Positions 1 through 64,000 of a stretch of 64,000 nucleotides of DNA are shown in pieces. The translations under genes and the position numbers were made by a program. The DNA lies in contig DYKD01000009.1 in assembly GCA_020722765.1 (NCBI GenBank), positions 1,718-65,717 on the forward strand. Direction: 5' to 3'. This DNA comes from Brevinema andersonii. GTDB taxonomy: Bacteria > Spirochaetota > DYKD01. Numbering within the stretch: position 1 is the first letter of the stretch; each line of letters starts with the position of its first letter. The notes under the pieces were generated by a model. That model was not told the origin of the DNA. It did no database searches and saw nothing but the letters and a program-made list of their open reading frames with translations.

Positions 1-47
1 TGTTACCGGCAGTGGGCATACGAACCACTGGGTATGGAGGCGTTAAC

Positions 48-218
48 ATGGGTGGATGGGACATCGGTTGGAACGGCGTGGAATGGATTTATTTCTGCAT
101 ATTCTGCGCCGTGATAATGTTCGGAATACTGGTGGTCATATACGAATTCATCAAGGCACACATCAACAGACATGATGCCATCAGGCACCGAATGATGAGA
201 ATACGGGATGACGACTGA
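48..218 (+). CDS. small membrane protein (hypothetical)
   Basis: GGAGG lies 7 nt upstream of the ATG at 48 (track ORF 12..218). Hydrophobic helix WIYFCIFCAVIMFGILVVIY. A terminator follows. Confidence 0.55.
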   Translation: MGGWDIGWNGVEWIYFCIFCAVIMFGILVVIYEFIKAHINRHDAIRHRMMRIRDDD

Positions 219-222
219 ACAA

Positions 223-263
223 ACGGAGCAGAGCCAACTAAAGGCCCTAGCTCCGTCTTTTTT
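223..263 (+). terminator. intrinsic terminator T1
   Basis: ACGGAGC (223-229) pairs with GCTCCGT (250-256), followed by a T-run at 258-263. Confidence 0.7.
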
Positions 264-289
264 AAATATTCACAATGGAGGTATTCATC

Positions 290-490
290 ATGGGTAAGAA
301 GAATCTGGAAGACACTCTGGCATTAGCTGGAGCTACCGCAGGACTTGCATTGGCGAGGACATTGAAGAACATAGGTTCTATTGCGACATCCACAGGAAAG
401 TTCGTGGTTGATTCGACCAAAGGGATTGGCAAAGTAGTCTCAGAATCCGCCAAAACGAACTACCGTGAACTCAAACTCAGGAAGCGGTAA
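290..490 (+). CDS. hypothetical small protein
   Basis: GGAGG lies 8 nt upstream of the ATG at 290 (track ORF 275..490). A terminator follows. Confidence 0.55.
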   Translation: MGKKNLEDTLALAGATAGLALARTLKNIGSIATSTGKFVVDSTKGIGKVVSESAKTNYRELKLRKR

Positions 491-496
491 GAAGAA

Positions 497-531
497 CAGG
501 AGCCAGGTCCAGGACCTGGCTCCGTCTTTTT
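497..531 (+). terminator. intrinsic terminator T2 (CCTGGCTCCGTC family)
   Basis: GGAGCCAGGTCC (499-510) pairs with GGACCTGGCTCC (512-523), followed by GTCTTTTT. Confidence 0.75.
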
Positions 532-554
532 CAAACAAGCACAAGGAGGTTTAT

Positions 555-929
555 ATGGAAATTACCATAGCATTCATCTGTCTTATTGTCATAGGCGTTC
601 TCATGCTGTTCAAACCGGAACCTGACCCGAAAGGGTTGAGCTATTTCAGGTTCAGGATCTGGTTCCCTGACCAGGATTATACATACACGGAGGACTATTG
701 CATGCCGGATGGTCCGGTAGTCCTGTTCGGACGAACCATAGTTCTCAACCTCACAGTGGGAGTCAGACCTGAGATGGTGCATGTATTGGGGGATGAACCC
801 GAGAAACGAGTACACAATCAGGCGACGCTCATCGCACTGGTTGAGGCGGAAACAGACCCGCTAATCAAAATCGCCTATGCACATGGAAGCGGGAATTCCA
901 AGCTCAAAGCCAAATATCCACTTAAGTAA
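555..929 (+). CDS. hypothetical protein with N-terminal TM helix
   Basis: AAGGAGG precedes the ATG at 555 (internal Met of track ORF 465..929). N-terminus is ITIAFICLIVIGVLMLF. Confidence 0.6.
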   Translation: MEITIAFICLIVIGVLMLFKPEPDPKGLSYFRFRIWFPDQDYTYTEDYCMPDGPVVLFGRTIVLNLTVGVRPEMVHVLGDEPEKRVHNQATLIALVEAETDPLIKIAYAHGSGNSKLKAKYPLK

Positions 930-941
930 AGGAGGCAACAC

Positions 942-1307
942 ATGTATGGTATAATGTTCATCACACTTTTCATCGTAATGCTGATAACAACCATAGCATT
1001 ATACGAAGCCATGAGCTCGTCGAAAGCGACAGAATGGCTTGTCCAGCTAATGGATAAGAACGTCCTGCTGGCCGCGGCCGTCAACTTCGGCATTTCCAGC
1101 ATCATCGTACTGTTCACTGGTGAGGGTACCGCATCGGGCGCTGCAAATCTTGCGGCAAGTATCGTATTCCCGACATACTGCGTATTGAAACGCAAAGTAT
1201 TCAAGGTACCATACAGGTTCACATACGGGAAAGGTACGGTGGCTGTCGCCATTGGCATTCTGGTAATCGTCATAGCGGTCATAGTCGCGGCAACCATGAC
1301 CAAGTAA
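942..1307 (+). CDS. multi-pass membrane protein (hypothetical)
   Basis: AAGGAGG SD. Several hydrophobic segments. A terminator follows. Confidence 0.65.
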   Translation: MYGIMFITLFIVMLITTIALYEAMSSSKATEWLVQLMDKNVLLAAAVNFGISSIIVLFTGEGTASGAANLAASIVFPTYCVLKRKVFKVPYRFTYGKGTVAVAIGILVIVIAVIVAATMTK

Positions 1308-1312
1308 GCAAT

Positions 1313-1350
1313 ACGGAGTCGGGACTTCCAAGTCCTGGCTCTGTCTTTTT
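1313..1350 (+). terminator. intrinsic terminator T3 (CCTGGCTC family)
   Basis: 15-bp stem ACGGAGTCGGGACTT/AAGTCCTGGCTCTGT containing 3 G-U pairs, followed by CTTTTT. Confidence 0.8.
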
Positions 1351-1377
1351 CAAATAATACTTTAAGGAGGTCCAAGT

Positions 1378-1752
1378 ATGGACACTATTATCCTCCCTCA
1401 GAACGATGAACGCCTGGAATTCAGGTTCCGCGTTCATGTAAAGAACAACATGGTCGGTTACGTTGAAGTACGTGACATCGGGCTCCATGGCTATCAGTCC
1501 TGCTCTTACAGGGTCTTCAAATCAACGAAGAATCCAGGTGAAATCTTCACAATGGGCAAACTGGAATACCAGTACAACGGGGCGACAAAGAGCCTCGGGT
1601 ACGCCTCCAAGGACAGGAAGGCATACATCAACAAGGTACTTCAGGAAAACATCGACCTTATCCTTTCAGGCACAGCAAGCCCGTCAACGAGTTCCGCTCC
1701 ATCCAAAGTGGTGGTCAGTGCCGATGATGAGCTGTTAGAGGAGCAAGCGTAG
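1378..1752 (+). CDS. hypothetical protein
   Basis: TAAGGAGG SD. 124-aa ORF. A terminator follows. Confidence 0.65.
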   Translation: MDTIILPQNDERLEFRFRVHVKNNMVGYVEVRDIGLHGYQSCSYRVFKSTKNPGEIFTMGKLEYQYNGATKSLGYASKDRKAYINKVLQENIDLILSGTASPSTSSAPSKVVVSADDELLEEQA

Positions 1753-1758
1753 GCATAT

Positions 1759-1801
1759 CCGGGTCAGGATTCCAACAAGGAATCCTGGCTCGGTCTTTTT
1801 T
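1759..1801 (+). terminator. intrinsic terminator T4 (CCTGGCTC family)
   Basis: 15-bp stem CCGGGTCAGGATTCC/GGAATCCTGGCTCGG containing 2 G-U pairs, followed by TCTTTTTT. Confidence 0.8.
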
Positions 1802-1832
1802 AGGAAAGAATCCAACTAAAAGGAGGTTCACC

Positions 1833-2339
1833 ATGAGTGAACAGATACAGAAAGCGGTTGAGCAGGCGAAAGCCCAGGAACAGTCGACACGTCAGGCAAT
1901 CAGCAAAGCGCATGGCCAGAAGAAGGATATCAATCTCACCCTCAAGGAAGCGTCAAAGAAGGTTGTCCTTCACATCAAGGGCGGAATGGAGAAAGCGTCG
2001 GTCTGGTATGAGGAATACATGTTCCATACCATGGCGGGAGGTGCCGTTATAGGTTCCACCATGATGATAGTGGCGAACATCCTCGCCGTCAAGTACGGCA
2101 TTACTGGCACCCTTGTAGCATTGTATGTGACAGGTGGATGGGTGCTGTTGGCTCCATTCCTATTCGCAATATTGTACTTCGCAGCCAAGCTCACAATCAA
2201 ACTGGTACGGGCAGCAGTCAATGGGATCAGGAAAGCGCACGCACATGGCCCGGTACTGAAGAAAGCCATTGACGAGAAGATTGAAGAGCTTAAGGTCAAA
2301 CTCGAGAACGGAGTTGACCCTACAGCAGAAACTGCATAA
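1833..2339 (+). CDS. hypothetical membrane protein
   Basis: AAAGGAGG SD. Polar N-terminus followed by 2-3 hydrophobic helices. A terminator follows. Confidence 0.65.
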   Translation: MSEQIQKAVEQAKAQEQSTRQAISKAHGQKKDINLTLKEASKKVVLHIKGGMEKASVWYEEYMFHTMAGGAVIGSTMMIVANILAVKYGITGTLVALYVTGGWVLLAPFLFAILYFAAKLTIKLVRAAVNGIRKAHAHGPVLKKAIDEKIEELKVKLENGVDPTAETA

Positions 2340-2355
2340 CCATTTCCAACTAAGT

Positions 2356-2397
2356 AAGCCGGTAGCCACCCAGTGGCCGCTACCGGCTTGTTTTTTT
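2356..2397 (+). terminator. intrinsic terminator T5
   Basis: AAGCCGGTAGC (2356-2366) pairs with GCTACCGGCTT (2379-2389), followed by a T7 run. Confidence 0.8.
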
Positions 2398-2418
2398 GCC
2401 TGAAGAAAGGTGTAGGAA

Positions 2419-2703
2419 GCGGGGCGGGAGCCCCGCGTAGATGGGAAGGGCCCCATATCCGGATGGACAGTATCACGGGACAACCGAAGTGTGGACGGAA
2501 CGGTCACCAACCATGGGAAGGGACCCATAACAGATCTGCCGGCGCCATAAACAATGGACTGGTAAGGGAATTGTTGCGGGCCGGGAGATTTGGAGCACGG
2601 GCAGGGACCCGTGCGGGCGCAGGATCTCCAAGTGGAGAACCTGGCGCGGGCATTCTTGAATGACGCGCAAGCACAGAGGATGATAGTCGGGCAGGGCCCC
2701 GAC
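2419..2703 (+). repeat. array of five GC-rich stem-loops with a conserved purine-rich loop (candidate structured RNA or protein-binding array)
   Basis: Hairpins lie at 2419-2436, 2441-2456, 2513-2528, 2595-2614 and 2686-2703. Stems end in GGG/CCC. Loops are CGGGAG, AAGGGC, AAGGGA, CAGGGA and CAGGGC. The region has no SD-led ORF. Confidence 0.6.
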
Positions 2704-2733
2704 GTTAAAACTTAGTCTTAAGGAGGTTACACC

Positions 2734-3033
2734 ATGGAAAATGTACGCATGTTCTTCGGAACAGTGGAGTGGTCAGATTCCGAGCTGACAGCCATCGACA
2801 TACCGGCATTCGGAAGGCTCATGATTGACACGGTAGGAAAGCTGGAAATCAGGGCCGGCCAGAAAATCGGAGGCTGGATAGACGAACGGTTGCTGGCTGA
2901 AACGGAGCGCGGACATATTGCTGACATGAGTGTCATAGGTTATCTGGACGGGAAATATGTCCCGTTCAATGCCATGAGATTCGTGGCACAATGTGAAACC
3001 GAGGCGATTGCCAAATCGGCGCTTGAAGACTGA
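2734..3033 (+). CDS. hypothetical protein
   Basis: TAAGGAGG SD. 99-aa ORF. Confidence 0.65.
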   Translation: MENVRMFFGTVEWSDSELTAIDIPAFGRLMIDTVGKLEIRAGQKIGGWIDERLLAETERGHIADMSVIGYLDGKYVPFNAMRFVAQCETEAIAKSALED

Positions 3034-3040
3034 ACAGTAG

Positions 3041-3067
3041 GTCCCCCTGCTTTGGGAACAGGGGGAC
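3041..3067 (+). terminator. terminator-like hairpin with a weak U-tract
   Basis: GTCCCCCTG (3041-3049) pairs with CAGGGGGAC (3059-3067). The downstream sequence is only TTACAAC. Confidence 0.35.
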
Positions 3068-3538
3068 TTACAACTAAAGGTACCCCCTTTCCAAGGGCCC
3101 GCTAACAACAACATCATCCAGGCATTTCCCTGTAGGGAAAACCGGATCTGATTGTCATAAAGGAACCATTCATGCCTTCTGTTAACGATAACGGAAGCTA
3201 CCCCCCGTAGAATGGCTCCTTTAGGGTGTTTAGTGGCATTATACGTTGGGTACGAAAAAATTCACGCAAATCATCCATCCTATACCATATGACATACCGT
3301 TAATGCATATGTTATGGGATATACGCCTGTTCCATATGGGATAACTGGGAATAGGATGTTTCCGGCGCCTTTAAAATGGGTATTTTAAGGCCTTATACGG
3401 GCATCGCAGACGGAATTTCACCTTATCACACTCGTGCGATACGAACCATATTCCCTTGAGGAATTATCATACTCATATGGTTTGCACACTGGCTTGTATA
3501 TCACCATTATCCTATGTGAAATAGGAAAGGAAGGAAAC

Positions 3539-3871
3539 ATGAACATATTAGATATGGCGTTGAAACGGGCTTCAATATCTGTTACTCGGCGCCTCAATAA
3601 GGCCATCGACGGGACGGCGATACGGGTGGAGAGCGTATGCGAGCGCAATGGCGAGGTCATAGTGACGTTGCTTGTGACATCACTGGCGGTTACGATAGTA
3701 TACTCGTATGTCACGGGACAATGGGAAACCACCTCGATATTCGTCGCATGGATGGTCAGCGCAAGCATCGATATAGGTGGTTCCGTATTGAGTGCGGCGG
3801 CATGGCGCAAAATAAAGGAGTATATGAATGAACATCAACGACGCAATGGAACAGCTCCGCAACCAGCCTAG
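3539..3871 (+). CDS. hypothetical membrane protein
   Basis: GGAAAGGAAGG precedes the ATG at 3539 (internal Met of track ORF 3434..3871). Two hydrophobic segments. Confidence 0.5.
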   Translation: MNILDMALKRASISVTRRLNKAIDGTAIRVESVCERNGEVIVTLLVTSLAVTIVYSYVTGQWETTSIFVAWMVSASIDIGGSVLSAAAWRKIKEYMNEHQRRNGTAPQPA

Positions 3872-4121
3872 TACCGGCAGGCTGCGTTCGATGAGATTCA
3901 TCGACGGAGAACTCATGGAACAGAACCAGAAGAAGGACAGCTACTTCGCAAGGTTCGCAAGACATAACCAGGAATATTTCCTGGCCTGGCTGATACCGTT
4001 CGACAACAGCCAATGGAAACTCTATCTTCATGATGGCAAACAGACAATCAGGGTGGACGGTACGAATCAGGAAAAGATAACATTCCTGAAAAACAAGTCA
4101 CTTCACGTCATCGGAGAATGA
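3828..4121 (+). CDS. hypothetical protein
   Basis: AAAGGAG SD. 97-aa ORF. Confidence 0.6.
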   Translation: MNINDAMEQLRNQPSTGRLRSMRFIDGELMEQNQKKDSYFARFARHNQEYFLAWLIPFDNSQWKLYLHDGKQTIRVDGTNQEKITFLKNKSLHVIGE

Positions 4122-4172
4122 CCGGAAACGGCCGCTATGGCAGGTAATGGATCATATAAACCCCCATTCCGG

Positions 4173-4218
4173 CGGAATCAGGCTCCTTCCAACATGGGAG
4201 CCTGGCTCCGTCCTTTTT
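4173..4218 (+). terminator. intrinsic terminator T6 (CCTGGCTCCGTC family)
   Basis: CGGAATCAGGCTCC (4173-4186) pairs with GGAGCCTGGCTCCG (4197-4210), followed by TCCTTTTT. Confidence 0.75.
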
Positions 4219-4244
4219 GAATATCAGAATAGAAGGAGGTTCTT

Positions 4245-4412
4245 ATGGCACGACAGGATGATGCACAGCTCACCATTGATGAGTTCGAGGCGGAACTGGA
4301 AGGTGACAGGATGGCCGACTTTCAGGATTTCCGCATGGAAATGACCGTTCCGGGTGAGACCCATACGCTCGATGAATGGTACGAAATACTTGATGTTTGG
4401 CTGGTAAAATAA
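4245..4412 (+). CDS. small acidic protein (55 aa, below the track cutoff)
   Basis: AGAAGGAGG SD precedes the ATG at 4245. Translation is MARQDDAQLTIDEFEAELEG...; stop TAA at 4410-4412. Confidence 0.5.
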   Translation: MARQDDAQLTIDEFEAELEGDRMADFQDFRMEMTVPGETHTLDEWYEILDVWLVK

Positions 4413-4423
4413 GGAGGTATATC

Positions 4424-4708
4424 ATGGAATTGGACATGAGAATCAGGAAATTCCGTGACATGTCACTGGAGCTTATCAGGAACGGTTTCAGACTGATGAC
4501 ATACCAAGTGGCAGGTAATGCTACACGCATGGCCAAATTCGTATCCGATGAGGATGTACATTATCTCATCGACGACGGAGAAACAGTGAAGTTCCTGTCC
4601 GCGGATGACAAGGATGACATCGATACCATCATGTCATTCGAGACGGTAGCGCAAGAATTTGAGCACTACGAGATGGGCGGAAGAACAGTTTTCGCATTCA
4701 ACCAATAA
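4424..4708 (+). CDS. hypothetical protein
   Basis: AAGGAGG SD precedes the ATG at 4424 (internal Met of track ORF 4397..4708). Confidence 0.6.
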   Translation: MELDMRIRKFRDMSLELIRNGFRLMTYQVAGNATRMAKFVSDEDVHYLIDDGETVKFLSADDKDDIDTIMSFETVAQEFEHYEMGGRTVFAFNQ

Positions 4709-4721
4709 GCACTAAGTTGTA

Positions 4722-4755
4722 GGTATACCGGGGCGGAGGAATCCGCCCGGATACC
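4722..4755 (+). other. GC-rich imperfect hairpin after a CDS, without a U-tract
   Basis: GGTATACCGGGGCGG-aggaat-CCGCCCGGATACC. Confidence 0.35.
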
Positions 4756-4942
4756 ATCATTAAATTCCCTGACAGGTAAACGGTTCAGCTCATAAATGTT
4801 CCTACCGATGGAATCGATGGGATCGGTGCCATTTATGATATCATAGGTACCGACGAGGTTAACATGAAGGAAAGCCGGCAAGTCGCTGGTAGCTTCCCCG
4901 AGGAATAACGTCATGATACTAAAAGAAATAGGAGGAATCACC

Positions 4943-5377
4943 ATGGGAATGTATACGGAACTGAAACTCAATGTCGAACTTAAGCAGGATGTTCCAGATG
5001 AAGTAATTCATATATTGGAATACATGCTCGACGATTCGGCTCACCAACCACCATTACCTGACCATCCGTTGTTCAAGACCGCAAGATGGAGCAGGATGCT
5101 ACACTGTGGTTCACCGTACTTTAATACGCCGACCTATTCTGAACTGCTGCACGAGGACTCGACATATGTCCTGAACATACAGTGCAACTTCAAGAATTAC
5201 GACGATGAAATCGACAAGTTCCTTGACTGGCTACGGCCACATATACAGACCGAAGGCATAATAGGCCATCATTGGTATGAGACGGATGATGAACCGACGG
5301 CAATATGGAATATGTGCCAAGACGTCGTCTCTGAAGATTTGAGTCTGGAAAAACATACCATCGTGGAGGAAGTGTGA
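4943..5377 (+). CDS. hypothetical protein
   Basis: AGGAGG SD precedes the ATG at 4943 (internal Met of track ORF 4913..5377). Confidence 0.65.
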   Translation: MGMYTELKLNVELKQDVPDEVIHILEYMLDDSAHQPPLPDHPLFKTARWSRMLHCGSPYFNTPTYSELLHEDSTYVLNIQCNFKNYDDEIDKFLDWLRPHIQTEGIIGHHWYETDDEPTAIWNMCQDVVSEDLSLEKHTIVEEV

Positions 5378-5586
5378 TGAGCACGCAGAATATATTCATC
5401 GAAAAGGCATCATTCGAGGCACTACATACGGAGAGCGTGCTCGTAAGTACGCTGCTGGACAGCAACCTGACGCGCAAGATGAGATGGCGATACCAGGATT
5501 ACCTGGCAGCCATCCACCGGCGCATGAAGGAATTACAAGGAGGTCGAGATGGAATTCAAGCTACTGATCGCAACACTGCTGGTTGA
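5374..5586 (+). CDS. hypothetical protein
   Basis: ATGA start/stop overlap with the upstream gene. Confidence 0.5.
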   Translation: MMSTQNIFIEKASFEALHTESVLVSTLLDSNLTRKMRWRYQDYLAAIHRRMKELQGGRDGIQATDRNTAG

Positions 5587-5920
5587 GACCTGTCTACTCA
5601 TAATGCGTAACCAGGTATCATCGTTCCTATATGAACAAACGGTACAACATGCAGCTGACGTACCGATCAGACGGGAACGGATAAACTGGCTCGTTCCAAG
5701 CGTATTGCTGACCCTGTTATATACCGGTTTGCTGATTGGAATACTGTTCACAAGGATATGGTGGTTTGCAATCATCATCTTTGGGCTATCAGTCATCACC
5801 TCCAGATTCATGAACAAGGCAGAAACATTGCAGGAAATAAAGGATATTGCGCTATTTGATAACCTCATCAGTATTCTCATCACATTTATTGCGATGATAA
5901 TACTAAAGGAGATATCATGA
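5549..5920 (+). CDS. hypothetical membrane protein
   Basis: AAGGAGG SD. 3-4 hydrophobic helices. Confidence 0.6.
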   Translation: MEFKLLIATLLVETCLLIMRNQVSSFLYEQTVQHAADVPIRRERINWLVPSVLLTLLYTGLLIGILFTRIWWFAIIIFGLSVITSRFMNKAETLQEIKDIALFDNLISILITFIAMIILKEIS

Positions 5921-5926
5921 GCAGCT

Positions 5927-6130
5927 ATGAAAGAATGTCCTCATTGCAATGGTTTCGGCTCATCATTCAAGGATCCGGAAGGAGTAGACCACTGCACAAT
6001 GTATGACTGTTCAGGCCTAATAAAGGATGAAACCAAAGGAGAACCAGATGGAACACATATACCATGGCGACCGGAAGATCGCCGAAAAGGAGGACGAGGA
6101 TTATCGTCAGGAAGTGACATTCCTGCTTGA
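5927..6130 (+). CDS. small zinc-finger protein (CxxCxGxG)
   Basis: Contains a CPHCNGFG DnaJ-type Zn-finger motif. The SD is weak and the 3' part overlaps the next ORF. Confidence 0.45.
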   Translation: MKECPHCNGFGSSFKDPEGVDHCTMYDCSGLIKDETKGEPDGTHIPWRPEDRRKGGRGLSSGSDIPA

Positions 6131-6338
6131 AGACAGGGAAGAAAACTTCCTGTTTGAAGAGCAAACATGTATCCATGGAAACCCGTTGGCATATCCTTGT
6201 CCTGACTGCGCGGTCGAAAGACTGGCGCATGGAACAAAGAGGAACGAGGAGAAAATCCCATTAAGGAGGTTAGATGAAAGTCATGCAAAATCTGCGTCAT
6301 ATTTATCTGAAATGGAAGATGCGGAAGACACTCAATGA
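6048..6338 (+). CDS. acidic hypothetical protein
   Basis: AAAGGAG SD precedes the ATG at 6048 (internal Met of track ORF 6027..6338). Confidence 0.5.
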   Translation: MEHIYHGDRKIAEKEDEDYRQEVTFLLEDREENFLFEEQTCIHGNPLAYPCPDCAVERLAHGTKRNEEKIPLRRLDESHAKSASYLSEMEDAEDTQ

Positions 6339-6477
6339 TATTGCCAGAACAGCTTTGTCACTGGCTAAAGAACCGGATAACGCGAAGAAGGCTGCCAAGC
6401 TGAGCAAGCTGTTATCCGCAAAACACCTGAAAGCAATCAACAGACTAATGTCAGATATTACGATACCAAAGGAGTAA
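6274..6477 (+). CDS. hypothetical basic protein
   Basis: AAGGAGG SD. 67 aa. Confidence 0.5.
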   Translation: MKVMQNLRHIYLKWKMRKTLNDIARTALSLAKEPDNAKKAAKLSKLLSAKHLKAINRLMSDITIPKE

Positions 6478-6514
6478 ATATAAAGAAGAAATGACATCAG
6501 AATAAAGGAGGTCT

Positions 6515-6577
6515 ATGATGAAGCGTAAAAAGTTATCCAAACTTGCCCGCAGATTCATCAGGAGATTCCTATCATGA
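6515..6577 (+). CDS. 20-aa Arg/Lys-rich peptide ORF
   Basis: AAAGGAGG SD. Translation is MMKRKKLSKLARRFIRRFLS. Too short to be confident it is coding. Confidence 0.3.
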   Translation: MMKRKKLSKLARRFIRRFLS

Positions 6578-6695
6578 GATATGGGCGGCGCTCCGGTGCC
6601 GTCCTTCCTCTTGAATTCCATGTCTTCCTAGTGAAGACCGACCAACAACCTGGCGCAGTCATTTTCAGACGTTATAACGTATTAAGGAGGTCCAT

Positions 6696-7166
6696 ATGGA
6701 CAACAAAATCATGGTCGAGAAGACCGAAAGAATCGAGCTCGATGTCTCATCATTTGAAAGCTCGGTAAGTGTCAGTTTCAGGTCATATCCAGATGACAAG
6801 AAACTCGGTTTCGCAAACGTCACTTACAAGAACGCATTTGGTGGAACAGAGACAAAACGCCTTACAGTATGGAAGAACCGTGATGGTTCTCCAAGAATAG
6901 GCTGGATCAAGACATACGATGGTTATACCACCAGTGTCTACAAACCGACTGATCCTGAGAAGTCGAAGTTCATCAATCCATCGGAAGGAAGTATCGACAG
7001 TATGACAAAATCAATTATCGATTACTTCGTGTTCAAAGCTGTGGCCGATGTCAAACAGCACATTGCTCCCAAACCCAGCACCAAACCGGCGAAGAAGATG
7101 GTGGATAATGCCGTTTCATCGAAGGATCTGCAGGATAGTCTGGAAGAAGCTTCAAAATCAGCCTAA
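6696..7166 (+). CDS. hypothetical protein
   Basis: TAAGGAGG SD. 156 aa. Confidence 0.65.
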   Translation: MDNKIMVEKTERIELDVSSFESSVSVSFRSYPDDKKLGFANVTYKNAFGGTETKRLTVWKNRDGSPRIGWIKTYDGYTTSVYKPTDPEKSKFINPSEGSIDSMTKSIIDYFVFKAVADVKQHIAPKPSTKPAKKMVDNAVSSKDLQDSLEEASKSA

Positions 7167-7170
7167 AGTA

Positions 7171-7206
7171 ACGGGGCATAGGGAAACCTATGTCCCGTCT
7201 TTTTTG
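7171..7206. terminator. bidirectional intrinsic terminator between convergent genes
   Basis: 12-bp stem ACGGGGCATAGG/CCTATGTCCCGT with a GAAA loop, a T-run downstream and an A-rich stretch upstream. Its 23-bp core recurs at 18588-18610. Confidence 0.8.
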
Positions 7207-7227
7207 GTTGAGGGCTTGAACTGCGGG

Positions 7228-7494
7228 TTATCTGACCTCTATCATCCGCGGTTTCTTCTCTTCCGCAGTAGGCATGTCAACTTCCAGCATACCATCCTCA
7301 TATTTGGCTGTAATGCGTGTCTGGTCTACATCGGTTGGCAGGAGGCGTCTGAATATTATACCATTGTCCCTGATACTGACAGTTATGGCATTGTTCCGGA
7401 CGCTTACCTCTATGTTCTTCTTCCCGATACCGGGAAGCGGTAGGGAAAGCTTGCCATCGGAATAGTCATAATTCCACATAGTTCCAAATATCAT
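7228..7494 (-). CDS. small heat-shock protein (Hsp20/alpha-crystallin domain, unusually short)
   Basis: LPLPGIGKKNIEVSV...FRRLLPTDVDQTRITAKYEDGMLEVDMP matches alpha-crystallin-domain (ACD) hallmarks. AAGGAG lies 8 nt upstream of the ATG (plus-strand CAT at 7492-7494). Confidence 0.75.
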   Translation of the reverse strand: MIFGTMWNYDYSDGKLSLPLPGIGKKNIEVSVRNNAITVSIRDNGIIFRRLLPTDVDQTRITAKYEDGMLEVDMPTAEEKKPRMIEVR

Positions 7495-7498
7495 AATC

Positions 7499-7527
7499 TT
7501 GACTCCTTGGAAAATTATGCACATAAT
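7499..7527 (+). promoter_or_regulatory. sigma70-like promoter TTGACT-17-CATAAT
   Basis: -35 at 7499-7504, -10 at 7522-7527. It points toward the gene starting at 7624. Confidence 0.45.
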
Positions 7528-7553
7528 ATAATGCCGGGCACACTGTAAATCAA
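7525..7553 (-). promoter_or_regulatory. sigma70-like promoter TTGATT-17-TATATT for the sHSP gene
   Basis: On the minus strand, -35 corresponds to plus 7548-7553 and -10 to plus 7525-7530. Its -10 overlaps the -10 of the + strand promoter. Confidence 0.5.
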
Positions 7554-7575
7554 GGCATCGAACCATATTGCCTTG
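7551..7575. promoter_or_regulatory. 7-bp inverted repeat (candidate operator or 5'-UTR hairpin)
   Basis: CAAGGCA (7551-7557) and TGCCTTG (7569-7575). The repeat overlaps the -35 of the sHSP promoter. Confidence 0.35.
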
Positions 7576-7623
7576 GCACGCCTGGAGATGGTGCGGCCAA
7601 TTATCATTCGATCAGGAGATCCA

Positions 7624-7980
7624 ATGGACATAGATGATATACCGGTCGGAATACCGTTGATGATGAACTGTCATATATTTTTCCATCATCTACCGAATAA
7701 GCCTGTCAAATGCTGGCTTGAAGTCAATCCCAATGCTCCATTCAACAGGATAATAATACTCGATGATCCGAATTTAGGCGGCCATAATTGCACCATGTCT
7801 GGTAAAGACGCTTTTGTAGACTACGTACGTAGCAAGTACGGTAACATCACAGGAAGATGCATTTGGGCAAATGGACCCATATCTGGGATAGAAGTCTACT
7901 TTCCAGACGGAAAAGCCAGGGAGGAAACGCCAGAAATTTCCAATTCGCTGTCATTGGAAGGACGAATAGACATCTTATGA
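7624..7980 (+). CDS. hypothetical protein
   Basis: AGGAG lies 5 nt upstream of the ATG at 7624 (internal Met of track ORF 7573..7980). Confidence 0.55.
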   Translation: MDIDDIPVGIPLMMNCHIFFHHLPNKPVKCWLEVNPNAPFNRIIILDDPNLGGHNCTMSGKDAFVDYVRSKYGNITGRCIWANGPISGIEVYFPDGKAREETPEISNSLSLEGRIDIL

Positions 7981-8008
7981 TAATGCGGACAAAATTAAGG
8001 AGGTAAGG

Positions 8009-8143
8009 ATGCAGAAGACAGAATCAACATTTGACATGATTCAGCGCTTATGGAAGGAAGAAACCGAACGCATAAGGCAGAAAGAGGAACAGATACGCAA
8101 GCTTAAACGGGAGGCAACACATGAACAAGATTCTGATTCCTGA
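8009..8143 (+). CDS. small charged/coiled protein (44 aa, below the track cutoff)
   Basis: TAAGGAGG SD. Translation is MQKTESTFDMIQRLWKEETERIRQKEEQIRKLKRE... Confidence 0.45.
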   Translation: MQKTESTFDMIQRLWKEETERIRQKEEQIRKLKREATHEQDSDS

Positions 8144-8339
8144 GGAATTTCTGATGGTGAGTTCAGGTCTGTCCGGACAAGCGGATGCAGTGGCTGAATA
8201 CATGGAAACACACCGGAAATGTTATGTATGCGGGAAACCGCATCTCAGGAAAGGTCGAAAGACATGTTCCGACAGGTGTGAGGAGGCCTATCGCGGCAAT
8301 CACACGTTGTACAGACAAATCAAGGAGGAATTGAAATGA
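8121..8339 (+). CDS. zinc-ribbon protein (CxxC...CSxxC)
   Basis: Contains CYVCGKPHLRKGRKTCSDRCEEAYR. Confidence 0.55.
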   Translation: MNKILIPEEFLMVSSGLSGQADAVAEYMETHRKCYVCGKPHLRKGRKTCSDRCEEAYRGNHTLYRQIKEELK

Positions 8340-8494
8340 ACGTTGCTGATGAAATAACTGAAATGATGATCAAAATACAAAAACTTGACACCAACTACTC
8401 GAAGCTTTTGGCTATTGCCGTTGAAGCACTTACACATGACGATACGCCGAAAGAACTTAAAGACCGTATCAAAGCTTTTATAGGAGAAATATGA
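8336..8494 (+). CDS. small hypothetical protein (52 aa)
   Basis: AAGGAGG SD. ATG at 8336 and stop at 8492-8494, overlapping the neighbouring genes. Confidence 0.45.
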   Translation: MNVADEITEMMIKIQKLDTNYSKLLAIAVEALTHDDTPKELKDRIKAFIGEI

Positions 8495-8895
8495 TGATAC
8501 AGGAACGGAAAGGTCTATGTTTCAGATGCGAATACCGGGCCCAGTATTTCGAATCAGGGCATGCTCCACGTATGGAATGCGGATTGCCAGATACATGCAA
8601 ATGGGCCTGTTTTATGTACAAACCTGTATTACCTGTCATCATTGGCAGGCTGAATAAGAGGGATCCGCGTCCCATAACATTGAATATCCTCTCAGCACGC
8701 GTAACTTATCTAGATACCGCAAAAAGTGAGGATATGGAACTGGTGTCTGTCCATGGAAAGACCAATAAGGAACCAAGCATGCTTGTTTACTGGAGACCCA
8801 AAATGAAGGCTAAAATTAGTAAATCTAAAATACAAGGAGTCAAAAATGCAACAGGACGAAAGACAGGAAAGACCGGAAAGGCAGCACGGAAATAA
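8491..8895 (+). CDS. Cys-rich protein with a basic tail
   Basis: 134-aa ORF with a CFRCEY...CGLPDTCKWAC cluster and a Lys-rich C-terminus. Confidence 0.55.
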   Translation: MMIQERKGLCFRCEYRAQYFESGHAPRMECGLPDTCKWACFMYKPVLPVIIGRLNKRDPRPITLNILSARVTYLDTAKSEDMELVSVHGKTNKEPSMLVYWRPKMKAKISKSKIQGVKNATGRKTGKTGKAARK

Positions 8896-9148
8896 TCCGT
8901 TTACCAGGAAAATGCTGGAAGGCGCCTGCCAACTGGAAAACAAGGTATGGGTATATTACCCTAATACGAAGAAACTGAGCCAGAACAGGAAGGACAAATT
9001 GGTTGAATTCAGTAACCACTTGTCAGATACATTCGGACAACCTATCTTCGCAATCTACATGAATCCCAACCAGGAGAATGACGAGTTCCTGTGGGATATA
9101 AGGTTCAAATTCCGCCACACAGCAGATGGCAGGCAATTCAGATCATAA
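8846..9148 (+). CDS. hypothetical protein
   Basis: AAGGAG SD. 100 aa. Confidence 0.5.
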   Translation: MQQDERQERPERQHGNNPFTRKMLEGACQLENKVWVYYPNTKKLSQNRKDKLVEFSNHLSDTFGQPIFAIYMNPNQENDEFLWDIRFKFRHTADGRQFRS

Positions 9149-9165
9149 ATTATAAGGAGTCCAAA

Positions 9166-10362
9166 ATGCAGAGACTGTTACAATTCATAAGGAGCCATCG
9201 GGAACAATTACTCATAATACTTGCGTTGACTGCAGCATTCATACTTACCAGCACAGTCACTTCAATCATCACTTCCAGCAATGAAAGATCAAATATCATC
9301 AGGGAACTGGTGGAAATACAGAAGATCCAGTCAACCACACTCGAAGATTACAGGCGTGACTTCATCCAGAAGGGATTACTGGCCAGACAGGTATACCAAT
9401 GGAGCTGGTACAAATCGGTTAACACCAAGGTAGGCAACCTTAATCTCAACAAGTATTACGCGATGAGCCTTGTTGAATTCAACCAGTTGCTTGAATGGTC
9501 ATGGGAATTCAACCGGCAGCTGTCAATCCCGCCTGACAGTTGGGAAAATTACATCATGCTCGCAAAGTGGATACTTGAAAGCAGCATCTACCTGCAAGCG
9601 GAACACAAGACAGGTGAAATCATCCATATGGCAGGATACACAAGACCAGGTTTCGAGCATGCGCTCATCCAATACAAGTACAAGATGAACATCAATCCAG
9701 GCCATAAGTTCTACATCAGGGACCTTGATATTGCAAGAACAATATCAGACCAGGAAATAAGGCAGATATTCTCGACAACCGACAATGTCCTCAAATTTGA
9801 TTATACCTTCATCCATTACCTGTTGATGAAATATGATTATAAGTGGGACTGGGTTTTGACCGCCTTCCATTTCGGCGAGGACAAGACCGAATATTGGAAT
9901 GGTTTAGGACTGAAGGACATACCCAACTTCAGGCTGGATGGGCAATGGGAAACCCATTACCTGAGGGAATATTACCAGACCGTATTCGAGATAGCCAAAG
10001 GCATAGCCGATGGCACATTCTCCAGAATCAGCAGGTATGAGGAAACCGTCAATAGACTGGCACATAGGGATGCCAGAAGGGACAGGTTCATCAGTGTACT
10101 AAAGTTAAAGGCCAGATCTGAAGACAAGTTCAGGGATCTTGAAGAGAAGTACAACCTATTACGGAATGACTTCAAGGAATACAAGGAAGTCAACGAGCAG
10201 ATATTGCAACAGATGGCGGAACTGAATGATATGTCATTGGCTGATCAGAACAATTCTGATATAAAGGAACAAATTAGACAACTGAAGAAAAGGATCAGAC
10301 AGACGTTCAAGCATCTGAAATTTCCAAATAGGCAGGTACAAACCAATGTACATACCAATTAA
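9166..10362 (+). CDS. membrane-anchored protein with a possible SLT-like lytic transglycosylase core and a C-terminal coiled coil
   Basis: TAAGGAG SD precedes the ATG at 9166. N-terminal TM helix. ILESSIYLQAEHKTGEIIHMAGY and LTAFHFGE loosely match the ES...GLMQ and AYNAG motifs. Confidence 0.5.
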   Translation: MQRLLQFIRSHREQLLIILALTAAFILTSTVTSIITSSNERSNIIRELVEIQKIQSTTLEDYRRDFIQKGLLARQVYQWSWYKSVNTKVGNLNLNKYYAMSLVEFNQLLEWSWEFNRQLSIPPDSWENYIMLAKWILESSIYLQAEHKTGEIIHMAGYTRPGFEHALIQYKYKMNINPGHKFYIRDLDIARTISDQEIRQIFSTTDNVLKFDYTFIHYLLMKYDYKWDWVLTAFHFGEDKTEYWNGLGLKDIPNFRLDGQWETHYLREYYQTVFEIAKGIADGTFSRISRYEETVNRLAHRDARRDRFISVLKLKARSEDKFRDLEEKYNLLRNDFKEYKEVNEQILQQMAELNDMSLADQNNSDIKEQIRQLKKRIRQTFKHLKFPNRQVQTNVHTN

Positions 10363-10990
10363 TACTATGATTAAAGCCACCATTATATGTGGCATTATTG
10401 CCGTAACGTTCATGATCATATCAATGACCAATACCAGAGATGTATTCTTCTATGATAAGCCTACAAAATTGACTATTGCCACAAAGTACATAAAGAATCC
10501 GGCACATGCCATCGCATTTGTCGCTTTATGTGATTATTTGGGTATTGACCTGGCATTGGGACTAGCAGTAATGGAACGTGAGAGCCATTTCAGACAATAT
10601 GCATACTCGTCAAAAGTGGTAAATGGTAAACGCCAAATCATAGCGAGAGGTTATATGGCAACGCATGTCACTACCAGCAAGTTCATAATGACGAAGACCC
10701 CTGGTATGGAATACAGGGGTTCCCAGTCGGAATACGACTCTGCCAATAACATGTATAACGGATTAGTCCACCTCAGATACTGCATTGAAACATTCGGTTA
10801 TAACAAAGGTATAGAGATCTATAATGTAGGTGAAGGAAATTATAAGAAGAGAATACGCAATCCGGACTATACCGCATACGTCCTTACAAGAGCAGATATG
10901 ATCAAAGAGGAAATGCAGGAATTACGGAAAGAACAGGAACGGAAACAGGTTTTCCAACCATTATCGATATATGCATGGAGATTCAAATGA
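10346..10990 (+). CDS. membrane-anchored lytic transglycosylase (SLT domain)
   Basis: N-terminal TM helix. MERESHFRQYAYS (catalytic E-S motif), ARGYMATH and IYNVGEGNY all fit the SLT family. Confidence 0.65.
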   Translation: MYIPINTMIKATIICGIIAVTFMIISMTNTRDVFFYDKPTKLTIATKYIKNPAHAIAFVALCDYLGIDLALGLAVMERESHFRQYAYSSKVVNGKRQIIARGYMATHVTTSKFIMTKTPGMEYRGSQSEYDSANNMYNGLVHLRYCIETFGYNKGIEIYNVGEGNYKKRIRNPDYTAYVLTRADMIKEEMQELRKEQERKQVFQPLSIYAWRFK

Positions 10991-11051
10991 CTACCAAGTT
11001 TACAAGTAAAGACATATTAGTACCTGGCGCTCCTTTTCCCGGAGGTTTGGC

Positions 11052-11480
11052 ATGATAACAATATACGTAGACGGGTCAAGTCTGGGAAATCCGGGAAATG
11101 CGGCCTGTAAGATGGTTATTGAGGATGGGGACAGACATGATGTCCTTGTAAAGGATCTGGGCTTCCATTCCAACAATTATGCGGAACTGGCGGGTATTCT
11201 CATGGGTCTTGAATACCTTGAGAAGAGACGGATGGCAGGCGAACTCGATGGATCCAAAATCCAGATATGGTCTGATTCAAGGATAGCCCTTGGTTGGATG
11301 ATAAACGCGCCAACCAAAGGCGTATTGGATTATCGTGAACTCATGCTGATGATTGATCGCATCCATGAGATAAAAAGTAAGTTACCACAAATTGTCATAT
11401 CCCACTGGCAGACCAGGGCTTGGGGTGAGATCCCTGCAGATTTCGGTAACAAGACAAAAAGCAGGAAGGAGGCAAAATGA
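11052..11480 (+). CDS. rnhA: ribonuclease HI
   Basis: IYVDGSSLGNPGNAAC, NNYAELAGILMGLEY and IWSDSRIALGW match RNase HI motifs. Confidence 0.85.
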   Translation: MITIYVDGSSLGNPGNAACKMVIEDGDRHDVLVKDLGFHSNNYAELAGILMGLEYLEKRRMAGELDGSKIQIWSDSRIALGWMINAPTKGVLDYRELMLMIDRIHEIKSKLPQIVISHWQTRAWGEIPADFGNKTKSRKEAK

Positions 11481-11758
11481 CCAATGATGACATCTCTTTG
11501 GTAAATATCGTATCGGTACTTACCCCCGAACAGAAAGCTGTTTTTGATAACAGCGGGCTTCACAAGGTCGTGGAAACATTCGGTACTAAGGAAGACAATG
11601 TCACAGTCCTAAAGACTGAGTTGGGCAATCTGGTAATAGCCGAGAATCTCAGGCATATCATACCGGTGAAAATAAATATGGATTTAAGGCATCCTGTACT
11701 CATGCTTGGCGCTTTCAGATGGAGGATATTCGACGACGGAATAGAAATTCATATCTAG
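11477..11758 (+). CDS. hypothetical protein
   Basis: ATGA overlap with the RNase H gene. 93 aa. Confidence 0.55.
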   Translation: MTNDDISLVNIVSVLTPEQKAVFDNSGLHKVVETFGTKEDNVTVLKTELGNLVIAENLRHIIPVKINMDLRHPVLMLGAFRWRIFDDGIEIHI

Positions 11759-11766
11759 GAGGCAGT

Positions 11767-14406
11767 ATGATCGTCCATGTTGACGGAACTGCGATAGACA
11801 TATCCCGGACAAGAAATACCAAGGACAATTTGCTCATTGTCATCAAGGTAACCGGGAACATAGTCAGAAACTATGAGCTGGAAGTGGTAGATTATAAGGC
11901 TATGACTAGCCGATCTACGGTTGAATTTGCCCCAATCCATATGGATTCCAAAGGCAATATCATCGTCAATAATCATGTTGTCATAACCGAAGACAATCTA
12001 ATAAGACTTAACGATGGAACATTCGAGAACTCAGCAATAACGAACGAATTCAATGCTCAGAAGATATTGAATAGAACAATCATAGATAATCCTATCTATG
12101 GCGCACTATTCTTGGCTATTACAGGAAAGGAACCTGAATCTATCAACATGTTATCTCTCAATGATGTAAATGAGATCATCAGTAATAGGGACATTATACC
12201 TAAGATCTGGAATGTCAAATATAAAGGTCTCCATATATGGCGTCTTAATCAGAGAGAAGAATATGTATATCAGGCTGTACTCAGAAAAGTTTACCAGATG
12301 GTATTTGAGAATCTAACAGAATCAAGGCTCAAGTATGCCATACGAAAACTGAATCTTTCCAAACAGGAAGCTATCTTCAACAAGCATCAGGCAATTGCAG
12401 CAAGCCATAAGGTTGATATCCCATGGGAAGCTGGCATGATAAACATGCTGGAATATGATGCCAATCTGATCCCTAATGATACCCCGCAGAACGGAAACGC
12501 AGGTCTGGTTGTCGCCAAAGTCTATAAGGAACAGAATGGAAAACGTTTCTCATATCTTCAGTGGATAAACCAATGGGCTGAAAACTGCTCCCCTAACCGG
12601 CAGATTGTAGCTAGATATGTCACTCAGATTTGCGAACTTACAAACCGGAACTTCAAGGACAATCTTGTCAACCTCTTCGCTGCCAGAATGACATACATGG
12701 GATATACGCTAGAAGATGGTTGCGTCATATCTGAAACAACCGCCGAGAAATTCAGATGTTACGACATCAATATTGACAGGTTCATAGTCCGCAATCCAAA
12801 ACTGACGGTCCAACCTCTCGCCAATTTCGACGCATACATGTACGAATACCTGATACAGGATGATGCGCCATTTGTCAACAGGGGTTACCTTGGAACATAT
12901 AATGGTGATAACGAAATCAGAAGCAAATATTATGGCATAGTCACCAATATTGACATAACAGAAACGGAAATCGAAGGTGAATACCTGGTCATTGTCGAGA
13001 CCACATCAGTATTGAGATTACGTGAAGGGGATAAGTTAGCTGATTTGCATGGCAACAAAGTCACAGTAACAAAGATACTGCCTAGTGAACTGATGCCAAG
13101 AGCTTGTGGTAAATATCTTGATATCATTGTCCCACCATGGATTGGCAAACGCGGTTCTGCAAGCAGACTGAAAGAAGAGGAACATTCAACGGTTCATAAT
13201 GTCGCAGTAGTGACAGATTCCCTGAATGACACATTCTATCAGGATGTGGCGGTAGGTCATGTGACCTATATCCGGTTAAGCCAGCATGCAAAGAAGAAAC
13301 TCAACTATAGCCATAAGACAGAAACCAATTATATGGGGCTGGTACCTAAAGGTTATGGGTTGTACAGTTTTGCAGATGCAATGTACCACATGGAAGCGGT
13401 TGGTGCCAAAGACCTGATGATGGAAATCCTAAATAGGACATATGATACAAACAGTCCAGAACTCCTGAATCAGCATCTCAAATGCTTCGGCTTCGAACTG
13501 ATAAAGGGTAGAATTACAGGGCTTTCAAAGACCCCATTCTTCACTGCTCCTGATAATGATATTATCCTAGACAAATTCGTTAATGCTGAAGAGATTGCAA
13601 CACTTGCAGATCCTACCGGTACGGTCCTTGATCCTAGAATATTATATTCTCATTCATGGATAAGAATACCTGAAGGATTACAGCTGACTTTCCATGCCCT
13701 TACCTCGCAATTACGTATCCACAGCTATGACCATGAATATGTGACACACAAGCTGGTAGATGATATGAGCTGGATGAAACGCTATGATATAAGTTTCGGC
13801 CATCTGATGACAGATGGTAAGAAACAGGTATTCATCCGCATACCTCCCGGATTGCGGACATGGACAACGAAGACAGATACAGTGACCTTATCAGATATTC
13901 AGCATCAGTTAAACCAGCTGATAATGCAATTGAAGACATATGAGCAGACAAGGTTCAGGGCCATGCAATTTGATCCTTCAAGACGAATCAATATGCTCGT
14001 GAACAAGCTGTTGGATTCGATGCTGTCAAGAATATTCACGAAATCAGGATTACTCCGCAACACCATCCATCCAAGAACAAAGTTCTCCATGAATGCGGTA
14101 TTAGGCTCGAATCCTGAACTTCCACTTGACACATGTGAAATCCCATTAGAAGCATTCCATGATTATCTCAAAGATGAGGAATTCCGCAAAGCATATGGAC
14201 TAAGTGAGATAGAAGACCCTGACATAGGCGAGATTAATTTCGCCATTGAAAAGATGGATGCAAGATGCCTCGTAATGAGAAATCCTGCACATCAGGTAAG
14301 GAACTGCCAAGGAATGCGATTTAGAGTATGGGCTGGAAATTCAATCAGGATAAATCCGGCAATCGTCAAAGTCTTCGATAAACAAAACAATCTCCGTATG
14401 TGTTGA
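11767..14406 (+). CDS. single-chain beta/beta-prime-like RNA polymerase, 5' exon (raw ORF; the last ~11-17 codons are probably intronic read-through)
   Basis: AGGAGG SD. Beta motifs: MGYTLEDGCVISE, GDKLADLHGNKVTVTKILPSELMP...DIIVPPWIGKRGSASRL and FADAMYHMEAVGA. These are followed by the beta-prime motif RNPAHQVRNCQGMRFRV...IRINP. Confidence 0.8.
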   Translation: MIVHVDGTAIDISRTRNTKDNLLIVIKVTGNIVRNYELEVVDYKAMTSRSTVEFAPIHMDSKGNIIVNNHVVITEDNLIRLNDGTFENSAITNEFNAQKILNRTIIDNPIYGALFLAITGKEPESINMLSLNDVNEIISNRDIIPKIWNVKYKGLHIWRLNQREEYVYQAVLRKVYQMVFENLTESRLKYAIRKLNLSKQEAIFNKHQAIAASHKVDIPWEAGMINMLEYDANLIPNDTPQNGNAGLVVAKVYKEQNGKRFSYLQWINQWAENCSPNRQIVARYVTQICELTNRNFKDNLVNLFAARMTYMGYTLEDGCVISETTAEKFRCYDINIDRFIVRNPKLTVQPLANFDAYMYEYLIQDDAPFVNRGYLGTYNGDNEIRSKYYGIVTNIDITETEIEGEYLVIVETTSVLRLREGDKLADLHGNKVTVTKILPSELMPRACGKYLDIIVPPWIGKRGSASRLKEEEHSTVHNVAVVTDSLNDTFYQDVAVGHVTYIRLSQHAKKKLNYSHKTETNYMGLVPKGYGLYSFADAMYHMEAVGAKDLMMEILNRTYDTNSPELLNQHLKCFGFELIKGRITGLSKTPFFTAPDNDIILDKFVNAEEIATLADPTGTVLDPRILYSHSWIRIPEGLQLTFHALTSQLRIHSYDHEYVTHKLVDDMSWMKRYDISFGHLMTDGKKQVFIRIPPGLRTWTTKTDTVTLSDIQHQLNQLIMQLKTYEQTRFRAMQFDPSRRINMLVNKLLDSMLSRIFTKSGLLRNTIHPRTKFSMNAVLGSNPELPLDTCEIPLEAFHDYLKDEEFRKAYGLSEIEDPDIGEINFAIEKMDARCLVMRNPAHQVRNCQGMRFRVWAGNSIRINPAIVKVFDKQNNLRMC

Positions 14407-14798
14407 CATCAGACCAAAAGTGTTATCTAATATGAGTATCCAGAACTAAGGAGACTCATATGAGAAAGTATTTTACTGGTCGGAAGTACAACAAGAACTT
14501 CTTTAACCAAATCGATTCAAAGGAGAAAGCCTGAAACTTCAAGATATATTCTATGCAGAACCTCCAAAATTCAGGTTAAAGAGGAAAGAGATTAAGTTTC
14601 AACTGTCGAAGTAAAATCCTTCTCAAACGGTGAATCCCCACTTAAATGAGGGCAACGCCGTACCAAAACCCATAGGAATATGGATAATGGTCTATCGACT
14701 TATAGGACTCCAGAACGGAGTTACTAGGAGGCTTTCAAGCCTAAATGAAGGACATCCGAAAGGATGAAGGAATAGTCAGTGCCACTAGTAATAGTGGG
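14356..14798 (+). mobile_element. putative self-splicing (group I-like) intron in the RNAP gene; outer bounds of two candidate 426-nt solutions
   Basis: A ~370-nt ORF-poor gap splits a conserved motif. GNRA-capped hairpins: CATCC-GAAA-GGATG at 14752-14765 and CCACTA-GTAA-TAGTGG at 14782-14797. Long-range pair CCTGAA/TTCAGG at 14529-34/14569-74. Candidate U/G splice pairs are 14355/14781 or 14372/14798. Confidence 0.6.
14459..14533 (+). pseudogene. possible remnant of a LAGLIDADG-type homing endonuclease ORF inside the intron
   Basis: An AAGGAG SD (sequestered in hairpin 14429-14460) precedes MRKYFTGRKYNKNFFNQIDSKEKA*. By my recollection this resembles the ..FF..ID.EEKAYWLG lead-in of LAGLIDADG enzymes, and it stops right where the motif would start. 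Confidence 0.3.
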
Positions 14799-15666
14799 GA
14801 ACATGGGTGATTTCGATGGCGATACTGCGATTGGATACTTTCCAATAAGCAAAGAGGCAATGGAAGACCTGAAGAAATTCACATTGGAAGACCATATCAG
14901 ACATTTTATAACAGAGAAAGACCTGAAAGGATTCAGGATATTACCGACACTACGCCAGAATGATATGTCTATCCGACGATGGTACAAGCACAATACGGGC
15001 ATATCAGAGACTAAGAAAGATCTTGTGGCTCGTTATGGAGAAGCCAAAGCTGCTAACTTCAACAAGCTGTATAATGCAGAATATTCACCAGAAGAACTGT
15101 TCGACATGCAGAAGGATGCAGCTGGTGAATTCAGTTACATGAAATCAGGAACTGCGAATGCCGGCAATATTGGTAACCTGTTACGCAACCTGATGTACAA
15201 GGAACATGGGATGACCGGTATCAAGGTCGCCAACCACGTATATCATGTGCTAGCCCAAGCGGCACTGGATTGCAAGAATTCACTGACTGATAGGGCGAAA
15301 CTGGATACCGCATTCATGGCTTTCAGAAGTTACAAGATGGATAAGCCGACATTCGTGGAAGCGCTAAGTCCATACTTTAAGGACATAATAATAGACACAC
15401 TATGGAAGGTTCTGACAAAGAACGGACGATGGCAGGGAAACATAACAAGCGTGATAGCAAGGAACATGCCGATAGCCCACATAGTGAATGCTGGCAAAGT
15501 ATCAGACCTGTATCTTGCCGCGCTGAATACCAAACTAGGGAAGAAGGAAGGAAGTTTCGTCGAGTATCTGACTGAATTCATCCATCCTCGCAACGATCTG
15601 ATGATTAAGAAAACACTGACTAAGGAAGAGGACATAGTGATCCTATCCACGGACGACGAACCATAA
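14779..15666 (+). CDS. single-chain beta/beta-prime-like RNA polymerase, 3' exon (raw ORF)
   Basis: PLVIVGNMGDFDGDTAIGY matches the universal NADFDGD Mg-binding loop. AGNIGNLLRNLMY resembles the bridge helix. There is no SD or ATG at the ORF start. Confidence 0.8.
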   Translation: MPLVIVGNMGDFDGDTAIGYFPISKEAMEDLKKFTLEDHIRHFITEKDLKGFRILPTLRQNDMSIRRWYKHNTGISETKKDLVARYGEAKAANFNKLYNAEYSPEELFDMQKDAAGEFSYMKSGTANAGNIGNLLRNLMYKEHGMTGIKVANHVYHVLAQAALDCKNSLTDRAKLDTAFMAFRSYKMDKPTFVEALSPYFKDIIIDTLWKVLTKNGRWQGNITSVIARNMPIAHIVNAGKVSDLYLAALNTKLGKKEGSFVEYLTEFIHPRNDLMIKKTLTKEEDIVILSTDDEP

Positions 15667-15672
15667 TGGATT

Positions 15673-15700
15673 GAGGGCGGGCGGATCCCCGTTCGCCCTT
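15673..15700 (+). terminator. hairpin terminator candidate after the RNAP gene
   Basis: GAGGGCGGGCGG-atcc-CCGTTCGCCCTT stem followed by a T-rich TAATTCCTTTATT. Confidence 0.45.
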
Positions 15701-15724
15701 AATTCCTTTATTAAGAGGGTAAGT

Positions 15725-16357
15725 ATGAGAGAACCAGTGATGCGTATCAATAAGCGCTGTATCATATGCAACACTGATATGGGGCTAGTCCTCCCAAAGA
15801 AGAAAGTCTGCAGCGAAAGTTGTGCGAACAAACTATACTATAGAACCAGGATGATTAACGGTAAACAACATGCATACCGTAAGAAGACAGCGGAAGCTTT
15901 CCGGCAATACTATAAGGAATATATGGAGAAGCTCCGCAAAACCGGCAAAGACAAACAATACCGGGAAAAAGGCAAGCATATGCTGCGTCTGAAAAGATGG
16001 TTAAACCGTGCTTTGCATTCCCTAAGACTGGAAGAACCCAGAAGGTGCCCCATCTGCAACAGGCAGATCCTCTCCAGGATATCAGCAGAATCTGCAACAG
16101 GATCAAGAGGGAAATATTGTTCCGCCAAATGCAGGAGCCGCGCCAACTACCTGGAACTCAAGACAAACAGACCGGAGATACTACGTAAATACCGGCGTAC
16201 AAATGTAATTAATAACCATGAATATTTAAAGGCATATTGGCGGAAATATTCCAAACGCAAATATGAACGGTTAAAGGAGGTAAAAAATCATGACATATCA
16301 GGAAGCGAGGCAGCTAGCATCAGAAATACTGGAGCAGAAGGTGGATGCCAGATATGA
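15725..16357 (+). CDS. basic protein with two CxxC...CSxxC zinc ribbons
   Basis: GAGGG SD precedes the ATG at 15725. Contains CIICNTD...KKKVCSESCANKLYY and CPICNRQ...GKYCSAKCRSRANY. Confidence 0.6.
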   Translation: MREPVMRINKRCIICNTDMGLVLPKKKVCSESCANKLYYRTRMINGKQHAYRKKTAEAFRQYYKEYMEKLRKTGKDKQYREKGKHMLRLKRWLNRALHSLRLEEPRRCPICNRQILSRISAESATGSRGKYCSAKCRSRANYLELKTNRPEILRKYRRTNVINNHEYLKAYWRKYSKRKYERLKEVKNHDISGSEAASIRNTGAEGGCQI

Positions 16358-16487
16358 GGACCTGGCGCATTCCACCATCAGGATACCGGTCTCAGAAGGC
16401 TCGAAGAACCGGCCAAAATCCGGCTATTACGAGTTCAGAATAGATAACAATCTGCAGCTGGATTATCCGAACAGAATGTGGCATTAG
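16290..16487 (+). CDS. hypothetical protein
   Basis: AAAGGAGG SD. 65 aa. Confidence 0.5.
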   Translation: MTYQEARQLASEILEQKVDARYEDLAHSTIRIPVSEGSKNRPKSGYYEFRIDNNLQLDYPNRMWH

Positions 16488-16497
16488 GGAGCATAAC

Positions 16498-17007
16498 ATG
16501 GGTACCAATTATTACTGGATCGAACACAAGCATTCACCATTCCATGCGCTGATACTGGCAAGCAGGCGGAATATTACGGAAGATAGTCCTTTCATGCATA
16601 TAGGTAAACGCTCCGCAGCTGGCTTGTACTGCTGGTCATGCAAGACCACCCTATGCTCGCACGGAACGGCTCATGTGCATGACTCTGACAGCCAATGGGA
16701 GAAAAGTTGCCCATTCTGCCATGCGATACAGATACCTGAATCACTTGATGAGAGTGCCATGGGAAAGGAGTTAGGATTCAATAGGAAACCCAACAGGCGC
16801 AGGACCGGCGTATCATCCTGTTGCTCGTTCACAATCACCAGCCAGAAGCATTATGATGCCATATACAGGTACGCGCAAAGCAGGCGGTTCAGGAAGAAAC
16901 TGGTAATAAGGGACGAATATGGTGGCCAGTTTACAGCCAGGGAATTCCTGGATGGGATATTCGATGATTGCCCTATCCATCTCCAGACACCCGGAGAATT
17001 CAGCTAG
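16498..17007 (+). CDS. Cys/His-rich hypothetical protein
   Basis: 169-aa ORF with CWSCKTTLCSH...CPFCH clusters. Confidence 0.6.
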   Translation: MGTNYYWIEHKHSPFHALILASRRNITEDSPFMHIGKRSAAGLYCWSCKTTLCSHGTAHVHDSDSQWEKSCPFCHAIQIPESLDESAMGKELGFNRKPNRRRTGVSSCCSFTITSQKHYDAIYRYAQSRRFRKKLVIRDEYGGQFTAREFLDGIFDDCPIHLQTPGEFS

Positions 17008-17015
17008 GAGAAGAC

Positions 17016-17120
17016 ATGCTCGGAATAATACTGTTGTCGTTGATAACCATAACCATCATGCTTGTAATGTACATATTTGCGATTGTGGCATATCTGGTAT
17101 TCACGAAAACTGTACCATGA
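17016..17120 (+). CDS. 34-aa single-TM peptide
   Basis: AGGAG SD. Translation is MLGIILLSLITITIMLVMYIFAIVAYLVFTKTVP. Confidence 0.45.
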   Translation: MLGIILLSLITITIMLVMYIFAIVAYLVFTKTVP

Positions 17121-17130
17121 AAGATTCATA

Positions 17131-17293
17131 GGATACTCCGGTCACCTGTACCCGTAAGGATCAGGTATGATGTTAATATGGTAGCCTCAAAAGATGACGT
17201 TATAGGACATAAGGACACGAACAGCGGTGAGCAACATCGGCGATTCCGCGAATCCCCAGTCGGCCAATCATCTACCAGCAGACCGGAGTATCC
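17131..17293. repeat. 163-bp element bounded by a perfect 13-bp inverted repeat
   Basis: GGATACTCCGGTC (17131-17143) and GACCGGAGTATCC (17281-17293). Internal pairs are ACCTG/CAGGT and TGGTAG/CTACCA. Confidence 0.5.
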
Positions 17294-17490
17294 ATCTGTC
17301 ATAAGGAGATATCATGCGCCATTCAGCCAATATGAAAGAAAAGCAGCGGAAGCTGGTACAATTATGGTGTTCGTGGGCTTAAGTACCTTAACCGTATCCA
17401 TAATGTTATCAGTGTATAATGGAGCACCAAAACAGTCCCATATCGGAATATCATTCGGAATATCATATGGAAAAAACAAAGGAGAAAAAC

Positions 17491-17760
17491 ATGAATGACA
17501 AAGACATTTTCTGGGCGAAAGCCCAGATCGAAAGTGGGCAAATATGCCCCTGGCAAAATGACGAACTGCTCATCCAAAATGGATGGGTAGAGGTTGACCA
17601 CAGAGATGACATTACTAACATAAGAAATTCATACGGTGCCCTAACTGTAGGGCACGTGTGTGACTACAAAAAAAATGGCGAGACCATCTCCATGTATATA
17701 CATGGAAATGACCATTATTATAATTATTTCGGCCAGAACACATTTGATAAAATAGATTAA
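17491..17760 (+). CDS. hypothetical protein
   Basis: AAAGGAG SD precedes the ATG at 17491 (internal Met of track ORF 17419..17760). Confidence 0.55.
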   Translation: MNDKDIFWAKAQIESGQICPWQNDELLIQNGWVEVDHRDDITNIRNSYGALTVGHVCDYKKNGETISMYIHGNDHYYNYFGQNTFDKID

Positions 17761-17821
17761 ATCCATTTCGATGGAAGGGACAGAAATTCATCCATCTAAT
17801 GAAAAATAAAGGAGCAAGAAC

Positions 17822-18142
17822 ATGACAATAACAATTATCAACATGACACCCCACGATGTTGTGATAGTAAACAAGGACGGACACGTGCTGAGGACATATC
17901 CTTCAGCTGGGCAGATAAGGCTCAGCTCCAAAACGGTCATTGTCGCTGATATTGATGGCATTCCTTTATCAAGGACTGAATACGGAAGTACCGAACTCCC
18001 TGAATATAGAGATGGGACATATTACATTGTCTCCCAGCTCGTGAAAAGCGCATATCCTGACAGAAAGGATTTGCTGATCCCTGCCGAACTGGTAAGGGAC
18101 GAGAAGGGAGTGATAATAGGGGCTATGAGTTTGGGGATATAA
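17822..18142 (+). CDS. hypothetical protein
   Basis: AAAGGAG SD. 106 aa. Confidence 0.6.
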   Translation: MTITIINMTPHDVVIVNKDGHVLRTYPSAGQIRLSSKTVIVADIDGIPLSRTEYGSTELPEYRDGTYYIVSQLVKSAYPDRKDLLIPAELVRDEKGVIIGAMSLGI

Positions 18143-18181
18143 GAACATCATGCGGAAAACATGAATATGAAGGAGCCAGAC

Positions 18182-18574
18182 ATGAAAATTATACTTAACA
18201 AGAGCCATCTAGGCCTTTTTCTTAACGCCGTCACCCTGAAAAAACTGGCTATGGAGAATGGTCATGGTGTTAGAGCCATGACCATCAAACAATTCCATTT
18301 TACAGACGAGCATGTACTACATGCCATTGGTGACGGTTTTATGACAAATGAAATTGAATCTTATGTTAAAAAGGGAGATATAATTTATTTCCCTGAATAT
18401 GGGAATGAGCTGAGGACTTCTCCTGAGCTTATAAAAATGGTCGAGAACGACGAACAGATCGGCAGTCCGGAAACGGTCTACAAGGTGGTGGAAATACCGG
18501 ATGACGTGGACTGGTATATAGATGACCGTAACGGCCAGGAGTTTGTGGCCGAAAAACACAGAACATGGGAGTAA
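18182..18574 (+). CDS. hypothetical protein
   Basis: AAGGAG SD precedes the ATG at 18182. Confidence 0.6.
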   Translation: MKIILNKSHLGLFLNAVTLKKLAMENGHGVRAMTIKQFHFTDEHVLHAIGDGFMTNEIESYVKKGDIIYFPEYGNELRTSPELIKMVENDEQIGSPETVYKVVEIPDDVDWYIDDRNGQEFVAEKHRTWE

Positions 18575-18661
18575 TGCTCTTGCAAGCGGGGCATAGGGAA
18601 ACCTATGTCCGGCTTTTTTGATTGGTTTCAATCACTCGAAAGGGAGTAATGCTCTTGCAAG
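18567..18661. repeat. 20-bp perfect direct repeat flanking a terminator cassette
   Basis: GGGAGTAATGCTCTTGCAAG occurs at 18567-18586 (spanning the CDS stop) and again at 18642-18661. Confidence 0.85.
18587..18620 (+). terminator. intrinsic terminator (copy of the 7171 terminator)
   Basis: CGGGGCATAGG-GAAA-CCTATGTCCGG followed by CTTTTTT. The 23-bp GGGGCATAGGGAAACCTATGTCC is identical to 7173-7195. Confidence 0.8.
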
Positions 18662-18809
18662 TAAAAAATACAAGGAGTTATATATGCAGAATGGCATTCA
18701 AACTTGGTGCAAACCATTATAGAGAACAATTACACAAATTGCTTTAGGGTTTCGATGGAACTACGAGTCATAATTATGAATGGCCATTGAGGAATAGGAG
18801 GAATTAGGC

Positions 18810-19214
18810 ATGGAAATATGGTTTTGTCCTATTGGATTCTTACTCGGTCTTATTGTTGGCGGAATAGTCGTATGTATCAATGAATTTAGGTATATCAAAT
18901 ACGGACATATTCATAGTCCTAACGATACATTGGTTCATAGTGCAAATCTTGAACGGAAGAATGACTATGAAACCGAAGATGTAGAGACGGCAACAAGACC
19001 GCAATTCACAGGCGCAAACCCGGACAAAGACATTACCAGATGCGAATATTGCGGGAAACCGTTGACATGGGTAGGGCATGGAATAGGCTATGAATGCCTG
19101 AATGAGAAATGTATGGCTGCACAGGATCCAGGTTCCAGATCCAATGCCAGAAGAAACATCAAATCCAAGAAAAGGAGCAAAGATCGTCCAGACAGGTTAA
19201 GAAGCAAATCATAA
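18810..19214 (+). CDS. membrane-anchored zinc-ribbon protein with a basic tail
   Basis: AGGAGG SD. N-terminal TM helix. Contains CEYCGKPL...YECLNEKC. Confidence 0.6.
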   Translation: MEIWFCPIGFLLGLIVGGIVVCINEFRYIKYGHIHSPNDTLVHSANLERKNDYETEDVETATRPQFTGANPDKDITRCEYCGKPLTWVGHGIGYECLNEKCMAAQDPGSRSNARRNIKSKKRSKDRPDRLRSKS

Positions 19215-19353
19215 CTGGGGTGATAGTCCTGTATCCCGGGGATTAACAGATAAGCTTGAAGAAGTTATGACTGTAGGACACAATTCATGGTTTCTCCTGG
19301 ACACATTCTACCGATAGAACAAGGATGAGTTGAAATAAAGAATGGAGGTACAA

Positions 19354-19563
19354 ATGATCAACATGACAAAATATCCCAATAGCGGTGGTTCTTTTTTGGG
19401 AGACCATGGAAAGCGCGCCAGTGATAAAAGGAAGATCAGGAAACTGAGACGCGAACTCGGCACCATGACAAGACTGTTTTATGCTTGCGCTTTGGGAGAT
19501 AAAATACCGGATGTCCTTGTGGGAAAATACAACAGGTTGATGGGAGATGAAGGAAATGGGTGA
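19354..19563 (+). CDS. hypothetical basic protein
   Basis: GGAGG SD precedes the ATG at 19354 (internal Met of track ORF 19342..19563). Confidence 0.4.
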   Translation: MINMTKYPNSGGSFLGDHGKRASDKRKIRKLRRELGTMTRLFYACALGDKIPDVLVGKYNRLMGDEGNG

Positions 19564-20194
19564 TTTCGTGATATCAGACACACATTTCGGTCATGGAGGG
19601 CATGATGGAACGGAAGGAATCCTGAAATATACGGACAGAGGATTTGCAACCATCAAGGAACACGATGACTACATAATCGAGATGTGGAACAAGACGGTAT
19701 CTCACAAGGATCGTACCATCATCGTTGGTGATTTCGCATGGAAGAACCATGCATACTATCTTGACCGGTTAAACGGAAAGAAGGTACTGGTAATCGGCAG
19801 CCATGACAAGATGTCACAAATGGACAGACAGCTGTTCTCCGAGATACACGAACTATATTCCTCGAAGATCCTGGAACATTTCTTCGTATTCAGCCATTGT
19901 GCCATGCGTACATGGGAGCGCAAACACTATGGTTCAATCAACATACATGGTCATAGCCATGGCCGTTTACCGCCTATACCGGAAATACGCCAGATGGATG
20001 TCAGCGTTGATGTGCTGCCAAACATGGCGCCACTGCCGATAGAATACATCATTTGGCGTATGGACAAGATAGATTACAGGAATGAGCCGGATCATCTTGC
20101 ACACAATGACAGATATGTCAGACTCCAGCGAGACTTCAACCTAAATGATTTCAACCAATATATTGGACAGTTACCGGAAAGAGGAGACAAATGA
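19547..20194 (+). CDS. calcineurin-like metallophosphoesterase
   Basis: Contains ISDTHFGH, GDFAW, GSHD and HGHSHG motifs. Confidence 0.75.
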   Translation: MKEMGDFVISDTHFGHGGHDGTEGILKYTDRGFATIKEHDDYIIEMWNKTVSHKDRTIIVGDFAWKNHAYYLDRLNGKKVLVIGSHDKMSQMDRQLFSEIHELYSSKILEHFFVFSHCAMRTWERKHYGSINIHGHSHGRLPPIPEIRQMDVSVDVLPNMAPLPIEYIIWRMDKIDYRNEPDHLAHNDRYVRLQRDFNLNDFNQYIGQLPERGDK

Positions 20195-20195
20195 C

Positions 20196-20360
20196 ATGTT
20201 TCGATTCAATGGTGGAACAGGCGCTATCACCTGTGACAAATGCAATGTGATCTTCAAGGAACCATGTAGCAAGGCTTTCTATCTGAGGTATATGCGATTC
20301 AGAAGGTTTTTTGGTGTAAAACAGGATCTATGCAAGAAACATAAGAAGGAATTCAAATGA
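20196..20360 (+). CDS. small Cys-containing basic protein (54 aa)
   Basis: GAGGAG SD precedes the ATG at 20196. Confidence 0.45.
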   Translation: MFRFNGGTGAITCDKCNVIFKEPCSKAFYLRYMRFRRFFGVKQDLCKKHKKEFK

Positions 20361-20408
20361 TAATGGCTATGGATCCTGATGGACTGACCATAGGCAAGGA
20401 GATAACAG

Positions 20409-21539
20409 ATGGGATATTTCAACAGTGTCGATGATGATGAGAAAGAGGCGTTTTACGGATCTACACGCGAAGACCAGATCCAAATAATCAAGGAGCATCT
20501 GCCTATAAGAACTCTCATGATGGCATTGGACAAGGCCACAGATTGGCCGGAACTTATCACATTGGTCGATGACATCGAGATTAGGATACCGCGCAGTTCC
20601 AAATATGCCAGATTTTTAACCCTATATTCACACAGAAGCAATAGTAGCTATGAATATGTCCATTTACACGAATTCATGCACCTGTTCCACATGCCCAGAT
20701 TCTATGTCCGTAACAACCATGTAAGCAATACCAGACTGTTCACAAAAGGGTATATAAATGCAAAGTTCAAGGCATTGACGCTTGATGGCAGCAGTGCATG
20801 GATAGATAACATAAGCGCGGCCTATCGAATAGCTGCGCTGATGAGCGGTTATTTGCCGGTTGAACTATGTCCGAACAAATATATCACGAACGAGGAAAAG
20901 ACTGCAAGGTTCCTCATGCATAAGCTGGATAAGAAGATTATACCATATATCGTACCAGGTTCCAACAGTTATTATGGCAACCGTGCAATCGGACTGGACA
21001 ATACGAACATGATGAATATCCTGTTGTTATCATTGAATGATATGCCACTGGAACAGGATATGATTGGAACAATGGACTATGATGTGGCATCCGCCATCGC
21101 TGGGCTAATAAATCCCAAATATGCTAGACAGACAGAAATGAATAGGCTGATGGTCGCATGGTATCAGAATGACATACATGCCATATATCCAATGATCTCA
21201 TCTGAAAACCCTATATTGGCACTATGTGCATTACTGCTCAATCCGGGCAAGAAACAGTATCATGTCATGCACCCCACATTCATCCTTGCACAGGCGATAC
21301 TAGGTTATGAGCCGCAGGTCATACCTGATACAATCTGGAAGGAGAGCGGCGAGATAGCCAACATATTGATACAGGTATATTTCAGGAAGATAAGGATAAA
21401 TCCTCCAGGTGGCTTATGTGAACATGAGCAGCTTATCTATGACAGGTTTACGGAACTGCAGACTGAACCAGGTATCAAATATACGTTCGACGATGCCCTT
21501 CCACCAATGACAAAGGAGCAGGATGATGATTGTTATTAA
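20409..21539 (+). CDS. hypothetical protein (376 aa)
   Basis: Long ORF with no motif I recognise. Possibly a distant paralog of 27382..28494. Confidence 0.65.
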   Translation: MGYFNSVDDDEKEAFYGSTREDQIQIIKEHLPIRTLMMALDKATDWPELITLVDDIEIRIPRSSKYARFLTLYSHRSNSSYEYVHLHEFMHLFHMPRFYVRNNHVSNTRLFTKGYINAKFKALTLDGSSAWIDNISAAYRIAALMSGYLPVELCPNKYITNEEKTARFLMHKLDKKIIPYIVPGSNSYYGNRAIGLDNTNMMNILLLSLNDMPLEQDMIGTMDYDVASAIAGLINPKYARQTEMNRLMVAWYQNDIHAIYPMISSENPILALCALLLNPGKKQYHVMHPTFILAQAILGYEPQVIPDTIWKESGEIANILIQVYFRKIRINPPGGLCEHEQLIYDRFTELQTEPGIKYTFDDALPPMTKEQDDDCY

Positions 21540-21948
21540 TGATCCGCCATTCATGGCAAGGCTTGTCGGGCGCAAAGACATAGATAATGGCAATGTCAGG
21601 ATAGATCCAAGGAGCCTTATTTCACCAGGCCTGCCAAAGCTCATAGCGAAATCGGAATTATTCGCGTGGATAGACAAGATCGTACCATATGACCATAATA
21701 ATGATTCATACATTTGCCGGGTATCCATGCTTGGCGTAATTCCTGGTAGCATCATGTATAATGAGGCCAAGCATGTAATGGCTTTCCAATATATTGCCAG
21801 TAATAGTGTAGATATAAAATGGGCGCATCAAAGCTGGCTATTGCCATGCAGACCTATGCGGATAGTGTTGAATGACCAGATCATAGACATCGGAACCGAA
21901 ATCATAAGGAGACAAGATGAGAGAGTCGCAGTTTCACTCAGAGATTAA
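21523..21948 (+). CDS. hypothetical protein
   Basis: 141-aa ORF overlapping its neighbours. Confidence 0.55.
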   Translation: MMIVINDPPFMARLVGRKDIDNGNVRIDPRSLISPGLPKLIAKSELFAWIDKIVPYDHNNDSYICRVSMLGVIPGSIMYNEAKHVMAFQYIASNSVDIKWAHQSWLLPCRPMRIVLNDQIIDIGTEIIRRQDERVAVSLRD

Positions 21949-22420
21949 GGAATCATTCCTGCACTATTATCCTACAGGTTTATATCTCAAGATCCCTGAT
22001 ATGCCAAGGGGACCAACAAGCAGGTTCATTCCGATGAAGCCATTCGATATCATACTGTTCATCAGGGATAAGGCGATAATGATAGAAGCCAAACTGCTCA
22101 AGAACGGGAAAACATCTGTCAACCTCGGCGATAGGCCAGGCCAGAACATGCTCCGGCAACTGAGGGAACTATCCTATCTGTCCTCGCTTAACCACGAATC
22201 ATATCTGGCAGTGGAAGTTGTAGGCAAATTCCGCGGTATGGCCGAGAAAATAAAGAAGTGCTATTTTTTTACTCCGGACAGTCTGATTGAACTGCTGGCA
22301 ACCCAGAAATTCGATGTTCCAATGGTAATGAGGAACGGTATCGAGATACCGAGAAAAGGTGCCTATTGGGACCTTAGCGTAATATTAGGCAAAAGCCAAC
22401 AAGGAGAAAATAATGATTAA
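21917..22420 (+). CDS. PD-(D/E)xK-type nuclease (possible junction resolvase)
   Basis: The pattern E...KIPD...PFDIILF...IMIEAK fits a D...ExK nuclease core. Confidence 0.5.
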   Translation: MRESQFHSEIKESFLHYYPTGLYLKIPDMPRGPTSRFIPMKPFDIILFIRDKAIMIEAKLLKNGKTSVNLGDRPGQNMLRQLRELSYLSSLNHESYLAVEVVGKFRGMAEKIKKCYFFTPDSLIELLATQKFDVPMVMRNGIEIPRKGAYWDLSVILGKSQQGENND

Positions 22421-23012
22421 CAGCCTGTTTGTACCCCAGATTCTGGAGAGGAAAGATGATCGGACAATGAGCTATGACCTGTTCTCAAGGATGTTCGAAC
22501 AGCGTATCATATTCCTGCACGGCGAAATCGAACCGTATATGGTACAGGTTGCGATCGCTGAACTGCTTTATCTTGGCGCCAAAAGCGATGATCCTATCAA
22601 GATGTACATAAACAGTCCGGGCGGATCCGTGATTGACGGTCTTGCAGTCATTGATACCATGAATGCGATCAAGGCCCCAGTATATACCTTCTGTACCGGA
22701 ATGAGTGCTTCTATGGGCGCAGTAATTCTAGCTAGCGGTGAGAAAGGACACAGATATGCTCTCTCCAGTTCAGAGATCATGATTCATGAAATCGCCAGTT
22801 CCATACATGGGAAATTCAAGGACATGAAAGTCAACTTCGAGCATTCCACCAGGCTTCAGGACAAGCTATACAGGATACTGGAAAGCACTACCGGACAGAA
22901 ATATGAAGTGATCGACCGTGAATGCAAAATCGACAAATGGTTTACTTCCCATGAGGCAAAAGACTTTGGTCTCATTGATACCATCCTTGAAAAGAACCAA
23001 GGCACAGTATAA
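22413..23012 (+). CDS. clpP: ATP-dependent Clp protease proteolytic subunit ClpP
   Basis: Contains INSPGGSV, GMSASMG (catalytic Ser), MIHE (His) and an Asp region DRECKIDKWF. AAGGAG SD. Confidence 0.9.
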   Translation: MINSLFVPQILERKDDRTMSYDLFSRMFEQRIIFLHGEIEPYMVQVAIAELLYLGAKSDDPIKMYINSPGGSVIDGLAVIDTMNAIKAPVYTFCTGMSASMGAVILASGEKGHRYALSSSEIMIHEIASSIHGKFKDMKVNFEHSTRLQDKLYRILESTTGQKYEVIDRECKIDKWFTSHEAKDFGLIDTILEKNQGTV

Positions 23013-23031
23013 GCGATAATAAGGAGACAAG

Positions 23032-25185
23032 ATGATTACCGTAGACAACGAAGTATACTACGTCCCGCAAGCGATCAAACCAAAAGAAAAAGTCAGAGGT
23101 ACCAGGATATTCCAGTCGATCGCATCGGTTTGTACCAAGATAGGTAAGACATATCTGGCGGAGATCGCCCAGGAAATGGCGAAATTATCCAATAAGACAA
23201 CTACCATAGATACCGTACTTGAGCGCGCAAAAAGCATCACCTTGAGGGATGCCCGCACTGAAGTCAACATGCACGACCTCATAATAGCTACAATGATGGA
23301 AACAGGTATCCAGAACCAGAAGATACTTCAGGTAGTTACCAGATTAGGTGTAGGCAACTCGCCGCTTTATTCGCCACTTGTCGGTAACATACTCCCTGAT
23401 GCCCTGGAGGCGGTCATCGTCGGACGCAGCAACGAGATTGCGAAAGTAGCAATGATGATGAACAAGCGTTCCAGAATCATCGCTCTTGTAGGAAATAAGG
23501 GCGTGGGTAAGAACTCAATCGTGACTGGCGTAGCAAAGGCCATAGCTTCGGGTAAGTTCCCAAGCCTGCATTCAGCTATCCTGGACCTGAACCGCATACT
23601 AGATTTCACCGCCAAATTGGCACCTGAAAATGACGCCAAGAGGATCTTCTTACCAACTGCCATGCTAGAAGATAAGAACTGCTATGTATATATCAACCAT
23701 GAACAATTCGCGAGATCCGTGAATATCATGGATGCTATCGTCTTCCTGATCGACAATGGCCTCAATATCATCCTGAATACCACAGCAGATTACATCAAGC
23801 ATGTGGAAAAGAACGCCAACCTGTTCCATCACATCGAACGTCTGGATGTGGAACAGATGCCGAAGGACCTTGCATTGCAGGCCATCAAGATCTCCAAACC
23901 GCGGATAGAGGAGAAATACATGTGTGAGATTCCGGATTCGATCTGTGAGTTCACAATGAGCATATCCTCGCGGTTCCCGATGGAACAGTCCCAGCCAGGC
24001 AGGACTCTCACTATCCTGGAACAGGCGGTCGCCGTGAAACGGCTCGGTAATCTTGATACAATCGAGAACCTCAATAAGACTGATATTTCCAAGCTGCTGC
24101 TGGACCAGAAGTACCAGGAAGCGAAAGAGCTGATAACCACCAACCATGATTATATCATGACTGGCCTGAAAATAAGCAGAATCATCGTGGAAGAGAAGGA
24201 TATCTCCGACCTGATGGTATCCCATCTGGGAATCAGTCCGAATGTACCGGCAGGTGCTATCACTTCCGACAGCATCAAACAGCTCAGTTTCCTTGAGACA
24301 TATGTCAATGAATACGTCTTCGGGCAGAAGGAAGCTGTAAAGGCCATCTGCGATTCGATCCGCAGAAAGGCGCTGAACATGACAACTGAACATACACCTC
24401 CAAGTTTCCTATTGGTAGGAACTACAGGTACAGGTAAGACATATACTGCCAAGAAGATCGCCGAACTCATGTTCGGTAGCGAGAACGCGCTTATCAGGAT
24501 TGACATGTCGGAATATACCGAACGCCATACCATCTCAAAACTGGTAGGAGCCCCTCCCGGATATGTGGGATATGAGGATGGCGGGCAATTAACGGATAAA
24601 GTCCGCAAGCGGCCACATTCGGTTATCCTACTTGATGAAATCGAGAAAGCGCACAAGGAAGTCCTAAATATCCTGTTGCAGGTCTTATCGGATGGCAGAC
24701 TGACTGATGGCAAAGGAAGGACAGTGTCCTTCAGCGAGTCCATAATAATCATGACATCAAATCTGGGTACTAAGTCCCAAGTTGGCGATATCGGTTTTGG
24801 CGCGGATACTACGAAGATCACCAAAACCAACGTCATGGATTCCGTCAAGGCATTCTTCTCGCCTGAGCTGTTCAACAGGATAGGCAGAATTGTGATGTAC
24901 AACAGTCTTGGTAAGGAAGAGATCCGCAGGATAATCCTACGTGAACAGGATATAGCCTCCAAGAATACAAAATTCAAGTTGCAGTTCACTGAGAAAGTGA
25001 CAGCATATCTTGAGAAGAAGATCGCCGATAACGGTAACGTCGAGATTTATGGAGGTAGGGAAGTCAACAGACTAGTACAGGAACACCTGTTCGACCAAGT
25101 TACTGAAATGATACTCAAGTATGGGAAAACCCCGACAGAAGTATCGGTTGATTATGATACAGAACTTAAAGTGAGCGTAAAATGA
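23032..25185 (+). CDS. ClpC/ClpA-type double-ring AAA+ unfoldase with a degenerate first AAA+ ring (D1)
   Basis: The second ring (D2) has GTTGTGKT, ILLDEIEKAH, GAPPGYVGY and TSNLG...DIGFGA (ClpP-docking loop). D1 has Walker A GNKGVGKNS and Walker B VYINHEQF. Confidence 0.9.
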   Translation: MITVDNEVYYVPQAIKPKEKVRGTRIFQSIASVCTKIGKTYLAEIAQEMAKLSNKTTTIDTVLERAKSITLRDARTEVNMHDLIIATMMETGIQNQKILQVVTRLGVGNSPLYSPLVGNILPDALEAVIVGRSNEIAKVAMMMNKRSRIIALVGNKGVGKNSIVTGVAKAIASGKFPSLHSAILDLNRILDFTAKLAPENDAKRIFLPTAMLEDKNCYVYINHEQFARSVNIMDAIVFLIDNGLNIILNTTADYIKHVEKNANLFHHIERLDVEQMPKDLALQAIKISKPRIEEKYMCEIPDSICEFTMSISSRFPMEQSQPGRTLTILEQAVAVKRLGNLDTIENLNKTDISKLLLDQKYQEAKELITTNHDYIMTGLKISRIIVEEKDISDLMVSHLGISPNVPAGAITSDSIKQLSFLETYVNEYVFGQKEAVKAICDSIRRKALNMTTEHTPPSFLLVGTTGTGKTYTAKKIAELMFGSENALIRIDMSEYTERHTISKLVGAPPGYVGYEDGGQLTDKVRKRPHSVILLDEIEKAHKEVLNILLQVLSDGRLTDGKGRTVSFSESIIIMTSNLGTKSQVGDIGFGADTTKITKTNVMDSVKAFFSPELFNRIGRIVMYNSLGKEEIRRIILREQDIASKNTKFKLQFTEKVTAYLEKKIADNGNVEIYGGREVNRLVQEHLFDQVTEMILKYGKTPTEVSVDYDTELKVSVK

Positions 25186-25919
25186 ACATCATCACATACA
25201 ACACCCCATTTACCTGCATGAACAATTGTCCCGGTTGTTACCTGAAAAAGACAATGGATATGTCAAATATCGACATGATAAAAGGCATGTCCAATCTGTC
25301 CACATTATTAGTAGCAGATAAGAAGGCAACACTCGTGATTGCCATGATGAACAACAGGAAAGTGTATGAACATGTGGATATCCTTCTTAAGAAGACCAAG
25401 CATCTACGTAAGTATAGGGAAACTCACATATTGGCAAATGTAGAAGGATATGATTGCAACAGTACCGGTGAACTGTTCTACAAATGGAATTTGGATGAGA
25501 TCAGCTTATCATGTGATATTGACAAGTATGAAAAAGCCATCTCATTGATGGCGGCAACAGAAGCCATGGCTAACAGGAAAATCAGGAAGACAGTGATAAC
25601 GGTACTGGATAGGCAGAATCCCGAGGAACTTGTATCGAAGATAAAGCGGGCACAGGCGACAGGAATCATCGATGAATTCCATCTCTTGCCATTGATAGAT
25701 GCCGGCGAAGTTACGAAAATGGAACGGACTAACCGATTCCTACCGACGATAATGAAACTGACACTTGAAAACCCGACATTCCCAGTGCATCTTACTGGAT
25801 GTGTGTCATGCTTCGGAACGGACAGGTGTCCGGGAATGGATAACGGATATTTGGAAATCACAGGACGTGATATCCAGAGGGTATGTCCTTACGGTGTACA
25901 GAAGGAGTGCGGCAAATGA
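25182..25919 (+). CDS. radical SAM enzyme (small, with a C-terminal Cys cluster)
   Basis: N-terminal CMNNCPGC (CX3CX2C). C-terminal CVSCFGTDRC...C...C. ATGA overlap with the ClpC-like gene. Confidence 0.7.
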   Translation: MNIITYNTPFTCMNNCPGCYLKKTMDMSNIDMIKGMSNLSTLLVADKKATLVIAMMNNRKVYEHVDILLKKTKHLRKYRETHILANVEGYDCNSTGELFYKWNLDEISLSCDIDKYEKAISLMAATEAMANRKIRKTVITVLDRQNPEELVSKIKRAQATGIIDEFHLLPLIDAGEVTKMERTNRFLPTIMKLTLENPTFPVHLTGCVSCFGTDRCPGMDNGYLEITGRDIQRVCPYGVQKECGK

Positions 25920-26560
25920 GTAGAGAAGATAGATGTTATAGCAGAGGGTCCATCCTCGCCAAACTGATGATAATCGGTCAGGCTCCAGGTAAGGAAGAAT
26001 CCAGGAAGATATGGATAGATAAGGATCTTGACAATGAAGTCAGGATACCTGTACCATTCTGCGGGGTAGCCGGCATCCTGTTGATGTCAGTCATGAAAAG
26101 ATTCGATATCCAGGAAGGCGATTACATAATGACGAATACTGTATCATTCTTTCCCACAAGTGAGAACGATACGCTGCGTCCACCATCTTTGGACGAGATA
26201 AGGGAAGAACGCCCGCGTCTCCTGCGTGAAATCTTCACTATCAAACCAAAGCTGATTCTTGCATTAGGTAAGGAAGCAATATGGTCGACAGTATTCTATG
26301 GCAATCAGCCATTGACTGCTGTACGTCCGACACAGATGAATGGAATCCTGGAAAACTGCGTATTCGTCGATCCGGACGACGAGAACCATACCCATCAGTG
26401 CAAAGTACTGATGTTGTATCATCCTTCCTACCTGAGAAGGAAGAAAAAGGATGATGATCCGGAATACCATGATCTAATGACCAAGTTCATGGCTGCATTC
26501 CTCAACAATAAGGAACATATTGAGGAAGCGATAGGTAGACAATTATTAATAGGCAGGTAA
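25916..26560 (+). CDS. uracil-DNA glycosylase superfamily protein (family 4-like)
   Basis: Contains IIGQAPGKEE, PFCGVAGILL and YHPSYLRR. ATGA overlap with the radical SAM gene. Confidence 0.7.
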   Translation: MSREDRCYSRGSILAKLMIIGQAPGKEESRKIWIDKDLDNEVRIPVPFCGVAGILLMSVMKRFDIQEGDYIMTNTVSFFPTSENDTLRPPSLDEIREERPRLLREIFTIKPKLILALGKEAIWSTVFYGNQPLTAVRPTQMNGILENCVFVDPDDENHTHQCKVLMLYHPSYLRRKKKDDDPEYHDLMTKFMAAFLNNKEHIEEAIGRQLLIGR

Positions 26561-26561
26561 C

Positions 26562-27395
26562 ATGCTGATTTGTCGTTATACATCACATGCTGAATTCGAC
26601 CTCGATATGGAACACAAAGGCATAGCCACGGAATATCATGCGAATTTGGCTAAACTGATATTTACTCATGTTGCACCGATTATCAGATCTGGAAATGCGT
26701 ATGTCGCAGGGGGTGCAGCAAAAGACCTGATGGCAGCGGTCTATCCGACTACAGATCCTGGTATGAGGGCAAAACTGGCCAAATATGGATCAACATCAGA
26801 CGATATAGATATCTACATGAGAAGCGATGACCCGGCAAAACTTCAGCTGATGCAGGATGAAATAGAGAGTAAGTTCAAGCTGGTGAACGAGACCCAAATC
26901 TCGCTCAATTACATTATTGAAACAAGATACATGACAAAGAAGTTGCAGCTTATCAAACCAAACATAACGGATAATCGCGCATCATTCTACGGAGAGCCAG
27001 ATGAACTCGTATCGGCGTTCGACCTAAGTGCCTGTCAAGCCAGCTTGCAGTGCACGATGCCGGAATGCATAGAATTACGGAGTACCTCGGATTGGGAGGA
27101 AACAATGACCACTGGAATCGTGAAACTAGTGAACCAATACAACCCACTATCAGGATTGTTACGGTTAAGCAAGTATGCCGCGAAAGGATTCAAGATCCAG
27201 TTAAAATCATATGTGAATATCCTGAGATATTGGGATGACCGTACAGACATCGAGAAGACGGAATTCTTCAAGCTTGTCGGCAAAATGTCAGAAGGCAAGC
27301 AGTTAAGCAATATGGAATACGAATTCGCATTGAGGACAACGATAGGTATGGCAGGAATGCTAAAATACAAGGAGCTAAGGAATGAATCCGGTTGA
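26562..27395 (+). CDS. possible Pol-beta-fold nucleotidyltransferase
   Basis: AGGAAKDL ... DDIDIY resembles the GG..RD / DxD motifs of CCA-adding-type NTases, but the spacer is unusually long. Confidence 0.4.
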   Translation: MLICRYTSHAEFDLDMEHKGIATEYHANLAKLIFTHVAPIIRSGNAYVAGGAAKDLMAAVYPTTDPGMRAKLAKYGSTSDDIDIYMRSDDPAKLQLMQDEIESKFKLVNETQISLNYIIETRYMTKKLQLIKPNITDNRASFYGEPDELVSAFDLSACQASLQCTMPECIELRSTSDWEETMTTGIVKLVNQYNPLSGLLRLSKYAAKGFKIQLKSYVNILRYWDDRTDIEKTEFFKLVGKMSEGKQLSNMEYEFALRTTIGMAGMLKYKELRNESG

Positions 27396-28494
27396 AATAG
27401 CAATGGAACATCGCAGATACAGGGAAGTACTAGAACAGGAACTTGGAGTTACGTATGGTACACGCGCTGCAGTGGAAACCAAACAGAAGGCAATATATGA
27501 ACAGCTATATGGTGAAATAGGTGATGAAACCGCGATATCTTTACAGCTAGTATTTTCAAACCGATATACGACTGATTTCCTGCCACCAGGTATAAATGTG
27601 TTCGATTACAGGATAATCAACCATATATTGTCGAAGGTGAGGACCAATCCAAGAGGACAAGGAAGGATTTACGGCATGTATCCAAAGTTCTGCCGCATCA
27701 TAGCGATGATATCGGGATCAATGGCTCCTAATACCGGGGCTACAATGTACAGGTCGTCGCAGGAGGCATTCGCCAGATCAATAGTGGCCGAATATTGTGA
27801 AACAACCACACCATATACCAGTTATCACCATTCCACCGTTTTGAGTGACATCCTGAAACCAGTACATACCAGGCGATTTCATTCGGAATCCGCCCTTGGT
27901 CTTTCATTGGCTTATGCAACGGGCAATCTGTCGAAAGTTTCAAAAGAGGCGAACGAACAGGTAATAAATGCGATATCATGCAGGAATGACCAGGGAATCA
28001 CGTCCCTGAGCACGCTCAAGGCATATAACGATATAAGCAGCCATGAGAAATTGGGGCAGATATTCGCATATGCAAACCTGTTATGCCGCCACAATGACGC
28101 TTTCAATTTCGGCCATAATTCGGTTTTCCTCATACCGAACCTCATCAAAATACTGGTAGATCCCTTATCAACCGAGAACATCGGAAACATGACGCAGTGT
28201 TTCATAGTTGCAATGGCGGCATTCCTGGCAGGTAAGGAATATAGGGTTACCGATGAGATGATTGCTTCAGTGATTGCATTATACCTGAACCAGAGCGATT
28301 ACGCGGAGATCATGTCCGCAAAACTGCTGAACACTTGGGCATTCCTTACTCATAATGAGGAAAGGTTATTCAGCTTCCTGACGGCCAGCGAGATAGACGC
28401 TCTGAACAAGGCATGGAAATCACAGGATTATCCGGCACTCAAACTGGGCAGGTTAACCAAAATAGACAGAGTAACAAACAATGAGGAAAATTAG
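27382..28494 (+). CDS. hypothetical protein (370 aa)
   Basis: AAGGAG SD. Long ORF. Confidence 0.65.
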   Translation: MNPVEIAMEHRRYREVLEQELGVTYGTRAAVETKQKAIYEQLYGEIGDETAISLQLVFSNRYTTDFLPPGINVFDYRIINHILSKVRTNPRGQGRIYGMYPKFCRIIAMISGSMAPNTGATMYRSSQEAFARSIVAEYCETTTPYTSYHHSTVLSDILKPVHTRRFHSESALGLSLAYATGNLSKVSKEANEQVINAISCRNDQGITSLSTLKAYNDISSHEKLGQIFAYANLLCRHNDAFNFGHNSVFLIPNLIKILVDPLSTENIGNMTQCFIVAMAAFLAGKEYRVTDEMIASVIALYLNQSDYAEIMSAKLLNTWAFLTHNEERLFSFLTASEIDALNKAWKSQDYPALKLGRLTKIDRVTNNEEN

Positions 28495-28652
28495 GATAAT
28501 GGCCGCAAAAGCCAAAACACCCATATCCTACAACCTCAGTGAACTTGTCGACCTTGATAATTATGGTATATATAGTATAGGTTTCACTGCAAAGAAAATA
28601 GAAGTCCAGGAACATAGTGAATCTCATATAAGTATGGATTCTACGATACTTA

Positions 28653-28673
28653 TTTTTGCTTAATAAGCAAAAA
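28653..28673. repeat. AT-rich perfect palindrome
   Basis: TTTTTGCTTA-a-TAAGCAAAAA. Confidence 0.6.
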
Positions 28674-28698
28674 CACCAATTTAAAAATGGAGCTGATC

Positions 28699-28902
28699 AT
28701 GCCTACATACCGCTATAGATGCCCGGATTGCCAGAATGAGTTCGATGAACTGCAGGGCATAAACGACAAACCAGACGCGCAGTGTCCAATCTGCAAATCA
28801 CTCAAACCTGTCAGGATAATAGTTGCAGGGGCAGCGATAATGTTCAAGGGTAAGGGTTTCTACGTAAACGACTACAGGAAAAACAATAACCATATTCCTT
28901 GA
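28699..28902 (+). CDS. FmdB-family zinc-ribbon protein
   Basis: MPTYRYRCPDCQNEFDEL...CPICKS matches the family signature. GGAG SD. Confidence 0.7.
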   Translation: MPTYRYRCPDCQNEFDELQGINDKPDAQCPICKSLKPVRIIVAGAAIMFKGKGFYVNDYRKNNNHIP

Positions 28903-28905
28903 AAG

Positions 28906-28934
28906 TTGACATGTCATGATAAAATGATTATATT
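28906..28934 (+). promoter_or_regulatory. consensus-like sigma70 promoter TTGACA-17-TATATT
   Basis: -35 at 28906-28911, -10 at 28929-28934, about 17 nt upstream of the ssb start codon. Confidence 0.65.
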
Positions 28935-28950
28935 TACCAGGAGGTAAAAT

Positions 28951-29337
28951 ATGGCAAAGATTCAGTTTCATGGGTTCCTCATTGAGGATCCGAAATTCCA
29001 CGTCATGGACAATGGCAGCAAGATTGCTAACATTGTCGTCAGCGCAAAGAGCGAACATCCTGACGCAAGGAAGAAGACACCGGCCGAAAGGCAGCTGTGG
29101 GACGTGAGCGTTTTCCTCACAGCCCAGAACAAGCTCGGTGACTACCTTAAGAAGGGTACGAACGTCAGTGTATGGGGTGCTGTCTATAAGGACACATACA
29201 AGGAAAAGACGTATGTCAAGATCCGCGCAAATGCAGGAGACGTAGAACTTTTACCGTCAGGTAGGAAACCTGAAGGTACAAAGCCTGCTGCTCCATCTGA
29301 AGCTCCAGTGGAAGATGACTGGGACGGAGGGGACTAA
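28951..29337 (+). CDS. ssb: single-stranded DNA-binding protein
   Basis: OB-fold-like N-terminus (HGFLIEDPKFHVMDNGSKIANIVV), a Pro/Ala-rich linker and an acidic tail EDDWDGGD. Confidence 0.7.
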   Translation: MAKIQFHGFLIEDPKFHVMDNGSKIANIVVSAKSEHPDARKKTPAERQLWDVSVFLTAQNKLGDYLKKGTNVSVWGAVYKDTYKEKTYVKIRANAGDVELLPSGRKPEGTKPAAPSEAPVEDDWDGGD

Positions 29338-29339
29338 CC

Positions 29340-30568
29340 ATGGGCAAGGCTGGGAAATCACTGCTTGATCCTGCTACTGAGGAGATTTCCGGCACAGAAG
29401 CCCTACCTGCTAAGAAGATACAGAAACAGATCTACCGTAAGATAGAGGATCTGTATGATTTTGTGTCTACAGGTGTCCCTGTCATGTTCGTACATGACAG
29501 GGACATCCGGGGTTTCTTCTGCACGGACAATACGAAAATCGGGATCGGACCACTATTGGATACACATAAGATCTATATGATGTCACAAGGTTTCAGCATG
29601 ATCTCGATCGAGAAACAGAAATTGGCGAATCATACCATCAAGTTCACTGAAGTGAACGCGCCGGATGAGATAGGAACAATGTCACCAATAACGAATCCGG
29701 CACTGGGCCTGGATTATTTCCTCGACAAGATGCCGACAAAAATTGTAGGTGAAACAACAGATGCAGTCCTGGTTTTGTCATATGATCCGGATATAATCAA
29801 TGACAATAACAAGATAACAGGCACCTTAAGGGACCATTATAATGATATGGTCATGACGATCCAGCGTGACATCGTGAAAAGACGACCAAACCAGCACGTT
29901 AACACAAGGAATAGTCCTACACTACATACATCAGTGGGAGAATATGATCCAGGCTCAAACGATGGAACGCCAGAATCCATTCCTTCTAGAGTTGTGATAA
30001 TATTGAGTTCGAGACCGCAATTACCTCCAAGGCTAAATGGTTATTGTCTCAATGTTGGCACAATCATCAGACATTTGGTCTCGAATACGAAAGGTGAAAA
30101 CAGGTTACCACATAGCCTGACAAGTAGCCTCACCACTACTGAAATACTATTGGCACAAAGGTTATATGATACATCGGCTGATGATGCGAAAGTAAAACGC
30201 TTCAGAAAAGCGGTATTCACTTCCAATAATGTCATTGAAGACATTACTGATTATCCGTCCATGAAAGACATAGGCGGGTATGATAACCTGAAAGCGTTCA
30301 TCGAAACTAGGAAGACATTGCTTGATAAGTACTATAATAAGATGCTGGAACGTAATCTGCAGATCAAAGGTATCTTCATTGCAGGTGTTCCAGGATCCGG
30401 TAAAACCCAGATATTGAAAGCCCTAGGTTCCTACTGGGGATTGCCGGCATACCGTTTACGGCTAGAAGCGGTCTTCGGCAGATATGTCGGAGATTCGGAA
30501 AGTGCGCTGATTTCGGCGCTGGAAAACCTGCAGAAACTGTCCCCTTGCTTCGTATTATTGGATGAGAT
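29340..30568 (+). CDS. classical-clade AAA+ ATPase (CDC48/FtsH-like module), 5' exon
   Basis: Walker A GVPGSGKT, then YVGDSE, then Walker B FVLLDEI at the exon end. The raw ORF runs on to 30596. Confidence 0.8.
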
Positions 30569-31193
30569 TAAATTATCAGTCTCCTTGGCGGCGTGAGCCG
30601 TCATGAAAAAGCGGGTCAATTGCTGGAAACCCCTTAAGCCTATTAGGCTACAACATAATCCGCAAGGATAAGTGTGAATGCTTGAAAACTAATAGGATTG
30701 GACAATCAGCAGCCACTTCCTGGGAACAGGAAAGGTTCAGAGACTACGAGTCCGCTAAGTTGGCAGCCAGCTTCTTCTAGTAGATAATATACTAAATACT
30801 AGAAGGAGTAGGCTATGATGTATAACATTGTACAAGCATCAAAGATGCTAAACAGAAGCAAACGAGAAGCTGTACTAGAACTAGATAATAATGAATGTCA
30901 GTTATGTGGCGATGACCAAGATTTGGTCGTACATCATATAGATGAGAAAAGCAGTAGAAATTCAGATACTCCAAATAATAGTTTGGATAATCTGATTACG
31001 CTCTGTAAACAATGTCATTATTATTGTCATTGGCATACTAGATTTAATGCTATTAAGCATAAAATTCTAGTTATTGCCGACAAGTTCAAGTTATTTATTA
31101 GTGATCAACTTAAAGATATAGTCCGAACTCGTATGAGAATACGAGAGGATGGCAGAAATGACCATCCAGCCGGATAACCGGTGTTAACAGTTG
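30569..31193 (+). mobile_element. group I intron carrying an HNH homing endonuclease
   Basis: R element GTTCAGAGACTAC at 30735-30747. S element AAGATATAGTCC at 31113-31124. P7 pairs GACTA with TAGTC. P1 pairs GAGAT (30564-68) with GTCTC (30579-83), with a U-G at the splice site. P10 pairs TTATCA (30573-78) with TGATAA (31194-99). The terminal intron G (omega-G) is at 31193. There are several GNRA hairpins. Confidence 0.85.
30815..31177 (+). CDS. HNH homing endonuclease (intron-encoded)
   Basis: CQLCGDDQDLVVHHID...NLITLCKQCHYYCH. GGAG SD. AT-rich relative to the flanks. Confidence 0.85.
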   Translation: MMYNIVQASKMLNRSKREAVLELDNNECQLCGDDQDLVVHHIDEKSSRNSDTPNNSLDNLITLCKQCHYYCHWHTRFNAIKHKILVIADKFKLFISDQLKDIVRTRMRIREDGRNDHPAG

Positions 31194-31689
31194 TGATAAG
31201 TCATTAGCAGGAGTAGGAGAAGGTGAAGTAGCAGGTTCCGATGTACCTAAGAGGGTCTTCGGTATCCTATTGGATAAGATGGCTGAAAGTACAGGCATCA
31301 TTTTCGGTGCCAGTGCCAACAGGGTAAAATCCATACCAGAGGAATTCATGAGACGTGGTCGTTTTGACCGCATCTTCTTCATGGATCTTCCGGATATAAA
31401 AGCTAGGATGAAGATCATATCTATCCATCTAGGCAAGCACGGTTACGATCATAAGCAGTTCACACATGATGAACTGACACAGATGGTTGATTCAATGGAT
31501 AAGTTTACAGGTGCGGAAATCGAATCGGTGATTACTGAGGCGATTATCCAGTCCCTGGTAGACAATGATGGTAAGCTTACTGCTAGCCATATCATAAAGA
31601 AAGCCAACGAAACAACAACCATCGACAAGAACAAAACAGACATCAAGGAACTCGCTGCATGGGCTGAAAAGTTCGCAACGAAGGCCTGA
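31194..31689 (+). CDS. classical-clade AAA+ ATPase, 3' exon
   Basis: The spliced junction reads LLDEI|DKSLAG. ASANRVKSIPEEFMRRGRFDRIFFMDLPD matches the sensor-1/Arg-finger/second-region-of-homology (SRH) pattern. Track ORF 31270..31689 has no SD. Confidence 0.8.
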
Positions 31690-31723
31690 TGATACTATAA
31701 ACAAAAGAGGAGGTGATTATCAG

Positions 31724-32062
31724 ATGAGCGCAAAAGCGACAATGACTGTAAAGGCACAGACTGAACAGGCTATTTATGCTGCCGCAAAGATCTTGGATCG
31801 AACGGTAACAAAGACAGCTGAAGGTCTTTCTGTCAACATCAATGGATATCGTCCATTGCAGTTCAACAAGGTGGTAACCAACGGGAAATCACTGTACGAA
31901 GCAAATTACGATAACATGGATGAGGTACAGGTTAAGAAGTTCATTCAGGCAACGGTATTCGCTGAAGCACAAGCTCGCCTTAAGGCACTTGGCTATACAG
32001 TGATGTCTACCCCTTTATCGAACATCAATGAAGGAAAGAACATGGTTCTCTCCATTAGTTAA
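31724..32062 (+). CDS. hypothetical protein
   Basis: GAGGAGG SD. 112 aa. A terminator follows. Confidence 0.65.
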   Translation: MSAKATMTVKAQTEQAIYAAAKILDRTVTKTAEGLSVNINGYRPLQFNKVVTNGKSLYEANYDNMDEVQVKKFIQATVFAEAQARLKALGYTVMSTPLSNINEGKNMVLSIS

Positions 32063-32080
32063 CCTCCCTACACAGCGCTG

Positions 32081-32114
32081 GACGAGGGCAGGAAACTGCC
32101 CTCATCCTTTTTTT
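32081..32114 (+). terminator. intrinsic terminator
   Basis: GACGAGGGCAG-GAAA-CTGCCCTCATC followed by CTTTTTTT. Confidence 0.75.
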
Positions 32115-32138
32115 GAATCTAGTATAAGGAGACTATAA

Positions 32139-32342
32139 ATGAACGACTCACATGGAACAATCATCATTACACCTAATGGTGATATTCAGACAGATATCCA
32201 TTCCAACAAAGGCGAATGCATGAGTGCATTGGAAACAATCACCAGGGCATTTGCGGATATCGCAGATCGTGGTCCTGTCGCAGAGACGATGCACGACTAC
32301 CAGAAAGACGCAAAAGTTGTAGCAAACGTAAACCAGGGGTAA
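32139..32342 (+). CDS. hypothetical protein
   Basis: TAAGGAG SD. 67 aa. Confidence 0.55.
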   Translation: MNDSHGTIIITPNGDIQTDIHSNKGECMSALETITRAFADIADRGPVAETMHDYQKDAKVVANVNQG

Positions 32343-32347
32343 AACAA

Positions 32348-32746
32348 ATGATCATTACCAGAGAAGTCCTCAGACGGGCTGATGCCGTAAAATCCAAGGC
32401 ATTCAACTATATACAGGCACAGGAACCTGAACTGATGTCGGCCATCATGAACGATGTCGATGCCAGATTACCCAAACTCCTTGACCGTATCAGGAACATG
32501 AATCCTGAAGCCGCACATCAGCCAGCGATCGATTTCCTCAAGGATGTAATAGGATTGGCGTTCATGGCAGAAACCATTGCACGCGATATCATGGAGAGCA
32601 AGGACAATAAGGAAATCGCAGCCATGGTCAAGAAATCATATGAAAGCTTGAGTGATGCTGTTGAGAAGGTCTCACCGATGGATGAACAAGTTACCGCAGA
32701 TAGCGTTGATGCTGCACTAAAGGAAATGGAGAATGAGGAAAAATGA
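32348..32746 (+). CDS. hypothetical protein
   Basis: ATG at 32348 (internal Met of track ORF 32216..32746), immediately after the upstream stop. Confidence 0.6.
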   Translation: MIITREVLRRADAVKSKAFNYIQAQEPELMSAIMNDVDARLPKLLDRIRNMNPEAAHQPAIDFLKDVIGLAFMAETIARDIMESKDNKEIAAMVKKSYESLSDAVEKVSPMDEQVTADSVDAALKEMENEEK

Positions 32747-33434
32747 TCTCAAGGAAATACGGAAACTGCTGCTCAAGAACAACCTGACACCTAATTCTGT
32801 CAGGTATCTTGAGAACATCATAAACATTTTCACGCAAGCTTCACCTAAACTGCCTGATACCTATATGAAGCCAGAGCACATATCGAAAATCATAGGACCA
32901 ATAAGGAACAATTATGTCATCCATATATATGGACATCCAGGATCTGGAAAGACAGCAATAGTGTCCGACATTGTGAATTCGTTGCCTGATGACTCCATTA
33001 CATTATGGGTCGACACCAGCTTCACCTTCAGTCCGAACCTTATCGTAAGGAAGGATAATGTTTTCGTATTTCCTACTACTACTGTGAATCAAGTGACGGA
33101 CATCGCCAAAGATTACAGCATGATAGTCATTGATGACTTCGCAGGAGTCATTGATCCTCAGAACATTTCCAAGCTGATCAGCGCCTGTAAGCAGAATAGT
33201 ACGCTGCTAATCATCGCGAACCAGATCAGGCAAATGGGCAAGGTCCCGGTCGCAATGCGTGCTAGACTTATGGTACTAACTGATATTACCATCAATAGCA
33301 GGCGGGCAGAAGTCCGGAATAATTCGGCCTTTTACCAGCTATCAGTAGAATATCATAGACCTCAACCACGGTTAAAAGGACAATATACGATGGTGGAGAT
33401 AACCAAACAAGGAGCACTCAATGCCAAGCAGTAG
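32733..33434 (+). CDS. RecA-fold P-loop ATPase (Sak4-like)
   Basis: Walker A GHPGSGKT, Walker B MIVIDDF, and ANQIRQMG, which resembles RecA NQIR. Confidence 0.6.
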   Translation: MRKNDLKEIRKLLLKNNLTPNSVRYLENIINIFTQASPKLPDTYMKPEHISKIIGPIRNNYVIHIYGHPGSGKTAIVSDIVNSLPDDSITLWVDTSFTFSPNLIVRKDNVFVFPTTTVNQVTDIAKDYSMIVIDDFAGVIDPQNISKLISACKQNSTLLIIANQIRQMGKVPVAMRARLMVLTDITINSRRAEVRNNSAFYQLSVEYHRPQPRLKGQYTMVEITKQGALNAKQ

Positions 33435-33753
33435 GGAAATAGGAGACAGGTTCGCCAAGAAAATGTGCCTTGATCTGAATCAGAGCCTGGCAGAACCTAT
33501 GAAACTGACAAAGAATAGTGGGGCAACCCATAGGGATGCGGACATGAAGAATTCATACATGGCAGTGGACTGCAAAGGTAATGCCGGAGGAGACTTCCGC
33601 AAATCCCTGCCATATGATGAACTCGATAAGGTTACCATGCAGGCTGGAGAGACTGCCAGGATAGGAATACTGATAGTGGAGAGGGAACATGAGGAGCCTG
33701 CAGTGGCTATGTCCCTCAGTGATTTCAAATTATTACTTGAAAGAATACCGTAG
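33421..33753 (+). CDS. hypothetical protein (possible small PD-(D/E)xK nuclease)
   Basis: NSGATHRDADM...AVDCKGN gives a weak D...DxK pattern. Confidence 0.45.
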   Translation: MPSSREIGDRFAKKMCLDLNQSLAEPMKLTKNSGATHRDADMKNSYMAVDCKGNAGGDFRKSLPYDELDKVTMQAGETARIGILIVEREHEEPAVAMSLSDFKLLLERIP

Positions 33754-33763
33754 GGAGGGCAGG

Positions 33764-34360
33764 ATGGAACTTAAATTATCAGCTAAACATAGGATTGATC
33801 TGGAATTGACAGAGGTGGAAGCGGATTACATAACACTCGCCTTGGATATACAGAGTGATGATCTTGCTTCATGTAGAAACGCCAACAAGATACTCATCCA
33901 GGCATTCCAACTGATAAATGTACGCTTGGCTATGCTATCAGGCCGAAAGGAAGAACTGGATTTCAGGCTCTCCGCAAAGAAAGCTGAATACCAGTCGCAG
34001 TTATACTGGGCAAAACATGGATGGGATGACCAGCTGGAAAAGATCAAGGAGAACAAGGAAGCCCGCAAGAAATGGCAGATGGAAGGGTCCCATGGTCCCT
34101 TTGAAGCGCCGCATGACATTAGTACATTCATGGATGTCACGCATATAACTCCGACTGATCCGCGCAAGCTGACAGATCAGTCAGTGAAAGCGATAGCCGA
34201 AACAGCCGCAACAAGGGATCTGGCAGAAGAATATGCGCAGGTCACGAAGTACCAGGAGATACTTAGGCAGTTGAAGGACAGCATAATCAGAATAGCGGAC
34301 AGAGTAAGTAATACAGTCATGTCATTCGGTACTGAGAACAAGATCATGAGGGGGGAATAA
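33764..34360 (+). CDS. hypothetical coiled-coil protein
   Basis: GGGAGGG SD precedes the ATG at 33764 (internal Met of track ORF 33689..34360). Confidence 0.6.
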   Translation: MELKLSAKHRIDLELTEVEADYITLALDIQSDDLASCRNANKILIQAFQLINVRLAMLSGRKEELDFRLSAKKAEYQSQLYWAKHGWDDQLEKIKENKEARKKWQMEGSHGPFEAPHDISTFMDVTHITPTDPRKLTDQSVKAIAETAATRDLAEEYAQVTKYQEILRQLKDSIIRIADRVSNTVMSFGTENKIMRGE

Positions 34361-34581
34361 TGGACATTAAAATCACCGCTAGAGAACTTGCAAGGGTACT
34401 GTTACTGCTTGATATCCAGCATGGATTCATGCCAAGAAGAAGCATGCCACAGCTGTCAAGACAGGTGCGAGAAAGATATCTCAGGGAAGCCGGTAGTTAT
34501 CTTCAGTTACCATTGGATGAATGGCCTAATGAAATAATCCAGAAAGCAGGAGTTGGATATGCCAGCAAAGAAGAGTCATAA
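34360..34581 (+). CDS. hypothetical protein
   Basis: TAATG stop/start junction. 73 aa. Confidence 0.5.
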   Translation: MDIKITARELARVLLLLDIQHGFMPRRSMPQLSRQVRERYLREAGSYLQLPLDEWPNEIIQKAGVGYASKEES

Positions 34582-34741
34582 GATCAGGACATATCAGGTT
34601 ATCATACCATATCTTCATAAGTTTACAGTGAAAGCTGCAACGCCACGGGAAGCATTGTCACAAGCCCATAATGGTACAGGCTCCATCCTTGGATTCGAGG
34701 ATGCCCGTGCTGAGATTACAGAGGTACAGAATGATAAATAA
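34559..34741 (+). CDS. hypothetical protein
   Basis: CAGGAG SD precedes the ATG at 34559. Confidence 0.45.
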   Translation: MPAKKSHKIRTYQVIIPYLHKFTVKAATPREALSQAHNGTGSILGFEDARAEITEVQNDK

Positions 34742-36515
34742 GATACGACTAAACAACATTACCTGTTTCAAGGATACCAAGATTTTCGACAATCTGCCGC
34801 AGTTGGTAACAATATATGGACCAGATGGATCTGGCAAATCAAGCATCATATCAGCCATCAAATTGGCTCTGACCGGCAAGGATGATAATAGGTCACCGAA
34901 GATGATGGTGAACAAGACAACGGTCAATGCCACTGTCAGCATTGAAATAGGACTAAAGGAACGCACATATATAATGGATAGGACTTTCACATCCGACAAC
35001 AAGTCAGTCAGTGGAGGTCTGTCCCCTCAGAAATTAGCATCTGCACTGGGCACAACCAGGGCAGCTATGGAACTTCTGGTAGACTCATGGACTATTCTGA
35101 GGAAATCAGAAACAGAACTAGCTAGTACAATAGAGAAGGCTCTGAACCCAAGTATGACAAAGGATGAACTGGTAACATCACTACTTGCAAAGGTTCCAAG
35201 CGAAGAGACTCCTATATGTAAGAACATAATTGATTCCTTCTCAATGAAGACATCAAATGATATGATTACTGCGCTTGTGAAGAAACTTAATACCGAACTC
35301 AAAACGACAGCATCGGAAATAGCTGCGGATACCAAAGCCAAGGAAGAGATTGACGAGAAGCTATCACGTACAAAGGAACTGAATATTGCAAAAGTCAGGC
35401 TTGCGAAGGAACGTGCGGAGAAACTGGCAGTCATCAGAACCATCCAGGGAGAAATTGACAGCCTGGAAACAAGGATCAGAGACAAATTGGCTCCAGATCT
35501 GCAGGCAAAAAAGGAAAAAAGCCTTGCATCCGTCCGTGCTGATATTGAACCTATCCTGAAGGAAATATCCAGGAAGGAACTGGAAATAGATGGTGTCAAG
35601 AGACAGATGAACGCAATCCCGGAAGAATATACGATTGATGGGACAACCCTACCATGCAAATGGTTCGGTAAATGCGAACTTGATCCCGACATCATATTGG
35701 AGATGCATGAGAAGAACCGGATAGCCAACACGGAGAAGAAATCAAGACTACAGTTACAGCTCGAGACATTGACAGAGGAAATGGGCACATTGAACGCCAA
35801 ACTGACAGCAGCTAAGCTTACTAATGCTTCAGCAGATTCAGCCAAAGCGGACCTTGACAGGGTAGAAGCTGATATCAAGTCTGTCACTGACCAGATCACT
35901 ACCCGAAAGGATACCATTGCCAGACTGAACAAGGAACTCCCTGAGGATCAGGGTGATGTAGGAGCGACACTTATGACCATGGCGGAAGAGGTGGAAACAT
36001 GGACAGCGGAAAGCAACAGACTGACGAGCAACATAATGAGACTGAATTCACTGATCAATCCTATAAAGAATATGCTAAAAGGCATGGAAGAAATAAAGGA
36101 TGCGGCATCCAGCACCAAAACAGCGGCATTCAGAAAGACGTTCCTGGAAGCGGTCACCAGAATATACGGGGACGGAGTGGAATATGGTGATAAAGGAATC
36201 ATCATAAACGGTCTATCACATATCGAGATGAGCATGAGCCAACAGCAACGGATAGGTATAGCGATGCAGTATGCGTTGGCGTTGACTACCGGTATCAAGA
36301 TAATGCTAATAGACAATATGAATATCATAACTGACTATTCAGACATCGCTCCCGTGCTTGAGATGGCACTGGAGGACGGCATACAGATCTTCATGTTATC
36401 ATCACTGGACACAGTATTGTCGTCGATAGTGAAACATGACAAGATGAAACAGATCATACTTGACCCTGTGAACCATAAGGTTCCGGTACAAGCTACAGAA
36501 CAGGCATGGACATAA
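34731..36515 (+). CDS. Rad50/SbcC-like SMC-type ATPase
   Basis: Walker A GPDGSGKSS, a long central coiled coil, a C-terminal signature SMSQQQRIG, and Walker B IMLIDN. Confidence 0.75.
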   Translation: MINKIRLNNITCFKDTKIFDNLPQLVTIYGPDGSGKSSIISAIKLALTGKDDNRSPKMMVNKTTVNATVSIEIGLKERTYIMDRTFTSDNKSVSGGLSPQKLASALGTTRAAMELLVDSWTILRKSETELASTIEKALNPSMTKDELVTSLLAKVPSEETPICKNIIDSFSMKTSNDMITALVKKLNTELKTTASEIAADTKAKEEIDEKLSRTKELNIAKVRLAKERAEKLAVIRTIQGEIDSLETRIRDKLAPDLQAKKEKSLASVRADIEPILKEISRKELEIDGVKRQMNAIPEEYTIDGTTLPCKWFGKCELDPDIILEMHEKNRIANTEKKSRLQLQLETLTEEMGTLNAKLTAAKLTNASADSAKADLDRVEADIKSVTDQITTRKDTIARLNKELPEDQGDVGATLMTMAEEVETWTAESNRLTSNIMRLNSLINPIKNMLKGMEEIKDAASSTKTAAFRKTFLEAVTRIYGDGVEYGDKGIIINGLSHIEMSMSQQQRIGIAMQYALALTTGIKIMLIDNMNIITDYSDIAPVLEMALEDGIQIFMLSSLDTVLSSIVKHDKMKQIILDPVNHKVPVQATEQAWT

Positions 36516-36526
36516 CTGGAGGAGAA

Positions 36527-37564
36527 ATGGCAATCGATCATGAACGTCTTAAGACTATGTACCTTGATAATATAAATCAGGGGCTCCGTAACCTTAGGGA
36601 TAAGGAACGGGAGAAGTATAAGAACAGGCATAAGGATGATACTACAAGATTCAGGGTAAGACCTACACAAGCCTCCATTATTGTACCACTGACCCCAAAC
36701 TATACTTTACTTGCTGGATCATGCAACAGGGCTTCCTGGTTCAACAACTTGGATATTCCCCAGACTAATCCTGCCTCACCTAAAGGTGAGAGAAGGATGG
36801 ATGCTGGAAAAGCCATCGAGGAACAGGAACATCTTTATGCGGCCAATGCGCCGAACATGGTAACAATAGGTAACAATATGGCCTTGAAGACTCCATTGAT
36901 AGACGATGTAAAGATCAACGGAGAAGTGGACAGGCTTATGCAGGACCAGGATGGCAACATTGCCGTCGTGGAAATCAAATCCTTCTATGGATATGATGCT
37001 CGCAAGGAGATCTTCGGATCAAAGGATAAGCTGGGCAGGCCGAAATACCAGCATCTCCTGCAGGTCCTGGTATATCTGTACATGCTCAAACAGAACGCAA
37101 TAGACGTGAAATATGCGTTGATACATTATATTGACCGCTCTGATTTCGAAGAAGACGTCTACATCATAACATGGGATGTGGAAGGTGATGAAGCATATCC
37201 GAACATCAACGGTGTGCAGAATAGGAACATCAAACTATCAGGCATCATTGCCAGGTATACCCAGTTAGCATTGGCGGTCAAGAACAGGACTATACCACCC
37301 AGAGACTGCGAGTTTGTCTACAGTGAAAGGAAGATCCTTGAGCTGGCAGATAATGGCATCATAAGCAAGAACAAAATGAAGAAGTATCTGGCCGGTGAAA
37401 TACATCCCGGGGATTACCAATGTTCATACTGTTCATGGAAGAATCTATGTTATGGCGAGACACCATCGGATCCTAAGACCTGGCGTACGGACGCGGATAT
37501 ACAGGCCATACTTTCTGGTGGAAAGATCCAACCTGCAATCATAGAAGAGACAGGCTGGGAATAG
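36527..37564 (+). CDS. Cas4/RecB-like PD-(D/E)xK exonuclease with a 4-Cys cluster
   Basis: N-terminal C (GSCNRASWF), GEVDRL...VVEIK, QLLQVLVY, and C-terminal CSYCSWKNLC (Cx2Cx5C). Confidence 0.7.
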   Translation: MAIDHERLKTMYLDNINQGLRNLRDKEREKYKNRHKDDTTRFRVRPTQASIIVPLTPNYTLLAGSCNRASWFNNLDIPQTNPASPKGERRMDAGKAIEEQEHLYAANAPNMVTIGNNMALKTPLIDDVKINGEVDRLMQDQDGNIAVVEIKSFYGYDARKEIFGSKDKLGRPKYQHLLQVLVYLYMLKQNAIDVKYALIHYIDRSDFEEDVYIITWDVEGDEAYPNINGVQNRNIKLSGIIARYTQLALAVKNRTIPPRDCEFVYSERKILELADNGIISKNKMKKYLAGEIHPGDYQCSYCSWKNLCYGETPSDPKTWRTDADIQAILSGGKIQPAIIEETGWE

Positions 37565-37572
37565 GAGTACAG

Positions 37573-38037
37573 ATGATTGAACTAGTCAACGAGAAAGCAG
37601 ACATATCAGTGACACTTATCCCACTGTCCATGAAGATAATCATGCGGACACGCTTGCACCAGACGTTTGATAAGGACCATCAGGATACCATCCGTGCCAT
37701 CTATAATGATCTACTTGCAGGCGAGAACAGTTTCCACTACATTATCTCTAATGCTGGCAGGGTAATGGCTGTTGTGGCTATCAAGGATCAACTGACAAAG
37801 ACAATAGGGCGTATCCCTGAGGAAGTGTCTGCAATACTTAAGAAATATGGCATATACAAACCGACAATCCTAAATGTCGAGGTCAGAAAGCATACCGAGT
37901 ACAAGAAAGATACATATTCACCGATATTCGGAATCAATGTAAGGATAAGGACAGACCTGGATATAGGTGTCATGCCTTCATTGACAAGAGATTTTGAACT
38001 AAATATCATGAACAAGGAGAACACAGATGACAAATGA
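37573..38037 (+). CDS. hypothetical protein
   Basis: 154-aa ORF. Confidence 0.6.
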   Translation: MIELVNEKADISVTLIPLSMKIIMRTRLHQTFDKDHQDTIRAIYNDLLAGENSFHYIISNAGRVMAVVAIKDQLTKTIGRIPEEVSAILKKYGIYKPTILNVEVRKHTEYKKDTYSPIFGINVRIRTDLDIGVMPSLTRDFELNIMNKENTDDK

Positions 38038-38278
38038 AGAAGTGATGGCAAAGTTGGACGAAATCCAACAAGTGATGATGAAACAGAATCTTGAAATGTG
38101 GGCAATAGCGACGACCGTAGGCAGTATTAAGCTTTCATTAATAGAAGCCAAACTGGTTACTGAAGAGCAGCTTACGAAGCATGAGACAGAACTGGCAGAA
38201 GAAATCAAGGCTGAAATGGAGAAGATTATCGATGCTGACAACAAGAGCAAGGCAACTGCTGCTAAGGACAATAGCTGA
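38027..38278 (+). CDS. coiled-coil hypothetical protein
   Basis: 83-aa ORF overlapping the upstream stop. Confidence 0.5.
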   Translation: MTNEEVMAKLDEIQQVMMKQNLEMWAIATTVGSIKLSLIEAKLVTEEQLTKHETELAEEIKAEMEKIIDADNKSKATAAKDNS

Positions 38279-38696
38279 ATTAGCGCACTCATTAATAGAG
38301 GAAACAGCCAACGACAGCAGGCTGGTGAGCATAAGCTCGACCGAGATCCACGTTGCATGGTTCGAATCCTCACTCCTGAGATCCGCCATCATGATCACCC
38401 GTGAAATAGACGATAAGGGACAGAAGACTTACCATATAGAAACCGCCAAAATGGAAGAAAATGGCAGCATTCCAACCAGGACATTATGGTCACTCAGCGA
38501 GATGATATCATCGGATGATAAGCTGTATGTGAGTGCCATGAATAATAAGGAAGCATTGTTCAGATGGAATAACATTCCTGAGAAACCATTGCGCAAACTA
38601 TTATCAGTGCTGTGCACATGTGAATATCGTCCATGGATACCAAAAGAAACACGGAGACTTGAAATAACGATGGAAGATAGGGGCATAGATGTATAA
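38181..38696 (+). CDS. hypothetical protein (start uncertain)
   Basis: 171-aa ORF overlapping 38027..38278 by 98 nt. I could not identify an SD-led start. Confidence 0.45.
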   Translation: MRQNWQKKSRLKWRRLSMLTTRARQLLLRTIAELAHSLIEETANDSRLVSISSTEIHVAWFESSLLRSAIMITREIDDKGQKTYHIETAKMEENGSIPTRTLWSLSEMISSDDKLYVSAMNNKEALFRWNNIPEKPLRKLLSVLCTCEYRPWIPKETRRLEITMEDRGIDV

Positions 38697-41169
38697 ACTA
38701 AACGTACCATTAGCGGCATATTTGATGGGTAATCAGCTTTTCCTGGTGAAGGAGAGAAAGATGGTCAAGATGGACGCACCGGTTACATGGACCTATGAAC
38801 CACTAGCGGATGCAGATAATGAGTATTTCTTCACCAGCAAGAGCCAATGGATACCGGCGATCAAACAACCATGTTCATATGAAGAGTGGCGGGAGAATGT
38901 AAAATACCCATTCTCATACCTAACGCACATCTTCCTGACGCAGCCTGACCTAGTGCGGGGGAATGCGCATAATGATGACCTGAAGCTGATGTATTTCGAT
39001 ATTGAAACCATGTCGGATGGTTCAGGTAGATTCCCACGCGCAGAACAGGATCCTTTGATCATGTTCGGATACGCGATAGATGATGGAGAGATAAAGGTAC
39101 ACTATGTTGAAGACCTGGGCAACCGGCCTGCAGGAATAGAGGACCGGGAACTGTTACGTAAGTTCCTGGAAGTCGTAGAGACCGAGAATCCGGACATCCT
39201 GGTAACATATAATGGTTATAGCTTCGATATGCCATATATCCTGACCAGATGCAGGAAACTTGGACTGAATACTGATCCATTATTAAGGATGAATGGGGAT
39301 AAGGAAGCAGATAGGTTGATGATGGCTGAAGCGCAGTTACCTACCGGTCCACTCATCAGCAATATGGGCACTCGTCTGCATTATGACATCTTCAAGGTGG
39401 ATGTTCTCCGGGACCAGTCACTGAGTGGAATAAAGGATCGCCGTATGAAAACGGTAGGCAAATGGTTCCTAACCGATATCGCCGATAATATCATAGATCT
39501 TGAGGATGGTATCTCCAATACTAGGGCAATGATGCTATCGGAAGACGGGATTAGGACGATGATAGATTACCAGAAATCAGATATCATGGTTACCAGGGGC
39601 CTATCAAAGGTATACTTCGACATGAGTGTCTCAGCCGCTAATAGCCTGGGATTACCGTTGAACATGATACTCAACAGGTCATCTGGAACACTTGCTTCGG
39701 CACAAATCATAAGAACATTGTTGGAACATAGGATCATACCTGACCTGCCAAATGAGACAATCTTTGAGGATATGTATGCGCTAATAGAACGCAACAAGAA
39801 GGCAGACAAAGAAATAAAGAAGAGTTTCCAAGGTGCATATGTGGATATGTACAAGCGAGGAAGCTTCAAGAAACTCTATAAGCTGGACTTCAACTCGCTG
39901 TATCCCAGCATCATCATACTGTTCAACCTGTCTTATGAGACAGTAAGGTTCGACAAGGATAAAATGGTGCATCTTGCAGGAGACCGTTCTACCAATTGGA
40001 ACAAGTTCCAATATGACAGGCGCCCATATGAACTGGACCTGTTCATACCAGATGCGAATTTCAAACGTGTTTTGCCTGTGACGATAGATATGGGTTATCA
40101 TGGGATACTGCCTAAGCTCTTGAGTGAAGGCTTGGCCAAACGAAAAGAGATACGCAATAAGATGAAAGACATGGACCATAATGATCCTGAATACATATCG
40201 ATGAATTCGGCTCAGCAAATCGTGAAGGTCCTGAATAACAGCGTGTTCGGGATCCTTAGCAACAGGTACTCAGTAGGTTATCTGCCAATAGGCTTCACTA
40301 TTACGGGACTAGGTAGGATACTCATAAGAAAAGCGATAGAAATAATCAGTGATCCTAAGATGAAAGCGGCGGAATATGCCAGGAGGACACGTGGAGAACT
40401 ATGGTCGGAGGAGTGGAGAAAGACCTGCCCTATAGTTGAAATAGATACGGATGGTTTGCTGATCGAAGGTGATGCAAATGCAGATATTGTCAATGCGGAA
40501 CTGACCAGGATCATCAAGAAGGAATTCGGAATAGACAATAAGGTACTCAAGATGGCAAAAGAGGAGTTCGGGTCAGGCTACATACATGGCATGAAAAATT
40601 ACCTACTGTTGGAACCGGGAAATCCAAAACCCATCATCCATGGTTCGTTCTTCAAGAGTTCCAGGGCAGCGGCAGTGACTGATGCTACAGTGAACTTGCT
40701 TATTGATAATCTGCTGCACAATAGGCTATCGGATGATGAAACCATAAGGAAAGCTACGGATCTTTCATGGGCCAAACCTGAAGATTATAAGATCAAGGTA
40801 AAGATGTCCAAGAATATCAGGGATTATAAGTCGAATGCTGGCCTCATGCGCATATCAATGGATGAGAAATCCTATGATATCGAGGAAACATCATCTGCAT
40901 TGCCTTCAGGGATGATTGCCAAGATAGCGGAATCATACAAGGATGCATATGGATTCACCCCGATGAAAGGTGATATGCTGGAATTCGTAATGGCAAAGGA
41001 CCAATTGACAGGGAAGAGTATCCCCATACCTTACAATAAGATCATGACAACAAGGAGATATGTGATAGATACGGCATATTATCTTGATACGATCAACACA
41101 TTACTTGAACCTATACTGGCCAGGACCAGGGAAAAGACGACAATCATGAACATATGGGAGAACATATGA
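38689..41169 (+). CDS. family B DNA polymerase
   Basis: ExoI MYFDIET, ExoII YNGYSFDMPYI, motif A DFNSLYPSII, motif B KVLNNSVFG, motif C EIDTDGL. Confidence 0.92.
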   Translation: MYKLNVPLAAYLMGNQLFLVKERKMVKMDAPVTWTYEPLADADNEYFFTSKSQWIPAIKQPCSYEEWRENVKYPFSYLTHIFLTQPDLVRGNAHNDDLKLMYFDIETMSDGSGRFPRAEQDPLIMFGYAIDDGEIKVHYVEDLGNRPAGIEDRELLRKFLEVVETENPDILVTYNGYSFDMPYILTRCRKLGLNTDPLLRMNGDKEADRLMMAEAQLPTGPLISNMGTRLHYDIFKVDVLRDQSLSGIKDRRMKTVGKWFLTDIADNIIDLEDGISNTRAMMLSEDGIRTMIDYQKSDIMVTRGLSKVYFDMSVSAANSLGLPLNMILNRSSGTLASAQIIRTLLEHRIIPDLPNETIFEDMYALIERNKKADKEIKKSFQGAYVDMYKRGSFKKLYKLDFNSLYPSIIILFNLSYETVRFDKDKMVHLAGDRSTNWNKFQYDRRPYELDLFIPDANFKRVLPVTIDMGYHGILPKLLSEGLAKRKEIRNKMKDMDHNDPEYISMNSAQQIVKVLNNSVFGILSNRYSVGYLPIGFTITGLGRILIRKAIEIISDPKMKAAEYARRTRGELWSEEWRKTCPIVEIDTDGLLIEGDANADIVNAELTRIIKKEFGIDNKVLKMAKEEFGSGYIHGMKNYLLLEPGNPKPIIHGSFFKSSRAAAVTDATVNLLIDNLLHNRLSDDETIRKATDLSWAKPEDYKIKVKMSKNIRDYKSNAGLMRISMDEKSYDIEETSSALPSGMIAKIAESYKDAYGFTPMKGDMLEFVMAKDQLTGKSIPIPYNKIMTTRRYVIDTAYYLDTINTLLEPILARTREKTTIMNIWENI

Positions 41170-41930
41170 GTATTCCTAACAATGACCGTGCGAAGAACCG
41201 TACGGAGAAGACCAATGATCACATATCAAACATCAACGAATGGCAGCAGAAGATGCTTGATGCAATAGATAGGAAGCTATCAGGCAAAGCTGCAGGTAAT
41301 CTGGCAAGTCTCATTGGCGAAGACAAAGAGATACCTGAAACGACACTGCCAACTGATGAATTTGAAGCATTGACTACTGCCAGGACCACCGTAAACAGGC
41401 TGATGCTAAACGATGCAAACACCAAATACAAGGACAGGATAGAGGATATCAAGACAAACAGCACCGATCCTAAGATAGTGAATTTCATCGCCAAATACAA
41501 GCAATATGCCATCTACATCTTCAATAAGACGGGAATCGATGTTAGGATACCTCTGAGCATTATTGCAATAGAAGGTGCATGGGGCGCAAAGACCCCAATT
41601 ATGGTGGCTGCCAAACCATATGGAAAGAGGACAATCAACTCGAATAACCTGTTTAATATAAAGACAACTCCCGCATATATCAAAGCGGGTGGCAGGTTCG
41701 GATATGCGCAAGATGAGACGCCTACTGAGCAGTTCAGGATATACAGAAACGGCTATGAATCATGTGATGATTGGATTGAACTGATGACTAGACCGTTGTA
41801 TAAACATATCGTGGACAGATACAAGACGCAACCGGAGCAGTTCTTATTTGAGATGTATAAGGTATATGCTACAGATGTTAATGCCGGGCGAAATGCCGCA
41901 AATGTCGCCAAATATTTCGTACCAGTATGA
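41166..41930 (+). CDS. peptidoglycan hydrolase (glucosaminidase/FlgJ-like domain)
   Basis: AIEGAWGAKT, NNLFNIKT and FRIYRNGYESCDDWIELM match the mannosyl-glycoprotein endo-beta-N-acetylglucosaminidase pattern. ATGA overlap with the polB gene. Confidence 0.6.
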   Translation: MSIPNNDRAKNRTEKTNDHISNINEWQQKMLDAIDRKLSGKAAGNLASLIGEDKEIPETTLPTDEFEALTTARTTVNRLMLNDANTKYKDRIEDIKTNSTDPKIVNFIAKYKQYAIYIFNKTGIDVRIPLSIIAIEGAWGAKTPIMVAAKPYGKRTINSNNLFNIKTTPAYIKAGGRFGYAQDETPTEQFRIYRNGYESCDDWIELMTRPLYKHIVDRYKTQPEQFLFEMYKVYATDVNAGRNAANVAKYFVPV

Positions 41931-41942
41931 GGAGTTAGTAAA

Positions 41943-43070
41943 ATGGACCATAAGGTAAATCCTACTTCATTTCTAGGGGATCTTGACAGGATTCAGACGA
42001 TCTCCCGCGGACTGATCCAGAGTGACCAGACAATTATCTCTTTCACGGATGATGCATATTCGCTGCGCGCAGAGTACACATCAGGCGTTTCGAATCTGGG
42101 AACACCAGGTGAAAAACCCTTCATCGTACCTACCAAACAGCTGCAACAGATCATGTCATCCATGAAGTCCGATAAGGAAGTGTCCATCAAGGAGAATAAG
42201 GAATCAATAGAGATAGTTTCAAAGAACAGATCATATCAGATACCGGTCATCTGGCTTACTGACGAGATGAAAGCAGAAGCATTCAATCTTCAGGATACCG
42301 AGAAAGGGCTGGTGAGTTTCCCTAAGGAACTGGTCATTCACATGTCCACAATGATAGGGGCACAATCCCGCATGAACGGCAAGACACCGCTGAGACTCCT
42401 GTTGGACATAGACAATGAAGGATATCTGGTCATGGTAGGCGGACTTTCAGTGGTGGGAACGCTATCATATGAACAGGAAACTGCAACCGAGATGTCCATA
42501 GAATCCAATGATGGCATCCTGATGCACGCACTTAACAAGCTGCCCAACCTGTCATCTGATGCCAACATCATGATACAGGAGAAAAGCTTGCGCATCAGCG
42601 ACGGTCCTGTCTCACTGCTGCATTCAGCCACCATTGGCAAGGCCAGGGAATCGACTTTGAAAGTCATGAATATAATCGAGAACAAGGCCGCCTCCACGAC
42701 AATCGAAATGGAAATAAGCACGTTGCTTGACCGTATTCATAACGCTGAGTTCATCCCTGACAAGAAGGAGAATATCAGTATCAGTTTCAAGACTGACAAG
42801 ATCGAGACGAAGGTATCTACCGGCCTGTTGAAATACAACAGCGAATTCAAGTCGGAGAATATGACCATGACAGGGGAAGAGATCACGTTACTTTTCCCAC
42901 TGGTAATAATCGAACCTATCATCTCATCACTAATGGAAATGACAAGTGGCGGCAAGCTGAAGATAAACGTATATCCTTCAGGCGATTCAAAGATCATCAC
43001 TTTTGAATCGGTACCTGCGCCTGGAATGTTAGCAAGATACATGATGAGAATAACTACAGGGTTACTATGA
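41943..43070 (+). CDS. possible DnaN-type sliding clamp
   Basis: The call rests only on size (375 aa, DnaN-like) and on position between the polymerase and a DnaX-type clamp loader. I recognise no strong motif. Confidence 0.4.
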   Translation: MDHKVNPTSFLGDLDRIQTISRGLIQSDQTIISFTDDAYSLRAEYTSGVSNLGTPGEKPFIVPTKQLQQIMSSMKSDKEVSIKENKESIEIVSKNRSYQIPVIWLTDEMKAEAFNLQDTEKGLVSFPKELVIHMSTMIGAQSRMNGKTPLRLLLDIDNEGYLVMVGGLSVVGTLSYEQETATEMSIESNDGILMHALNKLPNLSSDANIMIQEKSLRISDGPVSLLHSATIGKARESTLKVMNIIENKAASTTIEMEISTLLDRIHNAEFIPDKKENISISFKTDKIETKVSTGLLKYNSEFKSENMTMTGEEITLLFPLVIIEPIISSLMEMTSGGKLKINVYPSGDSKIITFESVPAPGMLARYMMRITTGLL

Positions 43071-43357
43071 GATTAACAGTACATACCCATCCGGCGACGG
43101 ACTTGCTTGATTATCTCAGGGACAAATATGAATTCATTGAAACTCACCATCTCAATGAGACGTACTTGCAACTATTGGCCAATGATGAACTGTTGGCGAT
43201 CATAGGACCATTCGAAGAGATCAGGTTGGTGTATGCAGACCTATGTGTCAAGTTCCCGAAACATATGATCTCGATAGACCTTACACCGATAGCGCTCAAC
43301 GAAAAGATACCAGGTGGTATCACATTTGAAACGGCATACAGATTGGAGGCCAAATGA
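43067..43357 (+). CDS. hypothetical protein
   Basis: ATGA overlaps on both sides. 96 aa. Confidence 0.55.
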   Translation: MRLTVHTHPATDLLDYLRDKYEFIETHHLNETYLQLLANDELLAIIGPFEEIRLVYADLCVKFPKHMISIDLTPIALNEKIPGGITFETAYRLEAK

Positions 43358-44736
43358 TCCGGGCAATAAGCTCGAGATACCTTACCATACCGAAAAACGA
43401 AATGCAGCACGCCAAGATCATCAAGCTCAAGAAGATGCTTACAATAGACAACCCAGCATATAAGCAGTCTAAACTGATGACAGGCAAACCAAATCCCAAT
43501 ATCAGCCAGAAGATTCATGCTTACATTGAAGAGGATGATTACATACATATACCTAGGCATTTCAACGAGACACAGGAGTTCAAGGAACTCGAATTGGAAC
43601 TTGACATAACTTACAGGAAGGAGTATGTTGATAACCATATCGACTTGAAGTGGAAAGAGACCATCAGCCTGCGGGACTATCAGGTAGAACCGGTTGCAAG
43701 ACTGCTCACATCTGGACACATACTGCATGCTGATCCCGGTGCAGGCAAGACAACCATGGCAATCAACATAATGTCGAATCTGAAGCTTAAGACGGCGGTA
43801 GTCGTTGACTCGGATATGTTGGCTGACCAATGGCGGGACAGGCTATTGCATTATACTGATCTGCAGGATGAGGAGATAGGAATCCTGGGTGACAATAAGA
43901 ACAAGGACGGCAAGGTAGTCATCTGTTACATACAGTCACTGTTGCGCCGAACTTACAATGGGAACAAGGATTTCTATAATGCATTCCCATTGGTCATCAT
44001 AGATGAATGCCATAGTACTGGTTCATCTGAATTCTTCAAGGTACTGAACAGGTTTCCTGGAAGAAGGATAGGGCTGACTGCGACCATAAATAGGACAGAC
44101 AGACTTAAGACTTACATATGGTCGATAGGAACTACATTCGTACGAGCAGAAGTAACAATGCTAATACCGGATGTTCATTTCCTACCTACAAAGACCAGCT
44201 TAGATTACAAGCTGGCATATTATAGAAATATGAATACCGTTATCCTAGGCAGGTTACTAGTCAAGGATAAGGAACGAAATAACCGTATCCTAGCCTTCGC
44301 CCAGAAACGCGTCAATGATGGCCGTCATATCATAGTCCTTACACATTCAAGGGAGAATGCGCAATTCTTCTTTGACAATCTCATATGTGATAGGAAAGCC
44401 CTGCTGATCGGCAAAGGCAACAAAGCCTCAAAACAGCAACGGCGTGACCATGATGATCCACAGCTGATATGTGCCACGTTCCAGTTCCTATATAAGGGAT
44501 TCGACAATGCGAAGATGGATACCATCCTGTTTGTGACACCATTCAATGCCGAGAACGTGGTGATACAGAGTACAGGCCGGATAAGACGGTTCCTGGACGG
44601 GAAACCTACCCCCATCATCTATGACATATACGATCCGATGACCACCATATCATTGGAGACCGCCAGGAACAGGCAACGCACATATAAGAGACTAGGATTC
44701 AACATAGTTAAGAGCGTGAAAGATACATATCAGTGA
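43354..44736 (+). CDS. SF2 DEAH-box DNA helicase
   Basis: LRDYQ, motif I DPGAGKT, motif II IIDECH, motif III LTAT, motif VI QSTGRIRR. Confidence 0.85.
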   Translation: MIRAISSRYLTIPKNEMQHAKIIKLKKMLTIDNPAYKQSKLMTGKPNPNISQKIHAYIEEDDYIHIPRHFNETQEFKELELELDITYRKEYVDNHIDLKWKETISLRDYQVEPVARLLTSGHILHADPGAGKTTMAINIMSNLKLKTAVVVDSDMLADQWRDRLLHYTDLQDEEIGILGDNKNKDGKVVICYIQSLLRRTYNGNKDFYNAFPLVIIDECHSTGSSEFFKVLNRFPGRRIGLTATINRTDRLKTYIWSIGTTFVRAEVTMLIPDVHFLPTKTSLDYKLAYYRNMNTVILGRLLVKDKERNNRILAFAQKRVNDGRHIIVLTHSRENAQFFFDNLICDRKALLIGKGNKASKQQRRDHDDPQLICATFQFLYKGFDNAKMDTILFVTPFNAENVVIQSTGRIRRFLDGKPTPIIYDIYDPMTTISLETARNRQRTYKRLGFNIVKSVKDTYQ

Positions 44737-44743
44737 GGTAAAT

Positions 44744-44914
44744 ATGAAGACTCCTAAGGAACAGGAAATAGAACAGCTTCTATTGGAACAACTTGCAAGA
44801 ATACCGACCTGTACCCCGCAAGCGGTAATGATCAAATTCAATGATACGTATCTCAGCATAGGTAATAAGAAGATATGCCCATCAGTTGGGGGAGCAAAAA
44901 TGCCATTCGCCTGA
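44744..44914 (+). CDS. small hypothetical protein (56 aa)
   Basis: GAGG SD. Translation is MKTPKEQEIEQLLLEQLARIP...; it overlaps the next small ORF in another frame. Confidence 0.4.
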   Translation: MKTPKEQEIEQLLLEQLARIPTCTPQAVMIKFNDTYLSIGNKKICPSVGGAKMPFA

Positions 44915-45039
44915 AGTTTGAGCAGCGCTATAGGCTTTCATCAGGTGAATCGCTCCGTGATTATAGGGAAGTAAGACCAATAATAGAAGACATAGAGAGA
45001 AGACAGATAATCCAATATGAGGTATACAATGCAGGATAA
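44875..45039 (+). CDS. small hypothetical protein (54 aa), or the downstream half of a frameshifted gene
   Basis: Translation is MPISWGSKNAIRLKFEQRYRLSSGESLRDYREVRPIIEDIERRQIIQYEV. No clear SD. Confidence 0.35.
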   Translation: MPISWGSKNAIRLKFEQRYRLSSGESLRDYREVRPIIEDIERRQIIQYEVYNAG

Positions 45040-46027
45040 CATCTACAACATAATCAGACCCACATCATTCCAGGATATCTTCGAACATGGCAACCATATC
45101 AGGTCGCTGAAGACCATGATAACAGAGAAGTCATTGCCCCATTCGATCCTGATTGCAGGTGCATCTGGGACAGGCAAGACCACTCTTGCCAATATCATCG
45201 CCAAAGCATTGAATTGCGAGGCGAAGATCAGACCATGTAACAAGTGTTCATCATGCCTCAGCCCGGAATCATACGTGACATGGATACATGCCGGAGATGA
45301 CCGCGGTATTGATCCCATGCGAGAGATAGCCCGCCAGGCCGAATTGAGACCCCTGGCGGCGAATATAGGGGTTACCCTGATAGATGAGGCGGGAGGCCTG
45401 ACAAAGGACGCTCAGCGTGTACTGCGTGAAGTCCTGGAGAATCCTCCGGCACACAGGTATATGATACTGATTACAAGTGAGAAGGAAAAGATCCAGACAG
45501 ACATCCGTAACAGATGCCTGAACATAGATATTGCATCCATGACAGACCTTGAGTCCACGGATTTCATAGCTTATATACTGGACAGATTGAAGGATAAATT
45601 GGGCATTGACCGGAAACTTACGGATGACGAGGTAGGAAAGCTGATTGATTTCCCGGACAGAAACAGCCGCGATCTTATCAACAGGACATATTCATATATC
45701 ACAACAGGCATTATGCCATCCAGCGATAAGGAAGTTCCAGCCAACATCGTATCCCTGTTCCATGATATACTTTATGCTAACAAGACATGGCCAGCATTAC
45801 AGATGCAGGTCAGGGACATGAATGTGCAGTATGCGGAAGCCAAGGCATTCATGTGCAATCTGGCCTCAAAAAACATATATACTTCCAAGGATAGGGAACT
45901 GGTTACCAGGGCATCCATCTTCCTGGATCTTATGCTGCCACCACTCGAACTGGCTAATCCGAAAGCGGACATAGTAAACAGGTTATTCAAGGCTTGGAGG
46001 GCCTGCTATCAGGTTAAGAAAACATGA
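45017..46027 (+). CDS. clamp loader ATPase (DnaX/RFC-like)
   Basis: RPTSFQDI, GASGTGKTT, Zn module C..CNKCSSC, and Walker B LIDEAGGLTKDAQ. Confidence 0.8.
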   Translation: MRYTMQDNIYNIIRPTSFQDIFEHGNHIRSLKTMITEKSLPHSILIAGASGTGKTTLANIIAKALNCEAKIRPCNKCSSCLSPESYVTWIHAGDDRGIDPMREIARQAELRPLAANIGVTLIDEAGGLTKDAQRVLREVLENPPAHRYMILITSEKEKIQTDIRNRCLNIDIASMTDLESTDFIAYILDRLKDKLGIDRKLTDDEVGKLIDFPDRNSRDLINRTYSYITTGIMPSSDKEVPANIVSLFHDILYANKTWPALQMQVRDMNVQYAEAKAFMCNLASKNIYTSKDRELVTRASIFLDLMLPPLELANPKADIVNRLFKAWRACYQVKKT

Positions 46028-46380
46028 CAGAAGCATCAGATGAACTGTTACGCAACATAGTCAAACTTGGTCTCATTGCGGCAAAGAACACGGATATGAT
46101 GATGAAATTAAGACAGAACGAGGAGCTATTGGATTATCTTATCACCAATAAGTTTGCGACAGGAGATGTGATGTTCTATAAGGATATCATAGGCAGACAG
46201 TTCCTGTGCCCAAAATGTGGTAATCCGGTATCATTCACATGCCCAAGGGGCATATGCGGATACTGTTCAACTACCGTAAATATCAACACGAACCATAGCA
46301 AATTGATGTGCCAGGAATGCGCTGGACATCGTAAAGGCGAATGTAAACATCCTGAAAAGGATATACACCATAAACTATAG
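46024..46380 (+). CDS. zinc-finger protein
   Basis: Contains CPKCGNP...CPRGICGYC...CQEC...C. Confidence 0.55.
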   Translation: MTEASDELLRNIVKLGLIAAKNTDMMMKLRQNEELLDYLITNKFATGDVMFYKDIIGRQFLCPKCGNPVSFTCPRGICGYCSTTVNINTNHSKLMCQECAGHRKGECKHPEKDIHHKL

Positions 46381-46389
46381 GAGGATACA

Positions 46390-47547
46390 ATGGCACGTAC
46401 GAATGCGGATATGTTAAGGGCATATCTGCAAAAGAAAACAGAGGGCGCGAAATCAAAATACGCCAGGATCATAACTGCCTCACAGGTAGGGAAAATAGAG
46501 TATATCAAGACCGGGATCCCGGAATTCGATATCATGTTCGGAGGTATTGCGAGAGGTCGTCATACGATGATATATGGCGGGCCAGGAGGTGGAAAGTCAA
46601 CACTCATTGCCAAGATGATCGGCAACCTGCAGAAGCAGGGATTGGGCGTGTTCCTGGCTGAACCTGAAGAGACGTTCGAACCTGATTGGGCGGCCAAACA
46701 GGGAGTAGATCTGGACAACTTACTGATGACGAGAGAAACCTCTTTCGGAACAGTAATGGATGCCGTAATAGATATGGCAGGATCAGGTTATACGGATGTC
46801 ATCTTTATCGACTCATTGGCGGCATTGAAACTGAAGGAACTGGATAAGAAGACCAGTGAAGATGATTTCATGGCACTCATGGCAAGAAGATTGAGCATCA
46901 ACTACTTTCCTAAGGTGAATGAGATACTGGCAAACAACAGGGTAGCTATAGTATATGTAAGCCAGAAGAGATCCAATCTTGATCCTTATGGCGCAGGTAT
47001 TGAAGAGTATCCAGGTGGAAATGCGCTTAAGCACTATCTCAGCTTAGCGTTGAATATCAGGAGATCCTCACCCAATGACCTGATGGATCATGGTGATAGG
47101 TTCAAAGCGGGAGACGAGCGGCTTGGTTTCTATACGAAGATCAAGGCAGTCAAGACCAAACTTCCGGTTGTTACGGAGAACGAGTCAATGGGCATGTCAT
47201 TCTTCCATGGTAAAGGTTTCGATTCATCATATGGACTGCTTGATTTGGCCATTACCTATGATATCCTGAAAAGGAAAGGGCCGCATTATACCATGATCAA
47301 ACAGGATAAATCAGAATACAGCCAGATAGGTATGAATAACGTGCTCAGGGATATCCAGGAGAATGAGACATTCCGGAATGATATTTCGGCATTACTCACC
47401 TATAGGAAAGAGAATGGACCAGTGGAACCAACAATCGAGGAGGAAATACCAGATGAAGCAACAATACCTGATACCGACAAGGAGTCATCTGAAACTTCTG
47501 CAGAAGGAACAGCTACTAAAACTACTAGGAAAAAGAAAGCAAGATAA
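46390..47547 (+). CDS. RecA/UvsX-type recombinase
   Basis: GIPEFDIMFGGIARGRHTMIYGGPGGGKST, VIFIDSLAAL and VSQKRSNLDPYGAGIEEYPGGNALKHY. Confidence 0.85.
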   Translation: MARTNADMLRAYLQKKTEGAKSKYARIITASQVGKIEYIKTGIPEFDIMFGGIARGRHTMIYGGPGGGKSTLIAKMIGNLQKQGLGVFLAEPEETFEPDWAAKQGVDLDNLLMTRETSFGTVMDAVIDMAGSGYTDVIFIDSLAALKLKELDKKTSEDDFMALMARRLSINYFPKVNEILANNRVAIVYVSQKRSNLDPYGAGIEEYPGGNALKHYLSLALNIRRSSPNDLMDHGDRFKAGDERLGFYTKIKAVKTKLPVVTENESMGMSFFHGKGFDSSYGLLDLAITYDILKRKGPHYTMIKQDKSEYSQIGMNNVLRDIQENETFRNDISALLTYRKENGPVEPTIEEEIPDEATIPDTDKESSETSAEGTATKTTRKKKAR

Positions 47548-47554
47548 TACGTTC

Positions 47555-47824
47555 ATGAATGATCTCATAGGAAATCTGTGCCATATCATTACAGTGCTTG
47601 ATATCCTGGTGATAAAGACTAAGGATATTTCAGAAGATCAGAAACTCAACATAGATAAGAAGAAGATCATGGCAATAGATCTTATCAATAATGCACAGTT
47701 TACATTGACGACCATTTTAGAACTCAGCGGCAGGGATCCGACTACTCGAGTAAATGCGGATCTTGATCATGAATTATTGAATAATTACGAACAGATGATA
47801 AGGAGATCGGTATTATGGCAGTGA
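47555..47824 (+). CDS. hypothetical protein
   Basis: ATG at 47555 (internal Met of track ORF 47363..47824), just after the recA stop. Confidence 0.5.
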   Translation: MNDLIGNLCHIITVLDILVIKTKDISEDQKLNIDKKKIMAIDLINNAQFTLTTILELSGRDPTTRVNADLDHELLNNYEQMIRRSVLWQ

Positions 47825-48759
47825 AATTCGCAGTACTATACATCAAATCCAATGCTGGTACGACATTGAAACAGGTTGGGGACATGATGGTACAGACGGT
47901 GAAATCCTTCCTGAAGATAAGGGAAGTCAATTACAGTGAATTCCAGACATACACAAGGAGCAAACCTATCTCCAGGTATATCATGCTTGCAAAGGAGGAA
48001 GCCCGCAAGAAGATAGAGGATGCAAAAGAGATGCTATCCAATGGTATCAAGTACAAGCTTGATACTAATCTTGGAGGCTTCCATGCAATCAAGACAAAGG
48101 AGAAAGACGTTTATGACCATGCCAAAATGGCGGATCCTTCATATGCTATCATAGATGTACACCAGATATCCGCGACTGAATTCGCGATCATGTTGAACCG
48201 GAATCCGGGTATACCTATCTATAATCACCTGTTCCTGCAGAAGATAGCCGTAAAGTTATGCAAACTGTTCATGACTGCGGTTATGGCGGTGGATGACTAT
48301 CGTGGAACATACATTGAGCATCTTTCCTACTACGTCAATGGGTCGGCAGTAAAGAATGTTACGGTACCGGCTGGCGCAAAACTGATGAGTGAATTCATGA
48401 GGCTTACCACGATAGACATTAACAATATCCTTAAGACTGCAGACATGAATATTGATATCCTGATGGCACCATATGACCTATCTGACTATAATGCCATCCT
48501 AGCGAAGCAGCTGGAGAGCAAGGTTTTCATGGAAGGTATGAATGCGCATAAGCCAAATGCTGATCCTATGATACATGCCGATTATCTTGCGCTATTGTCC
48601 GAACTGAAGATAACGGAGGAAAATATAGGAGTCATAAACCAGAGGATCAGGATTGACCCGCCGATCGATTCCAGGTATATCAAGTTCGACAATCCGCCTG
48701 AATTGGAGGCATTTGCAAAGAGACCCTTGACAAGCATTAGACCGGAAGGATTATACTGA
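47815..48759 (+). CDS. hypothetical protein
   Basis: 314-aa ORF. Confidence 0.6.
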   Translation: MAVKFAVLYIKSNAGTTLKQVGDMMVQTVKSFLKIREVNYSEFQTYTRSKPISRYIMLAKEEARKKIEDAKEMLSNGIKYKLDTNLGGFHAIKTKEKDVYDHAKMADPSYAIIDVHQISATEFAIMLNRNPGIPIYNHLFLQKIAVKLCKLFMTAVMAVDDYRGTYIEHLSYYVNGSAVKNVTVPAGAKLMSEFMRLTTIDINNILKTADMNIDILMAPYDLSDYNAILAKQLESKVFMEGMNAHKPNADPMIHADYLALLSELKITEENIGVINQRIRIDPPIDSRYIKFDNPPELEAFAKRPLTSIRPEGLY

Positions 48760-49058
48760 TGGAACCTATCGACGGACTCACCATAGTTACCAGGACCGAG
48801 AAAGCGTATCTGATAGCGAATACACAATGTTACAGGCGCGCAATATCCCAGGCCAGGATGAATGGCCGCCATAACATGTTCATGGTTAATAAGCGTATGA
48901 TAGAGAGCGGGCAAGCCAGATGGTTCCCAAAGACCACTATCATTACCGGCAAAGGGATAACATCACGAAGAGAAGATATCATAAAGACACTGAAGAATAT
49001 GGCAGCATTGTCATACTCGGACTCAGACGACACAAATATACAGAAATGGATACTATAG
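48759..49058 (+). CDS. hypothetical protein
   Basis: 99-aa ORF with a stop/start overlap. Confidence 0.55.
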   Translation: MEPIDGLTIVTRTEKAYLIANTQCYRRAISQARMNGRHNMFMVNKRMIESGQARWFPKTTIITGKGITSRREDIIKTLKNMAALSYSDSDDTNIQKWIL

Positions 49059-49067
49059 GAGGTAACC

Positions 49068-49835
49068 ATGGACAAGACTATTGAACAATTATCAGCACAA
49101 TTCCCGGCATCACAGGTAAAGGAGCGGGAAGGTGGCGGCAAGAAAACCTTGCTGTACCTCAGCATAGACAGTGTGATGAACAGGATTAACGAGACTATTC
49201 CTGGAATGGAAAGTGTGCAGATCGAAATTACCGACAAATTCCAGAACGGGCCCTTCAATGTCGTCAAGAACGCAATGGCAAATGACAAAACATGGTTCAC
49301 TGATACACTGCAGCAATATACGGTCACAGTGACAGTGGCAATGACAATCAATGGCTCACGCAGGGATGGTATCGGATCTGACGAAGTGTTTGAATTCCGT
49401 CCTAACAAGTATGCCAAGAAGTTCGAACCTGTGATGGATATGGATAAGGCATGGAAGACAGCATATGCAAATGCCATCAAGAAAGCAGCGGACAAGTTCG
49501 GCATCGGCACATATCTATGGAAAGAGGAAGAACGCAATAAGATCATGCAGTCAAAATCAGGCGATGATCAGGACAATGAATATCATGCAGATGATATTCC
49601 TGTTATGAAAAAACCTACAAAACTTCCACAGGAACTAATGGATATGATCCAAAGTGAGGCCAAGGTATTAGGATTGGCAACAAAAGAACTACAGGATCTC
49701 GTAAAGGAATATATGCTGACAGTTCACAAGAAAGATAGTGATGGCATGCCGGCTTCGTTAATAGCTGAAACGCCTGAAGAGACCAAGAAAATAGTGGATG
49801 GTCTCATCACTTATCTTGACAATCTCAAGAAATAA
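49068..49835 (+). CDS. Rad52/Sak-type single-strand annealing protein
   Basis: VKEREGGGKKTLLYLSIDSVMNRINE and KTAYANAIKKAADKFGIGTYLW match Rad52-family hallmarks. Confidence 0.65.
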   Translation: MDKTIEQLSAQFPASQVKEREGGGKKTLLYLSIDSVMNRINETIPGMESVQIEITDKFQNGPFNVVKNAMANDKTWFTDTLQQYTVTVTVAMTINGSRRDGIGSDEVFEFRPNKYAKKFEPVMDMDKAWKTAYANAIKKAADKFGIGTYLWKEEERNKIMQSKSGDDQDNEYHADDIPVMKKPTKLPQELMDMIQSEAKVLGLATKELQDLVKEYMLTVHKKDSDGMPASLIAETPEETKKIVDGLITYLDNLKK

Positions 49836-49852
49836 TATAAGAGGAGCCGTTA

Positions 49853-52225
49853 ATGACAGCATATAAATTCGTAGGACTGAGTCTTCTCGAGGAAGAACTT
49901 GATGTCAAACCGGAGAAACCACTTGACCCGTCCATACCTGTTGTACTGGCAGAGAAAAAGACAGATAGGAAACTGGCGACCGCACTTGATGCAATAGGTA
50001 TCGGCAGGGATACGGTGATAACCCATTCCAGTCTTACCGTGCTTATTGATATATCTGATACGGATAAACTTGCTGAGACGATCCACCTCGTGAACAAACG
50101 GAACAGGATTGTCATTGTCTCGGACAAACCAGGAATAAGGAATATAGCCAGACCCAAAGGATTGGTATATGATTCGTTTATCCTGACGGATGATGCAAGA
50201 AGATATCCCAAACTGGGCAGCAATTGCCGTTTGCTAAATGTCAATACATTGATGGTCCGTACCACCTTTAAACGACCGGTAACAGGACAATTCGCCAATA
50301 TATCGCTGGATCACGGCCGAAAAACGATCAACCTTAATTTGAGGAATATTGACTACAGGCAGACACGGAATGCGGTACTGACAAGTATTCACCAGTTGGC
50401 ACAGATGACACAAACATACAGTTTGCCGGAAATGAGGACTGATCTAAGCCATTACACTGGTGACTATTCAAGTCTTAAAGTGACAGGAGACCCTGCAATA
50501 TATGATGCTGAATTGACAAGCGAGCTATTGCCCACCACAATTCATGTGCAGATTTCAGCGGTAGATCCCTTATGTATCATATTTGCCAGGTTATATGCTG
50601 TTCATTACACGCTGAGACCCGTCATTACAGTCAGTGATATCAATCAGATTGTCCATATGAGGAGATCGCTCGCAGCTTTCCACATAACACCAGAGACATT
50701 GCCTAATGACGAGTATACTAGGATCATTAATGCAACAGATGAGAAATACAACCTAACGCTGAAATATCATCAGATGTATGCGATCCATAACATGATGCGG
50801 CACAATAGTCCTATCATGAACTGCGCTACAGGTATCGGTAAGAGCAGGATGGCAATTGGTGCATGCCTTGCCCTTGATATCAAGTCGGTATTATATGTAA
50901 CGGAACCGAGCATCGTACTTGAAGTAGACAGGGAAATGAAGAAGATAAACTTCACCGACTACCAGATCGTGAAAAATCCTGATAACAGGAACCTCAGACG
51001 GTTCAACATAATAAGCTATAGTATGTTATCCCGCAAGACAATAAAAGGTATCCTGAAGACCAAGCGGTTTGGTGCCATAATATGGGATGAATGCCAGGAA
51101 TTGCGCAACATGGATTCGTTACGGACGCGCAACGCGATGAAATTAAGGGCCAAACGCCATTATTTCATGTCAGCAACATCTGTAGCCAACGACATATCAG
51201 ACATCTTATCCTATATAATGGTCGCCAAGAAGACCGTTACCACATACTATGACTTCTCAAGGAAACTCAGTGGTGGAGCAACATGGAGAAAAGGATTCAA
51301 ACGTGCGAAGAACAAGAACGATGTCAAGGGTTTTATCAGCCTTATAACTGAAAAATACCCCATGTTCGAGGAGATCAGAAGACGTCTCATAAACAACAAT
51401 CACCAGCTGCTGGAGAAGTTCAGAAATGAGAACATGGTAATCATAAACAAATCAGACAAGCAGCTGGTCAAGGATAACACTTTCCGGGTAACAGCCAAGA
51501 CACTGAAAATGACCACGACACCTGATAAGGAACATATGGAGTTATACCTGGAGAAGCTTGATGCCATCAATAGGGCATATCATCCTGAACAGACCAGCCA
51601 TGTCAGCCTTCAGATGATAACCGAGCTGCTTAAGATATCGGAGATACCCAATGCCGTCGACGGGAAATCCCGTGTTACCAGCAAACAGAGAAAGATACTT
51701 GCAGCGGTAAAGGATGTCAGTGAACGGAAGAACTCCGTAATCGTATTTACAGGCTTCACTGAATCAGCCAAACAGCTGCATAGCCTGATAAGTACCGACC
51801 ATAAATCGACGATCCTTATCACATCTGATTCAAATGTAGACCAGAGATATAGGAAGATCGAGGAATTCAGGAAGACCAAGAACGCCTGTCTGATAGGGAA
51901 CATCGATCTTATAGGCAAAGGTTTCAACCTGGAAGTCGCTGATACGATCATCATGTCCGACATACCTTGGAGTCCGTTCAAGTATGAACAATCCATTGGT
52001 AGGATTCTCAGACCCGATCAGAAGGGACAGCCTGAGATCATCAACTGCATCAACAGGATGATGATTGACGAATACAAATTCGAGGTACTTTTATCGAAAC
52101 AGAACAGGATAGACAAGATGATAAATAAGGATAGCTCAGTGTCGGATAAGGACATGCAGCATATGAATTTTACGGACTTCCTTACAGGTGTCATCGAAAG
52201 GGCAAAGGAGGAAGGCCTGATATGA
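49853..52225 (+). CDS. SNF2-family helicase with a large N-terminal extension
   Basis: CATGIGKS, IIWDECQE, FMSATSV and GKGFNLEVADTIIMSDIPWSPFKYEQSIGRILR. Confidence 0.85.
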   Translation: MTAYKFVGLSLLEEELDVKPEKPLDPSIPVVLAEKKTDRKLATALDAIGIGRDTVITHSSLTVLIDISDTDKLAETIHLVNKRNRIVIVSDKPGIRNIARPKGLVYDSFILTDDARRYPKLGSNCRLLNVNTLMVRTTFKRPVTGQFANISLDHGRKTINLNLRNIDYRQTRNAVLTSIHQLAQMTQTYSLPEMRTDLSHYTGDYSSLKVTGDPAIYDAELTSELLPTTIHVQISAVDPLCIIFARLYAVHYTLRPVITVSDINQIVHMRRSLAAFHITPETLPNDEYTRIINATDEKYNLTLKYHQMYAIHNMMRHNSPIMNCATGIGKSRMAIGACLALDIKSVLYVTEPSIVLEVDREMKKINFTDYQIVKNPDNRNLRRFNIISYSMLSRKTIKGILKTKRFGAIIWDECQELRNMDSLRTRNAMKLRAKRHYFMSATSVANDISDILSYIMVAKKTVTTYYDFSRKLSGGATWRKGFKRAKNKNDVKGFISLITEKYPMFEEIRRRLINNNHQLLEKFRNENMVIINKSDKQLVKDNTFRVTAKTLKMTTTPDKEHMELYLEKLDAINRAYHPEQTSHVSLQMITELLKISEIPNAVDGKSRVTSKQRKILAAVKDVSERKNSVIVFTGFTESAKQLHSLISTDHKSTILITSDSNVDQRYRKIEEFRKTKNACLIGNIDLIGKGFNLEVADTIIMSDIPWSPFKYEQSIGRILRPDQKGQPEIINCINRMMIDEYKFEVLLSKQNRIDKMINKDSSVSDKDMQHMNFTDFLTGVIERAKEEGLI

Positions 52226-53166
52226 AAACTTTCACGACAGCTTACACATCATTGAATGCAAGTCCAAATGACACATGGCTGTCATTGAACAGGCGTGCAG
52301 AAGATTTTTCCCCTCCAAGTGTCACCACCGATAGGGTGTATGATACGCGTTATAGGACGGCATTACCAGCAGTATTAACGGTCAATAAGCTCAACCGACA
52401 CGCCGGATATAACATTGTCAACACTACATTGAATCTGACAAAACCGCACAGCACATATGCAAGAGCATTGGATATCAGTCCAAGCCTGTGTACAATAGTA
52501 CCAAACCTGGTAACTGCAAAACAACAAATCGCATCATACCTGTTATACACGTGTATTGCGACCTATAAGCAGATCGGCGATATCATAGAACATGTGCATC
52601 ACATGATGGACCTCTCAACTGAGGCATTGAGCAATATACACATCGTATATGGAGAACCACAGGATCCGTCAAACGCGCATGCTAGTTGCATGTTCTGCAC
52701 GAGAATGGATAATACTCGATACTGTGATTTCCAATTCACAGTAGACACCAAGTTGCGGCATCATTATGACGTTTCAAGCAATATTGATGCCGCACCCGTA
52801 TTCAAGAACCTGCTGTTTGCGGCTGAACTGAACAAAACGATCCTGCTGCTTGCGGTCGGTACCAAGAATGTATATGAAGCGTTCGATATTGCGCTCAATA
52901 AGGATATTGATGGCATCATCGAAGCGTTATCCGCATCACTTGAAATGCGCATAGTTGCCATCGAATCATATGCAAAAGGGCATGGTATGAACCCTGCCCC
53001 AGTCGACAGGGCATATTCAGTGATACAGGTTCCTACTGGTATTGATTCCGATGAAACAAGCGATAAAACATTCAGACTTATCACTCAGAAACGGAGCAAT
53101 CTGAAACAGGAAATTTATAGCTCGATCTTTGAAAATGTGCCACAGGAGACAACTGATGTCAAATAA
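52222..53166 (+). CDS. hypothetical protein
   Basis: 314-aa ORF with an ATGA overlap. Confidence 0.6.
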   Translation: MKTFTTAYTSLNASPNDTWLSLNRRAEDFSPPSVTTDRVYDTRYRTALPAVLTVNKLNRHAGYNIVNTTLNLTKPHSTYARALDISPSLCTIVPNLVTAKQQIASYLLYTCIATYKQIGDIIEHVHHMMDLSTEALSNIHIVYGEPQDPSNAHASCMFCTRMDNTRYCDFQFTVDTKLRHHYDVSSNIDAAPVFKNLLFAAELNKTILLLAVGTKNVYEAFDIALNKDIDGIIEALSASLEMRIVAIESYAKGHGMNPAPVDRAYSVIQVPTGIDSDETSDKTFRLITQKRSNLKQEIYSSIFENVPQETTDVK

Positions 53167-55588
53167 GATATCTGCCGTCATCGATAAGCTAAAGGATAAG
53201 CTTGAAGATTACATGTATCTGACAGGGATCCATCCGCCAAAGGGTGCCAGGCATTTCAGCTGCCCGAATAAGGCAGGACATGTCAATGGGGATGCGAACC
53301 CTTCAGCATCGCTGTTTAAGGGCAATGATGGGAAAATGAAATGGAACTGCTTCTCATGCCATAGCGGCAGCGACATATTTGCAATGGCGCATTATATCGA
53401 CAATCTTCCCCTGGATGGGCCTGAATTCATAACTGTGACAGTCAAGACATTGTGCGAGAAACTAGGGATGGAATTCGACCTGGAGAAAGACCTATCTGAA
53501 GAAGAAAAAGAGAGGCTTGATTGCTTCAAGGCGAACAAGCTTATCGCAGATTATCTGGCAACGCATCAGATTGAGACATACCTGATCTCTAGGGATATTG
53601 ATGAGCATATCGCCAAGAAATTATCCATTGGCAGCATAGATAATGACGCACTCTCAAAACTCATAAAGGAAGCGAAGATACCGAAGGAGATCCTGACAAA
53701 GGTATCCATCTATAATCAGGTGATCCCAGGATCATATACGGGCAATCTTTCGCGGGCGATGTTCAATAATAACAGGCTTATCTTTACCATCCATGACAAG
53801 GACGGCAATCCTATAGGATTTACAGCAAGGGATATGACGTGGACAAAGGAATCCAAGAGTCCTAAGTATATCAATTCTGCCAACAATCCCGTATTCAGGA
53901 AATCGGAAGTATTGTACCTGATAGATAAGGCCAGGAAAAAGATCAACGAATCGGGAATGGTCTATATCGTAGAAGGTCCCACTGATGCGGTCAGACTATA
54001 TGCCAACGGCGTATCTAATGTAGTTGGGCAATTAGGCACAGCATTTACTGAACTTCATCTGGATATGCTGAAAAATATAGGGGCTACCCATATAATATTT
54101 GCACTTGATGGTGATAAGGCTGGCCATGATAGCATGATCTCAAATATCGAAGACATCATGCAGATGGATAAGGAAATAAAACTGTCCGTAAAGATCCTTC
54201 CGGATCACGAGGATCCCGACAGCCTGATACGGAAATCGGGAATTGCTGCATTCATCGATCTACCCACTTATGAATTCCCGGAATACGTCGGCATGCTCAT
54301 GCTTGCCAAGATGGGTAAACCTCAGGAAGAGCTGATCAATGAATATATCAAATGGCTGCTAACAAACGTCCCAAAACCTATCAGCAGATCGCGTTACATT
54401 GAACGACTGGCCAAGATGACGAATGTCGACATCAAACTGCTCAATGACCAAATGAATTATTACATCAAGATAGGCGAAGTTGAAGCCAAGGGGACCATGG
54501 AGAAGATATTCTACAAGCTCTCCAGGGACTGGAAGGAATCATCACCTGACAGCAAGTTGGGTCTATTGGACAGTGCCAGAAAGGAAATGGGCATTCTCTT
54601 ATGGAAGGCCAATTCCGACATCATAGGATCCAACCGTACGGATCTGACAGACATGGAAGAACGGCTAATCAATAAGGAAAGTGAGGCACTGGTAACGGGC
54701 TATGCAAGATTCGACCATAATATAACGATACCAAAGAGTGATTCAAGGATATTGTTCGGCGCATATCCCAACATAGGCAAATCAAACTTTACCAGGAATC
54801 TCGCCTATAATATCATCATCCATAATCCTGATGTATCGGTATTGTATTGCAGCCTTGATGACCCTAAGATCAAGACAATTCCTGCGTTCATAGGTATGAT
54901 GAAGAACCATCCCATTAACAATATCAGATATCCGAAATCATTGCCACCAGGTGAACGTAAGAATACCGAGATGTTGCTGAGGAGCGGTTTCAGGGAACTG
55001 CACGAACTCATAGGTTCAAAACGCCTGATCATAAAGGATCAGGTGGATATTCCCACGGTGGATGCATTGGAAAGTCACATCATAGCTTACGTGGATGAGC
55101 TGAAAGAACTGGGCAATAAGCTTGTCGTATTCGTGGATAGCTTGCATTCATTCATGGACCTTAAGGGTAACCAGGATATCCGTGGATCAGTCATCCAGGC
55201 TATCAGTGAAATGAAACGACTAAGTAATACGTATCATCCCACGATTATTATGAACGGTGAACTGAACAAGGAAGGAAGGTATACAGGCAAACGCCCGACA
55301 TTGGCCAATCTCAGTGAAACGGGGAGAATCGAATACCTAGTCGATGTCGGTGGCATAATCCATTCGGACATGTTCTATAAGAAGAGCGATACTGAACGCA
55401 AGTGGCGCAAGAAGGATGTAGACATTGACCTTCCAATACTTGAAATACATATTGAGAAGAACAAGGAAGCCTACTATAAAGGCGATATCTGGTTCTATCT
55501 TGACCCAATCTGCGGTACCATGCGGGAACTTACCGTCGAAGACGAACGCGATATCCGCAGCAAGGAAGAGGAGAAACACAAGAAGTGA
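53156..55588 (+). CDS. bifunctional primase-helicase (CHC2 zinc finger + TOPRIM + DnaB-like)
   Basis: CPNKAGHVNGDANPS...CFSCH, IVEGPTDA, ALDGDKAG, Walker A GAYPNIGKS, Walker B VFVDSLHS. Confidence 0.9.
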   Translation: MSNKISAVIDKLKDKLEDYMYLTGIHPPKGARHFSCPNKAGHVNGDANPSASLFKGNDGKMKWNCFSCHSGSDIFAMAHYIDNLPLDGPEFITVTVKTLCEKLGMEFDLEKDLSEEEKERLDCFKANKLIADYLATHQIETYLISRDIDEHIAKKLSIGSIDNDALSKLIKEAKIPKEILTKVSIYNQVIPGSYTGNLSRAMFNNNRLIFTIHDKDGNPIGFTARDMTWTKESKSPKYINSANNPVFRKSEVLYLIDKARKKINESGMVYIVEGPTDAVRLYANGVSNVVGQLGTAFTELHLDMLKNIGATHIIFALDGDKAGHDSMISNIEDIMQMDKEIKLSVKILPDHEDPDSLIRKSGIAAFIDLPTYEFPEYVGMLMLAKMGKPQEELINEYIKWLLTNVPKPISRSRYIERLAKMTNVDIKLLNDQMNYYIKIGEVEAKGTMEKIFYKLSRDWKESSPDSKLGLLDSARKEMGILLWKANSDIIGSNRTDLTDMEERLINKESEALVTGYARFDHNITIPKSDSRILFGAYPNIGKSNFTRNLAYNIIIHNPDVSVLYCSLDDPKIKTIPAFIGMMKNHPINNIRYPKSLPPGERKNTEMLLRSGFRELHELIGSKRLIIKDQVDIPTVDALESHIIAYVDELKELGNKLVVFVDSLHSFMDLKGNQDIRGSVIQAISEMKRLSNTYHPTIIMNGELNKEGRYTGKRPTLANLSETGRIEYLVDVGGIIHSDMFYKKSDTERKWRKKDVDIDLPILEIHIEKNKEAYYKGDIWFYLDPICGTMRELTVEDERDIRSKEEEKHKK

Positions 55589-56340
55589 GATCTGATATCT
55601 TTGACTATTACTGGGAATGTCCTAAGAAAGCCCATTGGATGACCGGCGGGCAACTGACCATGTTCCCATATAATTATATGATGACTGGACTGATTGAACT
55701 TGTAACATCACCTGGAGCCAAGGTCGACAAAGTAATATCTAAGATATCGGAGTTCCTGGTAGACCCTGACCAGAGACAGAATTACGCCATGATAGCGCAA
55801 TACTTCATGCGCATAAGGAAGTCAATAACTGGCATAGAGATGGTTGTTCCGACCGCACTGGGCAAATATCCTTTCCAGACATACATACCATTCCTACGTC
55901 ATCGGGATTTGTATAAGGGCTGCGATCTGGAATATTTGTGGCCTGATTTTGACGGCAAAATATGGTCACCGCGGGATATGGTAAATAAGCCTGCAATAGC
56001 GGGCATGATCGTATCCTGCCATAAGGAAATGATGCTAATAGATAAGGAAGCTAAATATTCTATAGTGATCATATCCGGGAACATGAGATACAGGTTAAGA
56101 CCAACTAAAGATATACTTGAGCTTGCGGCAAGGCAAGTCATCTCAATATTGGAGGGAGCATATAATGAAGAAGAAAGAACGTGCGCAGGGCCCTATTGTG
56201 ACGAATGTCCAGCCAATAACTCTTGCGATGCTAAATCGTCAGGAATCGAAGATAGCAGTCCAAACTGGGTATTCAAAATATCCAACTGGCAAACTGGACA
56301 AACTGTTGGGAAGAATGATGGCCCTATTACGGAAGAATGA
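55585..56340 (+). CDS. second Cas4-like nuclease candidate (4-Cys)
   Basis: N-terminal WECPKKAHW and C-terminal CAGPYCDECPANNSC (Cx4Cx2Cx5C). The nuclease core motifs are unclear. Confidence 0.5.
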   Translation: MRSDIFDYYWECPKKAHWMTGGQLTMFPYNYMMTGLIELVTSPGAKVDKVISKISEFLVDPDQRQNYAMIAQYFMRIRKSITGIEMVVPTALGKYPFQTYIPFLRHRDLYKGCDLEYLWPDFDGKIWSPRDMVNKPAIAGMIVSCHKEMMLIDKEAKYSIVIISGNMRYRLRPTKDILELAARQVISILEGAYNEEERTCAGPYCDECPANNSCDAKSSGIEDSSPNWVFKISNWQTGQTVGKNDGPITEE

Positions 56341-56527
56341 TATCGACAAGGTTGATGCCATATTCATATCTTCAGCGCTTATGACGACTGTCAAAATGAC
56401 ACATCTGGCAGATGCGTATGCGAGGGGCAACGCGACATATACCGGCATATTCACAAAACAGCACATACATGGGGCAATCGTAAAGAAAACGGTCATGAAA
56501 ATACTTGACAATATGGATAATATTTAG
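56165..56527 (+). CDS. hypothetical protein (start uncertain)
   Basis: GGAGGGAG SD precedes the ATG at 56165, but that start gives a 176-nt overlap with 55585..56340. Later Met codons are possible. Confidence 0.4.
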   Translation: MKKKERAQGPIVTNVQPITLAMLNRQESKIAVQTGYSKYPTGKLDKLLGRMMALLRKNDIDKVDAIFISSALMTTVKMTHLADAYARGNATYTGIFTKQHIHGAIVKKTVMKILDNMDNI

Positions 56528-56550
56528 TATATTCATAGGAAGGAGCTACA

Positions 56551-58569
56551 GTGAAGATTCTCATCATAGGTGAACATCCATCGAACAAGACGGGCTTCGG
56601 AAAGGTCACATCACAGATATACGATTTCCTGCATATCAGGCACCAAACCAAAATATTGGCATATTACGTGCACAATCAACCGGCTGAAAAACACATCATA
56701 CATTCCATGAATCCGAACATACTGCTAGGTGCGGATAAGAATATGATAGCAGACGACAAATTCGGCCGATATACGGCCGCCATTACAATGAAGACATGGC
56801 AACCCGAAATTGTGCTGACTGTCGGCGATATTTGGAACTTCGGATACATTGAACGATTGAGGGCCATCCACCCCAATGTGGTATTCATATCATATTATCC
56901 TATGGAATGCGCGGAACAGCCAGCCAATATTATAGTAAGCTTAGGAGGAGACCAGGCGTTGATAGATATCAGGGATATGGAAAACGCCTATACGTACCTG
57001 GTAGCATATAGTGCCATCAGCCAAAAGCTTCTACCAAACGCAGATGACTACGTATATCATGCGATGGATCCGAAAGAGACGGAAGCGGATGAATATGTCG
57101 ATTTGTCATTCTTCGAAGATAAGTTCGTGGTAGGATCGATCTTCAGGACACAGTATAGGAAAGGGATCGACCAGATGCTGCTGGCAATGGTACATCTGAG
57201 AAACATCTACCCGCAGGCATATGAGAAGACAATATTGTACTTTCATACTGCCAGGATGGATATGATGAAGATAGATATCCCAATGATGATCAAAAGGCTT
57301 GGATTGCAGGATCATGTGATAATGGCAAATGATGTCTATCCTGAAATATTCATGACGAATGGTATCCCTAATCCGGTCCAAGGATTATCGCGTGGCCAAC
57401 TCAATAGGCTGATCAGGCGTTTTGATGCATATCTATCCTTGAGTTATGGGGAAGGCTTCTGCCTGCCATTGATAGAAGCCGCAGCATTAGGCGTAAAGGT
57501 TATCCATCATGATTTCCTGACTATGGGTGAGATTATGAAAGATATCGGCGAACCAGTGAAGAGCATTACTACATTCATGGAAAAGATAAACCAACGTACA
57601 TTCTATATGCCAGATGCAAAGCAAGCAGCGCAGATAATAGCGGACATGGTATTAAAGAAAGCCACTAATGATCGATCAAAGGAAATCAATGACATAATAG
57701 CTTCCAGGTTCTCATATAAGGTCATAGGACCCAAATGGGAATCAATAGTTGAAAAAGCAACAGACAAGCATAGACCTGATACCCGAAACATAACTGTATT
57801 CATCTATCAGAAGGATACTCAGGCTGAATTCATACTGGAAGAGCTGAAACGTGAGCATCCTGCAACATTGCATACCAGCATACGATATGCATATGGTATA
57901 GCCAAGGACTCAATGTTGTTGGCATCAAATCCGAAAGTGGTATGCATGGAATTGATCTATGCAAGAAACAGTATAAGGGCTGATCATATCAAGCAGTTAC
58001 CGACACTGTTAAAGGTCTTATATCCTAACCTGAAAATACATCTAACCATACTCCATGACTTCAATATAATCGATAGTCTTGATACGGCGAAGTATGATCT
58101 GATAAGGTTGCCTGCTGGATGTAAACATAACTTGAAAGTGACAAAGGTAATGGAACTGGCAATTCCTGAGAAACGAGGAGTACAACACGATGATACGCCT
58201 TGGTTCATAGGCAGTAACGAGACAAATGAGGGGGTGATCGAGGCGATAGCGGCGAAACTTCCAGTCATAATCAGAAAAGTCTCAGGTACCGGTAACATTT
58301 ATGAGCATGAACGATTCATCAATTATGCGAAGCGCGCAAAAGGACGATACATGCTTGATACGGATCTGATAGATTCCCCGGCAAAGGACCTAAGGATCCT
58401 ATACTGGTCCAATCACCAACCAGATAATGATTTCCTTATCAGGCATCTGATGAATGATAACCAGATCATAGGTGGGTATCTGACAGTGGACAAGAAGCCG
58501 CATTTCAATATAGATGCGCAACAGTTCAATAGGGTAACGGAATTCATAAAAACACATAAAGGAGCGTAA
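56551..58569 (+). CDS. glycosyltransferase (GT-B, GT4-like core) with a long C-terminal extension
   Basis: GTG start after GGAAGGAG. YGEGFCLPLIEAAALGVKVI matches the E-x7-E motif. Confidence 0.75.
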   Translation: MKILIIGEHPSNKTGFGKVTSQIYDFLHIRHQTKILAYYVHNQPAEKHIIHSMNPNILLGADKNMIADDKFGRYTAAITMKTWQPEIVLTVGDIWNFGYIERLRAIHPNVVFISYYPMECAEQPANIIVSLGGDQALIDIRDMENAYTYLVAYSAISQKLLPNADDYVYHAMDPKETEADEYVDLSFFEDKFVVGSIFRTQYRKGIDQMLLAMVHLRNIYPQAYEKTILYFHTARMDMMKIDIPMMIKRLGLQDHVIMANDVYPEIFMTNGIPNPVQGLSRGQLNRLIRRFDAYLSLSYGEGFCLPLIEAAALGVKVIHHDFLTMGEIMKDIGEPVKSITTFMEKINQRTFYMPDAKQAAQIIADMVLKKATNDRSKEINDIIASRFSYKVIGPKWESIVEKATDKHRPDTRNITVFIYQKDTQAEFILEELKREHPATLHTSIRYAYGIAKDSMLLASNPKVVCMELIYARNSIRADHIKQLPTLLKVLYPNLKIHLTILHDFNIIDSLDTAKYDLIRLPAGCKHNLKVTKVMELAIPEKRGVQHDDTPWFIGSNETNEGVIEAIAAKLPVIIRKVSGTGNIYEHERFINYAKRAKGRYMLDTDLIDSPAKDLRILYWSNHQPDNDFLIRHLMNDNQIIGGYLTVDKKPHFNIDAQQFNRVTEFIKTHKGA

Positions 58570-58570
58570 C

Positions 58571-58897
58571 ATGGCAAACAGGAAATTGTTGGAAGCGCTG
58601 ATTGGCAAGAAGATCATTGTCTTCAGCGGCAATCAGCCCCATATCGGAGTCCTGGATCGTCTGGATGACGATTGGATCAGATTGATAATAGGAGATGGCG
58701 ATGATCCGACAAGTGATCCTATCCCATACCTTGTTCCGATAAAAGGTATAACAATAATAGGGGAAAACGCTGATGCTATACTCAGATCAATTGAGGAAAT
58801 GAAAAAGCGTGCAGCCGAGAAGACGACTCAAGGCGCTGGCAATCATGGCCAGGAACGCAAGATCATCTCAGCACCATCAGGCATGAGGTTCCAATGA
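58571..58897 (+). CDS. possible Sm-like (LSm-fold) protein
   Basis: LEALIGKKIIVFSGNQPHIGVLDRLDDDWIRL resembles Sm1, and LVPIKGITIIGE resembles Sm2. Confidence 0.4.
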   Translation: MANRKLLEALIGKKIIVFSGNQPHIGVLDRLDDDWIRLIIGDGDDPTSDPIPYLVPIKGITIIGENADAILRSIEEMKKRAAEKTTQGAGNHGQERKIISAPSGMRFQ

Positions 58898-59232
58898 GAA
58901 TATTCGATACCAGTATTAAGGAGACTGACAATAAGAATGTCGTCAGTGTCGGTCTCGCGGAAGACAATAAGATATTCTATGCAGCACTAGTCGACCTAAC
59001 AAGCAAGAAATGCTATGTGGAGGAAGTAGGATTGACCGGGGCCAAAAGCGGCTTTACCGGCATCTATAGGAAGATAGACAATGAAGAGGAATGGCAACGG
59101 ATATACAACATGTTCAATAAGGCGGGTGTCTTTGACAAATTCCTCAAAGGTGCAAACTACCATTGGGACAAGAAGAATGGACATTCAAATGTCCCTGGAT
59201 GGTTCAAGGATAAGTTCATCGGACATAAGTGA
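58894..59232 (+). CDS. hypothetical protein
   Basis: 112-aa ORF with an ATGA overlap. Confidence 0.55.
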   Translation: MRIFDTSIKETDNKNVVSVGLAEDNKIFYAALVDLTSKKCYVEEVGLTGAKSGFTGIYRKIDNEEEWQRIYNMFNKAGVFDKFLKGANYHWDKKNGHSNVPGWFKDKFIGHK

Positions 59233-59794
59233 GATATTATCAAGGATCATACGGTTGGTACAGTTCGCACTGAGACATGATGACCTTGATATCACTATAC
59301 AGGGACTGGTGGATGGTGACCAAATGCTGCGATACCTCGTCTATTATATGACAGGTACTACACCGTCCGATGTCACGGTAAGGGAATTTGCAGGCAAGAT
59401 CGGCGATGTAGCTGATCTTCCTGTGGAGGACCTTGAATCGGAACTTTTCCTGGATGCCTATAAATGGCTTATGAAATGGGATAAGGCCAAGTTCAGCGGA
59501 AGCCTTAAGGCTTATCTTGAACGCACATTGCCTTATAGCGTAGCAGGCATTTTATCCAGACATACCAGACATACAGGACTTACCGTTGAACATACTAACC
59601 ATATTGACCTGCCGATGAGCATATTCAAACCTACAGATGATCCAAGGGCATCTATCCTTGGAACAGGTGTCCATATATCTGGACGGACAATTACTGATAT
59701 TGCAAAGCAAATGGGCATCACCTACAGGATGGCTCGATATATAATCACTAAGGAGGCGGACAATGGCAAAGACGAAGACCAGTCTACTAAGTAA
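59177..59794 (+). CDS. HTH-containing putative transcription factor (sigma-like; start uncertain)
   Basis: The C-terminal ISGRTITDIAKQMGITYRMARYIITKE resembles the sigma region 4 HTH. KAYLERTLPYSVAGILSRH resembles region 2. Confidence 0.45.
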   Translation: MDIQMSLDGSRISSSDISEILSRIIRLVQFALRHDDLDITIQGLVDGDQMLRYLVYYMTGTTPSDVTVREFAGKIGDVADLPVEDLESELFLDAYKWLMKWDKAKFSGSLKAYLERTLPYSVAGILSRHTRHTGLTVEHTNHIDLPMSIFKPTDDPRASILGTGVHISGRTITDIAKQMGITYRMARYIITKEADNGKDEDQSTK

Positions 59795-60014
59795 GAAGGA
59801 ATTGGCCAGATTGGATCAGCTCGCAAAATTGCGTATAACCAGGTGGAATCCGGGAGAGAAGCAGAAATTGATTGAAGCGTATAAAAAAGGATATTCAATC
59901 ACAGTCATGAAAAAGGCCAAACTGAGCGATGCAAGCTATACGCGCATATACAACATGCTTGTCAGGGAAAACGTATACCAATATGGGAGGATGCAAGGTG
60001 GGAATCATGAATAA
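59763..60014 (+). CDS. small putative DNA-binding protein
   Basis: 83-aa ORF. WNPGEKQKLIEAYKKGYSITVMKKAKLSDASYTRIYNML looks HTH-like. Confidence 0.45.
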   Translation: MAKTKTSLLSKKELARLDQLAKLRITRWNPGEKQKLIEAYKKGYSITVMKKAKLSDASYTRIYNMLVRENVYQYGRMQGGNHE

Positions 60015-61062
60015 GAAGCTTACAAAAAAAGATGAGCAAACCCTCAGGAAAGAATCCAGGAAAATGAAACTGGACAAGGTCCAATTCGAAGCTCAGCGTA
60101 CGCAGGCTAAACAGGCGGAGAAGATCCGTGAACTGTCGGACATGCTTAAATTGGCAACAGTCCAGATAGAAAGATTGGAAGCGCGCAATGATTTCATTGA
60201 TAAGATAGGAAGTGCACCTGTTAATATCAGACAGATTGAGACAACTTCCTCTACAAACGTGGCAACCGCATTCATGGTATTATCCGATGGTCACATCGAT
60301 GAGACGGTCAATATAAAGTCAGTAAATGGGATCAATCAATATAATCCACACATTGCTGAACAGCGGATAATGGAATTCTATAAGTCCGGTATGCAGCTGG
60401 TCAAGATCCAGCGAAGTGGAATAAAGATCGACAACCTGGTACAACCTATCCTTGGAGATATGATCTCCGGTCATATACATGAGGATCCAAAACAGACCAA
60501 TTCAATGACTCCTACTAGAGCTGTACTATTCGCAAGGGATCTTATCATATCCGGCCTGACTTCATTGCAGAAACATTTCAACAGGATCATTGTTCCATTC
60601 TGTGTAGGCAACCATGGGCAGTTACGGTCAGGTGGTGAGAGGACACTCATCATTGAGAACAACCTGGAATATATCCTTGCACATTTCCTAGCCGAACACT
60701 TCAAGAAAACCAATGTTGAAATCATAATACCTACAGGATACTTCCAATGGTTGAACGTGTATGGTAGGGATATCAGGATGCATCATGGTGAAACTATCAG
60801 ATATGGAGGAGGAATTGGCGGAGTGACCATACCATTACTTAAAGCTATTGCAAACTTTAATACGATAAAGCCGGCGTATATAGACATTATCGGCCATATT
60901 CACCAGTCACTGAGGGGTAAGAACTACATTACAAATGGTTCTGTAATCGGATATAACGAGTTCGCACAATCCATCAAGGCACAATACGAACCACCTTCCC
61001 AGGCTTTCTTTCTGATAGACAAAAAGCATGGATTGACACTGCACACTCCCATATATCTGTAG
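60007..61062 (+). CDS. metallophosphoesterase (possible Mre11/SbcD-type nuclease)
   Basis: ATG at 60007. Contains LSDGHIDE, GDMISGHIHE, GNHGQ, HHGE and GHIHQS. Confidence 0.65.
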   Translation: MNKKLTKKDEQTLRKESRKMKLDKVQFEAQRTQAKQAEKIRELSDMLKLATVQIERLEARNDFIDKIGSAPVNIRQIETTSSTNVATAFMVLSDGHIDETVNIKSVNGINQYNPHIAEQRIMEFYKSGMQLVKIQRSGIKIDNLVQPILGDMISGHIHEDPKQTNSMTPTRAVLFARDLIISGLTSLQKHFNRIIVPFCVGNHGQLRSGGERTLIIENNLEYILAHFLAEHFKKTNVEIIIPTGYFQWLNVYGRDIRMHHGETIRYGGGIGGVTIPLLKAIANFNTIKPAYIDIIGHIHQSLRGKNYITNGSVIGYNEFAQSIKAQYEPPSQAFFLIDKKHGLTLHTPIYL

Positions 61063-61100
61063 GATTACAGGTTTGAATAATAAATGTAAAAGGAGACCAT

Positions 61101-61568
61101 ATGAAGATTTACATCATTGACCAGGAACTGGCACCGGCAAAAGGTACGGCAGCAAGCGCAGGCATTGACCTGAAAGCAAGGTTGGATACCCTCATCAAAT
61201 CAGGACAGGAAGCAAGAGTGCCGTGTAACGTGGTGATTGATTACACCCATGATGCGAGCGTAAGACCTGCGCCCGATTCATTGGTCGCAATAGTATCAGC
61301 GAGATCAAGCCTATTCAGAAACACCGGTTGTATCATGACAAACGGGATAGGCATCATCGACCCTGATTTTTGTGGGAGAGAAGATGAGATCCAGATGTCC
61401 CTGTACAACACTGGCGCGGAAGATGTCATAATCAAGCGCGGCGACCGGATAGGACAGATCCTGCTAATGCACAACCGTCTCGCCAAGATAGAATATCTTG
61501 ATAACGCAGATAACCCGAATAACAGGAACCGCGGCGGCTTCGGCAGCACAGGCGGATATTCCAAATAG
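61101..61568 (+). CDS. dut: dUTP diphosphatase
   Basis: ASAGIDLKA, ARSSL, GIIDPDFCGRED, GDRIGQILL and RGGFGSTG. Confidence 0.9.
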   Translation: MKIYIIDQELAPAKGTAASAGIDLKARLDTLIKSGQEARVPCNVVIDYTHDASVRPAPDSLVAIVSARSSLFRNTGCIMTNGIGIIDPDFCGREDEIQMSLYNTGAEDVIIKRGDRIGQILLMHNRLAKIEYLDNADNPNNRNRGGFGSTGGYSK

Positions 61569-61577
61569 GAGATTAAT

Positions 61578-61796
61578 ATGGCAGGCAACGACAACATTTC
61601 AGGCAAGCATCTCGCAGCTAGGCCTTCTGATGAGGCGATCTATAGGAGCATCACATCATTGAGTAGAACCACGCAGATCCGTCTGGTACGGGAAATATTC
61701 CGCAAGTTACCTATGGAAAGGATAGCCGACATCATGGAGCAATATCCGCAGGCATTGGCAATCATCGAACGGAGGAAAACCGATGGCATACAGTAG
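61578..61796 (+). CDS. hypothetical protein
   Basis: GGAG SD. 72 aa. Confidence 0.5.
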   Translation: MAGNDNISGKHLAARPSDEAIYRSITSLSRTTQIRLVREIFRKLPMERIADIMEQYPQALAIIERRKTDGIQ

Positions 61797-62067
61797 ATGG
61801 CTTGGTTCTTACTGGTATACCTACTGGCATAACCAGGGGAATGTGCCTCAACCTGAACGTAGGGATGACCAGTTATTCAGTGTAGACTGCAACTGGTTGT
61901 TTACTTATCGCCAGCTGAAAGATGATATCGAAGCTTGCATAACCAAGGTAATGGATGGCGTGAAAGCGCGCTATACTGTTCAACCAACGGAAGAGGAAAT
62001 CTCCGAACTCATGGGCTACATGCGCGAGTTCATAAATGATGTCGAAAACAAGCAAGAATTGGTATGA
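61783..62067 (+). CDS. hypothetical protein
   Basis: 94-aa ORF. Confidence 0.55.
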   Translation: MAYSRWLGSYWYTYWHNQGNVPQPERRDDQLFSVDCNWLFTYRQLKDDIEACITKVMDGVKARYTVQPTEEEISELMGYMREFINDVENKQELV

Positions 62068-62178
62068 TGGAAGCAGTCAGTGCCGTCTGAGCCGCTGGTG
62101 TGGACACAATTAATCGAGTCAGGAGGCTGAAAGATCTCGAGCTGACTGTCCTTATTATGCAATGACAGGAGATAATGA

Positions 62179-62466
62179 ATGAAAAGCAAGGTATTACATC
62201 TTCATTGTAACCCAGGCTGCCATCATCTGACTTTCACAGCAATATTCAAAAACTACCATTGCGCATCGGATGACATAGACGAATGGTACATATCGTTCTT
62301 CGGCAACCTGTTCTATGAAGGTCAGTCAACATGGTGGACAAGGCTCAAGTATAGGCTTGAACTTATCTGGGCAATCATAAGAGGCAAGGAATACCGGCTC
62401 TTTGACATGGTAGTATCAGATAAGAACATGAAGGAATTCGTAAGGAAGTATCAGAGCCACAAATGA
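62179..62466 (+). CDS. hypothetical protein
   Basis: AGGAG SD. 95 aa. Confidence 0.5.
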   Translation: MKSKVLHLHCNPGCHHLTFTAIFKNYHCASDDIDEWYISFFGNLFYEGQSTWWTRLKYRLELIWAIIRGKEYRLFDMVVSDKNMKEFVRKYQSHK

Positions 62467-63110
62467 CAAGGAAAACCAGAGCGCTATTGAAGGATATGGC
62501 TGCCAGAAACGCGAAACATTCGATGTCCCTGAAGGATGTGGGGACTAAAGATCTTCGGACATCTTGCAAATGCAGGACACGCCATATGGATGAATTAATA
62601 CTGGAAGGAGAACAGGATATGCAACAAGATGATAAACCAACTAACCAGGTTACGGTAGGGATCTCACCGCAAGATGGGATAAGATCATCATCCGAACCTG
62701 ATATGAAGGATAGTGGGGAACGCCAGGTTTTCGCCACAGGTGCAGTCAGGGATGCAGCAGGAGGCAAAGCTATGCTTAGCCTTATCTCGCCCTTGTTTGA
62801 GGAAAGGCTAGGCCAATGGCTTACGCTCGGTGCGAAAAAGTACAGTGCTGACAATTGGGCACAGGGTATTCCTATGCGCCGTACATTTGACAGCCTGATG
62901 CGGCATGTCAACCAATACAGGTTAGGCGACCGCTCGGAGGATCACCTGGGTGCCATAGCATGTAATGCAATGTTCCTCATTCACTTTGAGGAAATGATTG
63001 CAGCCGGTCTTCTGCCTGCAGAACTGGATGATCTGCCAAGATTTAAGGAAGAAGAGCCAAGGAGATACCTGGTACATCCTAACAACAGGAGAAAAGATGA
63101 TCATATGTGA
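62463..63110 (+). CDS. protein with a domain resembling the phage dATP/dGTP diphosphohydrolase N-terminal domain (DUF5664-like)
   Basis: RQVFATGAVRDAAGGK...LGAKKYSADNWAQG...LMRHVNQY..GDRSEDHLGAIACNAMF matches my recollection of that family. Confidence 0.45.
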   Translation: MTRKTRALLKDMAARNAKHSMSLKDVGTKDLRTSCKCRTRHMDELILEGEQDMQQDDKPTNQVTVGISPQDGIRSSSEPDMKDSGERQVFATGAVRDAAGGKAMLSLISPLFEERLGQWLTLGAKKYSADNWAQGIPMRRTFDSLMRHVNQYRLGDRSEDHLGAIACNAMFLIHFEEMIAAGLLPAELDDLPRFKEEEPRRYLVHPNNRRKDDHM

Positions 63111-63179
63111 AAATCATGAGATATGCGTCAAAATATGCATAATTCATGAATTATAAGCAGTTTTCATAAGGAGCAAACC

Positions 63180-63464
63180 ATGAAGAAGACAAAAGCGTCA
63201 AAGCTGACCAAAAGGAATACCAAGCCAGTCACAATAGAGATAGGCTTGCAGGTAGTTTTTAAGAACAGGTGGGAAAAGACGGTCAAACCACTGGTATTTC
63301 ATGACCTGGTGATCATACCTGCCGTGAGCGCATTATGGTTCAGTGTGCCATGCCTAACCATCCCAGATGATAAACTGGCTGCGTTCAGAGGGATAGAACT
63401 GGAGATTAGATGGTTGTCATTCAGTTTCAATGTAGCCTATAGCTGGGTCCGCAAGAATAAATAA
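63180..63464 (+). CDS. hypothetical protein
   Basis: AAGGAG SD. 94 aa. Confidence 0.45.
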   Translation: MKKTKASKLTKRNTKPVTIEIGLQVVFKNRWEKTVKPLVFHDLVIIPAVSALWFSVPCLTIPDDKLAAFRGIELEIRWLSFSFNVAYSWVRKNK

Positions 63465-63709
63465 CAGGTTATCACCCAGGTGCAACTAGGAACGCAATTT
63501 GGAATAATATGGAGTAGACTGCGAAGACCTCTCCCGGAACTGCGTAGCGGGACCGGTGATGCTGTCTCTTCCTCAGTCTTTCCACTTGTCATGGAACTCT
63601 TCTCCGGAATGGTCTGCACCCCATCCCTGGCTGTCTTTTATGATCTGTCCATCCTGTAAGATATCCATAAAACCAACTGGTAACGGCATGGGACATGATA
63701 AGGAGGACT

Positions 63710-63904
63710 ATGGTGAATACAAAACCAGTATATGACGTGGTGGTTTCAAGGAACAAGCGGTATTCAGAGGTGATCAAACTGATCGAAACTGATGAGCATG
63801 GCTTCAGCCATATATCGCGTGACTTCAAGTGCAGGATAACTGGACCCGGACATGAACAGGAGGCACAACGAATATGTGACGCACTCAATAAGGGAGCCAG
63901 CTAA
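63710..63904 (+). CDS. hypothetical protein
   Basis: AAGGAGG SD precedes the ATG at 63710 (internal Met of track ORF 63695..63904). Confidence 0.5.
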   Translation: MVNTKPVYDVVVSRNKRYSEVIKLIETDEHGFSHISRDFKCRITGPGHEQEAQRICDALNKGAS

Positions 63905-64000
63905 CGACAGATCCAGGATAATAAGATTCAGGCAACATGAGATAAAATCGCCATTCACATGCGGTCCAATGAGCGGACTGAAACCTGATTATAAGGAACG

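Follow-up and report, generated by a model that had tools for sequence, protein, structure and literature searches.

Conserved AGGG-loop hairpins at a single locus of a large uncultivated phage, a probable array of protein-binding sites

The early region of a large uncultivated phage contains an apparently non-coding block with a conserved array of small hairpins that has not been described before. Four of these have a 12-nucleotide core in common; they exceed what chance provides, their outer stems covary, all of them face one way, and they are kept at the same locus in a distant relative of the phage. Because the same hairpins are found at the same place in this relative, we propose that the AGGG hairpins are probably repeated docking sites for a protein, most likely on RNA. 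In the reading that we prefer, to which we assign a probability of roughly 0.45, the block is a strand-specific non-coding RNA hairpin array that binds one protein several times, as a leader or as a decoy; the active RNA form, the protein binding and its consequences are what we infer from the pattern described below.

The stretch of DNA that was analyzed (64,000 nucleotides; hereafter the window) corresponds to the early and replication part of the phage genome. All of its genes are on the + strand, and they encode a two-barrel RNA polymerase (Rpb2_6), a family B DNA polymerase, a primase-helicase, RecA, an SbcC-like protein, ClpP and a Clp ATPase. A DNA search of the region against deposited phages gave no match, and tblastn of the phage polymerase against 50,697 deposited phage records gave none at E <= 1e-5; the polymerase and the 168-aa gene upstream of the block each have one divergent relative among 5.8 billion proteins. 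The genes upstream of the block are small and several are followed by an intrinsic terminator. The block lies between the stop of one gene (1833–2339), coding for a membrane protein, and the start of the next (2734–3033). The membrane-protein gene has a strong intrinsic terminator (2347–2398, + strand; stem AAGCCGGTAGC/GCTACCGGCTT, then a run of seven T residues), and the hairpin block starts 21 nt past it. At its 3’ limit are the ribosome-binding site TAAGGAGGT and ATG (2719–2736, + strand) of the downstream gene, a 99-aa orphan for which the searches found no relative. No sigma-70-like promoter is predicted on the + strand within 2340–2733, nor between the terminator and the hairpins, and no terminator is recognized 3’ of the last hairpin. 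Since no such promoter is seen and the block lies downstream of a strong terminator, its transcription is assumed.

An earlier note on this DNA had described five related hairpins in a GC-rich block (2419–36, 2441–56, 2513–28, 2595–2614 and 2686–2703). All five are present at these coordinates in the 64-kb window, and the block is indeed more GC-rich than its flanks (0.585–0.61 over 2401–2700 vs about 0.44–0.52), with a + strand that is rich in G and poor in T. The proposed relationship holds for four of the five, which have in common the 12-mer GGG-(A/C)AGGG(A/C)-CCC and are supported by motif scan, fold and covariation. These are, on the + strand, AGGG-loop copy 1, ATGGG-AAGGGC-CCCAT (2441–2456); copy 2, ATGGG-AAGGGA-CCCAT (2513–2528), which differs from copy 1 by one base; copy 3, GCACGGG-CAGGGA-CCCGTGC (2595–2614); and copy 4, GTCGGG-CAGGGC-CCCGAC (2686–2703), which ends 15 nt 5’ of TAAGGAGGT. 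The motif spacings are 72, 84 and 90. The first hairpin of the block, GCGGGG-CGGGAG-CCCCGC (2419–2436, + strand), is of a different type and is not an AGGG-loop copy: a C-G pair closes its loop to a GGGA tetraloop on seven pairs, and it is predicted at -15.8 kcal/mol as RNA.

The sequence GGGMAGGGMCCC has four exact matches in the 64 kb (2443, 2515, 2599 and 2689), all on the + strand and all within the block, where 0.01 are expected by chance; none of 100 dinucleotide shuffles reaches four, and the control with shuffled sequences that the earlier note had called for thus leaves the motif count far above background. When up to two mismatches are allowed in the 12-mer, nothing above chance is found outside the block in the 64-kb window, and a pattern scan of the window for NAGGGN-loop hairpins with at least four stem pairs returns the four copies and three weak unrelated ones. 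The block has a far more stable fold than shuffled sequences on either strand (z of -4.09 on + and -4.82 on -), and all of the motif hairpins are present in its minimum-energy fold. Two further + strand structures are predicted from the fold. One (2550–2575; stem AACAAT/ATTGTT) is the apical part of a long hairpin at 2531–2592; it is not conserved in the relative, and its apical loop holds an extra AAGGGA (2564–2569) that lacks the GGG/CCC closure. The other is the hairpin GCGCAGGATCTCC-AAGT-GGAGAACCTGGCGC (2617–2647), whose 3’ arm is the 9-mer ACCTGGCGC (2639–2647). A GGAGAT/ATCTCC helix, once placed around the fourth hairpin, does not appear; these segments pair elsewhere in the predicted fold, within the hairpins at 2531–2592 and 2617–2646.

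Seven copies of the motif hairpin, four from the window and three from the relative, represent two independent lineages, and were aligned on the loop and analyzed for covariation. In all seven, the three G-C pairs and the A-G-G-G of the loop are invariant, which accounts for ten of the 12 core positions; the base that opens the loop is A or C, and the one that ends it is A, C or G. Stem length is 5–7 bp (8 in copy L001b, which has a G-T pair) and the loops 6 nt (4 in one copy). The fourth and fifth pairs from the loop are formed in 7/7 copies, yet by three to four different pair types (AU, UA, GC and CG), and the covariation score of 0.537 compares with 0.130 in shuffles, of which 0/500 reach it; the signal vanishes once the partners are slid. 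The covariance check on the two phages agrees with the prior description of a conserved GGG/CCC and loop with compensatory changes in the outer stem, and as there are only two lineages the covariation rests on seven copies, some of them perhaps recent duplicates. When these seven were used to build a covariance model and 96 kb comprising the window and the related loci were searched with it, no others scored at E < 0.01.

These comparisons indicate that the hairpin is selected as a hairpin, and because complementarity is kept where the sequence is free, they point to a folded single strand rather than to a site that is read in the duplex. All seven copies have the same orientation, with AGGG on the coding strand. 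The predicted stabilities of the motif hairpins as RNA range from -5.0 to -12.4 kcal/mol, whereas the two weakest have only -2.5 and -2.8 kcal/mol as DNA, such that extrusion from the duplex is unlikely.

The sole divergent relative in the collections searched is IMG/VR UViG_3300037225_000815 (loci L001, L024, L224 and L292). Its polymerase is 59% identical to that in the window and the upstream flanking membrane protein 26% identical. It carries three copies of the hairpin (in L001/L224), GGGGG-CAGGGG-CCCCC, GCTGGG-CAGGGA-CCCAGC and GCGGG-CAGGGA-CCCGC, directly 3’ of the homologous membrane-protein gene and its terminator, which is at the same position as in the window (L024 4517–4543). The hairpins, when sought in related genomes, are thus present at the same locus in one distant relative, and these three are the only GGG/CCC-closed hairpins of this kind in 20.5 kb of that phage. 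The spacers of the two phages have no common word of at least 8 bases except the motif; the copy number differs (four vs three, with spacings of 31 and 77 in the relative), as does the distance from the last hairpin to the next gene (30 nt in the window vs about 400 nt). It is the upstream gene with its terminator that is the conserved neighbor, and the downstream gene (2734–3033) is not conserved in the relative; given this and the unequal distances, direct control of its translation is unlikely.

Several other features of these two genomes are of note. The 9-mer ACCTGGCGC occurs at 2639, 6648, 11022 and 16360, always on the + strand, always intergenic and never on the - strand (~0.24 expected per strand), and may serve this phage as a promoter, an operator or a signal for processing. 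The relative has near-identical terminator-like hairpins, ACTGCGCCAGG-loop-CCTGACGCAGT, right after stop codons (L001 3690, 5258 and 5613; L024 2585–2608), and the 3’ arm CCTGACGCAGT resembles ACCTGGCGC(AGT) of the window. There is also a second non-coding region of about 400 nt in both phages (window 3034–3433; L001 779–1175), which the orphan gene 2734–3033 parts from the hairpin block in the window but which is continuous with the block in the relative; alignment of the window’s second region with the long spacer of the relative shows no convincing similarity.

Other contigs with these loci are essentially identical either to the window phage or to its relative, and the near-identical copies from other samples (L028, L223, L225 and L226) add only two single-base differences. 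Profile scans in which the polymerase and a neighboring 121-aa protein were run against viral contigs recovered the same contig again, plus one 27%-identical giant-virus match for the polymerase. Locus L002 was rejected as a relative, as it shares only one gene and its weak covariance-model match sits inside a 2102-aa ORF. Scans of viral, metagenome and genome collections for a pattern of two hairpins gave roughly 280 matches, mostly GC-rich coding repeats, tandem repeats or possibly CRISPR-like arrays, and none of these is related to the phage by tblastx. Two of the loci, L050 and L239, were set aside for their lack of homology to the phage. In the second of these, an unrelated low-GC viral contig (IMGVR_UViG_3300029940_000003), two TGGG-AAGGGA-CCCA hairpins (L239 2226–2275) are intergenic and lie just upstream of a 463-aa gene but in the orientation opposite to it; this pair could be a duplex operator or a coincidence.

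With Rpb2_6 and, in the 1162-aa version of the relative, also Rpb1_2, both on one chain of about 1160 aa, the polymerase belongs to the two-barrel type; YonO of SPbeta is a single-chain two-barrel polymerase (PMC5467207), and the phage enzyme is likewise a single chain with two-barrel domains. Its gene is split in the window (11719–14406 and 14779–15666) and is a single 1162-aa ORF in the relative (L001 10004–13492). The ~370-nt insert (14407–14778) overlaps a sub-threshold match to a group I intron (14568–14798; 37.9 bits, E 3.9e-8 in a 601-base Rfam search), and in view of this match within the split gene it is probably a second such intron. The other group I intron (30559–31145; Rfam RF00028, 65.1 bits, gathering 50) lies directly after an AAA ATPase-like ORF (29340–30596) and contains ORF 30815–31177. 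Pfam matches among the 64 small ORFs of the window include ClpP, dUTPase, a dCTP-deaminase-like domain and dGTP_diPhyd_N. The last of these (dATP/dGTP diphosphohydrolase) has been linked to phages in which 2-aminoadenine takes the place of adenine, and the match hints at modified phage DNA.

Among the alternative explanations, it is very improbable that the block codes for protein. ORF 2373–2663, or another frame, would then specify a Gly/Arg-rich repeat protein in which the motif is the peptide WEGP/RAGT, or GKGP/GQGP in the next frame. The four motif starts in the window do share one codon phase, with spacings that are all multiples of 3 (chance about 1 in 27), and the collection scans recovered many collagen-like repeat genes in which this 12-mer codes for Gly-Gln-Gly-Pro. 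However, the codon score of the ORF (-0.146) is below those of all 14 neighboring small genes (+0.04 to +0.36; wrong frames about -0.3 to -0.9), its GTG start codon lies within the terminator stem and is not preceded by a ribosome-binding site, the GQGP frame contains stops, no Pfam match is attributable to the ORF, and the outer stems covary as base pairs. Moreover, no ORF in the relative matches it and no + strand ORF spans the hairpins there, where the three copies (657, 688 and 765) fall in different codon phases. The ORF looks non-coding, and the doubt that the earlier note had expressed about it is upheld by the codon score, the GTG start and the missing counterpart. We also consider it doubtful that the hairpins are generic structural elements (REP-like or GC-cluster-like) with no dedicated protein, acting as an mRNA stabilizer, terminator back-up or insulator and maybe akin to arrays in Clostridiales. 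This would suit a block that is GC-rich relative to its genome and whose hairpins are not equally many or equally spaced in the two phages, and non-coding GC-rich hairpin arrays with variable outer stems are found in Clostridiales MAG SIG372 and Bacterium D16-76. But it leaves unexplained an invariant AGGG loop and GGG/CCC closure in two phages with a flanking protein at 26% identity; the bacterial arrays have variable triloops in both orientations, 7–8 nt apart, and no homology links those bacteria to the phage. REP/BIME palindromes, which are dispersed and alternating, were rejected because the motif is confined to a single cluster in each phage (64 kb and 20.5 kb examined), with all of its copies in one orientation.

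Two explanations act at the level of DNA. In one, the hairpins are extruded as single strands from supercoiled or replicating phage DNA and serve as promoters for the phage polymerase or as priming or origin signals. The early promoters of phage N4 have a 3-nt loop on a 5–7 bp stem with a conserved GC-rich core, and are present as three copies in the early region with the inner stem and loop conserved and the outer stem free but paired; the bases at -11, -10, -8 and +1 are specifically recognized and a spacer of A residues sets the start (PMC4496689). The array described here has the same architecture (PMC4496689), with few copies, an early location and a polymerase of the phage’s own, and since both follow the logic of a conserved core and an outer stem whose sequence is free but which stays paired, we retain this explanation as an unlikely one. 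It gains from the position of the array directly behind a terminator, the place at which a further transcription unit would be expected to start, from the want of a sigma-70-like promoter, and from the presence of a phage-encoded primase-helicase. Nonetheless the loops are of 6 nt rather than 3, and no conserved tract or fixed-distance start signal lies 3’ of the seven hairpins; in these features the N4-type promoters suggested previously fail. The polymerase that is seen is Rpb2/Rpb1-like and not of the T7-like N4 type, the structural half of the genome being outside the window. The low stability of the weakest copies as DNA is poor for extrusion, it would be unusual to find three to four promoters in 130–300 bp without intervening genes, and the motif is at one locus, yet the upstream genes on the same strand also need promoters. 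An origin is not supported, with no AT-rich unwinding region and, in the GC-skew check that had been proposed, no turn at the block, which is the most GC-rich part of the region; the iterons that the earlier note had raised are not supported either, the spacings (72/84/90 and 31/77) not being helically phased and complementarity in variable outer stems not being expected of sites recognized in duplex DNA. The other DNA-level explanation, a double-stranded operator array in which a phage transcription factor would recognize the 12-bp GGGMAGGGNCCC, present three to four times near a promoter, we regard as quite unlikely. The ten invariant positions of 12 are an operator-sized footprint with partial dyad symmetry, and the sites cluster in a long intergenic region where they adjoin ACCTGGCGC, the recurrent 9-mer and possible promoter or operator element. 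However, the variable positions outside the 12-mer are complementary in every copy, which a protein reading the duplex would not need, the center is asymmetric and its orientation always the same, and the spacings in the two phages have no common helical phase.

Returning to an RNA array that binds protein, each copy would present the same face, in which three G-C pairs close a hexaloop with an unchanging AGGG, and the sequence of the outer stem would be free provided that it pairs. Each copy would likely bind one unit of the same RNA-binding protein, of phage or host origin, and the three to four copies would gather several units on one RNA. The array could then work as a decoy by titrating the protein; alternatively it could be a platform, tagging the early transcript for stabilization, processing or read-through. 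Multiple copies are typical of titrating (sponge) RNAs or cooperative platforms, and a single nut-like site would not need them. Of the proposals made in the earlier note, a structured leader or non-coding RNA with repeated protein-binding hairpins is the best supported, with covarying stems in one orientation that are stable as RNA but marginal as DNA and are kept in the relative with the 26%-identical flanking protein; its boxB-like flavor is not supported, there being no boxA, hexaloops, and three to four copies. A point against the choice of the RNA strand is that both strands of the block fold equally well, and Pfam identifies no recognizable RNA-binding regulator among the window’s 64 small ORFs. 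When hairpins with a specific loop are repeated, they usually betray a protein dedicated to binding them as nucleic acid, and the lineage in which they occur here has no cultured relative; an RNA decoy or platform would point to a new RNA–protein pair in early infection, and if the hairpins were read as DNA, hairpin promoters would extend beyond the N4 group to another class of polymerase. The 12-nt core with its pairing rule provides a compact, testable handle as a bait (e.g. GCACGGGCAGGGACCCGUGC), a reporter or a search model.

The block was also compared with known RNA elements, including the Rfam scan that the earlier note had recommended. In positions 1–8000, at E values up to 10, no family matches the block, and the only match at its edge (DnaX, 2333–2391, 16.8 bits) is on the terminator and far below threshold; at the gathering score, the only match in the whole window is a group I intron away from the block, and locus L024 of the relative has no Rfam match. 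Three other candidates were set aside: an ANTAR dual-hexaloop target, as G stands at loop position 4 but only 2/7 copies have A at position 1 and no terminator overlaps the second hairpin; a CRISPR array or repeat mimic, as only the 12-nt core is shared while outer stems and spacings vary; and a G-quadruplex, as the GGG tracts are engaged with CCC in hairpins that covary.

The triloop arrays of Clostridiales MAG SIG372 (L166, L204 and L218) and Bacterium D16-76 (L215), which surfaced in the two-hairpin scans, are dense and non-coding, with units NNNGGGGC-NNN-GCCCCNNN whose outer stems vary and which are interleaved with other repeated hairpin units; one adjoins a 5S rRNA gene and another gives a match to the Rfam family Clostridiales-2 (28.5 bits vs a threshold of 58.6), a family with no match to the phage block. 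They resemble it as non-coding short hairpins with a conserved G/C core, variable outer pairs and, in some, AGG or GGA loops, and differ, besides the triloops, orientation and close packing already mentioned, in being at many loci.

A lambda-type nut site consists of boxA and a boxB hairpin that is bound by N. The phage block is similar in that its small GC-closed RNA hairpins have a purine-rich loop and belong to an early operon with many terminators. It differs in its hexaloops, which are not GNRA-like pentaloops, in its three to four copies as against one per operon, and in its position after the terminator rather than ahead of it. No boxA (CGCTCTTA-like) is matched with up to one mismatch between 1509 and 8654, and Pfam identifies no N-like protein, such peptides being too short and divergent for profile searches. 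With no boxA near the block, hexaloops, and several copies, the nut site is not supported as a model.

The sponge RNAs CsrB and RsmZ have many hairpins with A(N)GGA loops that titrate CsrA/RsmA. The block shares with them several small hairpins that present the same purine-rich loop on one non-coding RNA with variable stems and spacers. The AGGGA of 4/7 loops fits A-N-GGA, and the 19 GGA triplets in the block are the highest count of any 334-nt stretch in the 64-kb window (13.0 +/- 2.3 in shuffles, 4/500). On the other hand, 3/7 loops end in GGC or GGG and not GGA, the invariant feature is AGGG with its GGG/CCC closure rather than GGA, the block of the relative has no GGA enrichment, no Csr/Rsm family of Rfam matches, and the block has no recognized promoter or terminator of its own. 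The CsrB/RsmZ sponges fit only partly, and with three loops devoid of GGA, no enrichment in the relative and no Csr/Rsm match, the binding partner is probably a protein other than CsrA. A literature search found no phage-encoded example of such a decoy or sponge RNA. We attach a low probability to the more specific proposal that the phage makes a decoy RNA that soaks up a host RNA-binding protein during infection, either a CsrA-like regulator or an RNA-sensing defense protein; the array would in that case be a viral counterpart of CsrB/RsmZ with its own AGGG hexaloop code.

Follow-up and report, generated by a model that had tools for sequence, protein, structure and literature searches.

In the window, the 64-kb stretch of DNA analyzed here, the interval 11767-15666 is most likely one gene, split by a group I intron, for a compact RNA polymerase that carries a beta-type and a beta-prime-type barrel in a single chain. 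Judged from its sequence, this polymerase probably uses a DNA template and transcribes genes of the phage itself.

Gene structure and product

Two open reading frames occupy the interval on the same strand (11719/11767-14406 and 14779-15666), and gene callers record two proteins here, P0001 and P0004. ATG 11767 is the true start of the first; it follows an AGGAGG and the stop codon of the preceding gene, whose frame ends at 11758. With the exons joined as listed in Table 1, the product is 1,157 aa with the junction VFD/GDFDGD, which reproduces exactly the spliced size given in the initial annotation. As also claimed there, the chain is less than half the size of beta plus beta-prime, at 42% of the E. 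coli subunits (1342 + 1407 aa). The hairpin after the stop codon is terminator-like, with a tail, CTTTATTAAG, that is only moderately T-rich. The intergenic regions yielded no promoter motif.

Table 1. Features of the polymerase gene and its intron (positions in the window)
Feature	Position	Strand	Evidence or comment
Shine-Dalgarno AGGAGG	11757..11762	+	4 nt 5' of ATG 11767; read from sequence
Exon 1 (aa 1-871)	11767..14379	+	ORF list; end fixed by intron-less homolog P0002
Family-specific N-terminal region (aa 1-259)	11767..12543	+	beta-rich domain, then helical domain; AlphaFold2 secondary structure
Beta-homologous core (aa 260-556)	12544..13434	+	flap much shortened; hhalign, PF00562, Foldseek
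MGYTLEDGCVISE (aa 311-323)	12697..12735	+	E316-D317, putative beta-side metal B ligands
GDKLADLHGNK... (aa 421-444)	13027..13098	+	K423 and K431, basic-loop lysines
Connector (aa 557-688)	13435..13830	+	about 130 residues, joins the two halves
Beta-prime-homologous region, exon 1 part (aa 689-871)	13831..14379	+	lid, clamp-helix hairpin, switch 2, most of the barrel; hhalign
Switch 2-like TKSGLLRNTIHPRTKFSMNAVLGSNPELPLDTCEIP	14038..14145	+	aligned to E. coli beta-prime segment ending ...CGLP
RNPAHQVRN... (aa 838-854)	14278..14328	+	R838-x-P840
Group I intron, 426 nt	14380..14805	+	U at -1, G as last base; intron-less homolog, RF00028, fold
24-codon mini-ORF MRKYFTGRKYNKNFFNQIDSKEKA, then stop	14460..14534	+	inside the intron; own AAGGAG site
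Catalytic core of the intron	14568..14798	+	Rfam match
Internal guide sequence UGUCGAAG	14604..14611	+	minimum-free-energy fold
Exon 2 (aa 872-1157 and stop)	14806..15666	+	ORF list and junction
DFDGD metal A loop (D873, D875, D877)	14809..14823	+	PF00623, hhalign
All-helical C-terminal domain (aa 897-1132)	14881..15588	+	AlphaFold2; invariant K984, G991, Y1017, K1028
17-bp GC-rich hairpin	15668..15705	+	starts 2 nt past the stop codon

Both catalytic barrels in one chain

The spliced protein exceeds the curated Pfam cut-offs for both barrels, with 36.4 bits for PF00562 (RNA_pol_Rpb2_6, the beta barrel; cut-off 23.4) and 29.8 bits for PF00623 (RNA_pol_Rpb1_2, the beta-prime barrel; cut-off 25.3). 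The latter match, at aa 834-895, crosses the splice junction at 871/872, and the unspliced ORFs exceed the cut-off for PF00562 alone. Of the profile and structure comparisons, which the initial annotation had proposed as a check, the former agree with both matches and the latter with the beta match. Using a family profile, hhalign aligned aa 260-556 to E. coli beta 658-1292 (probability 99.4%, E 1.1e-21) and aa 689-896 to E. coli beta-prime 242-483 (probability 98.3%, E 1.8e-14), and a search with the profile retrieved cellular beta (E 1e-20) and beta-prime (E 1e-14). The AlphaFold2 model (pLDDT 81.8, pTM 0.81) had RNAP beta chains as its best Foldseek matches (E 3.5e-15).

Every beta-like and beta-prime-like motif quoted in the initial annotation is present and in the order given, among them FADAMYHMEAVGA at aa 535-547 and IRINP...GDFDGD at aa 860-877. 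The beta-type barrel contributes E316, D317, K423, K431 and R462. Across 30 aligned family members D317 never varies and 25/30 have E316, the pair aligning to E. coli beta E813-D814. K423 and K431, which align to K1065 and K1073, are invariant in all 30. The beta-prime-type barrel contributes R838 (28/30) and P840 (invariant), aligned to E. coli beta-prime R425-A-P427, and D873, D875 and D877 (30/30); K759 of the switch 2-like segment is present in 29/30. All eight residues listed as invariant across all two-barrel RNAPs (PMC2919709) are found here and are conserved in the 30-member alignment. The proposal of a beta-type followed by a beta-prime-type catalytic barrel in one spliced chain is therefore borne out by Pfam, by hhalign and by the full set of catalytic residues. 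Catalysis would take place where the two barrels meet and follow the universal two-metal mechanism, with the three aspartates D873, D875 and D877 holding metal A, E316/D317 helping to hold metal B, and K423 and K431 along with R838 binding the 3' end of the RNA as well as the incoming NTP.

The region aa 689-757 aligns with beta-prime 242-330, the lid and clamp coiled-coil (hhalign), so the earlier statement that no sigma-binding or clamp regions were evident was too strong. As the retained lid, clamp-helix hairpin and switch 2 are common to DNA-dependent members of the superfamily, the enzyme probably transcribes DNA. That it is instead an RNA-dependent or otherwise specialized polymerase, comparable to those of the QDE-1 lineage, or a relic without activity, is very unlikely. 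The fold is versatile, as the QDE-1 and YonO-like lineage illustrates (PMC2919709), but the chain has an extra carboxylate, E316, absent from YonO-like and RdRP enzymes, and it retains both the funnel arginine R462 and switch 2, which are common to DNA-dependent members (PMC2919709). In addition, pairwise identity within the family is only about 20%, and conservation of the catalytic residues across such divergent members argues for selection on activity.

A DNA-dependent transcriptase of this kind may act alone or with a specificity factor. It is possible, if somewhat less probable, that the chain is only a catalytic core and that promoter recognition or assembly proceeds via further phage or host proteins (for example sigma-like or gp226/gp68-like), which would be compatible with the main explanation and a refinement of it. 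The hairpin kept here is equivalent to the beta-prime clamp helices, a region that binds sigma in bacteria, and the AR9 and phiKZ non-virion polymerases reportedly need an extra phage subunit. The family-specific share of the chain exceeds 40%, and jumbo-phage polymerases are generally multisubunit (PMC7598289). However, YonO and P23-45 gp64 and gp96 extend RNA unaided (PMC5467207, PMC10770324), and no specificity factor was recognized adjoining the polymerase gene.

A group I intron at the metal loop

The exon junction is fixed by P0002 (1,162 aa, 60% identity), as this homolog without the intron reads through the site unbroken, both in the protein comparison (...NPAIVKMLD/GDFDGDT) and in the DNA alignment. 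The intron matches RF00028 with 37.9 bits (E 4e-8), which is below the Rfam gathering score, and both whole-window scans missed it; its fold has a z-score of -5.2. In P1, the guide pairs with the exon end CUUCGAU and an intron A, with a U.G pair marking the splice site, and P10 can form between exon 2 GGU and the three bases 5' of this G, as read from the sequence. The pre-mRNA would presumably self-splice, joining exon 1 ...GUC UUC GAU to GGU GAU UUC... of exon 2 and rebuilding the beta-prime-type barrel.

The related gene in L096 is also interrupted, a single codon from the site used here, by an intron that is bona fide group I (96.3 bits). That intron carries an intact LAGLIDADG ORF, MAYFDKIDTKDKAYILGYLFADG, at the same 5' position as the mini-ORF of Table 1, which resembles its start. 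From this resemblance, the mini-ORF is probably the truncated remnant of a gene for a LAGLIDADG homing endonuclease.

Were there no splicing, the two ORFs would be separate subunits (879 aa, and 295 aa from GTG 14779) of a split enzyme. The two called proteins are in line with this, jumbo phages do have split enzymes (PMC7598289), and the split form is also known within the family, as in L004, where the polymerase is spread over two adjacent genes. Nevertheless, this is highly improbable. The break lies within the barrel, a single codon ahead of DFDGD, while the natural split in the family is near residue 580. The residues past the junction (KQNNLRMC, before the stop, and MPLVIVGNM) have no counterpart in P0002, and no Shine-Dalgarno-like motif was seen 5' of GTG 14779. 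The gap between the ORFs, moreover, shows the group I features described above, and the L096 intron at nearly the same site is bona fide.

Family-specific regions

No relatives of the N-terminal 259 aa, the connector or the C-terminal 260 aa were detected outside the family. By hhalign, aa 1-262 have no similarity to beta or beta-prime, and the connector has no profile match. The connector covers the point where split relatives end one gene and start the next. The phmmer alignment places residue 39 of P0016, a beta-prime-like protein, opposite residue 617 of P0002, and by extrapolation P0016 would start at about residue 580 in P0002 numbering. The C-terminal domain has neither a profile match nor a fold match, and neither a bridge helix nor a trigger loop is demonstrable. 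The bridge-helix-like motif reported earlier, MKSGTANAGNIGNLLRNLMY, is present at aa 983-1002 within a long modeled helix (966-1005), which is only a candidate for the bridge helix.

Distribution and genomic context

Fused relatives form about 28 clusters at 50% identity (1,075-1,271 aa), all metagenomic and unnamed, and the viral contigs that carry family members reach 234 kb. The initial annotation had considered that related genomes might always carry the halves as separate genes; with at least about 28 fused clusters, and with P0002 and P0003 each a single called gene on 64-234-kb contigs, this is not the case. Some relatives, like L004, are split. A tblastn search of P0002 against 50,697 phage records gave no match, and no published description of this polymerase family was found in the literature. 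What is new is this particular family and its architecture, not the single-chain two-barrel class, which was already known (PMC5467207, PMC2919709, PMC10770324).

All on one strand, the genes of the window form a phage module for replication and recombination, in which we found no virion genes and no other RNAP-like gene. In many phages with two-barrel polymerases a copy is carried in the virion (PMC7598289, PMC10770324). That the present enzyme is likewise packaged to transcribe early genes, rather than synthesized once infection is under way to serve middle or late genes, is unlikely, as its gene sits among same-strand replication and recombination genes and not in a structural module, and no second polymerase is seen in the 64 kb.

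Comparison with known polymerases

By description, the family is like Orf6 of the killer plasmid pGKL2, an Rpb2::Rpb1 fusion: a single chain of some 1,000 aa in which the beta-like half precedes the beta-prime-like one, about half of each subunit deleted, both barrels kept, a lineage-specific insert at the junction, and similarity to cellular subunits still detectable in sequence (PMC2919709). Fused Orf6-type derivatives fall in a clade with the cellular enzymes (PMC10770324). Orf6, however, comes from eukaryotic cytoplasmic plasmids and giant viruses, not phages, and a bridge helix is reported in it.

The closest phage families by sequence are the phiKZ/AR9 non-virion RNAPs. The best PDB sequence match of exon 1 is the AR9 beta-like chain 7s00_C, and phrog_3295 and phrog_2987 match 27/30 and 19/30 family members, respectively, all by short and weak matches. 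Both groups are found on jumbo-sized contigs, and we know of no sigma factor for the phiKZ/AR9-type enzymes or for this family. As the initial annotation recognized, a single two-barrel chain is unlike both T7-type enzymes and the jumbo-phage sets, in which four or five polypeptides cover full-length beta and beta-prime (PMC7598289).

Like the present enzyme, YonO of SPbeta is a phage-encoded single polypeptide in the range of about 100-130 kDa with both barrels, and it is a proven processive DNA-dependent polymerase of late genes (PMC5467207). Its similarity to beta and beta-prime is limited to a few residues and it lacks the E836-equivalent carboxylate (PMC5467207, PMC2919709), whereas in the present family both subunit domains score above their Pfam cut-offs, and E316, switch 2 and the lid are retained. 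The crAss-like gp66 and P23-45 gp64/gp96 are likewise phage single chains with two barrels and a connector (10.1101/2020.03.07.982082, PMC10770324). They differ in belonging to the QDE-1-like clade and in being 2,180 aa long, or fused to a tape-measure protein, or without similarity to the subunits of cellular enzymes; two of them, gp66 and gp96, are also virion proteins.

The mReC Caudovirales are uncultivated tailed phages, some above 200 kb, with a polymerase readily aligned to cellular subunits (PMC7481178). They have full-size beta and beta-prime, and the definition of mReC required a separate match of 800 aa or more for each subunit, in contrast to the 1,157 aa for both halves here. Many IMG/VR contigs encode fused ORFs of about 2,000-2,180 aa, which may be nearer to mReC than to the compact family.

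The polymerase gene and its exon junction

The interval, read in the initial annotation as a compact fused beta/beta-prime RNA polymerase, holds two plus-strand open reading frames (ORFs) at 11719-14406 (895 aa) and 14779-15666 (295 aa, GTG start), separated by 372 nt without a long ORF. The polymerase gene begins at the ATG at 11767, which is preceded by the stop codon of the upstream gene and an AGGAGG (11757-11762). All of the beta-like and beta-prime-like motifs quoted in that annotation were found, in the order claimed.

The exon junction was set by comparison with a single intron-less homolog. P0002, a 1,162-aa protein called as one gene on a 64-kb JGI contig (L001), is the sole close relative among 5.8 billion proteins, with 60% identity at a query coverage of 100%; besides the window's own fragment, a word-index protein search returned P0002 alone. 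P0002 is continuous across the site where ...NINPAIVKMLD869 meets G870DFDGDTGIAL. The match of the window to P0002 ends at ...INPAIVKVFD in the first ORF and restarts at GDFDGDTAIGY in the second, and the DNA alignment agrees. Given that continuity, exon 1 ends at 14379 and exon 2 starts at 14806, with 426 nt removed. The product spliced at this junction has 1,157 aa, in line with the size first predicted.

Homology and active site

When the unspliced ORFs were scanned apart, PF00562 was the only Pfam match. The spliced protein matches PF00562 (RNA_pol_Rpb2_6) at aa 384-457 with 36.4 bits (curated cut-off 23.4) and PF00623 (RNA_pol_Rpb1_2) at aa 834-895 with 29.8 bits (curated cut-off 25.3), the latter match crossing the splice junction. 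With hhalign, a 30-member family alignment (A2) aligned over aa 260-556 with E. coli beta 658-1292 (probability 99.4%, E 1.1e-21) and over aa 689-896 with E. coli beta-prime 242-483 (probability 98.3%, E 1.8e-14). Consistent with this, the family profile finds cellular beta (E 1e-20) and beta-prime (E 1e-14) in a large protein database and matches E. coli RpoB and RpoC directly.

Two-barrel polymerases share eight invariant active-site residues: an Asp and two Lys eight apart in beta, and the R-x-P and D-x-D-x-D of beta-prime (PMC2919709). All eight are present in the window protein (D317, K423, K431, R838, P840, D873, D875 and D877) and are invariant in the 30 members of A2, except R838, which is found in 28. 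With both barrel domains also recognized, the protein belongs to the two-barrel (double-psi beta-barrel) superfamily. Three further residues, E316 (25 of 30 members), the switch 2 residue K759 (29 of 30) and the funnel residue R462 (30 of 30), correspond in the alignments to E. coli beta E813, beta-prime K334 and beta R1106, respectively. A carboxylate of the first type (Rpb2-E836) separates nearly all other two-barrel polymerases from YonO and the RdRP lineage, and switch 2 with its lysine and the funnel residues (Rpb2-R1020) are marks of DNA-dependent enzymes (PMC2919709).

AlphaFold2 gave a confident model from A2 (pLDDT 81.8, pTM 0.81), and the best Foldseek matches of this model in the PDB are RNA polymerase beta chains (E 3.5e-15, probability 1.0). 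The global TM-scores of these matches reach only about 0.3, and such low values are expected for a fused chain set against a single subunit. The two-barrel chain first proposed is thus borne out by Pfam for both domains and by hhalign for both halves, with the Foldseek support covering the beta side. The chain probably makes RNA by two-metal catalysis where the barrels meet, with phage DNA as its template, and it may work unaided, as has been seen in vitro for YonO and P23-45 gp64 (PMC5467207, PMC10770324), or with a factor.

D871, encoded at 14377-14379, takes the place of beta-prime N458 of E. coli, the Asn in NADFDGD; the residue is Asp in 19 of the 30 members and Asn in only 4. N458 has been linked to ribose selection, and sugar specificity may therefore differ.

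Domain organization of the chain

Both barrels, the lid, switch 2 and the funnel arginine are kept in the chain, in which beta lobes and the beta-prime N- and C-terminal modules were not detected; nor was an alpha- or omega-like partner found in the window. The gap between the ED and GDK motifs is 104 residues versus about 250 in E. coli, in a segment that has strands and a disordered tip. The flap of cellular-type enzymes is a sandwich-barrel hybrid motif that interrupts the beta barrel (PMC7824862). The initial annotation saw no evident clamp or sigma-binding region, which was too strong a statement given the alignment with beta-prime 242-330.

The N-terminal, connector and C-terminal regions show no similarity to beta or beta-prime by hhalign. 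The C-terminal domain has a 40-residue helix (966-1005) and a conserved YHxLAQxxLDxK motif. An hhalign search with aa 897-1157 returned nothing, and the domain modelled alone (pLDDT 78.7) gave no Foldseek match in the PDB below E 2.5. As it lacks a PDB fold match, we lowered the bridge-helix and trigger-loop reading of this domain to that of a candidate, and the bridge helix of the early proposal stays a positional guess.

A possible beta region D was also considered. The segment IPNDTPQNGNAGLV (aa 235-248) resembles E. coli CPIETPEGPNIGLI; it falls outside the significant hhalign range and serves as a lead only.

Features of the spliced polymerase (aa positions in the 1,157-residue product) and of associated nucleotide elements (window positions unless a contig is named)
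Feature	Position	Description	Basis
N-terminal region	aa 1-259	Family-specific beta-rich and helical domains	AlphaFold2; no hhalign match
Beta core	aa 260-556	Putative flap, strongly shortened, disordered tip 366-383	hhalign, AlphaFold2
Connector	aa 557-688		No hhalign match
Beta-prime region	aa 689-896	Lid, two-helix hairpin 710-728 / 738-756 at the place of the clamp helices, switch 2, barrel	hhalign, AlphaFold2
C-terminal domain	aa 897-1132	All-helical; invariant K984, G991, Y1017, K1028	A2, AlphaFold2
Acidic tail	aa 1133-1157	Disordered	AlphaFold2
Mini-ORF in polymerase intron	14460-14534	24 codons, strong ribosome-binding site of its own, same 5' position as the LAGLIDADG ORF of L096	
Hairpin	15668-15705	17-bp, GC-rich, begins 2 nt past the polymerase stop codon	
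Second group I intron	30559-31145	Above threshold	RF00028, 65.1 bits
L096 introns (Logan SRR24319152_79598)	3591-3947 and 5377-6324	Two bona fide group I introns	85.1 and 96.3 bits

Relation to known polymerases

The cellular-type clade comprises the multisubunit enzymes and their fused derivatives (PMC10770324). As the E836-type carboxylate, the switch 2 lysine and the funnel arginine are all found in the window protein, the compact family appears to group with this clade rather than with YonO, crAss gp66 or P23-45. Polymerases of the YonO-like and QDE-1-like type have no similarity to beta and beta-prime beyond the invariant residues and no equivalent of E836 (PMC5467207, PMC2919709), whereas the window protein passes both Pfam cut-offs, aligns over about 500 residues and has E316. 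The phiKZ and AR9 enzymes spread full-length beta and beta-prime over four or five polypeptides and break beta-prime after the barrel (PMC7598289). In contrast, the window encodes one 1,157-aa chain and no other polymerase-like ORF, and its PHROG matches are weak. These split polymerases are the nearest phage enzymes (PMC7598289, PMC7824862). Matching architecture, compared by description, is found in the Rpb2::Rpb1 fusion Orf6 of killer plasmids (PMC2919709), and the mReC phages encode full-size subunits (PMC7481178). In the literature covered, which holds few of the subscription journals, we found no description of this compact phage polymerase family.

We tentatively propose, with doubt slightly outweighing confidence, that the window protein founds an undescribed family of minimal cellular-type polymerases in bacterial viruses. 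Under this scenario, the chain of roughly 1,150 aa, which large uncultivated phages carry fused or divided over two genes, would initiate and elongate alone and would keep beta and beta-prime signatures lost by YonO, crAss and P23-45 enzymes. If so, no member of the cellular-type clade would be smaller, and the chain would show directly what the multisubunit enzyme can do without. The two large cellular subunits total roughly 2,700 residues, and finding out which of their parts are essential has been difficult; a 1,157-residue chain that is active and aligns with both would be a natural minimal enzyme. A candidate single-gene transcriptase unrelated to that of T7 is also of practical interest.

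The probable group I intron

The anatomy of the 426-nt intervening sequence points to a group I intron. The last base of exon 1 is U and the last base of the intron is G (G14805). In the minimum-free-energy fold, the exon end CUUCGAU and the first intron A pair with UGUCGAAG (14604-14611), so that the splice-site U faces a G, the U.G pair that is the hallmark of P1. Read directly from the sequence, the GGU of exon 2 can form P10 with an ACU just 5' of the guide G. The intron region folds more stably than its shuffles (z = -5.2). In a search of 651 nt, RF00028 matched at 14568-14798 with 37.9 bits (E 4e-8), below the gathering score of 50, and the intron was absent from both whole-window Rfam scans.

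L096, a contig with a distant member of the polymerase family, provides strong comparative support. Its 96.3-bit intron (E 2e-25) has its 3' splice site immediately upstream of the DFDGD codons, a single codon away from the site in the window, and carries a 212-aa LAGLIDADG ORF in its 5' part. By blastn, the window intron has no nucleotide similarity to phages or to this L096 intron. Judged from sequence and predicted fold, the intervening sequence is probably a group I intron, which is predicted to self-splice, and the spliced mRNA would then encode the rebuilt metal loop.

The other L096 intron lies within the beta lysine motif, between KITDLHS and NKASI..., and both catalytic motifs are accordingly intron targets. 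The mini-ORF of the window intron ends in ...NFFNQIDSKEKA before its stop codon and is similar to the start of the L096 LAGLIDADG ORF (MAYFDKIDTKDKAYILGYLFADG); from this short resemblance, it may be the stump of a lost homing-endonuclease gene. With an intron one codon from the metal loop in the window and introns in both catalytic motifs in L096, homing introns seem to aim at the most conserved codons. The intron position also explains why gene callers and databases hold the enzyme only as fragments.

The second group I intron in the window indicates that such introns are at home in this genome. It interrupts an AAA+ ATPase gene (29340-30596 and about 31146-31689) just after ...FVLLDEI and holds a 120-aa ORF (30815-31177) with HNH-like motifs (DLVVHHIDE...CKQCH).

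Family and distribution

The family was recovered only by an exhaustive search of representatives, as the family profile was swamped by cellular beta and beta-prime in the word-index search. Against 1.84 billion cluster representatives, P0002 gave 351 matches at E <= 1e-3. About 28 of these are fused proteins of 1,075-1,271 aa, with GDK...K at about 430-530 and DxDGD at about 830-1,000. Those looked up are all metagenomic and either unnamed or called "hypothetical protein", on contigs of up to 234, 217 and 137 kb; one, P0003, is encoded by an undivided gene in IMG/VR contigs of 120 and 234 kb. About 11 further representatives are beta-prime-only proteins of 527-572 aa. The fused representatives argue against the halves always being separate genes, the finding named at the outset as fatal to a fused enzyme, and two-gene versions exist as well. 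On contig L004 (Logan SRR30503342_59728, 855-4476), a 630-aa beta-like gene with Rpb2_6 ends in TAA and is followed after 10 nt by a 572-aa beta-prime-like gene, a genuine two-gene version. In a rough neighbour-joining tree, crude enough to serve as an indication only, the split forms make up two groups that lie among fused members.

Fused forms reduced still further, to 829-1,045 aa, with both motifs and no name, were also found, some on contigs of up to 238 kb (P0050, P0053, P0056, P0057, P0075, P0084, P0099, P0119 and P0129). Together, the fused, split and reduced forms open gene fusion and reduction in the superfamily to study. Most of the IMG/VR contigs L010-L085 carry a single ORF of about 2,000-2,180 aa, with GDK...K near 780 and DFDGD near 1,400. 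These appear to be larger fused beta/beta-prime polymerases that are widespread in uncultivated phages.

No cultured phage relative of the compact family was found. Among 50,697 GenBank phage records, megablast of the gene gave no match; against phage records, tblastn with P0002 and P0020 gave none and with P0010 only three weak partial matches. The nearest PHROG families, matched weakly, are the beta-like and beta-prime-like polymerase subunits of jumbo phages. In 185,579 species genomes there are only nine loci, all in metagenome-assembled genomes; as these belong to unrelated phyla, no host can be inferred.

Genomic surroundings

The window is a one-strand block of genes for replication, recombination and nucleotide metabolism, including RNase H, a Clp-type ATPase, a B-family DNA polymerase, helicases, a clamp loader, UvsX, a primase-helicase and exonucleases. 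Its 64 kb contain no virion genes, no tRNA genes and no second RNA polymerase-like ORF, and it probably belongs to a larger phage genome.

A k-mer enrichment analysis of 32 intergenic regions for a promoter motif returned ribosome-binding sites and T-runs only, and sigma-70-like sites are no commoner than in shuffles. Pfam scans of neighbouring genes for a specificity factor gave a weak zinc-finger match only. The downstream gene (15671-16357) has two CxxC...C zinc-ribbon-like repeats, with a weak zf-FCS match of 21.5 bits, below the cut-off; two 112-aa genes occupy its place on contig L001. The nominal TTG start of the next ORF falls within the hairpin that follows the polymerase gene, so the true start of that ORF is probably further downstream. 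A ClpB/Clp-type AAA ATPase gene (23032-25185) lies about 7 kb downstream of the polymerase gene, and its counterpart is directly adjacent in the contigs with P0003 (L002, 6841-9033), a placement that suggests conserved gene order.

Follow-up and report, generated by a model that had tools for sequence, protein, structure and literature searches.

How can a phage RNA polymerase (RNAP) be made whole when its gene breaks off just before the codons of the catalytic DFDGD loop? In the window (the entire 64,000-nucleotide stretch of DNA analysed here; all features described lie on the + strand), the open reading frames at 11719-14406 and 14779-15666 read as a single RNAP gene, predicted to encode a protein of 1173 aa and ~130 kDa once spliced; automatic annotation divides it in two, as happened in L001. 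What separates the two halves is, very probably, a subgroup-IA-like group I intron at 14380-14805 in the gene of a phage single-polypeptide β-β′ RNAP, an element that once carried a LAGLIDADG gene.

The host gene and its predicted splice junction

Exon 1 (11719-14379), delimited by the ORF list, a Pfam Rpb2_6 match and an unbroken alignment to P0003 and further homologs, contains the β-type barrel together with the N-terminal portion of the β′-type barrel and terminates in NPAIVKVFD; the homologous part runs through VFD, beyond the VF at which the earlier note had ended it. The start codon is uncertain, being either the ATG at 11719 or position 11767, the gene call in L001. Past the exon, the first ORF continues to the C-terminus IRINPAIVKVFDKQNNLRMC and ends at a UGA stop (14404-14406), 8 codons into the intron, where read-through translation of unspliced RNA terminates. 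The second ORF starts with GTG at 14779 and has the N-terminus VPLVIVGNMGDFDGD, while exon 2 (14806-15666) begins GGU GAU UUC GAU GGC GAU, the codons for GDFDGD. This half of the gene has no Pfam match, and the gap between the ORFs contains neither a promoter-like site nor a + strand terminator-like site.

Intron-less homologs, the comparison that the earlier note had called for, provide the uninterrupted reading. In P0003 (61% identical; gene 6001-9489 in L002) and over 100 further homologs the segment is NPAIVK(M/V)(L/F)D-GDFDGD; P0003 itself has AIVKMLDGDFDGD, and the intron-less site in L002 is GTGAAGATGCTGGAC/GGCGACTTCGACGGC. Removal of 426 nt from the window gene restores the host reading frame, and the product then fits 118 homologs and, across the junction, bacterial β′ with no gap. 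About 75 in-frame pairs with U before the 5′ splice site and G as the last intron base occur in the neighbourhood, three of which remove 426 nt; the U...G rule alone is weak evidence for a junction. Two of these three, 14355/14782 and 14372/14799 (last nucleotide of exon 1/first of exon 2), were the solutions put forward earlier, and both are indeed in frame, obey the rule and remove 426 nt, but they misplace the borders. The third, 14379/14806, had been overlooked, and it is the pair that the homologs and the P1, P10 and P9.0 pairings support. A profile built from 35 or 115 homologs places it at the top of 824 in-frame junctions, with 107.1 bits (intron ending at 14805) versus 102.3 when exon 1 ends at 14372 and the intron at 14798; neighbouring junctions follow at a distance of only 2-5 bits. 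Counted back from DFDGD in the 118 homologs, position −9 is Pro in 109, −3 is F/L/Y/M in 109 and −2 is N or D in 89. None of them has Met at −2 or Asn at −3, the residues of the N-M-G that the two earlier junctions would generate.

The best-supported intron thus appears to be 14380-14805 (phase 0), with the product VFD/GDFDGD joined between the Asp and Gly codons: the profile rank of 14379/14806, together with P1, P10, P9.0 and a terminal G14805, points to these borders. The predicted ligated junction is GTCTTCGAT/GGTGATTTC, read in cDNA as GTCTTCGAT/GGTGAT, with ATCGTCAAAGTCTTCGAT/GGTGATTTCGAT as the 30-mer across it, and VFDGDFDGDTAIGYFPISK is the predicted tryptic peptide diagnostic of it. 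The earlier solutions would instead yield AAAGT/GAACATGGG (14372/14799) and ATAAAT/CCACTAGTA (14355/14782), and the predicted peptide VNMGDFDGDTAIGYFPISK would point to rival readings, as would a peptide from the QNNLRMC tail.

The predicted ribozyme core and its pairings with the exons

The gap matches the Rfam group I model RF00028 at 14568-14798 on the + strand (37.9 bits, E 4.2e-8; cmscan, 651-nt search), a score below the curated gathering cut-off of 50 and not reported in a gathering search of the whole window. No group II family matches at E up to 10, and no other Rfam family matches either. In the Rfam check that had been proposed, RF00028 matches, below its cut-off, and the group II models do not; this match and the recovery of the core helices by unconstrained folding support the group I class. 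Supported likewise is the earlier note's placing of an intron in the RNAP gene, shortly before the DFDGD codons. Another kind of element has next to no probability. Translational bypassing, an intein or a group II intron has nothing in its favour beyond the bare interruption: group II models find nothing, in-frame stops rule out an intein, and 426 nt is much longer than the known bypass, with a take-off codon (GAU) that does not match AUG, the codon preceding the landing site.

The ribozyme core spans 14612-14805 in the cmscan alignment, and each listed pair of P3-P9 is canonical or G-U; the helices can be drawn in the group I layout of a P4-P6 and a P3-P8 domain with the P3/P7 pseudoknot. P3 (14617-22/14747-52) is followed by P4 (14627-32/14656-61), P5 (14637-39/14650-52), P6 (14662-64/14689-91) and P6a (14670-74/14679-83), the last closed by a GGAA loop. 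P7 (14697-700/14774-77) has 4 bp and is compatible with the rest as a pseudoknot; between it and the 3′ strand of P3 lie the hairpins P7.1 (14707-11/14717-21) and P7.2 (14729-33/14738-42), occupying 14707-21 and 14729-42. P8 (14753-57/14762-66) and P9 (14782-87/14792-97) carry the GNRA loops remarked on earlier, of which GUAA was correctly placed at 14788-91 and GAAA lies at 14758-61 rather than 14757-60. Unconstrained MFE folding reproduces P1, P3-P6a, P7.1, P7.2, P8 and P9 (z −4.4 and −4.2, the latter for the core). Extra helices such as P7.1 and P7.2 characterise subgroup IA, as does a P2 hairpin between P1 and P3. With these two helices in place and a canonical P2 absent, the guide sequence and P3 being separated by UAAAA only, the modelled intron is best described as subgroup-IA-like. 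As its first stem cmscan aligns a helix (14572-80/14597-605) that contains 2 mismatches and shares nucleotides with the guide sequence.

The pairings with the exons, which the earlier note had been unable to find, are present for the 14379/14806 junction. The end of exon 1 and the first intron nucleotide, CUUCGAU/A (14373-14380), face the internal guide sequence ACU/GUCGAAG (14602-14611). P1 consists of 7 contiguous pairs (14373-79 with 14605-11), the U14379·G14605 wobble and 6 Watson-Crick pairs, plus one further pair on the intron side, so that the 5′ splice site falls directly after U14379. P1 ends 5 nt before P3; in shuffled sequences a 7-bp match arises by chance in 8% anywhere and in 0.5% within 10 nt of P3. 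ACU (14602-04) pairs with GGU 14806-08 of exon 2 as P10, and P9.0 joins GUG 14779-81 to CAU 14802-04, next to the terminal G (ωG) at 14805. P10 and P9.0 are short, at only 3 bp each. A short-range P1 (14375-80 with 14401-06) and an alternative guide sequence at 14479-84 would define the same 5′ splice site, but both are shorter, contain more wobble pairs and lack P10.

Could the same group I intron be spliced at 14372/14373...14798/14799 instead, giving NPAIVKV-NMGDFDGD? The RF00028 alignment ends exactly at G14798, right after the P9 hairpin, U14372 and G14798 obey the rule with the Pro-to-Asp spacing kept, and inspection by eye yields a local but interrupted P1 between 14365-72 and 14400-07 (5 Watson-Crick pairs, one A·G mismatch and 2 G·U). 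Such a junction would, however, put M at −2 and N at −3, seen in 0/118 homologs; it scores 5-6 bits lower in the profile, shares with the other rival 5′ sites a P1 of at most 4 contiguous pairs, and allows neither P10 nor P9.0 to be drawn. We consider it improbable.

Slightly less probable again is that the ribozyme is dead and the gene either a pseudogene or the source of two separately translated, assembling polypeptides, one ending in KQNNLRMC and the other starting at GTG 14779 with MPLVIVGNMGDFDGD. The score under the Rfam cut-off and the decayed endonuclease gene are compatible with a dead ribozyme, yet the core helices and junctions are all intact, the gap holds exactly the 426 nt that a gapless fit needs, and both flanking exons are still open and conserved. 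As for two polypeptides, jumbo phages commonly have split RNAP subunits (PMC7598289), and while the second ORF does start with GTG rather than ATG, as described before, an SD-like AAGGA (14767-71) that had been missed sits 7 nt upstream. This AAGGA is nonetheless the conserved J8/7 segment of the ribozyme; the tail of the first ORF (FDKQNNLRMC) and the head of the second have no homology to anything in the RNAP family; and known β′ splits fall after the double-psi barrel, not within the catalytic loop (PMC7598289).

An endonuclease remnant in the P1 loop

For the intron at 14380-14805, P1 encloses a structured domain of 223 nt (L1, 14381-14603), an unusually large P1 loop. Its fold has a z-score of −3.7, with 0/200 shuffles equally stable, and includes an 8-bp helix (14430-37/14454-61) over the start of a mini-ORF and an 11-bp helix (14498-508/14574-84). 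The mini-ORF, MRKYFTGRKYNKNFFNQIDSKEKA, has the 24 codons and the SD-led start that had been ascribed to it (AAGGAG, 14448-53) but lies at 14460-14534, not 14459-14533. It matches phrog_4645 (E 0.005, profile positions 93-110) in the part of the profile at which the full-length endonucleases encoded in the L003 and L005 introns start, and BLASTP aligns it with the N-terminus of the L003 endonuclease (E 0.001); its L005 counterpart is FFSNIDTEEKAYWLGFLLADG. It stops after IDSKEKA, one residue short of YILGYLFADG in L003 and YWLGFLLADG in L005. No LAGLIDADG motif or Pfam hit is found in it, and tblastn of the 24-aa peptide against phages returned nothing. Judged by its sequence, the mini-ORF is the remnant of a phage LAGLIDADG homing-endonuclease gene reduced to its N-terminus, in line with the earlier suggestion. 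With only this stub encoded, the element would supply neither a functional endonuclease nor the means of a mobile intron.

Relatives, proposed splicing pathway and significance

Protein-guided scans of viral and metagenome contigs yielded 76 loci, and tblastn over all those fetched revealed no interrupted gene beyond L001, L003/L004 and L005. L001 is the same phage as the window (25 differences in 18.5 kb, none in the intron, which is 100% identical) and holds the only other copy of this intron. The homologous RNAP gene of L003 (Logan SRR24319152_79598) has a 962-nt intervening sequence one codon downstream (SG/DFDGD), which scores 96.3 bits with RF00028 and, at the same position near its 5′ end, carries a 212-aa LAGLIDADG_3 ORF; an Rfam search over 23 kb did not report this intron, which reached 96 bits in a search over 1 kb. 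It resembles the window intron in its host gene, ORF position, phrog_4645 endonuclease, group I class and a drawable long-range P1 enclosing the ORF, and differs in lying 3 nt downstream, in its length and intact 212-aa gene, in its P2-like and P9.1 hairpins and in low core sequence similarity. The intervening sequence of the L005 RNAP gene folds strongly (z −4.8), with hairpins readable as P4/P5, P6, P8 and P9, and RF00028 does not detect it. At least three distinct insertion points fall within 15 nt: 129/130 (window), 130/131 (L003) and 134/135 (L005). No relative emerged from blastn of the gene and of the intron against 50,697 phage records (a single 35-nt chance hit), and a homologous-protein search returned the phage's own second ORF only. 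The pattern ATCGACT-N55-85-GAAGGAATAGTC had one match in viral contigs, in L006, which is intergenic and was set aside as chance.

We propose that the RNAP gene is transcribed as a single pre-mRNA in which the intron folds and the exon 1 end CUUCGAU pairs with the guide GUCGAAG (14605-11) to form P1. Free guanosine bound in P7 would attack after U14379, P9.0 and P10 would place G14805 together with exon 2 in the site, and the joined exons would be translated into an enzyme with its Mg-binding loop intact. On unspliced RNA, the UGA at 14404-06 would end translation early and leave no more than a truncated product. The intron once held a LAGLIDADG gene in its P1 loop, since deleted to the 24-codon stub, and, its endonuclease gene so reduced, would no longer be able to move alone.

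The phage subgroup IA introns (T4 td/nrdB/nrdD, Twort, the SPO1 family) serve here for comparison by their Michel-Westhof features. The window intron shares with them P7.1/P7.2 between P7 and P3′, a small A/U-rich core, a conserved enzyme gene as host, an early read-through stop and an ORF start sequestered in a helix; unlike them it lacks P2, falls below the Rfam cut-off and has its endonuclease stub in the P1 loop rather than in P6, P8 or P9. ΦPA3 already provides a known case of a group I intron in a phage gene for a multisubunit-type RNAP: its gp210 intron interrupts the virion RNAP β-like gene gp211/209 (PMC11620839). Both introns lie at codons for highly conserved acidic residues of a phage RNAP and are associated with homing endonucleases; that of ΦPA3 is inserted in a β-like subunit after two conserved Asp and has an active HNH nicking endonuclease (PMC11620839), whereas the window intron occupies the β′-type catalytic loop of a fused β-β′ protein and retains only a LAGLIDADG stub.

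The single-polypeptide β-β′ phage RNAP family is little studied. A bolder reading, which we regard as unlikely, is that the DNA of its catalytic Asp loop is a hotspot repeatedly invaded by introns with LAGLIDADG genes in the P1 loop, and that the window intron, having lost its endonuclease, is kept because its 223-nt P1-loop domain times RNAP production. If true, such a hotspot would suggest that uncultured phages infecting the same cell compete by means of their endonucleases, in the way shown for ΦPA3/ΦKZ. As a phage element the intron itself is real but of an ordinary kind, and it changes no concept. It adds a further case of an intron within a transcription enzyme's most conserved loop, and both the neighbouring insertion sites and the gain or loss of the endonuclease from one relative to another are in keeping with the usual homing-intron life cycle.

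The interrupted polymerase gene and its product

Two reading frames on the forward strand carry the phage RNA polymerase (RNAP) gene. ORF1 extends from a start at 11719 or 11767 to a UGA stop at 14404-06, ends in IRINPAIVKVFDKQNNLRMC and contains a beta-type RNAP barrel (Pfam RNA_pol_Rpb2_6, GDKLADLHGNK), while ORF2 extends from GTG 14779 to 15666, begins VPLVIVGNMGDFDGD and by itself gives no match in a Pfam search. Spliced conceptually, 11719-15666 unites both RNAP barrels in one chain of ~1173 aa, the beta-type (GDK..HGNK) followed by the beta′-type (DFDGD). An exhaustive HMMER search with this protein returned 239 relatives, and homologs of 1075-1270 aa number more than 30 in metagenomes. 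In the PDB its best sequence matches are to bacterial beta′ and to the AR9 beta-like chain 7s00_C, at no better than E 1e-4 to 1e-5, and the spliced gene belongs to a little-characterised family of fused phage RNAPs. The homolog P0003 (1162 aa, 61% identical), whose gene runs without interruption at 6001-9489 of contig L002, aligns in a single stretch across residues 18-1171 and reads ININPAIVKMLDGDFDGD at the junction region, where a second homolog, P0004, reads RFNPALVTVFDGDFDGD. The alignment of the spliced protein with bacterial beta′ is gapless across the junction (8x6f_D: IRLHPLVTTAYNADFDGD).

Three beta′-like homologs of 237-273 aa (P0057, P0080 and P0106) end ~20 residues upstream of the junction, in ...SFVLRTNDN, ...SFVVRI and ...RLRTTKRRED; a sister lineage may have a further split or intron at this point. 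The RNAP gene is directly preceded by a transglycosylase-like ORF (10346-10990; phrog_21776, with a weak Pfam SLT match in L001, a contig of the same phage) and, at 11052-11480, by an ORF for RNase H (Pfam RNase_H in L001), and a ClpP-like ORF, as called in L001, lies ~7 kb downstream.

The predicted ribozyme core

A sensitive Rfam search of 14250-14900 matched the group I intron model RF00028 over its full length at 14568-14798 (+; 37.9 bits, E 4.2e-8), a score short of the curated cut-off of 50, and returned neither a group II intron nor any other credible family. RF00028 is absent from the gap in the whole-window search at curated thresholds, the sole report of which is a second group I intron at 30559-31145 (+; 65.1 bits, over the cut-off); this intron interrupts a gene for an AAA-ATPase-like protein (parts at 29340-30596 and about 31150-31689) and has at 30815-31177 an ORF for an HNH endonuclease of 120 aa (Pfam HNH, 1e-6). 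The intron of contig L003 scored 96 bits in a 1-kb Rfam search and nothing in a sensitive 23-kb search; with longer inputs the speed filters can suppress even a strong group I match, which calls for caution in reading negative scans of the whole window.

The helices were taken from the RF00028 alignment and each pair was checked by script. On the + strand they comprise P3 (14617-22/14747-52), P4 (14627-32/14656-61), P5 (14637-39/14650-52), P6 (14662-64/14689-91), P6a with a GGAA loop (14670-74/14679-83), P7 (14697-700/14774-77), P7.1 (14707-11/14717-21), P7.2 (14729-33/14738-42), P8 (14753-57/14762-66) and P9 with a GUAA loop (14782-87/14792-97). P8 is capped by the GAAA loop that the earlier note had recognized, at 14758-61, one nucleotide off its original placement. 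Unconstrained MFE folding yields the same helices; the region as a whole has a z-score of -4.4 and the core one of -4.2, and none of the shuffles is equally stable. P7.1 and P7.2 lie between P7 and the 3′ strand of P3, where a pair of hairpins is typical of subgroup IA, the type most usual in phages, to which the window intron probably belongs.

Were ORF1 and ORF2 instead translated separately as two polypeptides, the enzyme would be cut within its catalytic loop; the beta′ splits known from phages, cyanobacteria and archaea fall after the barrel domain (PMC7598289). Separate translation is further disfavoured by the lack of homology of the tail and head peptides, by the gap, which holds no promoter-like or + strand terminator-like site, and by the SD-like AAGGA upstream of GTG 14779, which serves the ribozyme as its J8/7 strand. 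An inactive intron or a pseudogene is improbable, given that all core elements are intact and neither exon is closed by a stop. The Rfam search excludes a group II intron, the in-frame stops exclude an intein, and translational bypassing is excluded by the length of the gap and by take-off and landing codons that do not match. Judged from sequence, a genuine group I intron very probably resides in the RNAP gene, in support of the central claim of the earlier note.

Probable placement of the splice junctions

Near the gap there are ~75 in-frame U...G pairs, 3 of which remove 426 nt, so the rule of U before the 5′ splice site and G as final intron base settles nothing alone. Profiles were built from 35 close and 115 total uninterrupted homologs, and all 824 in-frame junctions were scored with the rule ignored. 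Both profiles rank 14379|14806 (VFD|GDFDGD) first, at 107.1 bits, and this junction also satisfies the U...G rule at its two ends. A Pro at -9 from DFDGD in 109 of 118 homologs fixes the intron length at 426 nt, and the same homologs carry N or D at -2 (89/118) and F/L/Y/M at -3 (109/118). The two junctions proposed previously, 14355|14356...14781|14782 and 14372|14373...14798|14799, are in frame, obey the rule and remove 426 nt, as had been calculated. As borders they are not supported: each scores lower, places M at -2 and N at -3, residues absent among the 118 homologs, and offers at most 4 contiguous P1 pairs. The end of the Rfam alignment at G14798, immediately past P9, made splicing at 14372/14798 look attractive and leaves it as a minor contender; it scores 102.3 versus 107.1 bits, and 14355/14781 scores lower.

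A search for guide-sequence pairing, independent of and earlier than the homolog search, found its best match at U14379, where CUUCGAU (14373-79) pairs with GUCGAAG (14605-11). The resulting P1 consists of a U14379·G14605 wobble and six Watson-Crick pairs, with A14380-U14604 on the intron side; it likewise appears in the MFE fold, and the guide sequence ends 5 nt before P3. Of 20,000 dinucleotide shuffles, 8% gave a match of 7 pairs at any position and 0.5% gave one next to P3. With G14805 as last base, P9.0 (GUG 14779-81 with CAU 14802-04) flanks P9, and P10 pairs GGU 14806-08 with ACU 14602-04, directly 5′ of the guide segment that forms P1. As such, the homolog profile and the P1, P9.0 and P10 pairings together place the intron at 14380-14805 (phase 0, 426 nt), borders that are probably correct.

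The P1-loop domain and intervening sequences in relatives

P1 encloses 223 nt (14381-14603), and the guide sequence is followed by P3 with no P2 in between. The enclosed domain folds well (z -3.7) and includes an 11-bp helix (14498-508/14574-84) and an 8-bp helix (14430-37/14454-61) that covers the start codon of a 24-codon mini-ORF. The mini-ORF (MRKYFTGRKYNKNFFNQIDSKEKA, then a stop; 14460-14534, +), again shifted by one nucleotide from the position first reported, has AAGGAG 6 nt upstream and matches one of 38,880 PHROG families, phrog_4645 'endonuclease' (E 0.005, profile positions 93-110). Full-length intron ORFs of contigs L003 and L005, both LAGLIDADG_3 (Pfam), match this family from positions 99 and 95 on (E 2e-29 and 3e-44). 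Its FFNQIDSKEKA corresponds to YFDKIDTKDKA-YILGYLFADG in L003 (BLASTP E 0.001) and FFSNIDTEEKA-YWLGFLLADG in L005, and it ends exactly before the LAGLIDADG motif, with the ~560 nt expected next missing. The mini-ORF is thus the stub of a LAGLIDADG endonuclease gene, not a functional gene, in agreement with its earlier reading as a truncated N-terminus.

L003 and L005 represent two other metagenomic phages with homologous RNAP genes. P0014 and P0028, both matches of the protein search, come from the same contig, L003, in which an ORF1 ending ...SMGIKSG plus KNNYHQK and a stop is followed by a 212-aa LAGLIDADG ORF (5434-6072) and an ORF starting MITKLDFDGD. RF00028 matches L003 at 6061-6292 with 96.3 bits, well over the cut-off. 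The profile test sets its junction at 5365|6328 (IKSG|DFDGD; U/G obeyed), with a 962-nt intervening sequence at 5366-6327, and tblastn ends exon 1 at exactly 5365. A 5-bp long-range P1 (GGU|AA with UU|GCC at 6075-79) encloses the LAGLIDADG ORF and a 3-bp P10 can be drawn by inspection, the same layout as in the window. L005 (intervening sequence 1-902) starts within a related endonuclease gene; the LAGLIDADG gene is intact in L003 and L005. The L005 intervening RNA has no Rfam match and folds strongly (z -4.8) into hairpins that can be read as P4/P5, P6, P8 and P9. Relative to the window site, insertion lies one codon downstream in L003 (3 nt, SG|DFDGD) and 15 nt downstream in L005, where exon 2 opens at the last Asp codon of DFDGD (DFDG|D), so that the DNA for the catalytic loop has three points of insertion within 15 nt. 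Scans of viral and metagenome contigs gave 76 loci and no other interrupted copy among them, and L001 shows 25 differences from the window over 18.5 kb, with an identical intron.

Group I introns with homing endonucleases are already documented in phage multisubunit-type RNAP genes, including that of ΦPA3, which interrupts a beta-like gene directly after two conserved Asp and whose HNH enzyme attacks ΦKZ (PMC11620839), and active-site codons are the expected targets of invasion (PMC12908238). Specific to the window intron are its host, which in an uncultured phage encodes a fused beta-beta′ polypeptide about 1170 aa long, its site inside N/D-G/A-DFDGD, and its ORF in the P1 loop, missing P2 and decayed LAGLIDADG gene.
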